Below, one piece after another: positions 1 through 47,826 of a stretch of DNA of 47,826 bases; positions within the stretch are counted from its first letter, which is position 1, and every line of letters starts with the position of its first letter. Under the pieces are notes generated by a model. The model saw nothing but the letters and a program-made list of their open reading frames with translations, did no database searches and was not told the origin of the DNA. Both the position numbers and the translations under genes were made by a program. The stretch comes from an uncultured Fibrobacterales bacterium (GTDB taxonomy: Bacteria > Fibrobacterota > Fibrobacteria > Fibrobacterales > CAWVXU01), in contig CAWVXU010000011.1 of assembly GCA_963934255.1 (NCBI GenBank), positions 1 through 47,826 on the forward strand. The letters are read 5' to 3'.

Positions 1-2
1 AC

Positions 3-1493
3 ATTCTTTGTGGCTTGCTGGTTAAAACACAGTACATGATTGAGAAAAAACTTCACAGCCTAAAAACGGTTCCCTCTGCCAATCTTAATGACTCAGGCTC
101 CTACTCAACTCACTCTCACCAAGTCTATTTCAATAAATTGTCGCAATTGGAAATCCTCCAGATTGATTGGGTAGTAGGCCTCAACCTCGACCCTCTCATT
201 TTGGAAATACTGCAAAGTAACGGTTCTCAAATCCTACACTTTGAATCCAATCAAGAACTTCGAGCTAATCCAAACGTACCGGACTACTTTGCCGCCAATA
301 TATGCCAAGTACCCGGCCTTTCAGTGTCACTAAGTATGTCAAAGAATGGTCAAGTATTTGAGCTAATTGAGAACACTGTCTATAATCGTCATTGGTCAGC
401 ATTAAAAAATGAATCTCAATATTTAGAGCTCAGTGTTCATCTCATTGAGAAATACCAAAAGTTGCTCTACTCAAATGAAAAGTTTATCGCTTCACAAGGT
501 TCAAATCATCCTAAGATGTCTCTCAAAATTGGTAACCACTACCCGAGTACTTGGGGTGTCTTAAAATATTCTGCTTCATTCTACAACCGAATATTAAGAA
601 AGCCAATTCGAAAAATTGTTCAAAAAATTAAACCGGTTCGTTTTAATTGTTGGCATCTTATGATTGGCCAAGGTCAACTTCTAAGTCATAACATTAGCCA
701 TTCTGCTGATTCTATCAAGCAAAGGGATATGACTAGGGGCAAAATAAATTTACTCAGCATGCCTAAGAACGAATTTTGGGCTGATCCATTTTTGTTTAAA
801 TTTCAAGGTTCTCTTTGGGCGTTTTTTGAAAACTATTCTTATCAATCTCATCGTGGTAAAATAAGCTGCGGGAAAATTATTGACAACCAAATTGTTGATG
901 TTCAAGACGTTCTCAATCTACCGTATCATTTATCCTACCCTCAAATATTTGAAGAACAAGGTGAAATATTTATGATACCAGAAACTTGTGAAAACAATCG
1001 CGTCGAAGTGTATAAGTGTCTTTCATTCCCAACAAAGTGGGTGCTATATTCTACAGCATTTGAAGGTCAACCTATCTCAGACACAACCTATCATAAAGAT
1101 GAACAAGGGCAGGCATGGCTTTTTCTCAACAAAGGTTTAGGAGCGCAGGTCAATGCAGAGCTATTTATTTATCAGATAAATTCCTTAAAGTTTGAATCAA
1201 TTATCCCACATAAGCAAAATCCTGTATTAATTGACTCAACTTGTGGTCGTAATGGTGGTTCGCTTTTTAGGCACGAAGGCACGTTAATGCGGCCTGCACA
1301 AAACAACTCTTATGGCATCTATGGATATGGTTTTGGTGTCTATCAAATTAATTCTTTGACGGTGGATGAGTTCAAACAAACATTAGTTCAAGAGTTTCAC
1401 CCTAATTTCTATCCTGGGATTTTCTCAACTCATCATTTACATCAGATTGATGATCATTTTATTATTGATGTCGCTTTTGAAAGAATGAGCTAA
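3..1493 (+). CDS. Beta-propeller protein of the GINT1 N-terminal-domain / GH43-like family found in polysaccharide loci; probably 5'-truncated by the window edge
   Basis: The frame is open back to position 3. C-terminal half motifs FWADPFLF, HLSYPQIFEE..IFMIPET, GRNGG and RPAQ match this family. Confidence 0.65.
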   Translation: MLCGLLVKTQYMIEKKLHSLKTVPSANLNDSGSYSTHSHQVYFNKLSQLEILQIDWVVGLNLDPLILEILQSNGSQILHFESNQELRANPNVPDYFAANICQVPGLSVSLSMSKNGQVFELIENTVYNRHWSALKNESQYLELSVHLIEKYQKLLYSNEKFIASQGSNHPKMSLKIGNHYPSTWGVLKYSASFYNRILRKPIRKIVQKIKPVRFNCWHLMIGQGQLLSHNISHSADSIKQRDMTRGKINLLSMPKNEFWADPFLFKFQGSLWAFFENYSYQSHRGKISCGKIIDNQIVDVQDVLNLPYHLSYPQIFEEQGEIFMIPETCENNRVEVYKCLSFPTKWVLYSTAFEGQPISDTTYHKDEQGQAWLFLNKGLGAQVNAELFIYQINSLKFESIIPHKQNPVLIDSTCGRNGGSLFRHEGTLMRPAQNNSYGIYGYGFGVYQINSLTVDEFKQTLVQEFHPNFYPGIFSTHHLHQIDDHFIIDVAFERMS

Positions 1494-1511
1494 GCTACGG
1501 CTTAGAAAAAC

Positions 1512-2417
1512 CTAATACCATACTTTATTCATCAGCCGAGAAAATAAATCAACGAAGCTTCTGATTTCTATTGGCTTAGCTAGTCTAAGCTTGACGCTTT
1601 CCTTGAGTCTTAGGCGGTTACCATCAAATAATGGTCCTATTTCTAAATCATCATCTGCCTTAATCCTCGCCTTGGTTTGGCTTAAATCTATATCAAATGA
1701 CTTTTCTATCATACTTAAACACTCAAGTGGTTCTTGTACATAGTCTTCGTATCTTACTTTTAAAGTTTTATAGCCCATCCCTTTTAGTTTCCAAAGCGTC
1801 AGGCTACTAAATAAATTAATCAAGAAGAAATATATATTAGCAGAAAACCAATGCCGTGAAACTTGTTCTTCTACATTTTTACCAAATGATTGAACTACTG
1901 AAACAGGGTCTCTTACTAAATAAAGAAGACAAAGTTCAAATTGCGTAGTTTTACCTTTAAATACTCGTCCCAAATTAAGGGCTCTTGGTTGATATTTTGA
2001 GCTATCTACAATGTGAGCTTCATTGACTATCTCACTCAAAACCTCAAAAAATACTTCCATCTCTTTTTTATATTGAGATTGTTCACTTTGAGTTTTACGA
2101 CCAAGAAAATTAGTCAGAAATTGTTTCGGGTGTTCTAGGGTTTGATGCCTAGAATGAACCTCTTCAAAATTAATCTCATATCCTAACTTAAGTTCATACG
2201 TTTTCTTAAAATATTTCCAAAATCTATCCTTAGCAGTGCCGACTTCATTATTGCGTGGGATTCCGCCTAGTTCAAAATACCTGGTCAATTCCCCTAACGA
2301 TAAATTTTCTTTACTATTTCCGAGCAATATGTCAAGCATAGTCGTTCCGCTGCGTCCTGCACCCATGATATAAATGAGTTTTCTCTTAGGTAGAGTCGAG
2401 CTGTCGACACCAATCAC
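1512..2417 (-). CDS. PAPS-dependent sulfotransferase (RSGT/S type)
   Basis: 5'-phosphosulfate loop [11 protein letters not shown], then LGE, VDSSK, the 3'-phosphate motif [11 protein letters not shown] and VRYED. 4-bp overlap with the upstream gene. Confidence 0.85.
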
Positions 2418-2932
2418 GCATTACCTTCAATTCTTTTTTTAATCACTTTGGCAGGATTTCCACCAGCAATTGAATTCGCAGGGACATCTTTGGTTACAAT
2501 AGCTCCTGCAGCAATTATAGTGTGGGCCCCAATATGCACACCGGGTAAAATAATAACATTTGCACCAATCCAAACATCGTCATCAATGACAGTTGTAGAC
2601 TGAACTTTACCTTGCTCGCACATTGGAATATCAATTCTATCGTGACCATGATTCCTTGAGTAAATCTTCACATCGGGTCCCATCATAATATTCTCACCCA
2701 TCAAAACATGAGACTGAATCATACAGCGAGTACCAAGCTCTGAGCCTGACCCAATACGGATATTAGGCGACACATCTGCATTAAACTTGACGAAAATATC
2801 CTTACCTGCTTCAAGAGCAAACCTGCGAACTAAAAATATCCTTAACTTAGGGAAAAAAAATGCATAGGGTCTATAGATCTCAGGTGTATACCTAAAAATA
2901 GTGATATAAAGTAAATACCAAATATTCCTCAT
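2414..2932 (-). CDS. Hexapeptide-repeat (left-handed beta-helix) sugar O-acetyltransferase
   Basis: [46 protein letters not shown], typical of the maltose/WcaF-like acetyltransferase family. Confidence 0.9.
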
Positions 2933-2933
2933 A

Positions 2934-4082
2934 TTAAACCCCTTGGCTCAAATCACGATATAGCTTTAGTTGAGCCCGACAAACACTTTCTAAAGAGAAC
3001 TTATCTTTATTTTTGGTGGCTTCCAAACTCATTTTCAAATAATCCTCTTTACTTAAAGAAATGGCTCTTTTAAATGCTTCGAGTAGTCCTTGCCCGGAGG
3101 TCTCATTACATACATAGCCATTTACCCCATCATTGATTTGTTCAGGAAGCCCCCCCACTGGTGTGACAATAGATGGAACTCCACAAAACATCGCTTCACT
3201 GACAACAAGACCAAAAGCCTCCATACGCGAAGGCAAGAAATGAAATTTCGATTCAAAAAACAATTCTCTTATTTCCGCTTGTGGGAGATTGTTAAATATT
3301 TCAACATGATGAAATTCTTTAAGGCTTTCAATTTGGGCTTGCAAAGAACCAGACCCGATAAAACAAAAATTAAGTCTACCATCTGCAGAAAGTTCTTTCA
3401 AGGACTCTAGTATAAAGTCAATCCCCTTATGGATTTCAAAAGTACCAACAAAGACAAAGTCGTACTTTTTTTGGGAGGCAGGTTTTGAGTCAGGTTTTGA
3501 GTCAGAATCTAGTTCTATACTCGAGGCTGGACTCGATTTTTGATTCAATCGCTGACTCGGGTCAGGATAAAAGATTCGGTGATCCACACCTGCACACAAG
3601 ACATTGGTTCTTGTCATGGACAATTTTTGGTGAACGGCTTTTTCTAAAGCTTTTCCAACGGGAATAGCAAGATCAATAGACTTTGCTAAATAGGTAAATA
3701 TCTTTTGATTGATTCCACCATTAATCTGGGTATTGATATCTCCACCGTGGAATGTTACCATGACTTTTGCTTGTAAGTGAAAAAACTTATAAACCCAGCA
3801 CAAAATAATCAGAGGGTAAAAGTAATGTAAATGGATGACATCATATTTCTTAAAATAATATGGCGTGAATTTAATCAAAAACATAAAATATTTCCACAGG
3901 CTACCAACTGGCCCTGTGAAGCTTCTTTTCATGTAATAGATTTCAACTTTGTCTAAAGTCTCATTAGCGAGATTGGATTCAGCACACATTTGATTTAAAG
4001 ATTCAAATTGATTTTTGACAAATACACCTGCATAAGGCTTGGCCTCAGAAGGGTACATATTTGAAATCAAAAGCACTTTCAT
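2934..4082 (-). CDS. GT4 (GT-B fold) glycosyltransferase
   Basis: [13 protein letters not shown]-terminus, FVGT..HKG and [16 protein letters not shown] (EX7E). The ATG at 4082 forms an ATGA overlap with the upstream stop, so it is preferred over TTG 4094. Confidence 0.9.
3479..3505. repeat. 12-bp tandem duplication (CAGGTTTTGAGT x2) encoding DSKP-DSKP inside a Ser/Pro-rich GT4 linker
   Basis: Directly visible: caggttttgagt caggttttgagt cag. Confidence 0.8.
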
Positions 4083-4963
4083 GAATATTTCCAAAGATCT
4101 AAATCACGACCTAATAAAGTTTCTAGTTCAGCAATATCTTTTTTAAAATATTTATCAAATATTTCTGCTTCACTAATCTGAAGATTAAATTCAAGCTGAC
4201 CCACCTTAGTATTCTTATTTTTAAGCCACATTTTGAATTTTTTACGGATTTTTTCGGACGGCATAAATACTTTACTTACTTTTTGAATAAGCGTAGATCG
4301 ATACAGAACATGATCAATCCATCGATGGCGTGGTATACCAGTATAGTTTGATCTTTGCTCAGTATTAAGGTCAACATGAGAAATTCCTAAGAACTCTTCA
4401 ATATCAAAATACGTGTTTGCTTTGTCTTTAATGTATTCTTCAAAGATGACAATGTGGAAATTTTCAAATGGGAAAAACTCTAGCCATCTTTTAAGTTGAG
4501 CCGCATAATAACCTCGGTCAATGAAACTGATACGAGCCCGAGTCTGATAGTCGGCTTCAGCCAACCGACTCGCTTCTGTTTCAAAAGCCTCTTTAGCACT
4601 TATCGTTTCATTACCCCTAGACACATGCATTTTATAATGTGACAAGGCACGCGTAACAGGGTTCCTTAACATCAAAACAAACTTGGTATCTTTGCCCAAA
4701 CTATCAAATATTCGCTTGGGAACATCGTCAAAGTAGATATAACTCGGGGTCATCTCGCCAATAATTTTCTCACCCTGTACGCCAGAAAAGTATTCTTCCT
4801 GATAGAATTCAATGCCCCGATTCCAGTATTTAGGGTCATCAAAAAAATGCGTCTCTTTGATTGGTGGTAGATAAACATCTGGGTGGTCTTTAAGTACATC
4901 GTACAAAGTAGTTGTACCAGCCTTAGCACTCCCAATACAAATAAAATTTGGATATTTTTTCAT
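4079..4963 (-). CDS. PAPS-dependent sulfotransferase (heparan-sulfate N-/3-O-sulfotransferase-like motif set)
   Basis: [40 protein letters not shown]. Confidence 0.9.
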
Positions 4964-5835
4964 TATAGCTTCACCTTATATACATCTTCTAATTGAGCTA
5001 AATCACTTTTAAAATACTCTTCTAAAAGATTTTGGTTTTCTATTTCTGGATTAACGACATTGACTTTATTCAATTCTTCAACTTTGGCAACAAGTCTTCC
5101 TCTAAGCCAAATTTTCACACGGCTAGAAAAGAGTATTGCAAATACCTTTTTAACCAATGAGTTTTTACTCTTAAGGAAATTTTGTAATGATTGAGATTTA
5201 ACGACACTCGCTTTATTGTATTCAACACTTGTGTCTACTTCAAAACTTGAATCAATTCCTAAAAATTCATACATATCCTTCAAGACATCATTTGATTTGT
5301 TTCTTAAATCATCATCTTTGATAATGAATATGTTTTCTTTAGTAAAGTGCTTTGACCATCTATCTAAGTGCTTAGCGTACAAGCCATTTTCAAAATAGTT
5401 AAGGTCATGGTATCTCAATGTATCCATTGAATCTAGATCAAGAATACGGCCCTTGGCCTCTAGTAACGATTGGCATTCTGTCTCCCAACCGTTTTTGACC
5501 GCGTAGTGAAATGCTGAGTTAGCGCGAGTCACAGGGTCTCTCAAGCAAACAACAATTTTCATATCAGGATTGTAATCAGCAACTCGCTGTGGAGCATGAA
5601 TATCAGGAAGCATATGAACAAAACTTGATGCTATCACCTTTTCGTTTTTTACACCACTAAAAAAACTGTGGAGATATTTTACACCTTTTTTGTAAAAGTC
5701 TTGATCGACGAAATACGTAATTTCTTTAATCTCTGAAAAATAAATCTCTGGGTGCTGCTTTATATAATGATACAAAGATGTCGTACCGGCTTTTTGAGTT
5801 CCAATGATCATTAGGTTGACTTTATTATTGTGCAT
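4963..5835 (-). CDS. PAPS-dependent sulfotransferase
   Basis: IIGTQKAGTTSL, KEITYF, LRDPVTRANSAF, NGLY. Start placed at ATG 5835 (MHNNKV), overlapping the wzy stop. Confidence 0.88.
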   Translation of the reverse strand: MHNNKVNLMIIGTQKAGTTSLYHYIKQHPEIYFSEIKEITYFVDQDFYKKGVKYLHSFFSGVKNEKVIASSFVHMLPDIHAPQRVADYNPDMKIVVCLRDPVTRANSAFHYAVKNGWETECQSLLEAKGRILDLDSMDTLRYHDLNYFENGLYAKHLDRWSKHFTKENIFIIKDDDLRNKSNDVLKDMYEFLGIDSSFEVDTSVEYNKASVVKSQSLQNFLKSKNSLVKKVFAILFSSRVKIWLRGRLVAKVEELNKVNVVNPEIENQNLLEEYFKSDLAQLEDVYKVKL

Positions 5836-7120
5836 AATTTTTCCTCTGTGGCCTTTGACCTCTAAGCTCACATAAATTAAGGGCAAATAAAATTGAAAGT
5901 AAAAAAACTAGAAATGAATTACTCAATACGTGTCCTGCTAGGACTGCGGCTATAGTGAGCAAAATGAACGCAAATTTAAAAGAACTATTGAATGAACTCT
6001 TGGGCTTGTGATGTTTGTACCAAGTGTATGCTAAAAAAAGAGTAAAAATGGTAAAGCCAAGCATTCCATAGCGTGCTATAAAATCAACAATATCCAATTC
6101 GGCCGACTTATTTTTTCCCATAATTGGAAACATAAAACTATGGGCATATTGAAAACCCTTACCAAACACAACTTGATAGAAATCTGCATTTAAAAATTCG
6201 GTCGTATATTTATCAAAAAGGAAAACTCGCACACCAAGTAGTATGTCTAATATATTTGTTCTTGACTGTATGGTATAAATTAATCTTCCATAGATACCCA
6301 ATGGTAAGAGATCAAGTATGACGTGTATATAATTCCATATAAAACTAGCAACACCAATTCCACCAATGGTGATGACTGGTATGGTGATGATTCGGGTTTT
6401 ATGAAGTAAAAATGGCATGTAGATAAATGATAAAAGTACTGACCCAAGTGTGGATTTAGACCCAGTTAATATTGCCACCAAACTGACCATAACAACTAAT
6501 ACAAGCGCACCCTTGTCCCTGTATGTAACCCCATAGTATAGGACCATTGGCAATGATACAACTAAATATGCATTAAGCTCATTACCGGCCTGATAGAAAC
6601 CCGAGTATCCGCCACCTTCATAATTCGAAAAAGAGATGCCAAGTGTAAAAGGTAAAAGAACATTGATAGCGACAAAGAATGTGTAAAAAAGAAAACAGTT
6701 TTTAAGTATGCGCCAATCCACTAAGCCTTTGTCCATTAATATTTTTAAATAGAAGTATGAATAAAAAGGTAAGGTTGTTTTTTGTACCCCAGCTAATCCC
6801 TTAATGAAGTACCCTAAGTCTTGATGGAAATAGGCGTTTGATAATTCTACCCACAAAAGGTAAAATACAAACAGCCCAATAGCTATCATCTCCGTTCTAT
6901 ATTCTTTATGGAAAATTGTTCTGATAAATAAAAATGTAAACACTAGAGGCTTACTCAATTGCCCTAAAGATAATGAACCAAGACCGTACTCAGTTTGGAA
7001 AGAGGTTACAACATCTATAACACATATTGTTGCTATAAACAAATAAAGAGACCATTCAACTCGATGGTCCCTAATTAACCCGAGAATGGGTCTATTTATG
7101 AGAGACGACAATCCAGCCAT
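5825..7120 (-). CDS. wzy: Wzy polysaccharide polymerase / O-antigen-ligase-family membrane protein
   Basis: About 10-12 hydrophobic segments, with SGFYQAGNEL, LTGSKS, SAELDIVDFIARYG and AGHV. Located among wzx/wzz. Confidence 0.75.
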   Translation of the reverse strand: MAGLSSLINRPILGLIRDHRVEWSLYLFIATICVIDVVTSFQTEYGLGSLSLGQLSKPLVFTFLFIRTIFHKEYRTEMIAIGLFVFYLLWVELSNAYFHQDLGYFIKGLAGVQKTTLPFYSYFYLKILMDKGLVDWRILKNCFLFYTFFVAINVLLPFTLGISFSNYEGGGYSGFYQAGNELNAYLVVSLPMVLYYGVTYRDKGALVLVVMVSLVAILTGSKSTLGSVLLSFIYMPFLLHKTRIITIPVITIGGIGVASFIWNYIHVILDLLPLGIYGRLIYTIQSRTNILDILLGVRVFLFDKYTTEFLNADFYQVVFGKGFQYAHSFMFPIMGKNKSAELDIVDFIARYGMLGFTIFTLFLAYTWYKHHKPKSSFNSSFKFAFILLTIAAVLAGHVLSNSFLVFLLSILFALNLCELRGQRPQRKNYAQ

Positions 7121-8366
7121 TCTTTTCTAGTTGTCTACTCGTTGCATCATACTGGTAACTTTTAACCACTTTTCGTTTTGGATCAAACTGAGCTATGCTC
7201 TCTTTTTTAGCGAAGATCATGGTTGATGTTTTACCTACAATATGTACTTTGCTGTCATTTTGAACAACATAAAAACCTTCGTTAATCACATTGTGAATCG
7301 TTTTCCATTGTTGGTATCTTGGCTTGGCTACTCCACCTACTTTAAAATATCCAGCTGTACCTCTTTTTTTAGGAACATCGAGTAGTTTCCAAAGATAGGC
7401 ACGTTTGACTTTATTTTTATAACTGAACTTAATCATTTTTAATGTTTGAGTCATATACGACCCTGCATCTAGTTCCTTATTTCTAGCAACCATCTTCTTA
7501 TCAGTCTTATCATTGAGTTTAGCGTATGTCCCATAAGCTGATATCACACTATTTTTTGTGTAGTTGGGCGTGAAGGTGCCCAGGTTTGTTTTTCTAGTAC
7601 CCCAAGTTGTTAAGTACATTGAGTATGATTGAGTAATCCCGTCACGCTTAATAAATTTATCGAAATCCTTGTGCATAGCATTAGCTCTTTCTCTTGGATG
7701 CCCAAAGTACCCTGTCGAATAACCACAACAGGTCATGTCAAAACCGGCCTTTTTTAAGATTGGTCGAACGGTGTTATAGTATTTTCTAAAATCATCTGCA
7801 TCACCCCAGAAATAAAGATTTGCATTGGGTTCGCTGCCAATTTCAAAACTCACCTTTTTTTCGATTCCTTTGGCTTTTACCAAGTTCAACAAATGTTTCA
7901 GAGTATCTTTATAAGCCTGATAATCTGAAGGTGGGAATCTATTTGAAAACTTATAGCTTCTCTTGAGCTTACCCTTGGGCATTGGGGATGTTTTTTTGCC
8001 ATGTTCTTTGTAATAATCTTTGAATTTAGCACCTTTTTCTTTTGGAAAATTTGATAGGGACACTTCAACTGTAAAGCCTTTTTTAACCAATTCGTTTATA
8101 TAAGAAACAATTTCTTCATTGGTTTTGTTGGCCGACCACGGTTCATAAAACATAATATGATCCAAACCATCTTCTTTAAGGGTTTTTAGAGCTGGTGTTT
8201 CTATTGGTACGTCATTAAAGAATCCTAGATTAAATCCGAAATCCATTTTATGAAAGGGTTTCACTTCATCTAGGATTGGATCCCTTGCTTCTACAGGGTT
8301 CTCAACTAGCACATAAGCTGCTATAGCTATAATTAAGGCTATGATGATTTTAACCGCATGTTTCAT
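7092..8366 (-). CDS. Exported or membrane-anchored Lys-rich GH39-like (clan GH-A TIM-barrel) protein
   Basis: N-terminal hydrophobic signal/anchor, then FPPSDY, FEIGSEPN (acid/base motif), YLWKLLD and GYF..GG.AKPRY. Confidence 0.55.
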   Translation of the reverse strand: MKHAVKIIIALIIAIAAYVLVENPVEARDPILDEVKPFHKMDFGFNLGFFNDVPIETPALKTLKEDGLDHIMFYEPWSANKTNEEIVSYINELVKKGFTVEVSLSNFPKEKGAKFKDYYKEHGKKTSPMPKGKLKRSYKFSNRFPPSDYQAYKDTLKHLLNLVKAKGIEKKVSFEIGSEPNANLYFWGDADDFRKYYNTVRPILKKAGFDMTCCGYSTGYFGHPRERANAMHKDFDKFIKRDGITQSYSMYLTTWGTRKTNLGTFTPNYTKNSVISAYGTYAKLNDKTDKKMVARNKELDAGSYMTQTLKMIKFSYKNKVKRAYLWKLLDVPKKRGTAGYFKVGGVAKPRYQQWKTIHNVINEGFYVVQNDSKVHIVGKTSTMIFAKKESIAQFDPKRKVVKSYQYDATSRQLEKNGWIVVSHK

Positions 8367-9249
8367 CTTTTCTCCAGTGTTCTAAATTAAGTCCAGTAAG
8401 ATCTTCAAGATCAGAAGTATCCTCTTGATAATGTTTTTTGAATAATTCTTGTGCAAATATAGAGTCTATTTTTTCTTTGGTGGCATTTGTTGAGCTGTTA
8501 AATTTCATTATCAACTCCCTTACTTTTCTTCTTACTTTCACACCCGGAACTAAATTTCTCATGATTTTTTTTATACCACTTGGTCCGAATACTAATTTTT
8601 GCAATGCCATATTTTTGGGTACAAAGGCTTCGTTAGTTCTATGAGTGAAGTTTAAATCTTCTCTGTCTAGTCCAAGGAAATCTTGAATTTTATCATATGT
8701 TGCTTTGGGGTTTTGAACCAAATCAGTTTCAAAACAAAGAAAAAGCATTTGGCTTTTATCAAAGAATTCTAAGAACTTTAAGATCTGTTTGGCGTAATGT
8801 CCTCGAGTAATGTAACTATACAATCTCTTGGAGTAGGCTTCCTTGCCTAAACTATTAAGGTCTGCATCTATGGCACTCTTGAAATCAGGGTAGTCCACAT
8901 AAGTTCGGCGAGAGTTATGTTGATACTCACTCCACGCCCGATTGACTGGTTGTCTTAAAACAAATACAAGTCGTACGTTCTTTCCAAGAGTGTCAAATAT
9001 TCTCTTGGGCGTATAATCGTAGCACATATAGGCGGGCGTAATCTCACCTTGCATCATTTCTTGATTGGCATTTTTATAAAAATCAAAGTACCAATCCTTT
9101 CCCTTATCAAAATTTTCATGATTATCAAAAAAATGAATCTCTTTTGACTGAGGTAGGTATAACTGGGAATGTTTACAAAGAACATCATGAAGGGCGGTTG
9201 TTCCCGCTTTCGGGGCCCCTACACAAATAAAATGAGGTTTTGTTTTCAC
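8350..9249 (-). CDS. PAPS-dependent sulfotransferase (heparan-sulfate N-/3-O-sulfotransferase-like motif set)
   Basis: CVGAPKAGTT, KEIHFFD, GEITPAY, LRQPVNRAWSEY, RGHY. ATGA overlap with wzx. Confidence 0.9.
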   Translation of the reverse strand: MKTKPHFICVGAPKAGTTALHDVLCKHSQLYLPQSKEIHFFDNHENFDKGKDWYFDFYKNANQEMMQGEITPAYMCYDYTPKRIFDTLGKNVRLVFVLRQPVNRAWSEYQHNSRRTYVDYPDFKSAIDADLNSLGKEAYSKRLYSYITRGHYAKQILKFLEFFDKSQMLFLCFETDLVQNPKATYDKIQDFLGLDREDLNFTHRTNEAFVPKNMALQKLVFGPSGIKKIMRNLVPGVKVRRKVRELIMKFNSSTNATKEKIDSIFAQELFKKHYQEDTSDLEDLTGLNLEHWRKDETCG

Positions 9250-10613
9250 GCTTTTCTCCTCATTAATTTAATAATCTTATTTGGATGTAAAAATATAGGA
9301 AAATTCCAAAAACCTAGCTTCTGCTTAATGACTAAAATACAAATGACATTATTCAGTACAATTGATATTAAGCTAGCCCACGCAGCACCAATAATTCCAT
9401 ATATCGGGATCCACCAAAAACTAAGCGATATGAGTGAACTAAGAGACAGTAGTAATATATTTTGAAATATCTTTTCATTGCCAGTCATTTGCAAGATATT
9501 GACAGTTGGACCAGCTGCTGCTGCAATGAAACGACCCATTGCCAAAATAATTAAAACTTGTGCTCCGGCTTTAAATTCGTCACCATAGAAATTCAAAATA
9601 AACTCGGGAAATATCAAACAAAACAGGACCACAGGCATGGATACTATAAAACTGAGCGTTGTAGCAATGTTTGCAATTGATTTGAGCTTTTTATTATCAC
9701 CTTGTATGTAGGCCTCTGCAAATTGAGGGGTTGTTATTGAATTGACTGCTTTAAGTGCAATAGCTGAAAGCATTGAAATCTTAACTGCAGCTGCATAAAT
9801 TCCGATATCAGCTTCGCTTACAAATCGGCCAAGAAGTTGTATGCTCACCTGTGACATAATCACACCCATTGAGCTTGCTAGAGCTAGTGGTAAGGCGAGT
9901 TTAAATAAGCCATTTGAAATAGGTATTGAATTAGACTCCTCGCTCAAATATTCAGGCTTCTTGTTGGTTTGCGACTTTATTTTATAATAAGCATAACTTA
10001 TAGCTAACATGCCAGTAATTAAAGTCGAAGTCACATAACTAAAAACTTCTGGTCTAAAATTCACTGAATCTTGAGATATAATTTTGAAAACAAAACCACT
10101 CAAAAGGATGATTGAACAAAGCTGTAAAGCTCCTAATCGAAAAAATGTATAGCTTTTGATTTTTTTCAAACCACGTAAAGACTCACTTGATACAATCATC
10201 AAACTTAAGCCTACTATCGCTGGTGCGAAGTATTTCAAAAGATTTAAATACTGAGGCTTTTGATACCAATGAACGAGAAGTAAATCCGAGAGAAACCAGA
10301 ACAGAACACTTAAAATAACAGATGAATAAAAAACATAGCTTGACACTTTTTTAAAGTACGTAAGTATTGATAAATTATCATTTTTGGTTTTTAATTGAGC
10401 AATAATTTTAACCGACGCACGATCAAATCCCATGACACTGACTATAGTCAATATGTTCAAAAGAGACACGCCTAGACTAAGAAGCCCAAATGACTCCGCA
10501 CCATAATGGCGGCTCACAATAATCCCGAACAAATAGCCTGCCATCATTCCCACAATTTGAATAACGAACGAAGAACTTGCTTTTTTAATAATAGCCTTAA
10601 GTTGTTCGCTCAT
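9246..10613 (-). CDS. wzx: Wzx flippase (MOP/MATE-like polysaccharide repeat-unit flippase)
   Basis: About 12 TM segments, with SRHYGAESFG, DIGIYAAA, FYGDEF and IPIYGIIGAAWA. Start is uncertain between 10613 and 10625. Confidence 0.88.
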   Translation of the reverse strand: MSEQLKAIIKKASSSFVIQIVGMMAGYLFGIIVSRHYGAESFGLLSLGVSLLNILTIVSVMGFDRASVKIIAQLKTKNDNLSILTYFKKVSSYVFYSSVILSVLFWFLSDLLLVHWYQKPQYLNLLKYFAPAIVGLSLMIVSSESLRGLKKIKSYTFFRLGALQLCSIILLSGFVFKIISQDSVNFRPEVFSYVTSTLITGMLAISYAYYKIKSQTNKKPEYLSEESNSIPISNGLFKLALPLALASSMGVIMSQVSIQLLGRFVSEADIGIYAAAVKISMLSAIALKAVNSITTPQFAEAYIQGDNKKLKSIANIATTLSFIVSMPVVLFCLIFPEFILNFYGDEFKAGAQVLIILAMGRFIAAAAGPTVNILQMTGNEKIFQNILLLSLSSLISLSFWWIPIYGIIGAAWASLISIVLNNVICILVIKQKLGFWNFPIFLHPNKIIKLMRRKA

Positions 10614-11478
10614 CAGGCTCATCAAGTAAGTTTTTAAAATAAAGGTAGAGTGGTTTTGTTAATGCATAGACGATCCAAATAAAGTTAGACATGAATATTG
10701 CAAGAATCAGCATTAAAATTTTGTTTGGCTTAGAAGGTTTAAGTGGGACAACAGATGAGTCAATGATATCGAAAGATAAATCATCTGCGAGCATTTCTTT
10801 TTCAATCTCATAAGCTAACAGCACTTGGATTTTCGAAAGTATCATGGGATTTTGAGTTCTGCCGAGTCTTGATTTTAAAAACTTTTGATTTCGTTTTGAC
10901 TTCTCTATCACATTACTTTTAAGATAAAAATTGACATCCTTTAAAAAGCGATCTACCCAAATCTTAGACTGTCCTTCACCTTGGATTGTCATACTAATTG
11001 TAATTGCACCCGCAGTAGCATCCTTTATAATAACTAAAATATCATCTTTAAACTTTGTCACACCTTTAAGGGTACTAGGCTGAAGTCTCTTCTTCTCTAT
11101 AGTCCATTTCGAAGCTGTAGAATCCCAATCTTTATAAAAGATGGCCGGAAGTAAATCATACTTCTCAATGTAAGACGAAATAAAATCTCCACTCTCCATC
11201 AGAAGTACTGTCTTGTCCATATTTGTCGAACCACCCACGCCAAGTGTAGCACCTACCATTGAACCAAGGCCGCCTAATTTTGAAAGTAAATCTGCCGACG
11301 ATGGACCTTCAGCTTCTTTTGGAGAGATTACTATACTAGAAGTATAGAAAGGGGTCGCCCATAAAATAAGATAACAAAAGGTTAATGTAACGATGACCGA
11401 GTGAATGATCATCCAGGACCATTTGCGTTTCCATGCCAGTCGAATCACTGACGCCAAATCAAAATCATTTGAATCCAT
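10597..11478 (-). CDS. wzz: Wzz-type chain-length determinant / polysaccharide co-polymerase (no tyrosine kinase domain)
   Basis: FDLASVIRLAWKRK N-terminus, two TMs flanking a periplasmic domain, and VPLKPSKPNK before the last TM. RBS AGGAG at 11484-11488. Confidence 0.85.
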   Translation of the reverse strand: MDSNDFDLASVIRLAWKRKWSWMIIHSVIVTLTFCYLILWATPFYTSSIVISPKEAEGPSSADLLSKLGGLGSMVGATLGVGGSTNMDKTVLLMESGDFISSYIEKYDLLPAIFYKDWDSTASKWTIEKKRLQPSTLKGVTKFKDDILVIIKDATAGAITISMTIQGEGQSKIWVDRFLKDVNFYLKSNVIEKSKRNQKFLKSRLGRTQNPMILSKIQVLLAYEIEKEMLADDLSFDIIDSSVVPLKPSKPNKILMLILAIFMSNFIWIVYALTKPLYLYFKNLLDEPDERTT

Positions 11479-11486
11479 GTGAACTC

Positions 11487-14186
11487 CTAAAGTTGCCCAG
11501 AACGCTGCATGATGGTAATGACGGCCACCATCGCACTAAGCGCAATAGTGATACCTTGCACGAATTCTTTATAATCAAATTCGTCATCTTCACTCGGTTC
11601 AATATATGCTTTAAATGGTACAATTACCTTTGAGCCCGAAACAATCTCTGGTCCTCCGGTAAACCAACCTGGATCAGCTTTGAGACTTTGTCCATTTGGA
11701 TAGATGATATAAACTTTTTCAATATCTGCTGTGTCAAGAACTCCACCACCACCAAGGTTCACATAGTCCTCCCAATTCCAATCAGGATTAAATGTTGACA
11801 TTCCGGGGCTAAGCACAGCACCTTCAATAGATACTGAATGATTATTTTGTGTCACGAATATTGTATCACCACCGTGGGCTTTGGTGTGTGAGTCTAATTT
11901 CCATTTATCTTCTGACTTAACTGTTCTGACTGGTATTGCACTGAGGTCTAATGAGTCACGCTTGATAGAAACTCCAAATATATTTCCACGAACTGTTAAG
12001 CCACCTGCTCGATTGACAATAGATTGGACTGACTCGCCAATTCCTAATACTGAATAGCTACCTGGGGCCGCAACTTCTCCGATAAGAGTAACAAACTCTG
12101 GGGCACCCTTTTTAGGGTCTAATTTAAAAGTAACCATCGCGCCAGGTTGTATCAAGCTATTGTTGTTTAAGTTTTCGCTTGTGATTGAGAAAAACTGTGG
12201 TTTGACAAAGTTTTCAGCTTTTTCAAAATCAGGATTTGAAATCTCTACTCTTGATGAATCAACTTGATATGAAAACTCAGGTATATGAGACATAATTAAC
12301 CCCAGGTTAAGTTCAGTTGAGTATGGCAAAAGCGTTGCTTCTTGGCCCGGGTACAAAACAACTACCGGAGGTGAATTTTGATGGAGCTTTTTATTTACTA
12401 CAACAACACGGTCGTTCTTTTCTAGAAGTGTGCTTCTTAAAAAATCTTTTTGAGATACTTCTAGTTTTGAAAGTAATTTTTTTTCTGGGCCAACAGCAAT
12501 GTACTCGCCACGACCTGACTCTGTTGTTCTAATAACAACCATGCGGGCCATTGAACCATCTAGTGCTCCACCAGAGCGTTGGATAGCCGCAGCAAGACTC
12601 ATATTTTTGGTCCAAAATATTTTACCTGGTAGTTCAACGTTACCAAGTACTTCAATTGAGTCTCTATTGGCTAAAGCATTTTGATGCCATGTTAAAACTG
12701 AGTCACCATAACTCAGGATAAAACTTTTTAGACTCGATTCATCGTTGACTAATGTGAAGGCATTGCGAATACCTTCTTTGTTGCGCACAACTTCAATATC
12801 TGGTTGAGCATGTTCTCTGAGTCCACCTGCTTTTTCAATCAAGTCCCAAAGAGATGTTTTACCATCTTCAATTGAGTAAAGGCCCGGGAGTCTCACACCA
12901 TCGCCGGACACCCATGCATGGTTGCCAAGACGAACTGCTTTTCCCATAAATCTTAACCGGTCATGGTTTTGCAATTTGAATTTTATCCAAGAGTTCTTGC
13001 GAAGATCCAAATCAACGACTTCTCTACTAGCCCCTTTTTTCTCAATATCTTTCAGAGCAATTGTACGTTCAACTGAAAGTGAGAATGCCTGCTCGGGATC
13101 TTCTAGGCCACCCGCATATTCAATCAGCTCACTTAATTTTTCATTGATTTTAGACTCAAAAATACCAGGGTTTCTCACACCATTTTCAATCTTAACTACT
13201 GGGCCTAAATTATTAAAATGAATAATATCACCTGATTGGAGACCACGCTCTTTCATCTTGCCCTTATGTAAAAATTTATAAAGGTCAAAAGTCTGAATCA
13301 CTTTACCGCCACGAATCAGCTCAATGTCACGGACTGAACCAAAATCATTGGGGCCAGAACTCATCACAAGCGCTTGCCATAGTGTGTAATAGGGAGGAAT
13401 GGGGAATGCACCTATGCTTGCTGCGGCGCCAGAAATACGGACTGAAATAGTACTCGTTGCGATAATGCGCATCTCGCCTTGAACGCCTGCCATATCCTTT
13501 AAAGTTCGAGACATGAAGTTTCTCAGTGAACGGTAGGTCATGCCTTTCAAGTATACTTGTTTATTAAAGGGTTCTAAAAATGCAAATCCATCAGCTCCTA
13601 CACTGATAACTTGTTCATGATTAACTGAGCCCCAAAGGCGGAATAAAACCTGATCACCTTCTTGAATCACATAATCAGAGGGGATTTTACCCGCTTTTAA
13701 TTCTTCTGGTGAAAACTCTTTGAAGTAAGATCGACCATAAATTTTAGAGTGAGGGAATTCTTTAGCATCTTCAATAGCTATTGAATCAAGAGCAGCTGAA
13801 TCAAGTGGCGGCAGAACAAATTTATTCCAAAGCGCCGTGTCGGCATAAAGTTCACCCATAAATATCGAATCATTCATTAATGAATCAAGCTTTATACTAT
13901 CCAAAAACCCACCAGATTCTACCATCGCCCTCTGAAGTGGTGAAAGGCTATCGAGCGGATTGAACTGATAAGTCGAATCCAATATCATCACGTCACCTGA
14001 ACTCATCACCAAGGAATCAGTTGCTTCAGGAGCTTTTTGAGAGCTGTATTTACTTGCCACCGCATCCAAAAGAGATGGGTTTTGAGCAATCATGTCTTCA
14101 ATATCACCCGAACTCGGTGTAAATTGAGCAAAACTCAATGAAAATGAGGCCAAAACAGCCATAAGCAATGTAATAAGGATCCGCAT
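11487..14186 (-). CDS. Large OPX polysaccharide export protein with multiple SLBB beta-grasp domains (Wza/KpsD/OtnA-like)
   Basis: Signal peptide, Poly_export motif PSDYVIQEGDQV..WGS, repeated G.V..PG...L...AGG units and a C-terminal amphipathic helix. RBS AAGGAG. Confidence 0.88.
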   Translation of the reverse strand: MRILITLLMAVLASFSLSFAQFTPSSGDIEDMIAQNPSLLDAVASKYSSQKAPEATDSLVMSSGDVMILDSTYQFNPLDSLSPLQRAMVESGGFLDSIKLDSLMNDSIFMGELYADTALWNKFVLPPLDSAALDSIAIEDAKEFPHSKIYGRSYFKEFSPEELKAGKIPSDYVIQEGDQVLFRLWGSVNHEQVISVGADGFAFLEPFNKQVYLKGMTYRSLRNFMSRTLKDMAGVQGEMRIIATSTISVRISGAAASIGAFPIPPYYTLWQALVMSSGPNDFGSVRDIELIRGGKVIQTFDLYKFLHKGKMKERGLQSGDIIHFNNLGPVVKIENGVRNPGIFESKINEKLSELIEYAGGLEDPEQAFSLSVERTIALKDIEKKGASREVVDLDLRKNSWIKFKLQNHDRLRFMGKAVRLGNHAWVSGDGVRLPGLYSIEDGKTSLWDLIEKAGGLREHAQPDIEVVRNKEGIRNAFTLVNDESSLKSFILSYGDSVLTWHQNALANRDSIEVLGNVELPGKIFWTKNMSLAAAIQRSGGALDGSMARMVVIRTTESGRGEYIAVGPEKKLLSKLEVSQKDFLRSTLLEKNDRVVVVNKKLHQNSPPVVVLYPGQEATLLPYSTELNLGLIMSHIPEFSYQVDSSRVEISNPDFEKAENFVKPQFFSITSENLNNNSLIQPGAMVTFKLDPKKGAPEFVTLIGEVAAPGSYSVLGIGESVQSIVNRAGGLTVRGNIFGVSIKRDSLDLSAIPVRTVKSEDKWKLDSHTKAHGGDTIFVTQNNHSVSIEGAVLSPGMSTFNPDWNWEDYVNLGGGGVLDTADIEKVYIIYPNGQSLKADPGWFTGGPEIVSGSKVIVPFKAYIEPSEDDEFDYKEFVQGITIALSAMVAVITIMQRSGQL

Positions 14187-14277
14187 TTGAGCTCCTTTTT
14201 TTAAACTATAAATATTGCTGTAAATCTAGTAAATTCAACGCAATATAAAGCTTTCACTACCCCTTAATAAAAGGCTG

Positions 14278-14288
14278 TTTGCTATATT
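14278..14288 (+). promoter_or_regulatory. Putative extended -10 promoter (TTTGcTATATT) for a leaderless wecA-cysQ transcript
   Basis: TG-n-TATATT ends 7 nt before ATG 14296, and there is no Shine-Dalgarno sequence. Confidence 0.5.
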
Positions 14289-14295
14289 ATTGCAT

Positions 14296-16233
14296 ATGAT
14301 TGAGTTTTCTCTACTTCAAAACTTCCCTAAGCTACTGATATTCTCTCTTTTACTGGGGGTCGTCCTATCCATATTGCTCACTCCCCAAGTGATTAAATTT
14401 GCCCACAAATGGGGAGTAGTCGATCAGCCTAACGAACGCAAAGTACACCAATTTGCTATGCCGCGGATGGGTGGATTAGCTGTTTTCGTTAGTTTCTTTA
14501 TAACACTGGCTTGTGTTTTTCCTTGGCTCCCCGAAGGCGACAATCAAGCGCTTTATGGTTTACTGATAGGTGGAGTCTTCATATTTGCACTTGGACTTTA
14601 CGATGATTTTAAAGAAATCTCCGCCAAATACAAGTTTTTAGCACAGATACTCGTTGCTCTCTTTATCGCCTCTCAAGGTGTTTTGGTTCAAGAAATTGAC
14701 CTCCCACTATTTAGTTCACCCTTGTCTCTTGATTGGTATATCAGCTGGCCTCTGACGATTATTTGGATTGTGGGGGTTTGTAATGCTATTAACCTTATGG
14801 ATGGACTTGATGGTTTAGCAGCCGGTATTAGCCTGATTGTACTCGTGACTATCTCGGCTGTGGCACTTCTCTCACAAAATTACCTGGTTGCATGGATTTC
14901 AATTCCACTCATCGGAAGCCTGCTCGGATTCTTAAAATACAACTTCAATCCTGCCAAAATTTTCATGGGCGATTGTGGCTCGCTTTTTTTAGGCTATATG
15001 CTTGCTTCGCTTAGCTTACTCAATTCGAGTCTTGAAACATCGACCGTCTCGTTAATCATGCCCGTTGTCGCGCTTGGTCTGCCGATTTTTGACACTGTTT
15101 TCTCAATGATACGACGTGTTTTAGTGGGCAAAAAAATGTTTCAACCAGACAAAGAACATGTACATCACCAAATCCTCCGCAAAGGGTTTTCTCATAAACA
15201 AACTGTAATCATTCTTTACCTAATCGCCAGTGCCTTTTGCATACTCTCATTTGCTTTTATTGCTATGAAAAACAAAGGTCTAGCTGCACTAATATTACTT
15301 TATCCTTTAATGTTTTACTGGCTAGTGCGCAGGCTGGGTTATCTCGGTAAAATTGCCACTATTCGAAATCGTTGGCTGCGCCGCCTCACAAGAAATGTCT
15401 ACGCCCAAGATTATAAACTGGATACTTCTGCGACTAGATTTTTTAGATATCTGACTTCCAACTCTAAATTTTTGATGATTTTGGATTTAGTTTCATGGTC
15501 TTTGACATGGAGTGTTGCACTTTGGTTTGTCCACCCTACGTTTGTTTGGAATTCTAGCGCTATTGCCAACCTCAGCCATTCATTTGGACTTTACCTCATA
15601 TTTAACGTCATTACCTTTAAATTGTGGCTCTGCTATATATTTGTTTGGAGATTTTTAGAGTTCAATAGCATCGGTCGATTCTATAAATCTAGTTCCATTT
15701 CTATTTTGTCTTCTTACTTGTTGATGCCCTTTGTCGCTCCCAACAACTTACTCACTAATCGCTTTTTTATTCTGTTATGGATATTAAATATTGTTGCCAT
15801 TACCTTAATTAGGGTAGGCCACAACTACTATTTCAACTTTGTAAAAAGAGAAGCTTCTCATCTAAAAGAGGGTGAAAAAGTTCTGATCTATGGTTGTGGT
15901 GATAATGCTAAGCTCATTCAAACGTTATTTACTCGCATGGATAACTTACAATATAATTTGATTGGATTTATCGATGACGACCCTCTTAAGCAAGGTAAAT
16001 GCATCTATAGATATCCTGTAGTTGGCACCACTTTAGAGCTTGCTGGAATCATTAAAGAGCATGAGATTACTGATTTAGTTTTCTCAACTATCCCCACAAT
16101 TAAAAACATGGAACTACTTGAAGAACTTGATCGAAAACATGAAATCAAACTAACTGTTTTTTCTGTTGAACTACATGAAGTTCACAACATGGATTCTTTA
16201 CGATCGACTATTCAACAAAAATTAGGAGTTTAA
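14296..16233 (+). CDS. wecA: WecA/MraY-family undecaprenyl-phosphate HexNAc-1-phosphate transferase fused to a C-terminal TM + Rossmann-like module
   Basis: DQPNERKVH..MPRMGG, GLYDD, NAINLMDGLDGLA, FNPAKIFMGDCGS and DKEHVHH. The C-terminal module has VLIYGCGD..GFIDDDP.KQG. Confidence 0.88.
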   Translation: MIEFSLLQNFPKLLIFSLLLGVVLSILLTPQVIKFAHKWGVVDQPNERKVHQFAMPRMGGLAVFVSFFITLACVFPWLPEGDNQALYGLLIGGVFIFALGLYDDFKEISAKYKFLAQILVALFIASQGVLVQEIDLPLFSSPLSLDWYISWPLTIIWIVGVCNAINLMDGLDGLAAGISLIVLVTISAVALLSQNYLVAWISIPLIGSLLGFLKYNFNPAKIFMGDCGSLFLGYMLASLSLLNSSLETSTVSLIMPVVALGLPIFDTVFSMIRRVLVGKKMFQPDKEHVHHQILRKGFSHKQTVIILYLIASAFCILSFAFIAMKNKGLAALILLYPLMFYWLVRRLGYLGKIATIRNRWLRRLTRNVYAQDYKLDTSATRFFRYLTSNSKFLMILDLVSWSLTWSVALWFVHPTFVWNSSAIANLSHSFGLYLIFNVITFKLWLCYIFVWRFLEFNSIGRFYKSSSISILSSYLLMPFVAPNNLLTNRFFILLWILNIVAITLIRVGHNYYFNFVKREASHLKEGEKVLIYGCGDNAKLIQTLFTRMDNLQYNLIGFIDDDPLKQGKCIYRYPVVGTTLELAGIIKEHEITDLVFSTIPTIKNMELLEELDRKHEIKLTVFSVELHEVHNMDSLRSTIQQKLGV

Positions 16234-17004
16234 ATGCAACCTTCCATTGATATGAAAAAACTAGTAGAAATTGCCCAAGAAGCTGGTGATACTATTATGG
16301 AAATCTACAAACGCGACTTTACTATTGAATACAAAGAAGACGAATCTCCATTAACTGAAGCAGATAAAGCTGCTCACGAGGTGATCGTTAAAGGGCTCCA
16401 AGAGAATTGGCCAGAGATTCCGATACTATCTGAAGAAGGCAAAAGCATAGAATACTCTGAGCGAAAAGATTGGGAAAGCCTTTGGATTGTTGATCCTATA
16501 GATGGCACCAAAGAGTTTATTAAAAAAAATGGCGAGTTCACTGTAAATATTGCGCTTGCTTTTCAAAATGCAATCATTGGGGGTGTGGTTTATGCACCTG
16601 CTTTAGGAGCGATGTATTATGGCTTTGAAGGCTTAGGTGCATTTAAAACTCAAGATGGTGAAACGACTCAGCTTCAAGTAGAATCTTCTTTTACTACACC
16701 ATCAGAAGGTAAGGACCTTGTTGTCGTTGCAAGTCGCTCACATCGCAGCGAAGAGCTAGAAATCTACCTCGACAAACTTTCAATCAAAGAAGTTGTCTCC
16801 AAAGGTTCAAGTTTAAAAATATGCCAGGTAGCTGAAGGGTCCGCGGATCTTTATCCTCGTATTGGATTAACCATGGAGTGGGACACCGCAGCAGCCCATG
16901 CAATTGTGAAATTTGCTGGTGGTAACCTTTATCACGTAGGAACTCATCAAGAGCTCGACTACAATCGTGAAGAATTACTTAACCCTTATTTTGAAGTTTA
17001 TTAA
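16234..17004 (+). CDS. cysQ: 3'(2'),5'-bisphosphate nucleotidase CysQ (PAP phosphatase)
   Basis: SPLTEAD, LSEEG, WIVDPIDGTKEF, GEFTVNIAL, SRSH, GSSLK, TMEWDTAAAHAI, NPYF. Confidence 0.95.
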   Translation: MQPSIDMKKLVEIAQEAGDTIMEIYKRDFTIEYKEDESPLTEADKAAHEVIVKGLQENWPEIPILSEEGKSIEYSERKDWESLWIVDPIDGTKEFIKKNGEFTVNIALAFQNAIIGGVVYAPALGAMYYGFEGLGAFKTQDGETTQLQVESSFTTPSEGKDLVVVASRSHRSEELEIYLDKLSIKEVVSKGSSLKICQVAEGSADLYPRIGLTMEWDTAAAHAIVKFAGGNLYHVGTHQELDYNREELLNPYFEVY

Positions 17005-17049
17005 AACAGCATAAGTCAAATCAATGGTGATACTTCATCCTTGAATTAT

Positions 17050-17835
17050 TCATAAATTTAAGAAGTTTGTCAGTCGTTTTTTAAGCTTAATTTTTTTCAT
17101 TGCCTTCTCTAATTCGACCTTATGAATTAAATGTTTTTTTAAAATAACCGCACGCGCTAAGTCAAATTTTTCAAGGTCTCGACTGATGCGAACTCCGCTG
17201 TGGAGGCGATAATGAGTCAACACAATAGGGCTCACCATTAAATTCATTTTTGGTGCCAACCTAATCCAAAGTTCCCAGTCTTGTAGTGCCGGGATGAATT
17301 CATCAAAGCCACCCGCCCTTTTAAAAAAATCTTTACGAACTATAACAGCGGATGTGATTCCGATACAATTATCTTTTAGGATTTCTGTTTGAATTGATGG
17401 AAAAAATTTTGCTCGAGATATCTTTTTAAGATTACCATTAATTAAAGCTTGTCTTGAATGATAGAAGAAATTTAGCCCATGATTTCCTGCTAGATTATTT
17501 TGACCCTGAAGTAAATCATGAAATATTTCAAGTTTATTTGGAAGCCACAAATCATCATCATCTAAAAAAGCTAGCCAATCTCCAACAGCATTCTCTGCCG
17601 CTAGGTTTCGACAAACATTAGCGCCAGGCTCCTGAGTGTTTTCAAACACCCTTATTTTTATTTGATTTAATAATGATAATTTTAATTTATTAAGTTCATG
17701 CCTCGTATCATCAGTGCAATGGTCCAATACCACGATAATTTCAAAGTCAGTAAATGTTTGTCTTAAGACTGAGTCAATAGCTTCCTTAAGATAGTCTACA
17801 CGATTATGAGTAGGGATAACAACACTAACTAGCAT
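17050..17835 (-). CDS. GT2 family glycosyltransferase
   Basis: VSVVIPTHNR, SVLRQT, AFLDDDD, GGFDE..LQDWELWIR. ATG 17835 lies just after the ompA stop. Confidence 0.9.
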   Translation of the reverse strand: MLVSVVIPTHNRVDYLKEAIDSVLRQTFTDFEIIVVLDHCTDDTRHELNKLKLSLLNQIKIRVFENTQEPGANVCRNLAAENAVGDWLAFLDDDDLWLPNKLEIFHDLLQGQNNLAGNHGLNFFYHSRQALINGNLKKISRAKFFPSIQTEILKDNCIGITSAVIVRKDFFKRAGGFDEFIPALQDWELWIRLAPKMNLMVSPIVLTHYRLHSGVRISRDLEKFDLARAVILKKHLIHKVELEKAMKKIKLKKRLTNFLNL

Positions 17836-17836
17836 A

Positions 17837-19651
17837 TTATTTTGGCACAAGCTCTATGCGACGATTTTGAGCTCTGCCACGTGCATTGCCGTTAGATGAT
17901 CTTGGGTTGTTGTAGCCTTCGCCTATAGCGATGAGCTGACTTGAAGCTACACCTTGAGACATGAGATAACTTCGAATAGCCTTGGCTTGTTTTCCACTCA
18001 TTGACAATGCTTTACCCATAGAAAGCTTATTGTCTGTATGTACATGAATTTCATAACTCAAACTTGGATTGTACCTTAGTTTCTGGGCTAATTTATCAAG
18101 ATTCTCGTAACTTTCAAAAGTCAAATCAGTCGTGCCAAGTTTAAAGCGAACCCCTTTTAAAACTTGGGACATAGCCACTTCAATCACTTTTGATTTTATT
18201 TCTTCAGGACAACCATCAGAATCTTGATATTTATTAAGGTTTTCTGCAATCAACGGACATTTATCTCGAGTATCTAAGATTCCATCATTGTCGTTATCTA
18301 AATCGGGACAACCGTCTTCATCTTTATATCCATCACGGTCCTCGGGATTAAAAGGGCACTGATCATTCACATCTAGAACCCCATCAACATCATTGTCTAT
18401 ATCAGGGCAGCCATCTGCATCCTCAAAGCCATCAATATCCTCAGCTTCATTGGGGCAAGTATCATTTTCATCACTTTTGTTGTCTTGATCATTGTCATAG
18501 TCGGGGCAGCCATCAGCGTCTTCAAAATCATCTTTATCTTCTGGTAGATTGGGACATTTATCATCCTTGTCAATAAGACCATCTTTGTCATTATCAATTT
18601 CTGGACAACCATCTGCATCTTCAAAGCCATCGCGATCTTCTGGCTCAAAACGACAAAGGTCAAACTCATCTGTGACCCCATCTTTATCTTGGTCTTGAGG
18701 AGTAATAAAGCCCGTCCAATGAATTGCAGTATTAGCAATCCAATTTCGTTCAGGGTGTACATTAAATTCAGTACCAACTTGAGAAATATTTTCAAAGCCA
18801 CCTTGTAAAATATCACGCGTAGCGCCGACACTTAAAGTCACACCTTTGCCTGTGGTGAAGAATATGTTGCCGCCAGCCACCATGTATTCACTCTCAAATT
18901 GAGCTGGTGTTCCAAATCTATTCTCACGACTTTTATGTAAAATATCTGTACTTAAAGACCAGTACTTGTTGATGTTAAGTTCAACGGCTGACCCCATAGC
19001 AATGACACCAGGGAAATCACCTACTGGAAAAGTATACCCACTATTGATGTGCCACTTTAATGGCCACGCTAAGCTTGTTACTTCGAAGTCCAAAGTAGTT
19101 GCAGCAGTCATTCCCACATAAATTTGTTTGCGCCCATAAGGACTTAGCTCATTGTCTTCTCTATAGTAACTGAGATCTCTGGGAACTAAACCGTCATCAT
19201 TAGAGGCTGTTCCACCATAGGCTTCAAGTAAAAATGCAAGAGCAAAAGCGCCCGGGACCTCAGCTTGGCTTAAACGAAATTTCATTTTAGCACGAAAGTC
19301 ACCTATCCCTGAAGCTGAAAATTGCTCATTTCTCATATAATCAAAATAAACGGGGACTCCCAAAATAGCTTCAAAATTATTGCCTAAACCAAGGCCAACT
19401 ATAGGAAACGAGCTAATAGAAACAAAGTCTTCAACTGGATACTCTATGTTTTGATATTTGAAAGTACCCTCTTGAAAAATATCGCTAGAGGATAAAACGC
19501 GATTATAGAGCCCGGCCCTCATTTGAAGATCCTTTAATGTGTGTGCCGAGTGAATTTCACCCACACCTTCAGAGCCGTGACTACCAATAGCCGCCCAAAG
19601 TACTGATATTCCAGAAAAAACAAAAAAAATGATAAAAATAAATGCTCTCAT
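17837..19651 (-). CDS. OmpA-family outer-membrane protein: N-terminal barrel-like domain, thrombospondin type-3 repeats and OmpA_C domain
   Basis: Signal peptide MRAFIFII.., five DxDxDG..D..D.CP..EDxDGxxDxDGCP repeats, and C-terminal HTD...NRRIE. Confidence 0.88.
   Translation of the reverse strand: MRAFIFIIFFVFSGISVLWAAIGSHGSEGVGEIHSAHTLKDLQMRAGLYNRVLSSSDIFQEGTFKYQNIEYPVEDFVSISSFPIVGLGLGNNFEAILGVPVYFDYMRNEQFSASGIGDFRAKMKFRLSQAEVPGAFALAFLLEAYGGTASNDDGLVPRDLSYYREDNELSPYGRKQIYVGMTAATTLDFEVTSLAWPLKWHINSGYTFPVGDFPGVIAMGSAVELNINKYWSLSTDILHKSRENRFGTPAQFESEYMVAGGNIFFTTGKGVTLSVGATRDILQGGFENISQVGTEFNVHPERNWIANTAIHWTGFITPQDQDKDGVTDEFDLCRFEPEDRDGFEDADGCPEIDNDKDGLIDKDDKCPNLPEDKDDFEDADGCPDYDNDQDNKSDENDTCPNEAEDIDGFEDADGCPDIDNDVDGVLDVNDQCPFNPEDRDGYKDEDGCPDLDNDNDGILDTRDKCPLIAENLNKYQDSDGCPEEIKSKVIEVAMSQVLKGVRFKLGTTDLTFESYENLDKLAQKLRYNPSLSYEIHVHTDNKLSMGKALSMSGKQAKAIRSYLMSQGVASSQLIAIGEGYNNPRSSNGNARGRAQNRRIELVPK
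18203..18697 (-). repeat. Five tandem 33-aa (99-bp) Ca-binding TSP3-like repeats
   Basis: Units QDQDKDG..DGCPE / IDNDKDG..DGCPD / YDNDQDN..DGCPD / IDNDVDG..DGCPD / LDNDNDG..DGCPE span 495 bp. Confidence 0.9.
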
Positions 19652-19658
19652 GCAGAAG

Positions 19659-19669
19659 AAATTAGCAAA
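19659..19669 (-). promoter_or_regulatory. Putative extended -10 promoter (TTTGcTAATTT) for a leaderless ompA-GT2 transcript
   Basis: Minus strand reads tttgcTAATTTcttctgcATG: 7-nt spacer, no SD. Confidence 0.45.
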
Positions 19670-19692
19670 TTTCAAAGCCCTAGGAGGTGATT

Positions 19693-20814
19693 ATGAACAC
19701 ATATACACTTGATAAAGTTTTTAAGCGGTTTTTAACGCTCTCATTGATATTCGGACTCTTGTATTTAATGAAAGAGTTAACCACTGTATTGTTGCCTTTT
19801 TTTATCGCTGCTTTACTCGCTTATTTACTCAATCCACTCGTCGAAAAAATTAATACCAAAGTCAAGCGACGTGGACTCTCAGTAGCAATTACACTCATAG
19901 GTTGTGTCATGGTTCTCGCCATTTGTTTTGGGATCTTAACTCCCTACCTTGTCAGTGAATTTCAAACCATGTTCAAGCTACTCATTTCATTTGTTCAGAG
20001 CCCTCAAAACATTGAGCGCCTCAACCAATTAATTGAATCTCCACTCTGGCAACACCTGATACAAGAATTAAGAGAATTCACTCAATCTGAATGGAAAGTT
20101 TGGATACAAGAGGGCAATAATTGGACTTGGATTCAAAAAGGCCTCCAAAAGCTAGTTCCAGGTGCATTTGGGGTGCTCTCCGGCGTAGGAATGTTACTCA
20201 GTGGAATCTTCGCCTTATTTATCATCTCACTCTACTTAGTTTTTATGCTAGGAGACTACACACAATTCAAAGAAGAGGGCGTTCAATTTATTCCTGAAAA
20301 TTGGCGTGAATCAGTACTAGGGTTTATTAGTGAATTTGATCTTGCCATGAATCAATATTTTCGTGCACAAGCCATGATAGCCCTACTAATAGGGGTCGCC
20401 TTTGCTCTAGGTTTCTCATTAATCGGGCTACCGATGGCTATATTTCTTGGGTTATTTATTGGTGTTCTTAATATGGTACCCTATATGCAGATCATTGGAA
20501 TCATACCCGCTGCTTTTCTTGGTCTCATACACACACTTGAAACCGGTGGCAGCATAGGTTGGGTGTTTATGTGGGTTGCACTTCTATTTATAGTCATTCA
20601 AATTATTCAAGATGCATTTTTAGTGCCTAAATTTATGGGTGAAATTACTGGCTTAAGTCCAGCGCTCATTTTACTCAGTATTTCTATTTGGGGTCAATTA
20701 CTTGGCTTTTTAGGCTTAATTATCGCAATTCCAATGACCTGTGTCGTTCTAGCATACTATAAGAGATACCAGAAAATACTTGTAATTAGCTCAGACACTA
20801 GAAACTCTGCCTAG
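19693..20814 (+). CDS. AI-2E family transporter (PerM/TqsA-like)
   Basis: LLPFFIAALLAYLLNPLV, YFRAQ, LNMVPY, LVPKFMG..GLSP, LGLIIAIP. Strong RBS AGGAGG at 19682-19687. Confidence 0.92.
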   Translation: MNTYTLDKVFKRFLTLSLIFGLLYLMKELTTVLLPFFIAALLAYLLNPLVEKINTKVKRRGLSVAITLIGCVMVLAICFGILTPYLVSEFQTMFKLLISFVQSPQNIERLNQLIESPLWQHLIQELREFTQSEWKVWIQEGNNWTWIQKGLQKLVPGAFGVLSGVGMLLSGIFALFIISLYLVFMLGDYTQFKEEGVQFIPENWRESVLGFISEFDLAMNQYFRAQAMIALLIGVAFALGFSLIGLPMAIFLGLFIGVLNMVPYMQIIGIIPAAFLGLIHTLETGGSIGWVFMWVALLFIVIQIIQDAFLVPKFMGEITGLSPALILLSISIWGQLLGFLGLIIAIPMTCVVLAYYKRYQKILVISSDTRNSA

Positions 20815-20851
20815 GGTTTATTAGTTTTCAGCTCAATCAAGGAGAAATTAT

Positions 20852-21337
20852 ATGAATCAATGTCATTGTGGTATAGAAAAAAGCTTTGCAGAATGTTGTC
20901 AGCCCCTTATTGAAGGCACTGCTCAAGCTGCTACACCAGAGGCGTTACTTCGTTCACGTTACTCTGCATTTGTAATACAAAATATCGAATATATCGTCAA
21001 AACAGTTCATCCTACTATGCTTCACGAGTTTGATGAAGCGGGTATTCGCGAATGGTCTATGAACTCAACCTGGCTTGGGCTTGAAATCCTTGATACCAAA
21101 GATGGTGGTCTTGAAGACGAGACTGGACTTGTTCATTTTGTAGCTAGCTATGAAAATGATGGCGAAAAGCTAGCACATAATGAAGTTGCAGAATTTCGTA
21201 AAAAAAATGACCTTTGGTACTTCTATGATGGCAAATTCGTCAATCAAGGCACAGTCAAAAATGAAGGGCCAAAAGTCGGCCGAAATGACCCTTGTCCATG
21301 TGGATCAGGCAAGAAATTTAAAAAGTGTTGTGCATAA
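20852..21337 (+). CDS. ychJ: YchJ family protein with C-terminal SEC-C zinc motif
   Basis: CHCG...[56 protein letters not shown]. Confidence 0.92.
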
Positions 21338-21366
21338 AACCCACTTCATTATCTTCAGTTAGATTT

Positions 21367-21400
21367 AGACTATTTCCTATAAGGAAGTAGTCTTTTTTTT
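21367..21400 (+). terminator. Rho-independent terminator after ychJ
   Basis: Stem AGACTATTTCCT / AGGAAGTAGTCT (one G-U pair), 3-nt loop, followed by a T-run. Confidence 0.85.
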
Positions 21401-21453
21401 ACTCTTTGCAATCATTTGTTGCATGCCACTCGGTGATTACCTATTTTCAGACT

Positions 21454-21888
21454 ATGCGCAAGTCCTATGTATTTCTCACTATACTCCTCTTAGTAACACA
21501 GCTAAGTGCTGACACCATGATTCTGACAATCAAACCCTTTTTTCAATTTAATGACGAGTTCGCCGATACTCATGGGTTTGAAGTGGGTTATTGGCCCCAC
21601 CATGCATTTTCACCAGCTCAAGTATTTTTTGGTTATGACTTAGGTCTATTGGGCAATAAAGGTGTCGCTGAGGTCTACGCAGATGTTCAACTTGGCGCTC
21701 GATTCATGGGTGTGGGAGCTGGTGTCTATTTGATCAATGAAGAAAGGCTTCATACAGGGTTGCAATTAAACGCATGGTTTAATGCGTTGTTAGGAATTAA
21801 TATCAAAGGTAGACTTAACTCTGCAGACCCGATGGGTAATAGTGTTGGCTTCTATTTTGCCATCCCACTTGTCATCAAAAACAAATAA
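21454..21888 (+). CDS. Hypothetical exported protein (possible small beta-barrel)
   Basis: Signal peptide MRKSYVFLTILLLVTQLSA, followed by Gly/aromatic alternating strands. Confidence 0.6.
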   Translation: MRKSYVFLTILLLVTQLSADTMILTIKPFFQFNDEFADTHGFEVGYWPHHAFSPAQVFFGYDLGLLGNKGVAEVYADVQLGARFMGVGAGVYLINEERLHTGLQLNAWFNALLGINIKGRLNSADPMGNSVGFYFAIPLVIKNK

Positions 21889-21911
21889 TAAATAAGTAAG
21901 TACTAAATTAC

Positions 21912-24905
21912 ATGAAAAAATATCTACTTGGCCTAGCTCTCATTTCTTTTATAAGTGCGACTGGAACATTTCTTTGGTTGAAAAACTCTAGTGGTTCATT
22001 TGAATATTTAATTCCATTGATTGAAAAGGCCCTCAACCCTAAAGGTTCTGACTATCAAACGACTATGCAAGATATAAAACTTGAATGGGATAAACTTTGG
22101 ACTTGGCCTAAGGTCAAAATCTATGATGTTAAAACTGTTCATCGTGATCTTGGTGAAGTTTTAAAAATCAAAGAGGTCAGTGTACAAATTGATCTGAGCG
22201 CAATGATACATCGAGAATTACAACTCAGATCTATTCACATTCAAGACGGTCTTCTCAATACTCAAAACATACCTCGTGACACAACAAACACAGAACCTTG
22301 GAGTAGAGCAAATTTAGCTTCACTTCTTAGCACCCAATACAATAACCTTGATAGTCTTATTGGAGTTTACCATGGATTGAAATATATCACTATAGAAAAC
22401 TTGAGAATGAAAATGAAAGATCCACAAAAAAATGACTGGGAAGTAGAAGTTAAAAGTGGGCGATTAGAATTAAATTTTAAAGACTATTTAAAAAAATTGA
22501 GCTGTGAATCACTCATAGAAATTGATCAACAAGAACAAGCTATTAATATTGAAGTCATCAAATCATCCGCTAATCAAGCACCTGAATGGCAAATTAAATC
22601 TTCGCAGATGCAAAGCAAATTAATCGACCATTTTATACCCCCAATAGATTCAGTGAATTATGAAGGTTATTTTGATGTTGATTTGAGTTGTAGTATTCAT
22701 GATACAACATTTCTTAATCCTGTAATGGAAATAAGAAGTTCAGATTTAACAGTCGAGCATCAAGTCTTTATGGATCAACCTTTGAAAATTAAAAACCTTA
22801 TTATTTCAACTAGGTGGAATGATCAATTTGTGGAAGCGCATATTGAAAATTCTGAACTTGAAGTTGATGGTCAAAACATATCATATCAGGGTAAAATTAA
22901 CCCACACAATTATGATGTTAACATCAATCTAAAACACCCAAATTTAACCTTGGCTTGGTTAAATAAAAACTGGTCTCCAAAATTAATTCCACCTGCACGT
23001 AAATGGATATTTACTCAAGTAGAAAAAGGCCAAGTATACGAATCACAAATATCAAGTTCAAGCAATCAACTCAGTGCGAACGCCAAATTCACTCAACTAT
23101 CAGTCAATCCTTGGAAATCCGTTCCTCTTGTCAAACAAGCCTATGGTAATATTTTTTGGTCGATGGATTCAAATGAAATTCACCAAATAAGCGTACAAGT
23201 TGATCAAGCTAGAATTTTAAAATCGAAACTAGAAAACATGCAGATTTCTCTAGATTTAATCAATCATCCCACCAAAAATATTCAACTAGGGTTAAACACC
23301 AAAATTTCAGGTACGTTGACTGATGCTCTTCATATTATTGATAAAGATATTCTAAGCACAAAATCTCTTCCAGCTCAAGTATTGTCAGGCCGGCATCAAA
23401 GTAATCTTTCGTTTAAATTAGACTTAGGAGATGAAGTATCATTAGATAAAATTGATCTTCATTTGAAAACCAATGCTCAATCCGCCAAGATCAAACTCAA
23501 TGATGACTACCCTATTCAATCCCTAAGTCTCCCAACATTTAATCTCACAGTTCTATCAACGAGACTTCAAGCTATCGGAAAGGGTTCAGCCGAAAATCAT
23601 TCTTTTCAATTTAATTACCAAATGAATATTAACAAAAAAAATAGTGAACGCTCCGTCCTTAAAATTAAAGCAAATACTCACACAAAGAAAATGGAAAAAT
23701 GGTTTAAGCAAGATATCTTGACTGGTCCAATAAAGATCAAAGCCGAGGTATCTCTTCCTCATAAAGATAGCGATGTGACTCGACTTAAACTCAACGCATC
23801 TCTTAATCAAGCTCAAATTGTATTGGGAGGAAAGCTACTCAAAGCTGCTAGCAATAAAAAAAGCACCCTTGAAATTAAAGTCACCAAAAGAAATGATAAT
23901 GTCACTCTTTCAGAATTTAACATTCTTGGTAAAGAACTCAAACTAACCGCTGTAGGAAATCTCAATCTCAAAAATCATTACTTTGATTTTAAAATTGACA
24001 AACTAAAATCTGGTGTGGCTCTGTTACTTCACAAAACAAACATCAAGAGAAAAAATAAACACATCTCCCTCAACGGAAATTTCTTGAATTTACATCGCTT
24101 TATGAGGCTCGACACCTTGTCACCTTCTGCAGGTTTAGTCGGCGCCGAACTCATTGATGAATCAGCCAAATCACATCTTCATAATCGCATTGAACTCAAC
24201 TTCAGTAAAATTCAAATGACTCCACAAGGTTATTTAAAAAATGTTAAGAGTAAAGCTGACTGGAATAAAGGCACATTAAAAAATCTGGCCATGATTGCTG
24301 AATTTGGTAAGCCAGGTCAAGGCAAAAAAGTCAATGCCAAATTCTTAAAACAAACGAAGTACCCCACAATTGAAATCAAGACCAATGACGCCGGTGGGTT
24401 TTTACGTGAATTTGAATACTATAATCACATGTATGGTGGTGGCCTTAAGGTTCAATTAAAAGCTCCCAAAGGCTTCTTAATTCCACGTTATCGAGCAGAA
24501 TTTCAAGTAAAAGATTTTAGAATAGCTGAAGCGCCTACTCTTTCTAAAATTGTAGCTATTGGAAGTTTTATAGGAATTGGAGATGCCTTTAATGGCAAAG
24601 GCACACGCTTTCATAGGGCAAAAGGTACTGCGGACCTACATTTAGGTAAAATAAAGGTCAATCCGACATATGCACAAGGCCCTTCAGTTTCTATATATAC
24701 TAGTGGCAACGTAGATACATATGCCAAAAGTCTTCAACTGCAAGGAAATGTTATACCATTTTCTTCCTTTAATGAAAGCCTGGGTCTCAAGTTCGTAGTT
24801 TCAGACCGGCCTTCTTTAAGAGAACCGAACATCGATGTTACAAAAGTATCGAAAGTTCATTCGAAAGTGAAGGCCGAATTGAAAGCTCTAGAAAGGCAAC
24901 AATAG
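21912..24905 (+). CDS. AsmA-like / YhdP-family envelope-spanning protein
   Basis: N-terminal TM anchor, long beta-rich body, WSPKLIPPARKWI..V..G, and a C-terminal APTLSKI..G..F...G..G.V.P AsmA_2-like end. Confidence 0.7.
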   Translation: MKKYLLGLALISFISATGTFLWLKNSSGSFEYLIPLIEKALNPKGSDYQTTMQDIKLEWDKLWTWPKVKIYDVKTVHRDLGEVLKIKEVSVQIDLSAMIHRELQLRSIHIQDGLLNTQNIPRDTTNTEPWSRANLASLLSTQYNNLDSLIGVYHGLKYITIENLRMKMKDPQKNDWEVEVKSGRLELNFKDYLKKLSCESLIEIDQQEQAINIEVIKSSANQAPEWQIKSSQMQSKLIDHFIPPIDSVNYEGYFDVDLSCSIHDTTFLNPVMEIRSSDLTVEHQVFMDQPLKIKNLIISTRWNDQFVEAHIENSELEVDGQNISYQGKINPHNYDVNINLKHPNLTLAWLNKNWSPKLIPPARKWIFTQVEKGQVYESQISSSSNQLSANAKFTQLSVNPWKSVPLVKQAYGNIFWSMDSNEIHQISVQVDQARILKSKLENMQISLDLINHPTKNIQLGLNTKISGTLTDALHIIDKDILSTKSLPAQVLSGRHQSNLSFKLDLGDEVSLDKIDLHLKTNAQSAKIKLNDDYPIQSLSLPTFNLTVLSTRLQAIGKGSAENHSFQFNYQMNINKKNSERSVLKIKANTHTKKMEKWFKQDILTGPIKIKAEVSLPHKDSDVTRLKLNASLNQAQIVLGGKLLKAASNKKSTLEIKVTKRNDNVTLSEFNILGKELKLTAVGNLNLKNHYFDFKIDKLKSGVALLLHKTNIKRKNKHISLNGNFLNLHRFMRLDTLSPSAGLVGAELIDESAKSHLHNRIELNFSKIQMTPQGYLKNVKSKADWNKGTLKNLAMIAEFGKPGQGKKVNAKFLKQTKYPTIEIKTNDAGGFLREFEYYNHMYGGGLKVQLKAPKGFLIPRYRAEFQVKDFRIAEAPTLSKIVAIGSFIGIGDAFNGKGTRFHRAKGTADLHLGKIKVNPTYAQGPSVSIYTSGNVDTYAKSLQLQGNVIPFSSFNESLGLKFVVSDRPSLREPNIDVTKVSKVHSKVKAELKALERQQ

Positions 24906-24908
24906 TCC

Positions 24909-26699
24909 ATGTCGGAAACAGAACAACTTGAATTTCATAGTTTAGATCTTAAACCTGAAATATTAAAAGCCCTTGACGAAAAGGGATACACCCACGCAAC
25001 ACCGATTCAAACAGAATCAATTCCCTATCTATTAGAGGGAAGAGATTTACTCGGTCAAGCACAAACAGGTACTGGCAAAACTGCTGCATTTGCATTACCT
25101 ATCCTAAACAAAATTACAAACGATAAAAGGACCCAAGTTCTTATCCTAGCTCCCACCCGTGAGCTTGCTGGCCAAGTCGCAGACGCCATTATGGTTTATA
25201 GCAAATTCATGCCGGGTATTGAGGTCCTTTCACTTTATGGTGGACAAGGATACAATGAACAACTTCGTGGTCTGAGAAAAGGCGCACAAATTTGTGTAGG
25301 CACTCCTGGTCGTGTCATGGATCACTTGAGACAAAAAACTTTAAAAATTGATGCTCTTGACACTCTTATTCTAGATGAGGCAGATGAAATGCTTCGCATG
25401 GGATTTGTTGATGATGTTGAGTGGATTCTTGAACATACTCCTAAAGATCGTCAGACAGTATTGTTCTCCGCCACAATGCCTACTAAAGTAAAGCACATGT
25501 CAACCAAATACATGAATAACCCTAAATACATTCATGTAAAAACAACTACTCAAACTGGTGGTAACATTAGACAGCGCGCATTGTTTACCAAAGCGAGTAT
25601 GAAGTTGGACGCACTTTGGCGTATATTAGAAACAGAAGAATATGACGCAGTCATGATCTTTTCTAAAACCAAAGCTGGGACACATGAAGTTGCTGACTTT
25701 TTAAATGGCAAAGGCATCAAAGCCGAAGCACTCAATGGTGACCTTCCTCAAGAAACTCGCGAACGCCTAGTTGATCGTCTCAAAAAAGGCTCACTTGATA
25801 TCATTGCTGCAACTGATGTAGCCGCTCGTGGACTGGATGTTCAACGCATCACTCATGTGGTGAACTTTGACCTACCTTCTGATGTTGAGTCTTATGTCCA
25901 TCGTATTGGTCGTACAGGCCGTGCTGGACGTTCAGGTGATGCACTATCACTTGCTACATTCAGACAAAAACGCTTCTTAGATGATGTTCGTCGTGAGACC
26001 AAAGCTAATATCGAAGAAATGGCAATTCCTGACCTTAGAAGTATTAACGCTGGTCGCGAAGCTCGTCTTGAAGAGTACGCTAAAAAAGTTCTTGAGAATT
26101 CTGATCTTGAAAAATACGAAGTCCTTGCTGAAAAAATCACTGAAGATTTAGCTATTGACCCAATTAGACTTCTTGCTGCATTTATCAAAATGACTCAAGG
26201 GGAAAAAGACCTTTGGATTACTCAAGCTGATGTTCAAGACCATGCTCGTGAAGAGTTTGGTGCACGCGCTGGCGATAAAGATCGTGGTGGCCGTGGCGAA
26301 CGCGGTGGTCGCGAACGTGGTGGTCGCGATAGAGATCGTAGCGAACGCGGCGGACGTGAGCGTGGCGGTCGTGATAGAGACCGTGGTGATCGTGGACCAA
26401 GAGAGTCACGTCCCGACAAAGAGATCCCTAAATCAGCTAAACCGTTAAAAAATGATTCTAGTATTGAAATGGAACGTTTCAGAATTGACCTTGGCTACCA
26501 AGACCAAGTTAAGCCTGGTCAAATTGTGGGTGCTATTGCTAATGAAGCTGACATCTCAAGTGACTTTATTGGACATATTGAGCTGAATGAAAACTACTCA
26601 ACAGTAGACCTTCCTTCTGGAATGCCTAAAGAGATCATGACTCATCTACACAAAGTAAAAGTAAATGGTAAAGCATTAAAAATTACCAAATTTATTTAA
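24909..26699 (+). CDS. deaD: DEAD-box RNA helicase DeaD/CsdA with DbpA-type RNA-binding C-terminal domain
   Basis: Q-motif, AQTGTGKTAAF, PTRELA, GTPGR, DEADEM, SAT, ARGLD, HRIGRTGRAG. C-terminal G..D.VKPGQIVGAIANEA. Confidence 0.95.
   Translation: MSETEQLEFHSLDLKPEILKALDEKGYTHATPIQTESIPYLLEGRDLLGQAQTGTGKTAAFALPILNKITNDKRTQVLILAPTRELAGQVADAIMVYSKFMPGIEVLSLYGGQGYNEQLRGLRKGAQICVGTPGRVMDHLRQKTLKIDALDTLILDEADEMLRMGFVDDVEWILEHTPKDRQTVLFSATMPTKVKHMSTKYMNNPKYIHVKTTTQTGGNIRQRALFTKASMKLDALWRILETEEYDAVMIFSKTKAGTHEVADFLNGKGIKAEALNGDLPQETRERLVDRLKKGSLDIIAATDVAARGLDVQRITHVVNFDLPSDVESYVHRIGRTGRAGRSGDALSLATFRQKRFLDDVRRETKANIEEMAIPDLRSINAGREARLEEYAKKVLENSDLEKYEVLAEKITEDLAIDPIRLLAAFIKMTQGEKDLWITQADVQDHAREEFGARAGDKDRGGRGERGGRERGGRDRDRSERGGRERGGRDRDRGDRGPRESRPDKEIPKSAKPLKNDSSIEMERFRIDLGYQDQVKPGQIVGAIANEADISSDFIGHIELNENYSTVDLPSGMPKEIMTHLHKVKVNGKALKITKFI
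26277..26398 (+). repeat. Low-complexity RGG/RD/RE repeat in the DeaD linker
   Basis: Encodes DRGGRGERGGRERGGRDRDRSERGGRERGGRDRDRGDRG. Confidence 0.85.
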
Positions 26700-26760
26700 T
26701 GTTAATTAAAAGTATCGGGTTATTTCAAAAGCTGCAAAGCTTCAAATAACTAGAAGCCTA

Positions 26761-26802
26761 AAACAAAAAACGCCGCCTTTTATAAGGTGGCGTTTTTTGT
26801 TT
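26761..26802. terminator. Bidirectional Rho-independent terminator between convergent deaD and the small membrane protein gene
   Basis: AAACAAAAAACGCCGCCTT-TTAT-AAGGTGGCGTTTTTTGTTT. Confidence 0.9.
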
Positions 26803-26820
26803 AACAAGCTGTGCTAAAAC

Positions 26821-27147
26821 TTATTTGCGATCTCTAGGGTCACCCAAATCATTGACGTCTTTGGTTCCATCCTTAAATTTTCCATCCTCAAAATTATCAT
26901 TACTTTTCAAACGATTCTTTTTGGCCAAATACAAGAACCCACCAATAAGAAGCATAGGGGCTCCGAAGAAAAGTGCTAACCTAGGAGATTTAGACATAAA
27001 AAATAATACCCAAAAGATAAGTAGGCCATTGCCGATACCAATTGAATGGTCATTGATCCATTCTTTAATAGGGTTGCCTTTGGGCAGGCGCCAATAGAAA
27101 TAAACAGCACAAACAAAGGCCAATAATATAATCTGAATAATACTCAT
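26821..27147 (-). CDS. Hypothetical small membrane protein (3 TM segments, charged tail)
   Basis: RBS AGGAG upstream, hydrophobic segments, terminator downstream. Confidence 0.75.
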   Translation of the reverse strand: MSIIQIILLAFVCAVYFYWRLPKGNPIKEWINDHSIGIGNGLLIFWVLFFMSKSPRLALFFGAPMLLIGGFLYLAKKNRLKSNDNFEDGKFKDGTKDVNDLGDPRDRK

Positions 27148-27204
27148 GAAAACTCCTAATGACGAATCAACCTAATTTAAAAAAGCTAATGCCATAACAC
27201 CAAC

Positions 27205-27249
27205 TAAAAAGAAATAAGCCCCCACCATTCAGTGAGAGCTTTTTTCTTG
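27205..27249 (-). terminator. Rho-independent terminator, minus strand
   Basis: The stem pairs fully only on the minus strand (two G-U wobbles) and is followed by ATTTCTTTTT. Confidence 0.7.
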
Positions 27250-27304
27250 TGAGAGAGAAATTGTGGGGAGAATATGAAATATTGTGAGAGTCTTTCAAAG
27301 TTCT
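27205..27304 (-). ncRNA. Candidate small RNA with four CUCYCAC-type motifs and an intrinsic terminator
   Basis: Minus strand carries CTCTCACAA, TCTCCCCACAA, TCTCTCTCACAA and CTCTCAC, a hairpin AAGCTCTCAC/GTGGGGGCTT and a U-rich tail. TAGATT -10-like box at 27311-27316. Confidence 0.45.
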
Positions 27305-27452
27305 AATATTAATCTACGCTCTTAATTCATTGAAAGAAAGTGAAAAGGCTATCGTGACACTTCTTTTACATTAGTGTGACAAAACCGCCTATATTGACTT
27401 AGTTTTAGTTTAAAAGGCCTGTATTTGGCCCTTATCTTCAGGAAAAAGTACC

Positions 27453-28547
27453 ATGAGTTACAATATTTTAGGATTTCTCTATTCAGGAAGACTCTCTAGT
27501 TCGGATGCTAGTGGTTGGAATCATATCCCATTTGAGAAGCTGACACACCTTGTTTGGGCCTTTATGACTCCATTTAAGGATGGTAGTATTCAATTTCTTA
27601 GACCTGACTTTGATCTAGCGATTCTCAAAGAAATTGTGCCCGCGGCTCATAAAAAAGGCTGTAAAACCTTAATTGCCATAGGTGGTTGGACAAATTCATA
27701 TGCCTTTTCTGAAATATGCGCTAGCCCAGTAGCTAGAGCGTATTTTGTCAAACAATGCCTCTCTACCTTGAAACAAACAGGAGCTGATGGAATCGATCTT
27801 GATTGGGAGTTTCCTGGCCTAGCCGAATTTGAAGGTCAGGTATCAGACCAACAAAATCTCATTTTATTATTACAAGAGCTTCGCGCTGAGTTTGGTTCAA
27901 AATATATCATTACTATTGATCTCCCTGGGATTGAAAAATGGTATCAATATTTTGACATTTCTAAAATTGTACCTCTCGTTGATTTTATCTCAATCATGAG
28001 CTATGACTTAGGCTCACCAGAAACTAGAGCTTTAGAACAACTCTCTTGGCATAACTCACCTCTTTATAGTCCAAGCCATACTTCCCCTAAGGATCCAAAC
28101 TTCACCCCCGCTTTAAACCCAAGCTTCCATCAATTAGCTATTCACTTTCTCATGCAAGGTTGTCCACCACACAAACTCAATTTAGGGTTAGGATTCTATG
28201 GGAGATATTATCCCGACTGTCTAGGACTTAACCAGAGCTGGAATAAAGAACACGCTAAGGTAGACACGGCTTTACTTTACTCAGAAATTATGGAACTGAA
28301 GAACAGTGGGAAACTAAATGAAGATTGGTGCTCCCTAGCGCAAGTTCCAATGGGTACATATATTGACCCTAAGACCGGACTTCAAAATTGGGTATCATAC
28401 GATGATGAGCGGTCTATAGGAATCAAGGTCAACTATATACGGCAAGAAGATTTTGGTGGGGTACTCATATGGGAGTTAGGTTGCGACCTGGTTGATGGCG
28501 ATCACCCTTTGGTCAATGCTTGCGCGAGAATACTCAAACCAAACTGA
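27453..28547 (+). CDS. GH18 chitinase-family glycoside hydrolase
   Basis: LTHLVWAF, IAIGGW, catalytic DGIDLDWEFP (DxxDxDxE), IMSYDL, GFYGR, WVSYDD, GGVLIWELGCD. Confidence 0.92.
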   Translation: MSYNILGFLYSGRLSSSDASGWNHIPFEKLTHLVWAFMTPFKDGSIQFLRPDFDLAILKEIVPAAHKKGCKTLIAIGGWTNSYAFSEICASPVARAYFVKQCLSTLKQTGADGIDLDWEFPGLAEFEGQVSDQQNLILLLQELRAEFGSKYIITIDLPGIEKWYQYFDISKIVPLVDFISIMSYDLGSPETRALEQLSWHNSPLYSPSHTSPKDPNFTPALNPSFHQLAIHFLMQGCPPHKLNLGLGFYGRYYPDCLGLNQSWNKEHAKVDTALLYSEIMELKNSGKLNEDWCSLAQVPMGTYIDPKTGLQNWVSYDDERSIGIKVNYIRQEDFGGVLIWELGCDLVDGDHPLVNACARILKPN

Positions 28548-28579
28548 ATCATGACTTAATTTTTAAGCCTCACCCTAAT

Positions 28580-28618
28580 TCAAACAAAACAAGGCGCTTC
28601 CTATTCTGGAAACGCCTC
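28580..28618 (-). terminator. Rho-independent terminator for the GH57 gene
   Basis: Minus strand AGGCGTTTCC-AGAATA-GGAAGCGCCT followed by TGTTTTGTTT. Confidence 0.75.
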
Positions 28619-28634
28619 ATAATTATTTCAAAAT

Positions 28635-31121
28635 CTATTTGAGTTGAGTCTCTTTCGAAGCAATTGGGATTTGGAAATACATCCATTCAAAGAGCGGTTC
28701 TAGGAAGTCATGAGTATTTCTACATAGGACTTTGCTGTTCCAAAATCTACGATAGAGTGGGAATGCAGCGTCCTCAATCAAACCTTTATTTACATTCATC
28801 TCAGTCCATTTAGTCACTTGGACTAGGGCTTTAACATATTCAACGTCTTCAGGCAGACTATTCATAGTCAAGCGTGGAATTAAATAAAGTAAGCGATCTT
28901 GATACTCTTTTTCAATAAACCGTAAGTCGAATTTGAAACCCATCTCCTGAGAGTATTCCATCAATTCTTCGATTTCCAAAAACTTAGTTTCATTAAATTC
29001 AGAGAGTAGACCCTTGAGTATCGCATGTATACGAGCATTATAAGACATCTTCAGTGGTACTTGAATATAATCAGGTAGGGGCACGTTTTGTTGAGTCATT
29101 AAACCCACAGTCAAATGGTGCCGCTCACTGAAATCAATAAACTCGTCACACAGGTCTTCAAAAGCACCTTGCGTTTGAGTATCTAATAATTCTTGTAAAT
29201 CATCCGGGAATAAATTGTCCAGACGAATTAATTTACCCATACTATATGCTTTTTGAGCTTCCTGGCTATCTCTAAAGATTTGGTCAACTTTAGGGATTCT
29301 ATCGACGTTATAACAACCTTGATAGAACACCACCATTTTTTCACCAGATTGTCTTTCAATAGTTATGGCGTAATAATGACGCGTGAGCCAAGTAGAGATC
29401 TCTTGCAAGGCTACCTCCCAAACAGCATAGTGCTTACCTTCAGAGTGCAGCTCAGCGCGAATAGAGCAGTCACCATTAATGCGGCGGATACAAATCTCAT
29501 CAGCTGATGCCAAGTTAAATAGCGCACCCGCAATCAGGCGATATTCAGGATTAATTCTTGGAACCGCTTCTCGAATATAGAGAGCCTCGCCGTCGATACC
29601 AGATTCATTTGTCACCGCTTTTTTTAAAAGCTTCAAAAACTTGGATTCAGTTTCGCCATTATCTTGTGTGAAATTTTCTAGAAGCTCAATTGAACGACGT
29701 GCGTATTTAAGATTTTGTACTGGCTCAATACCTTCAAAATCATTAAAAAACCAACCACAACTTGTATACATGAACATCCCAAATTTTTGCATTTCAAGTA
29801 GGCCCAACATACGTGAACCCAACTCATCGCCCTCAGCAGTCAATCGCTGGTCTACCCATTTCTCAGTGTAATTCAAGTCTTTTTGAATAAGCACATCAAC
29901 ATAGTCATTACGGATATCCCATGGGTCTATATCACTTAGTTTCTTCATTTCAGATTCATAAACAGAGTCTAAATTAGACTTCAAAAAATCAAGTGCCTCA
30001 CGAAGAGGAGTGCGCCATTTTTGATTCCAATCTGCACCACCACCAGTAGCACAACCACAGTCTCTATACCAACGCCCCACACCATGAGCACAAGACCAAG
30101 CAGTACCTTCATCATGCTCATTTCTCAAACGAGCTTCCATGATGGGTGGGAATTTTTCTAAGTACCAAGCATAGCTTACGACTTCAATATTATTTTTGCT
30201 TGCAATCTTATCAAAGAAATAAGCCAGACACATGTCACCAAATTTATCATGGTGCCCATAAGACTCACCATCAGTTGCTATAGACAAAAGTTCTGGTCGG
30301 CCATTATCATAGAAACTACCTGAGATGCGATTACCAAAATTATTCGCGTCTTTCAATAAATTTTCAAAGCTCACTGCTGTTGAAAGTGGACCGTCATAAA
30401 AGAAGACATCCAAGTGACCTTCGCAAATTTTATTACCATCTACATCACGAGGGAAGACCCGATACGGTCGATGTGTATCCATTTCATTAGGACCTTGGTA
30501 GTTCCATTGGTTTTCATTTGAATAAGGATCTACACCCTCTTTGGTCATGGGGCGAAAAGCCTCAAACTGGGTCGGCGCTAAAATAACATACTTCACATCT
30601 GCCTTGATCATGTCAACAACAACATCCATATTAATGGCAGTTTCAGCAAGCCAGATACTTTCAGCTTTACGCTCAAAGTGATATTCAAAATCTCTTAAAC
30701 CCCACTCAATTTGTGTCACTCTGTCCTTCTGACTGGCAAGCGGCATAATGATGTGATTGAATACTTGAGCCACGGCATTACCATGACCATTTAAACGAGC
30801 ACAACTTTCTCTATCAGCATCAATTATTTTTTGATAAGTATCTGGAGATTTAAATCGAATCCAATTTAAAAGTGTTGGGCCCATATTAAAGTTGAGGTGA
30901 GCATAGTTGTTCACTTGATCTGCAATTTTACCTTCACCGGTCATTACTCGAGAGTGAGAATTTGGATCATAACACTCTTTGAGGATACGCTCATTCCAAT
31001 CGTGATCAGGATGTGCGCTTGTTTGGACTTCAATTTCACCGGTCCAAGGGTTTTCGCGAGGTGGTTGATAGAAGTGACCATGAACTGTGAGATAACGTGT
31101 TTGAGACATAAAGAAATCCAT
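28635..31121 (-). CDS. GH57-family glycoside hydrolase (DUF3536-containing, amylopullulanase-like)
   Basis: HGHFYQPPRENPW, FNMGPTLL.W, NHIIMPLA, WLAETA, ATDGESYGHH, AWSCAHGVGRW..CGC, MYTSCGWFF. Start may be 31109. Confidence 0.9.
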   Translation of the reverse strand: MDFFMSQTRYLTVHGHFYQPPRENPWTGEIEVQTSAHPDHDWNERILKECYDPNSHSRVMTGEGKIADQVNNYAHLNFNMGPTLLNWIRFKSPDTYQKIIDADRESCARLNGHGNAVAQVFNHIIMPLASQKDRVTQIEWGLRDFEYHFERKAESIWLAETAINMDVVVDMIKADVKYVILAPTQFEAFRPMTKEGVDPYSNENQWNYQGPNEMDTHRPYRVFPRDVDGNKICEGHLDVFFYDGPLSTAVSFENLLKDANNFGNRISGSFYDNGRPELLSIATDGESYGHHDKFGDMCLAYFFDKIASKNNIEVVSYAWYLEKFPPIMEARLRNEHDEGTAWSCAHGVGRWYRDCGCATGGGADWNQKWRTPLREALDFLKSNLDSVYESEMKKLSDIDPWDIRNDYVDVLIQKDLNYTEKWVDQRLTAEGDELGSRMLGLLEMQKFGMFMYTSCGWFFNDFEGIEPVQNLKYARRSIELLENFTQDNGETESKFLKLLKKAVTNESGIDGEALYIREAVPRINPEYRLIAGALFNLASADEICIRRINGDCSIRAELHSEGKHYAVWEVALQEISTWLTRHYYAITIERQSGEKMVVFYQGCYNVDRIPKVDQIFRDSQEAQKAYSMGKLIRLDNLFPDDLQELLDTQTQGAFEDLCDEFIDFSERHHLTVGLMTQQNVPLPDYIQVPLKMSYNARIHAILKGLLSEFNETKFLEIEELMEYSQEMGFKFDLRFIEKEYQDRLLYLIPRLTMNSLPEDVEYVKALVQVTKWTEMNVNKGLIEDAAFPLYRRFWNSKVLCRNTHDFLEPLFEWMYFQIPIASKETQLK

Positions 31122-31181
31122 TTAAATTTTACAAAGTTTTAATTGAAGAAATTGAGATTGGGATATATGGGTATTTAAGTT

Positions 31182-31430
31182 TTAATTCCAAAGATAGGGT
31201 TGCCCATTTGACGTCAGTACGGTTTTGCCTTTAAATCGTTGTTGAATAATCTCAATCCCTTTAGCTACAATAGCATCTCGAGAATCAATATCGGGAGTAT
31301 AGTAAAACTCTGGTTCTGAGTTCACTCGTACATAACATTTATCGGCTATATAATCGGAACCGATCATAATCTCAACAGTCACTGGCTTATCATCAACTAG
31401 TAGTGTGCGTATCCATCGAATACTGCTCAT
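31182..31430 (-). CDS. Hypothetical protein
   Basis: 82-aa ORF with AGGGG RBS, co-oriented upstream of GH57. Confidence 0.65.
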   Translation of the reverse strand: MSSIRWIRTLLVDDKPVTVEIMIGSDYIADKCYVRVNSEPEFYYTPDIDSRDAIVAKGIEIIQQRFKGKTVLTSNGQPYLWN

Positions 31431-31482
31431 ATTAGCCCCTTCAAGTGTTTGGAAGTGCCATATAATATAGTATATTCATAAC

Positions 31483-31872
31483 ATGACTATTGAATCCTTC
31501 CATAAAATCTCCGGCTTTACCGGTGTCTTTGAAGACAACGGCAGTTTTGGTGTAATTTATATCCTTGATCCTCAAGGAAAGACCATCCGTGACGGCTGGG
31601 TTTATAATCGCGTAGAAGCGGCTAATTTTCAAGATGAAATTGGTGAGAATACATTTCGTGTTCCAGATCAATACGTCACAGAGACCCTTCAAAACGCACT
31701 TCCTGAATCTGAGATTGAGCTTGATTGGGAAGACGAAGGGGAGACTCTTTATTTACTTTGGAAAAGCCAAAAGGTGGCAGGGATATCATTTCTGACTGGT
31801 CGCGGCACAAGTGCTTGGTTTACTCAGGTATGCCCATGGGGAATCCCGATAGACCCTAACTTCAACAATTAA
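31483..31872 (+). CDS. Hypothetical protein (DUF2251-like)
   Basis: GVFEDNGSFGVIYILD...WVYN resembles the FEDDG.TGY.Y motif of DUF2251 proteins. Confidence 0.6.
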   Translation: MTIESFHKISGFTGVFEDNGSFGVIYILDPQGKTIRDGWVYNRVEAANFQDEIGENTFRVPDQYVTETLQNALPESEIELDWEDEGETLYLLWKSQKVAGISFLTGRGTSAWFTQVCPWGIPIDPNFNN

Positions 31873-31877
31873 AGAAC

Positions 31878-32663
31878 TTACTCAACTCGCTCCAAAACGA
31901 CAAGCGCGCGCTCTTGAGTGCTATTGGGTATCGTGTAGTAATCCTGTGACTCAACTCGATAGCCTTTTAATTCACACTCTTGTATCTCTTCTCTAAGTGA
32001 AGGGCCCTTCATAAAGATCGCTTTGCCACCGACTTCTAAGGAATTGTGTATGCGAAGTAAAGTCTTATCCATCACTTCAAAAGCACGAGTGATAATTCCA
32101 TTGACTGGAATATCCATACTGTGACTCGTCACCTTATGGCCAAATACATCAATATTAGTCAGCCCCAAGCGTTCAATAGTACTATTTAAAAAGTCTACAC
32201 GTACATTTCTTGGTTCACACAATGTGAAGTGAATCTCAGGATGCACAATTTTCAGAGGAATACCAGGAAAACCCGCCCCAGAACCAATGTCTAGCATACG
32301 GTTGGGCCATTTCTTCACAAAAGCGCCAGGGATAATACAATCTGCATAGTGTTTTTCCACCATGGTATCGAACGCCCGAAGTCTGGTCAAATCGCCATCT
32401 GTATTGTTTTCATGGATGATACGATGGTATGCCCAAAGCTTTTCGAGAGTCTCTGGTTTGAGTGCTACACCATGTTTCCTAAGAAGAGTATCTAAGGATT
32501 TGACCGAAGGTCTACCTTTGAAGCTAGCGCCTCTTGCACCAACAGGTCGACCGCCGGCAATGTTTGCACGACCTGACGCCTTTTTACCATCAACTTTAAG
32601 AGATCTCTTTTTAGGAGAACTTGAGTCATTTGAAGGTTTTTTGTCTTGATTCCAATTATTCAT
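31878..32663 (-). CDS. rsmG: 16S rRNA m7G527 methyltransferase RsmG (GidB) with a basic N-terminal extension
   Basis: LTR...KHYADC, LDIGSGAGFPGIPLKI, TRAF, FMKGP, ERALV. Confidence 0.92.
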   Translation of the reverse strand: MNNWNQDKKPSNDSSSPKKRSLKVDGKKASGRANIAGGRPVGARGASFKGRPSVKSLDTLLRKHGVALKPETLEKLWAYHRIIHENNTDGDLTRLRAFDTMVEKHYADCIIPGAFVKKWPNRMLDIGSGAGFPGIPLKIVHPEIHFTLCEPRNVRVDFLNSTIERLGLTNIDVFGHKVTSHSMDIPVNGIITRAFEVMDKTLLRIHNSLEVGGKAIFMKGPSLREEIQECELKGYRVESQDYYTIPNSTQERALVVLERVE

Positions 32664-33095
32664 GCTTTAAAGGTAGAAAATTCCAAAATCTCCGCAATTT
32701 GATAGTAGCTGAGGGGTTGAATGATGTAGCGATTAGCACCTGATGATAACGTATCTAAAAGAACACTTAGAATGTCAGCACTAGACATACTCCCGAATAT
32801 GATGACTTTCCAATACTTCTGGTATTTCATTGCTGCTAGCCCTTGGAAAAGTGTCATACAATGCATCTGGTTAAATGGTTTTTCAAGAAAGTTGTCTGCG
32901 CCATTTCGTAGGTACCATTCTCTTGTTGCTCCAGTAAATAAAGAAGAAGTCATATAGGCAATTTGGCTTTGAGACTAGAAAAACGGTTGGCTTGATAAAT
33001 TGACTTAACACAATTGCTTACTTGAATAATCTCGCATCCTTCATCTGATTTCTACTAGCAGCAATATCATCTACGATTAATACTTTCTTCATCAT
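32660..33095 (-). pseudogene. Degraded (frameshifted, internally deleted) receiver-domain response regulator
   Basis: RBS GGGAG + MMKKVLIVDDIAASRNQMK in frame 1, GCEIIQVSNCVKSIYQANRF in frame 2, and IAYMTSS..GADNFLEKPF..GANRYIIQP in frame 3. Confidence 0.75.
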
Positions 33096-33163
33096 TATCT
33101 CCCTATTTTCCCTTATTGCCTGGATAATACATAAAGTTCACATCTTAAGGCATGTGAGCTAGC

Positions 33164-36100
33164 TCACCCTAGAACTTTATCCCAGGCATATTTTTTCGCT
33201 CCACTTAGATTGGTTTTACCACTTCCTAGCTTCGGAATTTTTTTGACCGATAACCACTGAGCTGGACGGTAGAGCTGTGGTAAAACATCTTGAGAAACAC
33301 CTTTACATGCTGCCTTGAGCTTATCAAGATCCATATTAGACACAAGTGCTACCAACTGCTCACCCTTTGTAGCATGCGGTAAAGCAACTATTAAGATCTC
33401 GGCATCATCATCAAGCAAGGGAGAAATTGCGTTTTCTACTGCACTGAGTGAAACCATTTCTCCACCAATCTTGGCAAACCGAGAGTACCTATCAACGATA
33501 GTTAAGAAGCCATCAGTATCTAGATGTCCTTTATCACCACTTTTGTACCAACGAGTAAAGTCATCCCATTCAACTATCACCTCATTAGTTTTATCTGCAT
33601 CACCTAGGTAGCCCTTCATGATTTGATTGCCACCAATAAGTATCAATCCATCCACTTCAGGCGCAAGCTCAATCATCGTTTCTGGATCAACAATCTTAAA
33701 ACAACTCCCAGGAAGAGCAAGTCCTACAGATCCCGACTTTTGACCTATTTGGACTTGGCCTTTGGAGTCTAACATAATATCTGGTAAGTTCACTGATGCC
33801 ACAGGCGTAGTCTCTGTTGTTCCATAGCCTTCGAGTATATCAATTCCAAATTTTCTTCTAAATAGTGACTTTACTTCAGAACGTAACTTCTCAGCACCGG
33901 AAACCACCATGCGAAGTGATCCAAACATCAAGGGGTGAATCGCATTAGATCTAGCGTACATATTTAAAAAAGTAGAAGTTCCACACATGAAGGTCACTTT
34001 ATGTTCACTAACCAGGCGGCCAATTTTCTTCACATCAAGCGGGTCGGAATGAGTGACTAGTGGAATGCCTTCAATCAGTGGTAAAAGTGTAGTTACTGTC
34101 AGTCCAAATGCATGGAAGGTAGGAAGTTGACTCATCACTAAATCATCTTTAGTTGGATTTAAAAGTGATGAGACTTGATGGATATTTCCTAGGATATTTT
34201 TGTGTGATAGTTCGACACCCTTAGGCGTACCTTCGGATCCTGAAGTAAATAAAATCGCAGCTGTTTCATTGAGTGGACTTGATTTAAAAAACATTTTTCT
34301 CAGTAGGTACTTCGGTAGAATAAGTGAGGTCAAAAGGGATTTTAATTCCGCAATTTTAGAAATTTCGGCCTTCACATCTTCAAGCTCAACCTTACGAATG
34401 TCGGTCCATAAAGGTGAGAAATCAAGATCTCTAGCTTCTAGTTTTTTGAGAAATATTTTTGAAGTAATGATTGTTTTTATTTCTGCTTTTTGTGAGCAGG
34501 CAAAAAGAGTCTCACTACTACCTGTGTAGTTTAAAGGGACAATCGTCTTGCCAAGAGCCAAGGTCGCAAGTTTTGCTATAAAAGTACCAGCACTAGGAGG
34601 GAGAAGGAAACCAATATTTTGCTGAGTACCCAAGATAATTTTTAACTTTGATCGAAATAATATCACTCCAGTCAAAAGCTTTAGACCCGTTAGTTTATTA
34701 GCACCATCAATCACAAGTGGTTTGAATAGTCTTTTGGAAACACTATCAAGCCAGGTATTAACGATATCATTTTTCTCTTCTATCTCTGCATCCCAACTAT
34801 GGATGGACAAATGTTGAACTGCAATCTTTACTTGTGGAGCCTCTGTGTGATCAGGAAGTCCTGGACCAAAACTCACGACGAGTTGACGCCAAGTTAATGG
34901 ATTGTGTTGTTCTTTAAAACCATCTGCTGCATAAGAATATCTTGAGCCCCATAGTCCGTGTAGATAAAATGGTATGATTGTGGCACCAGTGCCTTTGACA
35001 GCTCTTTCAAAGCCCGTTCTAAAGACAGATAAAGCACCACTTTGAGAAATATGTCCCTCTGGGAAAAGCGCTACAACCTCACCTCGAGCCAAAGACTCAC
35101 TAATCATTTTAATTGCATCATTCGAAGACCCCGCGGCAATAGGGATAACCTGACAAAGATCAAGGAACCATCTTAGGTACCATTTTTCATAAATACTACG
35201 AAGCATCACAAATCGAATAGGGCGAGGACTAGCAAGTTGTATAATTGCCCAATCAATCCAAGAGATGTGATTACCTAAAAGAAGAACGCCGCCCTCACTT
35301 GGTAAGTTATTTAAACCAGTTACTTTCATTTTGTAACGAGACACAGCCATCAATCGAAGCACGACTCGAATGAGAGATTGTGGCAAGGTTATAAGAGTCC
35401 ATACGCAACCAATGACAGCCACTGCACCAAGAATAAAGAAAATAGAGCTAACATCAAAACCAAAATGTGACATCCCCATATTGGCTACTAGGAATAAAAC
35501 CATGATGATTGTTTGCACAAAGTTATTCGCGGCAAGGATACGGCCGCCCTCATCATCACCAGCATTAAATTGAACCAAAGAGTTAAGAGGTACGAGAAAC
35601 ATCCCACCGAAGACGCCATAAAAACCAAACAATACCATCAGGCTAGTTGCATCTTGTAGAAATGGGATAAGCGCTAAGCTCAATGCAATCCCTAGCGTAG
35701 ATAAAGGGAGGAGACCAGTTTCAATATAGTTCTTCGACATTTTAGCCGCGATAATAGAACCCACGATGATACCAAGGCCGGCAATACCCATGATTCCGTT
35801 GGTAAGAAGAGTGTTTTCAGATCCAGTCACTTCTTTAAAATAGGTGCCAAAGCTCGCAAGTAAAACCTGGTTAATCGCCCAGAAAATAGAGAGCCCAAAA
35901 ATACTTTGGCGAATCACTTTATGAGAAAGAGCATCTTTGCAATTTTTGACAAGAGATTTACCCTTAAAGTAGTCAACCCATGGAAATTTCAGCGAAGGTT
36001 GAGAAGGAGAAATATTGGGAAGTCTTAGGGAAAGTATCCATTCAAGGATAGCTCCAGCCATCAAAACAAAGCCACAGTATCTTATAGAATAAAGAATTTC

Positions 36101-36625
36101 ACCCGCAGTTGATCCAGAGACGCTGTTTTCGAAAAGAAATGAATATCCCGCCGTACCACCCAAGATCGCTACAATAGTCAAGGCCTGTATAGCAGAATTG
36201 GCGCCGGCGAGATGTTTCTTACCGACTAGCTCCCGAATAAGACTGTATTTGGCTGGACTATAAATCGCTGATTGAAGACCCAGTAAAAATGTAAACGCAA
36301 AGGCGAGCTCAAAGGCTTGTAAATAATATGCGCAAGTAATCGCTAGGGTAATAGGGACTGCTGCAAAAGCAGAATATCGGACGATCTTGACTTTAGAAAA
36401 ACGATCTGAAAGAAACCCAGCTGGTGTAAAAACCAAAAGAAATGGCAAAAGAATCATCATTTGGATGAGAGAGGTGTAAAAAGTTAACTCAAAACCATCA
36501 TAGACTTTAAATAAGGTGTTTTGAATGAGGATTTTATGGCCCAAATCAGTGAAAGCGTTGAGGAAAGCGATTCCGAGAAAAGGAATGAATCCTGCCATTT
36601 TCCAAAGTGATTGTTTTGATATCAT
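33164..36625 (-). CDS. aas: Trifunctional MFS (LplT-like) / acyltransferase / acyl-ACP synthetase (Aas fusion)
   Basis: MFS: FLNAFTDLGHK, SPAKY. PlsC domain: NHISWID, FPEG. AMP-binding: FTSGSEGTPKG, EGYGTTE, SGDKG, DRYSRFAKIGGEM. Start 36625 has an AAAGG RBS. Confidence 0.92.
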   Translation of the reverse strand: MISKQSLWKMAGFIPFLGIAFLNAFTDLGHKILIQNTLFKVYDGFELTFYTSLIQMMILLPFLLVFTPAGFLSDRFSKVKIVRYSAFAAVPITLAITCAYYLQAFELAFAFTFLLGLQSAIYSPAKYSLIRELVGKKHLAGANSAIQALTIVAILGGTAGYSFLFENSVSGSTAGEILYSIRYCGFVLMAGAILEWILSLRLPNISPSQPSLKFPWVDYFKGKSLVKNCKDALSHKVIRQSIFGLSIFWAINQVLLASFGTYFKEVTGSENTLLTNGIMGIAGLGIIVGSIIAAKMSKNYIETGLLPLSTLGIALSLALIPFLQDATSLMVLFGFYGVFGGMFLVPLNSLVQFNAGDDEGGRILAANNFVQTIIMVLFLVANMGMSHFGFDVSSIFFILGAVAVIGCVWTLITLPQSLIRVVLRLMAVSRYKMKVTGLNNLPSEGGVLLLGNHISWIDWAIIQLASPRPIRFVMLRSIYEKWYLRWFLDLCQVIPIAAGSSNDAIKMISESLARGEVVALFPEGHISQSGALSVFRTGFERAVKGTGATIIPFYLHGLWGSRYSYAADGFKEQHNPLTWRQLVVSFGPGLPDHTEAPQVKIAVQHLSIHSWDAEIEEKNDIVNTWLDSVSKRLFKPLVIDGANKLTGLKLLTGVILFRSKLKIILGTQQNIGFLLPPSAGTFIAKLATLALGKTIVPLNYTGSSETLFACSQKAEIKTIITSKIFLKKLEARDLDFSPLWTDIRKVELEDVKAEISKIAELKSLLTSLILPKYLLRKMFFKSSPLNETAAILFTSGSEGTPKGVELSHKNILGNIHQVSSLLNPTKDDLVMSQLPTFHAFGLTVTTLLPLIEGIPLVTHSDPLDVKKIGRLVSEHKVTFMCGTSTFLNMYARSNAIHPLMFGSLRMVVSGAEKLRSEVKSLFRRKFGIDILEGYGTTETTPVASVNLPDIMLDSKGQVQIGQKSGSVGLALPGSCFKIVDPETMIELAPEVDGLILIGGNQIMKGYLGDADKTNEVIVEWDDFTRWYKSGDKGHLDTDGFLTIVDRYSRFAKIGGEMVSLSAVENAISPLLDDDAEILIVALPHATKGEQLVALVSNMDLDKLKAACKGVSQDVLPQLYRPAQWLSVKKIPKLGSGKTNLSGAKKYAWDKVLG

Positions 36626-36660
36626 GATTGAGCCTTTATTTGTATGTCTAAGTGTCATAA

Positions 36661-36678
36661 AAGCGAGGAGTATGCCAA
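36661..36678 (-). promoter_or_regulatory. Putative sigma-54 (-24/-12) promoter for aas
   Basis: Minus strand TTGGCATACTCCTCGCTT, with exact GG-N10-GC spacing about 36 nt above the start codon. Confidence 0.6.
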
Positions 36679-36710
36679 GTTCTGTGCGCAAGGGGGCTCT
36701 TGATTTAAAA

Positions 36711-36746
36711 ATAAAAAAGGTGCTCACAAATAATGTGAGCACCTAA
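36711..36746 (-). terminator. Rho-independent terminator after the SPFH gene
   Basis: Perfect 11-bp stem AGGTGCTCACA/TGTGAGCACCT, then a T-run on the minus strand. Confidence 0.88.
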
Positions 36747-36807
36747 AGATGACCTGATTTAACTCAAATATTGATGAGTCTTGTCTAGTATCAATGGGAG
36801 ATTAGAG

Positions 36808-37710
36808 TTATCTCTTTCCCATATTCATAAGTGGAATAGGTGATGGAGAGCTTCCATCAATGAAGTAAATTTGAGATGCTGGGTTAAGCGAAATCTTTTT
36901 CATTGCATCAATTGCTTCTAACTGAATATAGGCAGGATTTCGAGCGATAGCTGCATTGATTTTTTGAATCTTGTATGACTCAGCGTCTGCCATTAAACGA
37001 ATCATCTTTGCTTCCTCTTCAGCTGCAAGACGCTCTGCTGTTGCTTGTGCTAATTTTTGTTCTTGCTCTACACTAAATCGAGCAAGCTCTGCTCTTTGTT
37101 CTTCAGCTTGTTGTTGACGACGTTTCTTTTTTTCTACTGCTTGGCGAATCACCTGCGGAAGTTTTACATCACGTATAAGGATTTCTTGAACCATTAAACC
37201 TTTAGGTCCACAATATTCAATCAGGCCATCTCTTAGTTGATCTTGAATTCTCTGTTGAACATCTTTATGGTAAAATTCTTCAGCAGTGTTTACTCCTTTT
37301 GAAATCTCTCTCATCAGTGATCTGAATTTAGGTGTCAAATGAACATTGACCAATTGAGCTGAAGTACCTGTCTCTTGAACAATCGTCCCAGCAAGTTCGC
37401 GAATAATTTTGTATTGGATAGATACATCAAAATTAGTCGTCAACTGATCTTTAGATGGTACTGACATGTCTTTAATTGTGATCGATTTTTGTCTTACATC
37501 AAAAGTATGGAATTTGTATAGTGGGTTGGTGATGTGGAAACCCTCATTCAAAGTCACCTTTGCTTTACCAAAAAGGGTAGCTACTTTAACGTGTCCTGCC
37601 TCGACGGTTTCGATACATTTAAATGCAATGATGAGTGCAAAGATAATTGCAAAAATAGTGATTATCCCTTTTGCTCCGCCTTGTGGGGTATTGAATATTT
37701 TTTCTGTCAT
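36808..37710 (-). CDS. SPFH / prohibitin (band 7) family membrane protein
   Basis: N-terminal TM, VEAGHVKV..LFGK, EGFHITNP, SKDQL, ILIRDVKLP and an Ala/Glu coiled coil. Confidence 0.9.
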   Translation of the reverse strand: MTEKIFNTPQGGAKGIITIFAIIFALIIAFKCIETVEAGHVKVATLFGKAKVTLNEGFHITNPLYKFHTFDVRQKSITIKDMSVPSKDQLTTNFDVSIQYKIIRELAGTIVQETGTSAQLVNVHLTPKFRSLMREISKGVNTAEEFYHKDVQQRIQDQLRDGLIEYCGPKGLMVQEILIRDVKLPQVIRQAVEKKKRRQQQAEEQRAELARFSVEQEQKLAQATAERLAAEEEAKMIRLMADAESYKIQKINAAIARNPAYIQLEAIDAMKKISLNPASQIYFIDGSSPSPIPLMNMGKR

Positions 37711-37741
37711 GATTGTCCTTATGATTGTTGTGTTTTTTCGT

Positions 37742-38689
37742 TTATTGTTTTGATTTAAAGTTGTCTTGGTTCTCTAAGAACCATTGGTAAGTTGATTTTA
37801 TTCCACTACTCAATGAAATGTCTGGAGTCCAACCTAATTTGTGCATTCGCGACGAATCCATTTTTTTCCTTGGCGCACCATCTGGTTTATTTGGATCAAA
37901 AATAATTTGTCCTTCAAATCCCACGACTTCTTGAATAGCCTGAGCTAGATCATGGATGGAAATTTCTTCTTCACTTCCAACATTGATATGCGTTGATTCA
38001 CTATAGTTTTTCATCAGGTAAATGAGTGCATTTGCCAGGTCGTCTACATGTTGAAACTCTCTTAATGGAGTCCCTGTGCCCCAAACAACTACTTCTGATT
38101 CACCCGAAGTTTTTGCTTCATGAAATTTCCTTAGAAGCGCTGGAAGTACATGTGAACTTTGTAAGTCAAAATTATCGTTGGGGCCATAGAGGTTGGTCGG
38201 CATGGCAGCGATATAATCGCAGCCATACTGAGTACGATAATACTCGCACATTTTTAGTCCTGCGATTTTGGCTATAGCGTATGCTTCGTTGGTTTCCTCT
38301 AGCTTTGAGCTTAATAAAGAGGACTCTTGAATCGGTTGTGGTGCAAGCTTTGGATAGATACAGCTTGACCCTAAAAACAAGAGCTTCTTGACACTATTTT
38401 GATATGATGCTTCAATGACGTTGTTTTGAATAGCAAGGTTATCATAGACAAACTCAGCCGGTCGTGTTGCATTAGCTAAGATTCCGCCTACTTTTGCAGC
38501 GGCCAAAAAGACGTATTCAGGTTTTTCAGATTCAAAAAAATCACGAACAGTTTGTTGCTCCCGAAGATCAAGTTCTTGTGAGGATTTGGTGATAATATGA
38601 GAGAAGTCTTGAGAGGTCAAGGAACGGACTATAGCTGAACCGACCATGCCTCTAGCACCTGCTACGAATATTTTTGAATTTTTATCCAT
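37742..38689 (-). CDS. fcl: GDP-L-fucose synthase
   Basis: IFVAGARGMVGSA, AAAKVGGILAN, FLGSSCIYP, YAIAK, PTNLYGPNDNF, WGTGTPLREF. RBS GGAGG before ATG 38689. Confidence 0.95.
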   Translation of the reverse strand: MDKNSKIFVAGARGMVGSAIVRSLTSQDFSHIITKSSQELDLREQQTVRDFFESEKPEYVFLAAAKVGGILANATRPAEFVYDNLAIQNNVIEASYQNSVKKLLFLGSSCIYPKLAPQPIQESSLLSSKLEETNEAYAIAKIAGLKMCEYYRTQYGCDYIAAMPTNLYGPNDNFDLQSSHVLPALLRKFHEAKTSGESEVVVWGTGTPLREFQHVDDLANALIYLMKNYSESTHINVGSEEEISIHDLAQAIQEVVGFEGQIIFDPNKPDGAPRKKMDSSRMHKLGWTPDISLSSGIKSTYQWFLENQDNFKSKQ

Positions 38690-38732
38690 GGTCCCTCCAC
38701 TACTGATTAAATCATACAAAATTTTGAGGTAT

Positions 38733-38764
38733 TAAAAAAGGCTATCCCAGGATGAGATAACCTA
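38733..38764 (-). terminator. Rho-independent terminator after the FKBP gene
   Basis: Minus strand AGGTTATCTCA-TCC-TGGGATAGCCT-TTTTT. Confidence 0.8.
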
Positions 38765-38812
38765 AATTTTAATCACTCAAGTGCTTGTAAAATATTAGAC
38801 GCTGACTGAAAA

Positions 38813-39418
38813 CTATTTGAAGCTGATAAGCTCAACAGTAAAGATCAAAGTTGCGTGTGGAGGAATTGCACCACCAGCACCTTGAGGGCCGTAAGCAAGG
38901 TCAGATGGGATATATAATTTGTATTTGGATCCTACATTCATTAGCTGAAGACCTTCAGTCCAACCTTTGATCACTTGGCCAAGACCAAATGAGATTGTTT
39001 CACCACGTTGGTAAGAAGAATCAAAAACTGTTCCATCAAGAAGTGCACCTTCATAATGAACTTCAACAGTATTTTCAGCTACAGGGCATTCGCCTTCGCC
39101 TTTTTCAAGTACTTCATATTGAAGACCTGACTCTGTTGCAGTGATTTCTTCACGTTGAATATTCTCAGCAAGGAATTTGCTTCCTTCTTCGATGATTCCA
39201 GCTGAAGCAGCAGATTCAATGCGCTCTTGCATTTTACCAATGACGGCACGTGAATCTTCTTGAGACATTAAAGGCTCTTCACCATTAATGATCGTCTGGA
39301 TCCCAGTGATCATCGATGCCATATCAATTTCACCAGCAAGCTGCTGAACTGAACGACCGATATCTAAACCCAGTGCGTATGCTTCTTTTGTATTTTCTTG
39401 TGCAAGAATGTCTGACAT
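38813..39418 (-). CDS. fklB: FKBP-type peptidyl-prolyl cis-trans isomerase with FKBP_N domain (FklB-like)
   Basis: [65 protein letters not shown]. Confidence 0.92.
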
Positions 39419-39553
39419 TTTAAAACTTTCGATAATTTGATTTACCTTCGCGAGACCCCTTCGAGTGGGTTCGGATAATGTGGGAAATCAGGTAATTGTT
39501 TCTAACTACAAAGATACAAAAATGAATGGATGTCGGAGGAGTATGGGGCTAGC

Positions 39554-41137
39554 TTAGTATTGATAGGCGATTCTTGTGAGAATTTGGTCGTTATTAGACC
39601 CCCAAGAGGCTTCTAGGTCTATTTGTAGGCCATAGCCTCTCCAGTAAATTTGTGGTCCGACGCTTATTTGTGGGCCGTCTACATTGTGAAGGAAGCGCTT
39701 GAGGTTGGGTTGTATTAGACCTGCTTTTTCGACGCCAAGACGTTCCTCAGTCCCATCCTGAAGATGAGAACCGGCGTCATCACCTTTCCAAAGCCAAAGT
39801 GCTTTTGCACCAATTGACCAATGATTAGCTATTTGATAATATGGATTGACCACTACCGCTTGTGAGTTTGGACCATAAGGGTTCCCAAGTGCCGCTCCTC
39901 CATTAGTAGACTGGGCTGTAAGTGAGTCATAGTGTGTATAGACCCAAGGTTCAACCCTAGAGTATTCTGCGATTAACCCAAGGCTTTTATGTGTTTTGGG
40001 AGATAGATGTATGCCTGCCATCCATGCCCATCGATTTCCCCAGAAATTATCGAAAAGGCTTGATGGTTCTTGCATGTCGTCTAATAAAAACTCTGTATAA
40101 AGCAGGGCCCAACCTGGGAGTTTATAAGTGATGTCAAAAGCCATATTTCCATTATTGTCCTCTTCTACTCCTTGCCCTTTTTCCATAAAAAGTGGGACTA
40201 TAGGAACAAATGCCCAAGGCTCATCTTGATTAAATAAAATTAACTGCTCGGTCATTCCTAGAGTCAAATTAGGGATGACCGACCACTCATATCTATGGGC
40301 ATATATGGTCTTACTATCTCGTCCACGTTGATAGTAACCACCAGTTGATCTGGATAATTTCCCGTAAAGAGTCCATACTCTCACAGGCCCAATTTCACCT
40401 TGATAAAACACATGATTAAATGGCACCGCTTGATAATTGAAGCTCAGATTGAGAAAAACTCCCGGTCCCCAATGAATCGTCTCTCTGCGAAAACCTAATT
40501 TGCCCACTCGAGTATCCAATGTCATGGCTGCACGATACCTTGCGTATGAAACAAACGAAAGGTTGTTACTCAAGTTATCGTTGTCATCGTCTTGAACATC
40601 AATGAACTCCCTATCCCAACTCAGTTCACCTCGATTTAATCCATCCTGTTTGTCATGAGATTCTGAGAATATTCTAGCATCCACCCAAAAGCTTAAATAG
40701 TCTATATGGCCTAAGATAGTCCCCCCATAATTGGTTGAAATCACTTTATCATCGTAGATATCTATGAGTCGATATTCCTCTTCTATAATGGGTCTAAAGC
40801 TCAAGCTTCGACTAGAGTCTTTAAACTGGATGTGTGCATTGTTCTTACAAAAATCAGGCTGGGTTAATTGAGATGATTCATCAGTTGATAAGTTTTCATC
40901 TATGGTTGAAGCTCTGTCTGAACACCAGTCCCAAGAATAGTTCAAATTTTTGTTTTGGTGAATTTGTTGATTTCGTTTTGATACTTCAGGGTTGATCAGA
41001 GCGTCACGAGAGGTATAAGCTTTTTGTGATGGGATAAGGAAATCTTGTGCAAAAGATAAAGAACACAGTATCAATATTATTTTTAAGTGAATCATTGGGT
41101 ATTCAATCTGGCGTGAGTTATCGCAAGTATTATTCAT
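39554..41137 (-). CDS. Capsule-assembly Wzi-family outer-membrane beta-barrel protein
   Basis: Signal-like segment, HWGPG, AHRYEW, DNNGNMAFD, LYTEFLLDD, EYSRVEPWVYTH, LGNPYGPNS, and terminal aromatic YQY. Alternative start 41095. Confidence 0.65.
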   Translation of the reverse strand: MNNTCDNSRQIEYPMIHLKIILILCSLSFAQDFLIPSQKAYTSRDALINPEVSKRNQQIHQNKNLNYSWDWCSDRASTIDENLSTDESSQLTQPDFCKNNAHIQFKDSSRSLSFRPIIEEEYRLIDIYDDKVISTNYGGTILGHIDYLSFWVDARIFSESHDKQDGLNRGELSWDREFIDVQDDDNDNLSNNLSFVSYARYRAAMTLDTRVGKLGFRRETIHWGPGVFLNLSFNYQAVPFNHVFYQGEIGPVRVWTLYGKLSRSTGGYYQRGRDSKTIYAHRYEWSVIPNLTLGMTEQLILFNQDEPWAFVPIVPLFMEKGQGVEEDNNGNMAFDITYKLPGWALLYTEFLLDDMQEPSSLFDNFWGNRWAWMAGIHLSPKTHKSLGLIAEYSRVEPWVYTHYDSLTAQSTNGGAALGNPYGPNSQAVVVNPYYQIANHWSIGAKALWLWKGDDAGSHLQDGTEERLGVEKAGLIQPNLKRFLHNVDGPQISVGPQIYWRGYGLQIDLEASWGSNNDQILTRIAYQY

Positions 41138-42126
41138 AAGTTTTTTATCTTATTTTCATGCGCTTGGTAAGCTGCCCATGTCGTTTGGATTATTGTATTA
41201 ATATCACTATAAGTTGATTCCCAACCAAGTAATTCCAGCGCTAGAGCTGAGCTTGCATAGACCTCTGCTGGGTCACCCGCTCTTCTTGGTTTTATTTGAA
41301 ACGGAATTTCTCTCTGAGTCAACTCTCTAGCTACCTTAATAATTTCTAAAACCGACACACCATTTCCCGTCCCAAGATTCACAGTCAATTGCTTTTTTTT
41401 ATTATTTAAATAGGATAGTGCTTTGTAATGTGCGTCAGCTAGGTCACTCACATGGACATAGTCTCTCACCCCAGTGCCGTCACTTGTCGCATAATCATCA
41501 CCAAATATGTCCAAGTGAGATCGATAACCTAATGCAACTTCCATCACGACTGGGATTAAATTTGATGGGCTTTGTTCAAGTCCTTTTAAATCACCTTCGA
41601 CATCATAACCGGCTGCATTAAAATAACGAAGTTTAGCATAGCAAATCCCTTTGAGTTTACCATACCAATAAAATAAATCTTCTACAGCAGACTTAGTATA
41701 CCCATAAAAATTCTCCGGATCTTTTTGATGTTTTTCATCTATAGGGAGGTATTGAGGGGCACCATAGACTGCAGCTGTTGAACTAAAAACAATGTTCTTA
41801 CAATTTGATTTAACCATAGCATTTAGAATGTTAATTGAGCCAGATAAATTAGCCTGAGAATACTTTTCAGGCTGTATCATTGATTCGCCTGCCGCCTTCA
41901 AGGCTGCCAAATGGATCACTGCATCGAAACTTTCATTTACCATAAAGTGAGTTAATGATTCTTTGTCTTGGATATCTCCCAGGACAAAGTCAACAGATTT
42001 AGGAATATTTGAACGCGACCCAGTTGAAAGATTATCATAGACTGAAACTTCACACTGATGCTTAATCAACTCTTTAACTACATGAGATCCGATGTAGCCT
42101 GCACCACCAATGACTAATACTTTCAT
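41134..42126 (-). CDS. galE: UDP-glucose 4-epimerase
   Basis: VIGGAGYIGSH, KAAGES, FSSTAAVYG, YGYTK, LRYFNAAG, DGTGVRDYVHV, RRAGDP. Confidence 0.95.
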   Translation of the reverse strand: MKVLVIGGAGYIGSHVVKELIKHQCEVSVYDNLSTGSRSNIPKSVDFVLGDIQDKESLTHFMVNESFDAVIHLAALKAAGESMIQPEKYSQANLSGSINILNAMVKSNCKNIVFSSTAAVYGAPQYLPIDEKHQKDPENFYGYTKSAVEDLFYWYGKLKGICYAKLRYFNAAGYDVEGDLKGLEQSPSNLIPVVMEVALGYRSHLDIFGDDYATSDGTGVRDYVHVSDLADAHYKALSYLNNKKKQLTVNLGTGNGVSVLEIIKVARELTQREIPFQIKPRRAGDPAEVYASSALALELLGWESTYSDINTIIQTTWAAYQAHENKIKNL

Positions 42127-42128
42127 AT

Positions 42129-43871
42129 CTAATTTGGTTTATGATTGAATTCGGGAACAATTTTTTTGAGCTGAGCTAATTTATCATCAGAGACAATCAA
42201 CTCTTCAATGTCTTGATTGAGTTGGTCTAAGTCATAATGAGTAGGAGAAGCTACTAAAATTGAATCATAAACAGTTTCTCTTTCAGCATCATTTATGAGA
42301 AGCTCTTCGTAAAGTTTTTCACCAGGCCTGAGTCCAGTATAAATTACTTTTAAATTTGGTTTACCTGATAAGTCAATCATACGCTGTGCAAGATCTGCTA
42401 TTCGAATTGGGTCACCCATATCAAGTATAAAAATCTCACCGCCATTACCCAATGCACCTGCTTGAAGCACTAATGTGCAAGCCTCTGGAATCAGCATGAA
42501 ATAGCGAGTAATATTTGCGTCCGTTACAGTCAGGTCCTTGCCTTCATCAATGAGTTGACGAAACTTAGGAATCACAGAACCGCTCGACCCTAGAACATTA
42601 CCAAAGCGAACAGCCACAATTTTAGTCTTACTTCGGCCATTTGAGTTTTGCGCATATAGCTCACAAATGCGCTTGGTAGTTCCCATCACATTTGTAGGGC
42701 GGACAGCCTTATCTGTAGAAACTAAAACGACCTCATCAACATGATGCTCTATACTCAAGTCAATGACATTTTTGGTGCCCATAATATTGTTCTTTACCGC
42801 GGCTTGGATATTAGCTTCACAAAGTGGAACGTGTTTGTAAGCGGCAGCATGTATGACAATTTGAGGCTTGTATTCTTTAAATACGTCATCTAGTGTATAA
42901 CGATCTCGAACTGAAACCATCACCGGGGTGCACTTTGTACCTTCAACTGAGCTTAGCTCCTCCATCATCATGTACAGGTTGTATTCACTATGGTCAACTA
43001 AAACGACATGGGTTGCTTCAAACTTAATAGACTGTCTTACTAATTCAGAGCCAATGGAGCCCGCAGCACCTGTGACCAAGATAGTTTTTTCTTTAATAAA
43101 TTCTTTAATTGCAGTTGGGTCGAGATCTTTGGGAGTTCTAGCAAGAAGACTTTCAACAGTCAATTCCTGAGTTTGTGCAAAAAATGATTTGGACTCAACA
43201 AGCTCAATAGGGCCTGGAAGTATTCTTATTTCAGGAATAAAGGGAGCTAATTTTTTATATCTCCTTTTTAGAATGTCTTTTTCCATTTGGGTAATAGCAA
43301 TCACCAATAAATCGGGTCTATGTCCCGACTTTAAATAGTGAAGACCCTTGGCAAAAGAAAATATTCTTTTGCCTTCAATACGGCGCTTTTGCTTGTCTTT
43401 AGCGTCATCGATATAAAATAGAACCTGGTAACCACTAGATTCAAGTTCTGAGGTAACACGATCAGCAGCTTGTCCAGCACCATAAATAATGGCTTTTTTC
43501 TTACCCCTAAGTCTGCGTAATTTCCAATATCTATAGCTATATAATGACATAAGTAAAGCAAAATGAAAAAAGACCCACTCAGTCAGGAGAAACCTAAGAC
43601 CTACTTGAAATAATATGACATTTAAAACCAGTGTATAAATAGCCCCAGCAACAAGCCCAGACATCACACTAAGAATTCCCGATTTGGAGCCAGCTCTTGA
43701 CCAGGCAAATGTGTGTGTTTGGAAGACTACAGCACCGACAACAACGCGGACGAGAATAATGAATAAAAGATAAACGACATCAGTCGATCTATTAAAGTTC
43801 CAATTGGCAAAATAAAACGTTGCGGTAGTCAAGGCAATGGTAACAGTTAAATTGTATAGTCTTTTATCCAT
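42129..43871 (-). CDS. pglF: Membrane-bound UDP-GlcNAc 4,6-dehydratase (PglF/CapD/WbpM family)
   Basis: N-terminal TMs, IYGAG, VTGAAGSIGSE, HAAAYKHVP, STDKAVRPTNVMG.TK, RFGNVLGSSGSV, GLRPGEKLYEEL. Confidence 0.92.
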   Translation of the reverse strand: MDKRLYNLTVTIALTTATFYFANWNFNRSTDVVYLLFIILVRVVVGAVVFQTHTFAWSRAGSKSGILSVMSGLVAGAIYTLVLNVILFQVGLRFLLTEWVFFHFALLMSLYSYRYWKLRRLRGKKKAIIYGAGQAADRVTSELESSGYQVLFYIDDAKDKQKRRIEGKRIFSFAKGLHYLKSGHRPDLLVIAITQMEKDILKRRYKKLAPFIPEIRILPGPIELVESKSFFAQTQELTVESLLARTPKDLDPTAIKEFIKEKTILVTGAAGSIGSELVRQSIKFEATHVVLVDHSEYNLYMMMEELSSVEGTKCTPVMVSVRDRYTLDDVFKEYKPQIVIHAAAYKHVPLCEANIQAAVKNNIMGTKNVIDLSIEHHVDEVVLVSTDKAVRPTNVMGTTKRICELYAQNSNGRSKTKIVAVRFGNVLGSSGSVIPKFRQLIDEGKDLTVTDANITRYFMLIPEACTLVLQAGALGNGGEIFILDMGDPIRIADLAQRMIDLSGKPNLKVIYTGLRPGEKLYEELLINDAERETVYDSILVASPTHYDLDQLNQDIEELIVSDDKLAQLKKIVPEFNHKPN

Positions 43872-43878
43872 ACAGATA

Positions 43879-43889
43879 AATATAACAAA
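43879..43889 (-). promoter_or_regulatory. Putative extended -10 promoter (TTTGtTATATT) for a leaderless pglF-galE-wzi transcript
   Basis: Minus strand reads tttgtTATATTtatctgtATG: 7-nt spacer, no SD. Confidence 0.5.
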
Positions 43890-43916
43890 CTGGGCTATGT
43901 ATCGCTAATTAGAGCG

Positions 43917-44465
43917 TTACTTAACCCGGTCTCCTGAGCCTTTGCCAGCAACTGTCTGCAGTATATATGAGAAATACGAAGCAATATTGAGGCTTTGGAG
44001 CATTTTTTCGTCGATTTCAGCCAATAATTTGGGTGTAGACATGTCAATTTCATTGATTTGACCCAAACCAGTAATCCCTGGGCGAACTTGGAATACACCT
44101 CTTGATTCACGCTCTTCAATTAACTCTTCTTGATTAAAAAGGCAGGGTCTTGGTCCAACGAGACTCATATCACCTAAGAGAACGTTCCATAACTGAGGTA
44201 ATTCATCAATCTTAGTCTTGCGAAGAATGTGGCCCAAAGGCGTGATTGAAGCCGAGCTCGCTAAATGACTGGCAACGGACTTCGTCTCAACTGACATAGT
44301 TCTGAATTTGATGAGAGTGAAAGGTTTTTGGTTACGACCGACTCTTTTTTGGAAAAAAACGGGTGACCCTGTATCAAATCGACCAATTATTGTAATAATG
44401 ATCAATAATGGGAATAATATCAATAAACCGAAAAATGCTAGAATAAAATCAATAAGTCTTAACAT
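43917..44465 (-). CDS. Small monotopic phosphoglycosyl transferase (PglC / bacterial sugar transferase family)
   Basis: KFRTM, LRKTKIDELPQLWNVL.GDMSLVGPRP, RPGITGL.Q. Confidence 0.92.
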   Translation of the reverse strand: MLRLIDFILAFFGLLILFPLLIIITIIGRFDTGSPVFFQKRVGRNQKPFTLIKFRTMSVETKSVASHLASSASITPLGHILRKTKIDELPQLWNVLLGDMSLVGPRPCLFNQEELIEERESRGVFQVRPGITGLGQINEIDMSTPKLLAEIDEKMLQSLNIASYFSYILQTVAGKGSGDRVK

Positions 44466-45433
44466 GAACCCTCTTTGGATGGTCTTGAAGATTTTGAAAG
44501 ATAGTAATTGGTAGTTTTTTTCAATATTTCCTCAGTAGAATAAGGCGGCTCCCATCCTAAGAGGTCTTTATTCTTAGAAATATCAACCTCTAATGAAGAG
44601 AAAAGTCTTTGTACCACATCCTTTTTGCTTAGAAGTACACCTGCTATGTTAAACATCCATTGGGGTATTGGGATTAATATCACCTTCTTAGACATTGAAC
44701 TAGCAATAGCCTTTATCAACTCACTAGTCGAGAGACTCTTCGAGTCGGATACTAGAAACTTTTGGCTAACAGCCTTTGGATGTGTAGTACAAGTGATGAC
44801 GAAATCAACTAAGTTGTCAAGCCCGACAACACTTCTTGAATTATTTTTAACAGCACCAAGCGGTATCGGTAGTCCCTTAGATACTAATTTTATTAAAGAT
44901 TTAAAGTTGGCTTTGACACCTGGCCCATAGACCAATGGTGGCCTTATAATCACTATTTCTAATCCTGTTATTTTTGCGAGTTTTAGTAATTCTTCTTCAG
45001 CTTCATATTTTGAGACACCATAAGGATCACTTGGATTGGGTGCATCATCAGCTGTATAGGGTTTATCAAAGGTTTCTTCCCCATTGACTTTGATGGAAGA
45101 AATAAAAACAAACCTTTTCACCCCAGCGTCGGCCGCTTGTTGGGCTAAATTTAAAGTTGCTCTTGTATTTGTCTCCCTAAAAGCTTCTAATGGAGATTCT
45201 GAATCATCATTCATCATATGGACTCGAGCAGCACAGTGTACAACACATTCTACTCCACTAAATACGTTGAGATATTGTGTTGATGAGGAAATTGCATCCA
45301 CCAAAAAACAAGGGTGTTGTTTCAAATCATCTGTGACTCTTCTTGCGATAGTTGAAAGAGGTATCTGTCGCTCGTGTAATTCTCTCATGAGATGTGAACC
45401 CAAAAAACCTGTCGCACCCGTGAGCAAAATCAT
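44459..45433 (-). CDS. NAD-dependent epimerase/4-reductase (WbpV/WbpK-like SDR)
   Basis: LTGATGFLG, HCAARVH.M, ISSIKVNGE, YGVSK, RPPLVYGPGVKANF. Confidence 0.88.
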   Translation of the reverse strand: MILLTGATGFLGSHLMRELHERQIPLSTIARRVTDDLKQHPCFLVDAISSSTQYLNVFSGVECVVHCAARVHMMNDDSESPLEAFRETNTRATLNLAQQAADAGVKRFVFISSIKVNGEETFDKPYTADDAPNPSDPYGVSKYEAEEELLKLAKITGLEIVIIRPPLVYGPGVKANFKSLIKLVSKGLPIPLGAVKNNSRSVVGLDNLVDFVITCTTHPKAVSQKFLVSDSKSLSTSELIKAIASSMSKKVILIPIPQWMFNIAGVLLSKKDVVQRLFSSLEVDISKNKDLLGWEPPYSTEEILKKTTNYYLSKSSRPSKEGSC

Positions 45434-46608
45434 TTGTTATCGCCTAGTTCAAGAATAGATTTAGTCATTAACTTCATAATACTGGATCTAGAATATTGTT
45501 TGATAAACTCATGTCGATCGGTATGTTCTAACTTGAGCTTTTGTACAGCTTGATATGCTTGATCAGCCTGACATGGGTCAAAGGTTTCAGAATTTTCCAC
45601 GTTCCTATTCATGAAGTTCTTGGGATCACCAGCAACCCCCGCCAAGATCGGTTTGCCAATGGCAGCATATTCAAATATTTTTGAAGGCCTCGCTGATAAA
45701 TTAATTTCGTAATCATTTAGATGCAAGAATAGGATGTCTGCTTTTTTGTAGATATCCAACAATTCCACTCTTGTAACTGGATTGTGTAAAACGACATTTG
45801 AAGCTTGTAGTTCAGCAATTGAACTAATTAGTTGTGGCTTTCGACCACCATCTCCATAAATATGGATTTCATATTCTGGACCCAATTTATTTGCAAGCTG
45901 AGGAACAATTTTATTCAACCCTTGGCCTTCACCAATATTGCCAGCATACACAATAGATATAGGAGACTCAACACTATATTCGTCCAGTGATATATCGATA
46001 AACTCATCATCTATACCATTAGTGAAATAGTCAAACTGTTCTGGCTTTTTAAACTGCCTAGCATAGTTTTCAAAGCTTTGAGAAATAAAATTAACTCTTA
46101 CAGCTGAATTGAAAGTCCAAAGCTCAATTCTTTTTAGAATGGGCAATACGAAAAAATTTATTTTTTTAGGGAGAACTTCACGAAGTGTCTCAATGAAAAT
46201 GTCACGTATATCTAAGTATAATTGAGATCCCATTTTCCTTGAAACTCTAGCACCTAGAAATGCCGTAAACAATCTTGAAGACGTAGCCACTACAATGTCA
46301 TATTCAGTCTTGTTGGACTTTAATAATTTCTGAACACCTTTGTAGTAGGCAATAAAAGATTTGATTTGATCCTTCATTCCACTATTGTGCTTAGGAATAG
46401 GAATTCGAAAAACATTTAGATTGTCTTCTGATTCAAAAGATTCTGCTTCTGCAGTAAAAGATGAATACCTATTAGGCATAGTTGTCATCAAATCTACTTG
46501 TATAGATGAATCTCTTTGATTCATTAATTCTTTTATTAATGCTGTGCAACGAAACGATCCCGCACAAAGGTCGGGTTTATAATAAAAAGAAAGAACTAAA
46601 ATTTTCAT
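45430..46608 (-). CDS. GT4 glycosyltransferase
   Basis: FYYKPDLCAGSFR, ATSSRL, DIRDIF, YAGNIGEGQGL, PSKIFEYAA.GKPI. Confidence 0.88.
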   Translation of the reverse strand: MKILVLSFYYKPDLCAGSFRCTALIKELMNQRDSSIQVDLMTTMPNRYSSFTAEAESFESEDNLNVFRIPIPKHNSGMKDQIKSFIAYYKGVQKLLKSNKTEYDIVVATSSRLFTAFLGARVSRKMGSQLYLDIRDIFIETLREVLPKKINFFVLPILKRIELWTFNSAVRVNFISQSFENYARQFKKPEQFDYFTNGIDDEFIDISLDEYSVESPISIVYAGNIGEGQGLNKIVPQLANKLGPEYEIHIYGDGGRKPQLISSIAELQASNVVLHNPVTRVELLDIYKKADILFLHLNDYEINLSARPSKIFEYAAIGKPILAGVAGDPKNFMNRNVENSETFDPCQADQAYQAVQKLKLEHTDRHEFIKQYSRSSIMKLMTKSILELGDNK

Positions 46609-46611
46609 AGT

Positions 46612-47673
46612 TTATTTAGAATACTTTAAAAGTGACGTTATGATATTATTGCTAGCACTGCCACCACCATAAAGATTTTTAGAAAAATCTGTTTCGAATT
46701 GATGAGAGTTGTATGCTTCTAAAATTTTGAATTTATCCGAGCCAACTAAAATGTTATAGTTGTTTTCTACTAACTCAACCCATTCTGTTTCTTCTCTCAT
46801 AGTGATACAAGGCTTCCCAAAAAAGAATGCTTCCTTCTGGAGTCCACCACTATCAGTTAATATCATTTTAGAATGAGAAATTAGCCAAACCATATTTAAA
46901 TAGCCAACAGGGTCAATCATTTTAAATTCAACATTCAAGCCATAAGTTTTAATCAGATTACGAGTTCTTGGGTGAATTGGGAGTACTACAGATGTTGATT
47001 TATTAATTTCATTCAATGCTTCAACTATTTCTTTGAGCTTAGACTCATCATCGGTGTTCTCAGCGCGATGAACAGTAGCTAATATATACTCTGACGGTAA
47101 ATCAGTATCTGGTTTTTCAGAATGGTCTGTGTAGAAAACAGCTCCATCTTGCATGACATCACCAGAATTTTCAATTTGAATATCAAGATTAGCATAACCT
47201 TCATTCATTAAATTATCGATTGCCGTTTGAGTTGGGCAAAATAAAATATTACTGACGCGGTCTGTCAAAATTCTATTGACTTCCTCAGGCATTTTCATAT
47301 TAAATGATCGTAAGCCAGCTTCGATATGTGCTAGTTTAATATGTAATTTACTAGCAACAATACCACCTGCAAGAGTGGAGTTTGTATCCCCATAAACCAT
47401 AATCCAATCGGGTGACTCTTTTATCGCAACTTCTTCAATTTTCTCAATCATTTGGCCTGTCATTGCACCATGTGATTTGCCGCCAATTCCCAAGTTATAA
47501 TGAGGCTTTGGTATTTTCATTTCATCAAAAAAGATATCGGACATGTTAGTATCATAATGTTGACCAGTATGAACGATTACTTCATTTATCTCGGAGTGTT
47601 TTTCTATTTCACGGCTAACGCTGCCAGCCTTAATGAACTGAGGTCTTGCACCCAAAATTGTAAGTATTTTCAT
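46612..47673 (-). CDS. wecB: Non-hydrolysing UDP-GlcNAc 2-epimerase family (WecB; GARPQFIK subgroup, WbpI-like)
   Basis: GARPQFIKA, HTGQHYD, YGDTNSTLAG, HIEAGLRS, MPEEVNR, HRAEN, TDSGGLQKEA, TEW. Confidence 0.92.
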   Translation of the reverse strand: MKILTILGARPQFIKAGSVSREIEKHSEINEVIVHTGQHYDTNMSDIFFDEMKIPKPHYNLGIGGKSHGAMTGQMIEKIEEVAIKESPDWIMVYGDTNSTLAGGIVASKLHIKLAHIEAGLRSFNMKMPEEVNRILTDRVSNILFCPTQTAIDNLMNEGYANLDIQIENSGDVMQDGAVFYTDHSEKPDTDLPSEYILATVHRAENTDDESKLKEIVEALNEINKSTSVVLPIHPRTRNLIKTYGLNVEFKMIDPVGYLNMVWLISHSKMILTDSGGLQKEAFFFGKPCITMREETEWVELVENNYNILVGSDKFKILEAYNSHQFETDFSKNLYGGGSASNNIITSLLKYSK

Positions 47674-47825
47674 TAGTTCTCCAAAATTTCAGTATAAATT
47701 GAAATCAGTTTTGCTTCTTCTATAGTCCAATTATACTTTTCTTTAACCGCTTTTTGACCATTAAGTCCCATTTTCTCAGCTAGTTGATCGTTTTCTACGA
47801 TTTTTGTGATGGCTGCTCCAATTTC
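47673..47825 (-). CDS. C-terminal fragment of a GT4 glycosyltransferase (truncated by the window edge; not in the ORF track)
   Basis: Translates EIGAAITKIVENDQLAEKMGLNGQKAVKEKYNWTIEEAKLISIYTEILEN*. TAATG overlap with the wecB start. Confidence 0.8.
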   Translation of the reverse strand, partial: EIGAAITKIVENDQLAEKMGLNGQKAVKEKYNWTIEEAKLISIYTEILEN

Positions 47826-47826
47826 T

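Follow-up and report, generated by a model that had tools for sequence, protein, structure and literature searches.

Synechan, the polymer made by the xss cluster of Synechocystis sp. PCC 6803 (pSYSM), is described as containing rhamnose, mannose, galactose and glucose, with neither amino nor uronic sugar among the reported residues; its production required xssA, and deletion of xssE did not lower synechan (PMC8205485). In marine heterotrophs, the reports on Vibrio sp. KMM 8419 (PMC11641403) and Cobetia marina KMM 1449 (PMC11766843) describe sulfated disaccharide repeats bearing O-acetyl or phosphoglycerol, and clusters that include sulfotransferase genes, with cysQ also present in that of Cobetia. 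Three sulfotransferase genes are reported for the Vibrio strain, yet its capsule has one sulfate per disaccharide (PMC11641403). From this ratio and the reported lack of effect of the xssE deletion, the number of sulfotransferase genes need not equal the number of sulfates. The product of wps-1 of Actinoplanes missouriensis is predicted, not shown, to be sulfated (PMC13390465).

Soluble bacterial sulfotransferases for defined sugar repeats are reported to be sought for animal-free production of sulfated polysaccharides (PMC13125312), and few such enzymes have a known substrate. The locus described here, located in a window of 47,826 nucleotides (the whole stretch of DNA analyzed), offers four sulfotransferases and a whole export chain in about 16 kb, a size that a laboratory host could express. 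Judging from its sequence, there is a good chance that it makes a surface polysaccharide of short repeats that carry several sulfates and probably an O-acetyl group, and that a GH39-fold protein lacking its nucleophile binds this polyanion. Taken only as a sulfated-polysaccharide locus, it adds to a design already in print; what was not expected is its PslG/GH39-fold protein.

Gene content and order of the locus

The initial annotation had described 11 translationally coupled minus-strand genes facing a wecA-fusion and cysQ pair, and this arrangement was confirmed. The 11 minus-strand open reading frames (1512-14186) follow the order given there, the divergent pair is separated from them by 103 bp, and eight of the ten operon junctions overlap, by lengths that vary with the chosen start codon, the other two being gaps of 1 and 8 bp. 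A 52.7-kb contig from a public marine (seawater) run spans window positions 1-19800 unbroken, with 102 letters differing; the gene order is therefore not an assembly artefact. The same contig spans the joint between the first base of the window and contig C34 of the genome, which abuts it through a 55-bp exact overlap. The source is an uncultured seawater bacterium. A promoter and terminator scan of the sequence was no better than chance (64 vs 62.8; 13 vs 13.7), and the base composition of the cluster gave no foreign signature (GC z -1.9 to +0.5, GC3 z -1.0 to +1.2).

Table 1. Predicted genes of the locus and its flanks, with positions in the window
Feature	Position	Strand	Basis or context
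GINT1_N beta-propeller protein	3-1493	+	convergent on ST4, ends 18 bp from it
ST4, sulfotransferase, second subfamily	1512-2417	-	profile matches synechan XssE and CurM-type sulfotransferases
Hexapeptide-repeat acetyltransferase, WcaF/maltose-O-acetyltransferase-like	2414-2932	-	below all curated cut-offs
GT4 glycosyltransferase, sole glycosyltransferase of the minus-strand operon	2934-4094	-	profile matches
ST3, sulfotransferase, ST1 family	4079-4963	-	Pfam, PAPS motifs
ST2, sulfotransferase, ST1 family	4963-5886	-	Pfam, PAPS motifs
Wzy polymerase/O-antigen-ligase superfamily membrane protein	5825-7120	-	Atlas
GH39/PslG-fold protein, likely exported, net charge +31	7092-8366	-	predicted structure, Atlas match
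ST1, PAPS-dependent sulfotransferase, XssA/3RNL/HS-3-OST-like family	8350-9249	-	Pfam, PAPS motifs, XssA-matching profile
Wzx flippase, 11 predicted TM helices, pI 9.7	9246-10625	-	Polysacc_synt/MatE/Polysacc_synt_3
Wzz-type chain-length co-polymerase without kinase domain	10597-11478	-	Pfam Wzz over cut-off, weak GNVR
OPX-type polysaccharide export protein, 899 aa	11487-14186	-	Pfam SLBB, SLBB_2; weak Poly_export, GfcC_C
WecA-like polyprenyl-phosphate HexNAc-1-P transferase fusion	14290-16233	+	Glycos_transf_4, 6.9e-44
CysQ PAP phosphatase	16234-17004	+	TIGR01331 over cut-off, 291 vs 229 bits
GT2, WcaA/TuaG-like (under cut-offs)	17050-17850	-	45 bp beyond cysQ and convergent on it; coupled to OmpA/TSP3 gene

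The Wzx/Wzy-pathway parts found in the locus include an initiating transferase, Wzx, a Wzz co-polymerase (with no Wzc among the open reading frames) and OPX. The last has many SLBB repeats and, by hydropathy, a hydrophobic signal at the N-terminus and a hydrophobic helix at the C-terminus, and has a paralogue on contig C52. The wzy-like protein has no Pfam match and was assigned through Atlas (features 0.99, TM 0.80 to O-antigen_lig/Wzy_C clusters), a fold-based superfamily assignment that cannot separate polymerase from ligase; by context it is likely a polymerase. The WecA fusion, for which no WecA-like counterpart was found elsewhere in the genome, combines a WecA-like part (residues ~1-355) with the non-catalytic membrane/Rossmann region of WcaJ/PglF-type proteins (~398-626), and a TIGR03025 match covers positions 2-221. 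Because its score against the WecA equivalog TIGR02380 (148 bits) is under the cut-off of 326, we infer its HexNAc identity.

The GT2 gene beyond cysQ, which the initial annotation missed, is a possible candidate for an extra repeat-unit glycosyltransferase. At the opposite end, the GINT1_N reading frame starts on contig C34, where its upstream extension overlaps a second GT2 (C34:24332-25336), with which that contig ends; the GINT1_N protein possibly belongs to the polysaccharide system. No clear orthologue of either GT2 was found in 79 related loci (0 matches for the left one, general GT2 matches only for the right one), and both may belong to other pathways. The earlier statement that the locus has only one chain-extending glycosyltransferase holds for the minus-strand operon, with its single GT4, and fails for the surroundings, where the two GT2s flank the cluster.

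Sulfotransferases, sulfate supply and related loci

The 5'-PSB and 3'-PB motifs for PAPS binding are present in all four sulfotransferases. ST1-3 score above both Pfam sulfotransferase cut-offs, and for ST4 the Sulfotransfer_3 cut-off is exceeded (32.5 vs 27 bits) by a match confined to residues 15-49; PF13469 is found on nearly all of the 120 listed among 229 ST4 homologues. No N-terminal hydrophobic stretch and no predicted TM helix occurs in any of the four, which bears out the earlier claim that they lack signal peptides, and a search of the genome found no further sulfotransferases. The ST1-3 profile matches synechan XssA at 1e-42 and the ST4 profile matches XssE at 7.5e-16. The solved structures nearest to ST1-3 are the animal heparan sulfate 3-O- and N-sulfotransferases and bacterial 3RNL, with which they share the PAPS loops and an aligned Glu that we take to be at the catalytic base position of the heparan sulfate enzymes. 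3RNL scores far above the animal enzymes (1e-9 to 1e-23 for the 3-O-sulfotransferases), and the match to NDST1 is confined to its sulfotransferase domain. In contrast to the animal proteins, ST1-3 have no membrane anchor and no deacetylase partner, and there is no evidence for a heparosan-type substrate. A single-sequence PDB search with ST4 returned nothing significant; by profile, the solved structures closest to it are those of the polyketide sulfotransferase CurM and of tyrosylprotein sulfotransferases. The four enzymes probably differ in site specificity.

The suggestion to locate cysDNC elsewhere in the genome was borne out by cysD and a cysNC fusion, both on contig C73, and PAPS is therefore available. 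Neither cysDNC nor cysQ is a specific mark of sulfation, because both are also used in assimilation, for which the genome has CysH and a sulfite reductase-like gene. The ST1/ST3 profile was not found in 156 other genomes of families f1-f4, those closest to the genome G000 (G001 being 78% complete); across the phylum, 23 of 295 other genomes gave a match, and we name no donor.

Such pathways had been thought rare, an impression that did not survive comparison: at least four sulfotransferases occur in 39 of the 79 loci fetched with the sulfotransferase profile, and related clusters have been published (synechan, Actinoplanes wps-1). Thirty-four of these 39 loci contain wzx, and cysQ is found in 24 of the 79. 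Among 29 long loci with at least four sulfotransferases, 25 show only one or two recognized glycosyltransferases, an undercount in that only clustered glycosyltransferase families within 10 kb were scored. One Bacteroidia MAG (G041) encodes homologues of all four sulfotransferases, with the blocks ST1-ST2-GH39-wzy-like-GT4 and cysQ...wzx-ST3, and a metagenome contig (L100) carries ST1-ST2-GH39. ST1 is 38% identical to the first sulfotransferase of the G041 block, ST2 is 47% and 41% identical to its L100 and G041 orthologues, and ST3 is 43% identical to an orthologue (locus L020 of G041) that adjoins wzx. Alignment between the wzy-like protein of the window and that of G041 is weak (E 0.001), so that their orthology rests on position. 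Our literature search, with subscription journals mostly outside its reach, returned nothing relevant on Bacteroidetes sulfotransferase/Wzx exopolysaccharide gene clusters, no relevant paper on sulfotransferases in Fibrobacterota, and nothing on the GH39/PslG catalytic nucleophile in an exopolysaccharide context.

The GH39/PslG-fold protein

The protein encoded between ST1 and the wzy-like gene has no Pfam match, its label being backed by the Atlas match, and a single-sequence PDB search returned nothing significant. Its structural model (pLDDT 93.5; a single-sequence fold at pLDDT 44.6 was not used) has a (beta/alpha)8 barrel plus beta-sandwich fold and matches PslG and GH39 xylosidases with Z 25 and rmsd 3.3-3.7 A over about 340 residues. 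It shares the two-domain TIM-barrel fold of PslG of Pseudomonas aeruginosa and GH39 beta-xylosidases (PDB 4ZN2, 9G17, 4M29; 341-344 residues aligned) at 11-14% identity. PslG is likewise encoded inside a polysaccharide operon.

GH39 is described as a retaining family with a Glu nucleophile, Glu276 in PslG (PMC11912335). The acid/base Glu179 after strand 4 is kept here, as it is in 66 of 66 aligned family rows. The nucleophile column on strand 7, Glu in 59 of the 66 rows, holds Ala277, an assignment that rests on the alignment and the order of the strands rather than on superposing individual residues onto PslG. The helper positions are altered as well, with Arg, Asn and His replaced by Met72, Ser178 and Ser249. 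The strand-2 Arg, the Asn preceding the acid/base and the strand-6 His are each missing from all seven rows without the nucleophile, and are present in 53, 47 and 42, respectively, of the 59 rows with it. From their roles in clan GH-A, the lost Asn is presumably the binder of the sugar 2-OH, and the Arg and His helper residues. A quick tree search indicated that nucleophile loss arose at least three times within the family. This loss in the present protein was missed by the initial annotation.

This is the most basic of the 66 family rows, and it is more basic than 99.5% of 1141 long open reading frames of the genome. Across the family, charge does not track nucleophile loss, because two other Ala-type members are slightly acidic and several Glu-type members are nearly as basic. 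The G041 homologue retains the nucleophile. Of the 50 genomes behind related loci, 2 yielded a member of the family; G041 was the single genome with a member among 401 from the Bacteroidota side, and again among 24 of its order, and in the phylum of the source bacterium 1 of 295 other genomes gave a partial match; with the family so rarely found, its link to sulfotransferase loci rests on three contexts, those of the window, G041 and L100.

These features suggest that the protein likely binds rather than cuts the polyanion. It might instead still be a catalyst, working as hydrolase or lyase with a group of the substrate (N-acetyl or carboxylate) or an outside anion in place of the nucleophile and trimming stranded polymer, as thought for PslG; the invariant acid/base Glu, present even in the seven rows without a nucleophile, the retention of Trp187, Tyr251, Asn142 and Arg143, and a recurring loss that fits selection for function all speak for this. 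We consider it unlikely, since the presumed 2-OH-binding Asn, the Arg and the His went along with the nucleophile, the family is a retaining one with a Glu nucleophile, and the Asp that precedes Glu in N-acetyl-assisted enzymes is missing. The nucleophile-less protein is a starting point for asking how polymers of strong negative charge traverse the periplasm.

The product and its relation to described systems

The product is, with a rather high probability, a Wzx/Wzy sulfated surface polysaccharide, and the earlier proposal of sulfation in the cytoplasm before Wzx/Wzy polymerization and export is supported by the PAPS genes, the signal-less sulfotransferases and the homology to XssA and XssE. 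The WecA fusion would prime undecaprenyl phosphate with HexNAc-1-P, and GT4, probably with one or both flanking GT2s, would extend it to two to four sugars; there are no sugar-synthesis genes in the locus, so NDP-sugars would come from the housekeeping supply. The four cytoplasmic enzymes would then sulfate this unit from PAPS supplied by CysD/CysNC, with the hexapeptide enzyme acetylating and CysQ removing PAP, after which Wzx would flip it, Wzy polymerize it, Wzz set its length and the SLBB-rich OPX export it. The combination of Wzz and OPX is the layout of O-antigen-type (group 4) capsules. In the periplasm, the role of the cationic pseudo-hydrolase would be to accompany or tether the chain.

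The initial annotation favored a glycosaminoglycan-like disaccharide, a reading that now appears weak. In its fullest form, as a special case of the preferred reading, WecA and the single GT4 would build a HexNAc-X disaccharide that is almost fully sulfated and acetylated, a true glycosaminoglycan mimic. Consistent with this, WecA suggests HexNAc, the operon has one glycosyltransferase, the G041 block likewise ends in one GT4, few glycosyltransferases were recognized (subject to the undercount) in most long sulfotransferase-rich loci, ST1-3 resemble heparan sulfate 3-O-sulfotransferases, and the genome encodes UDP-glucose dehydrogenase and GalE. However, two GT2s lie beside GT4, and the ST4 homologue of G041 is in a coupled arrangement with a different GT4 and an initiator of the WcaJ type, the two block GT4s being only 22% alike. 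The open reading frames of the locus include no N-deacetylase/N-sulfotransferase, C5-epimerase or uronic-acid genes. A linear HexNAc-Hex repeat has five free hydroxyls and HexNAc-HexA four, so by chemical reasoning four sulfates and an O-acetyl would saturate the former and exceed the latter. The heparan-enzyme likeness of ST1-3 is moreover a family trait common to XssA, which sulfates a polymer reported to lack HexNAc and uronate (PMC8205485). We therefore regard the mimic as improbable, and nothing tested points to a heparan- or keratan-like product.

Less probable still is a sulfated glycan that serves as LPS O-antigen or is attached to lipid or protein and forms no free capsule, the wzy-like protein being a ligase or oligosaccharyltransferase. 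Atlas places that protein in O-antigen ligase families, Wzz is present without Wzc, and the O-polysaccharide and sulfated capsule of Kangiella japonica are reported to have one structure (PMC12472108); against this, the first gene of the operon encodes a dedicated OPX and is immediately followed by wzz, and other loci of the genome (window 42129-47673; C52) could supply O-antigen. A very speculative variant combines the near-saturated HexNAc repeat with a natural glycosynthase-like GH39-fold enzyme. Having lost the nucleophile but kept the acid/base Glu, this enzyme would link activated sulfated units to one another or add them as branches on the outer side of the cytoplasmic membrane, and the family would have undergone such a conversion at least three times; replacement of the nucleophile Glu by Ala, Ser or Gly is used to engineer glycosynthases, and relatives of the protein have Ser or Gly there. 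That small molecules or membrane lipids are the substrates of the sulfotransferases, whose location would then be coincidental, is extremely unlikely despite the CurM and tyrosylprotein enzymes nearest to ST4, as the sulfotransferase genes are interleaved and coupled with wzx, wzy and the glycosyltransferase, the arrangement is repeated in dozens of loci, and both subfamilies have synechan members.

The locus provides a good test case for widespread, chemically uncharacterized loci rich in sulfotransferases and poor in glycosyltransferases. The Vibrio and Cobetia clusters differ from it, as reported, in ABC-transporter export, rhamnose-based repeats with one sulfate each and cysDNC inside the cluster (PMC11641403, PMC11766843). 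The wps-1 cluster is also a heterotroph Wzx/Wzy cluster with sulfotransferases and a glycoside-hydrolase gene, and is described as differing in its two sulfotransferases, GH26, Gram-positive host, absence of OPX and role in the sporangium matrix (PMC13390465). Synechan shares the Wzx/Wzy/PCP/OPX pathway and cytoplasmic sulfotransferases, XssA belonging with ST1-3 and XssE resembling ST4, and its reported cluster has eight glycosyltransferases, two sulfotransferases (two sulfates per eight sugars), an XssP-type initiator and the XssQRS regulators (PMC8205485). Neither these regulators nor the eight-glycosyltransferase set was found in the locus or its flanks, which instead combine four sulfotransferases and one to three extending glycosyltransferases with a WecA initiator, cysQ, an acetyltransferase, no regulator gene and the GH39-fold protein, in which Ala and three altered helper positions stand where PslG has Glu276 and its partners.

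An intact cluster and its sulfate supply

The window makes up the whole of contig C11, from a genome of 2.67 Mb that is 92% complete, and the cluster on it is a real and intact locus. Five Fib_succ_major matches, four of them above the cut-off, and the layout of relatives suggest an origin in Fibrobacterota; the same protein family also gave matches in a Bacteroides control. Reading frames and domain matches in the window bore out the initial annotation, which described eleven tightly coupled minus-strand genes and a divergent wecA fusion and cysQ. All four sulfotransferases carry PAPS-binding motifs and, as had been proposed, lack an export signal. Two labels that lack Pfam support also held: the protein called Wzy is a member of the O-antigen ligase/Wzy_C superfamily, and the GH39-like protein shows the GH39/PslG fold. 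Six metagenome rows (marine or seawater runs from three studies) contain at least half of the stretch's sequence words, and a single 52.7-kb contig from a public run spans window positions 1-19800, the alignment showing 102 differences and, in frame, a single gap of 12 bp.

The search for cysDNC elsewhere in the genome recovered cysD and a cysNC fusion on contig C73. The genome also encodes CysH and a sulfite reductase-like protein, so the cysD and cysNC genes do not serve sulfation exclusively. When the genome was searched with Pfam profiles and BLAST, no sulfotransferase was found outside the cluster. Elsewhere it encodes homologues of UDP-glucose dehydrogenase, GalE, Gmd, Fcl and RmlB, a range too broad to single out the second sugar of the repeat. 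A second APS-kinase-like gene (PF01583, above cut-off) is probably not a true CysC but a kinase for sugars or nucleotides, and the operon around it resembles nonulosonic-acid or phosphoramidate biosynthesis. The genes of locus L009, on contig C52, suggest an O-antigen or capsule with di-N-acetyl uronic acid.

Features observed in the window, elsewhere in the source genome (C52, C56) and in fetched sulfotransferase loci (L020, L043)
Location	Strand	Feature	Remarks
Window 3479		12-bp in-frame gap	GT4 low-complexity linker; two runs; population variant
Window 14290-16233		WecA fused to non-catalytic N-terminal region of WcaJ/PglF-type proteins	Extended WecA homologues of similar length (about 545 aa) in loci L023 and L092
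Window 17003		One-base gap	End of cysQ; two runs; population variant
Window 17837-19675	-	OmpA-family protein with thrombospondin type 3 repeats	Overlaps right-hand GT2; resembles myxobacterial TraB (under cut-off)
Window 21912-24905		997-aa ORF	No family match; unusual base skew
Window 27453-28547		GH18 chitinase-like gene	
Window 28635-31121		GH57/DUF3536 gene	
Window 42129-47673	-	Second polysaccharide locus, right contig end	PglF-like dehydratase, small PglC-like transferase, epimerase, GT4, WecB; then 527-aa unknown ORF behind galE, fcl further on
C52:1-8184 (L009)		Second OPX and wzz pair, WecB, TviB-like dehydrogenase	Also apparent oxidoreductase, acetyltransferase and aminotransferase genes
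C56:446-12178 (L010)		Operon with second APS-kinase-like gene	
L020:3931-5286		Sulfatase-like ORF (called by eye from sequence)	Between cysQ and wzx-ST3 in a Bacteroidia MAG
L043:13238-14578		GH-A-like protein of family f15	Example

Repeat length and sulfotransferase substrate

In place of the single chain-extending glycosyltransferase initially described, up to three were found, namely the GT4 and two flanking candidate GT2s. One GT2 lies convergent after cysQ in the window; the other terminates contig C34, where its sequence and the beginning of the GINT1_N reading frame overlap. C34 and the window start share 55 exact bases, and the same public contig bridges this joint (record positions 5-3727 on C34 and 3673-23460 on the window), the C34 side being matched by three runs, all from one study. 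Genes further left of the C34 GT2 are unrelated, and the many additional upstream glycosyltransferases that might have implied a long repeat were not encountered on C34. With up to three extending enzymes, the repeat unit would be two to four sugars long. A disaccharide bearing several sulfates and an O-acetyl group, as first envisaged, now appears less likely than a longer repeat or partial substitution, because four sulfates and the acetyl, five substituents in all, would occupy every free hydroxyl of HexNAc-Hex.

The proposed likeness to glycosaminoglycans fared no better. Among solved structures, bacterial 3RNL comes closest to ST1-3, followed by the heparan 3-O- and N-sulfotransferases of animals, and this resemblance extends to XssA of the non-glycosaminoglycan synechan. 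The first sulfotransferase profile, built from ST3, ST1 and 19 of 51 homologues, matched XssA at 1e-42, and a profile of ST4 with 43 of the 120 homologues listed matched XssE at 7.5e-16; XssA and XssE were assigned in the fetched synechan cluster by gene order against PMC8205485. Synechan composition is given there as Rha:Man:Gal:Glc:sulfate of 1:1:1:5:2 (PMC8205485). The ST1-3/XssA family likely sulfates non-glycosaminoglycan sugars too, and given the membership of XssA and the sugars of synechan, heparan likeness carries no weight as substrate evidence. Neither a deacetylase nor a C5-epimerase is present in the locus.

The nucleophile position of the GH39-fold protein

A profile search of the GH family gave 102 representatives, from which 64 near-full-length sequences were aligned with the window protein and P0002 (66 rows), leaving out fragments, most long multi-domain matches and P0001, which is near-identical. 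Every row keeps the acid/base Glu. The strand-7 nucleophile column holds Glu in 59 rows, Ala in five (the window protein included), Gly in one and Gln in one, and the homologue on metagenome contig L100 has Ser there. The Arg, Asn and His residues that assist the nucleophile in clan GH-A are kept by most Glu rows and absent from all seven non-Glu rows. A quick tree requires four changes, at least three of them forced by well-supported branches. In PslG, Glu276 is trapped covalently, according to PMC11912335; to judge from its residues, the window protein cannot be a standard retaining hydrolase of that kind. A narrow literature search found no report of nucleophile loss in a GH39-fold protein.

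The window protein has a hydrophobic stretch at its N-terminus and is the most basic of the 66 rows (net +31). We lean towards a polyanion-binding escort or anchor, a role against which two findings count: in the family at large, a high charge does not go hand in hand with loss of the nucleophile, and the homologue in a Bacteroidia MAG (G041) retains Glu within the same gene block. Catalysis by another route is unlikely, and a relic more doubtful still. Glycosynthase-like activity is improbable.

Sulfotransferase-rich loci and known pathways

A GTDB scan with the sulfotransferase profile matched at least 601 stretches, at least 587 of them confirmed, and the best 79 loci were analysed (1244 ORFs called and clustered; 47 of 64 family representatives annotated). 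At least four sulfotransferases occur in 39 of these 79 loci, 34 of the 39 with wzx, and one or two recognised glycosyltransferases in 25 of the 29 among these 39 that reach at least 19 kb, counts that are not frequencies because the sample was picked by sulfotransferase similarity and includes many kin. Two arrangements recur: OPX-wzz-MBOAT-wzx-ST-ST-wzy-like-DUF4915-ST-GT2-ST in Chitinophagales, and cysQ-wzx-ST-ST-ST-wzy-epimerase-GH-like-ST-ST-GT2-GT4-wecA in marine Flavobacteriales. The sulfotransferase family was also found in 109 plasmid records; among 156 further genomes from the families closest to the source genome, its profile had no match. G041 encodes homologues of all four sulfotransferases, spread over three blocks that include ST1-ST2-GH39-wzy-like-GT4, which indicates a gene set common to different phyla.

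In marine Flavobacteriales loci (L032, L034, L039, L043, L046, L049, L054, L064 and others), a GH-A-like protein (f15) different from the GH39-fold protein lies beside wzy. Its nucleophile is apparently intact, it matches neither Pfam nor the A3 profile, and its motifs resemble those of GH79 heparanases/glucuronidases.

The likely product of the cluster is a surface polysaccharide with several sulfates, made by an already known route. The sequences show the genes and their order, the motifs, the PAPS genes, the homology to XssA/XssE and the missing nucleophile; we infer the sulfotransferase substrate, repeat length, degree of sulfation, assignment to capsule or O-antigen and role of the pseudo-hydrolase. 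Published relatives are synechan (PMC8205485) and Actinoplanes wps-1 (PMC13390465), alongside CPS clusters of Vibrio (PMC11641403) and Cobetia (PMC11766843).
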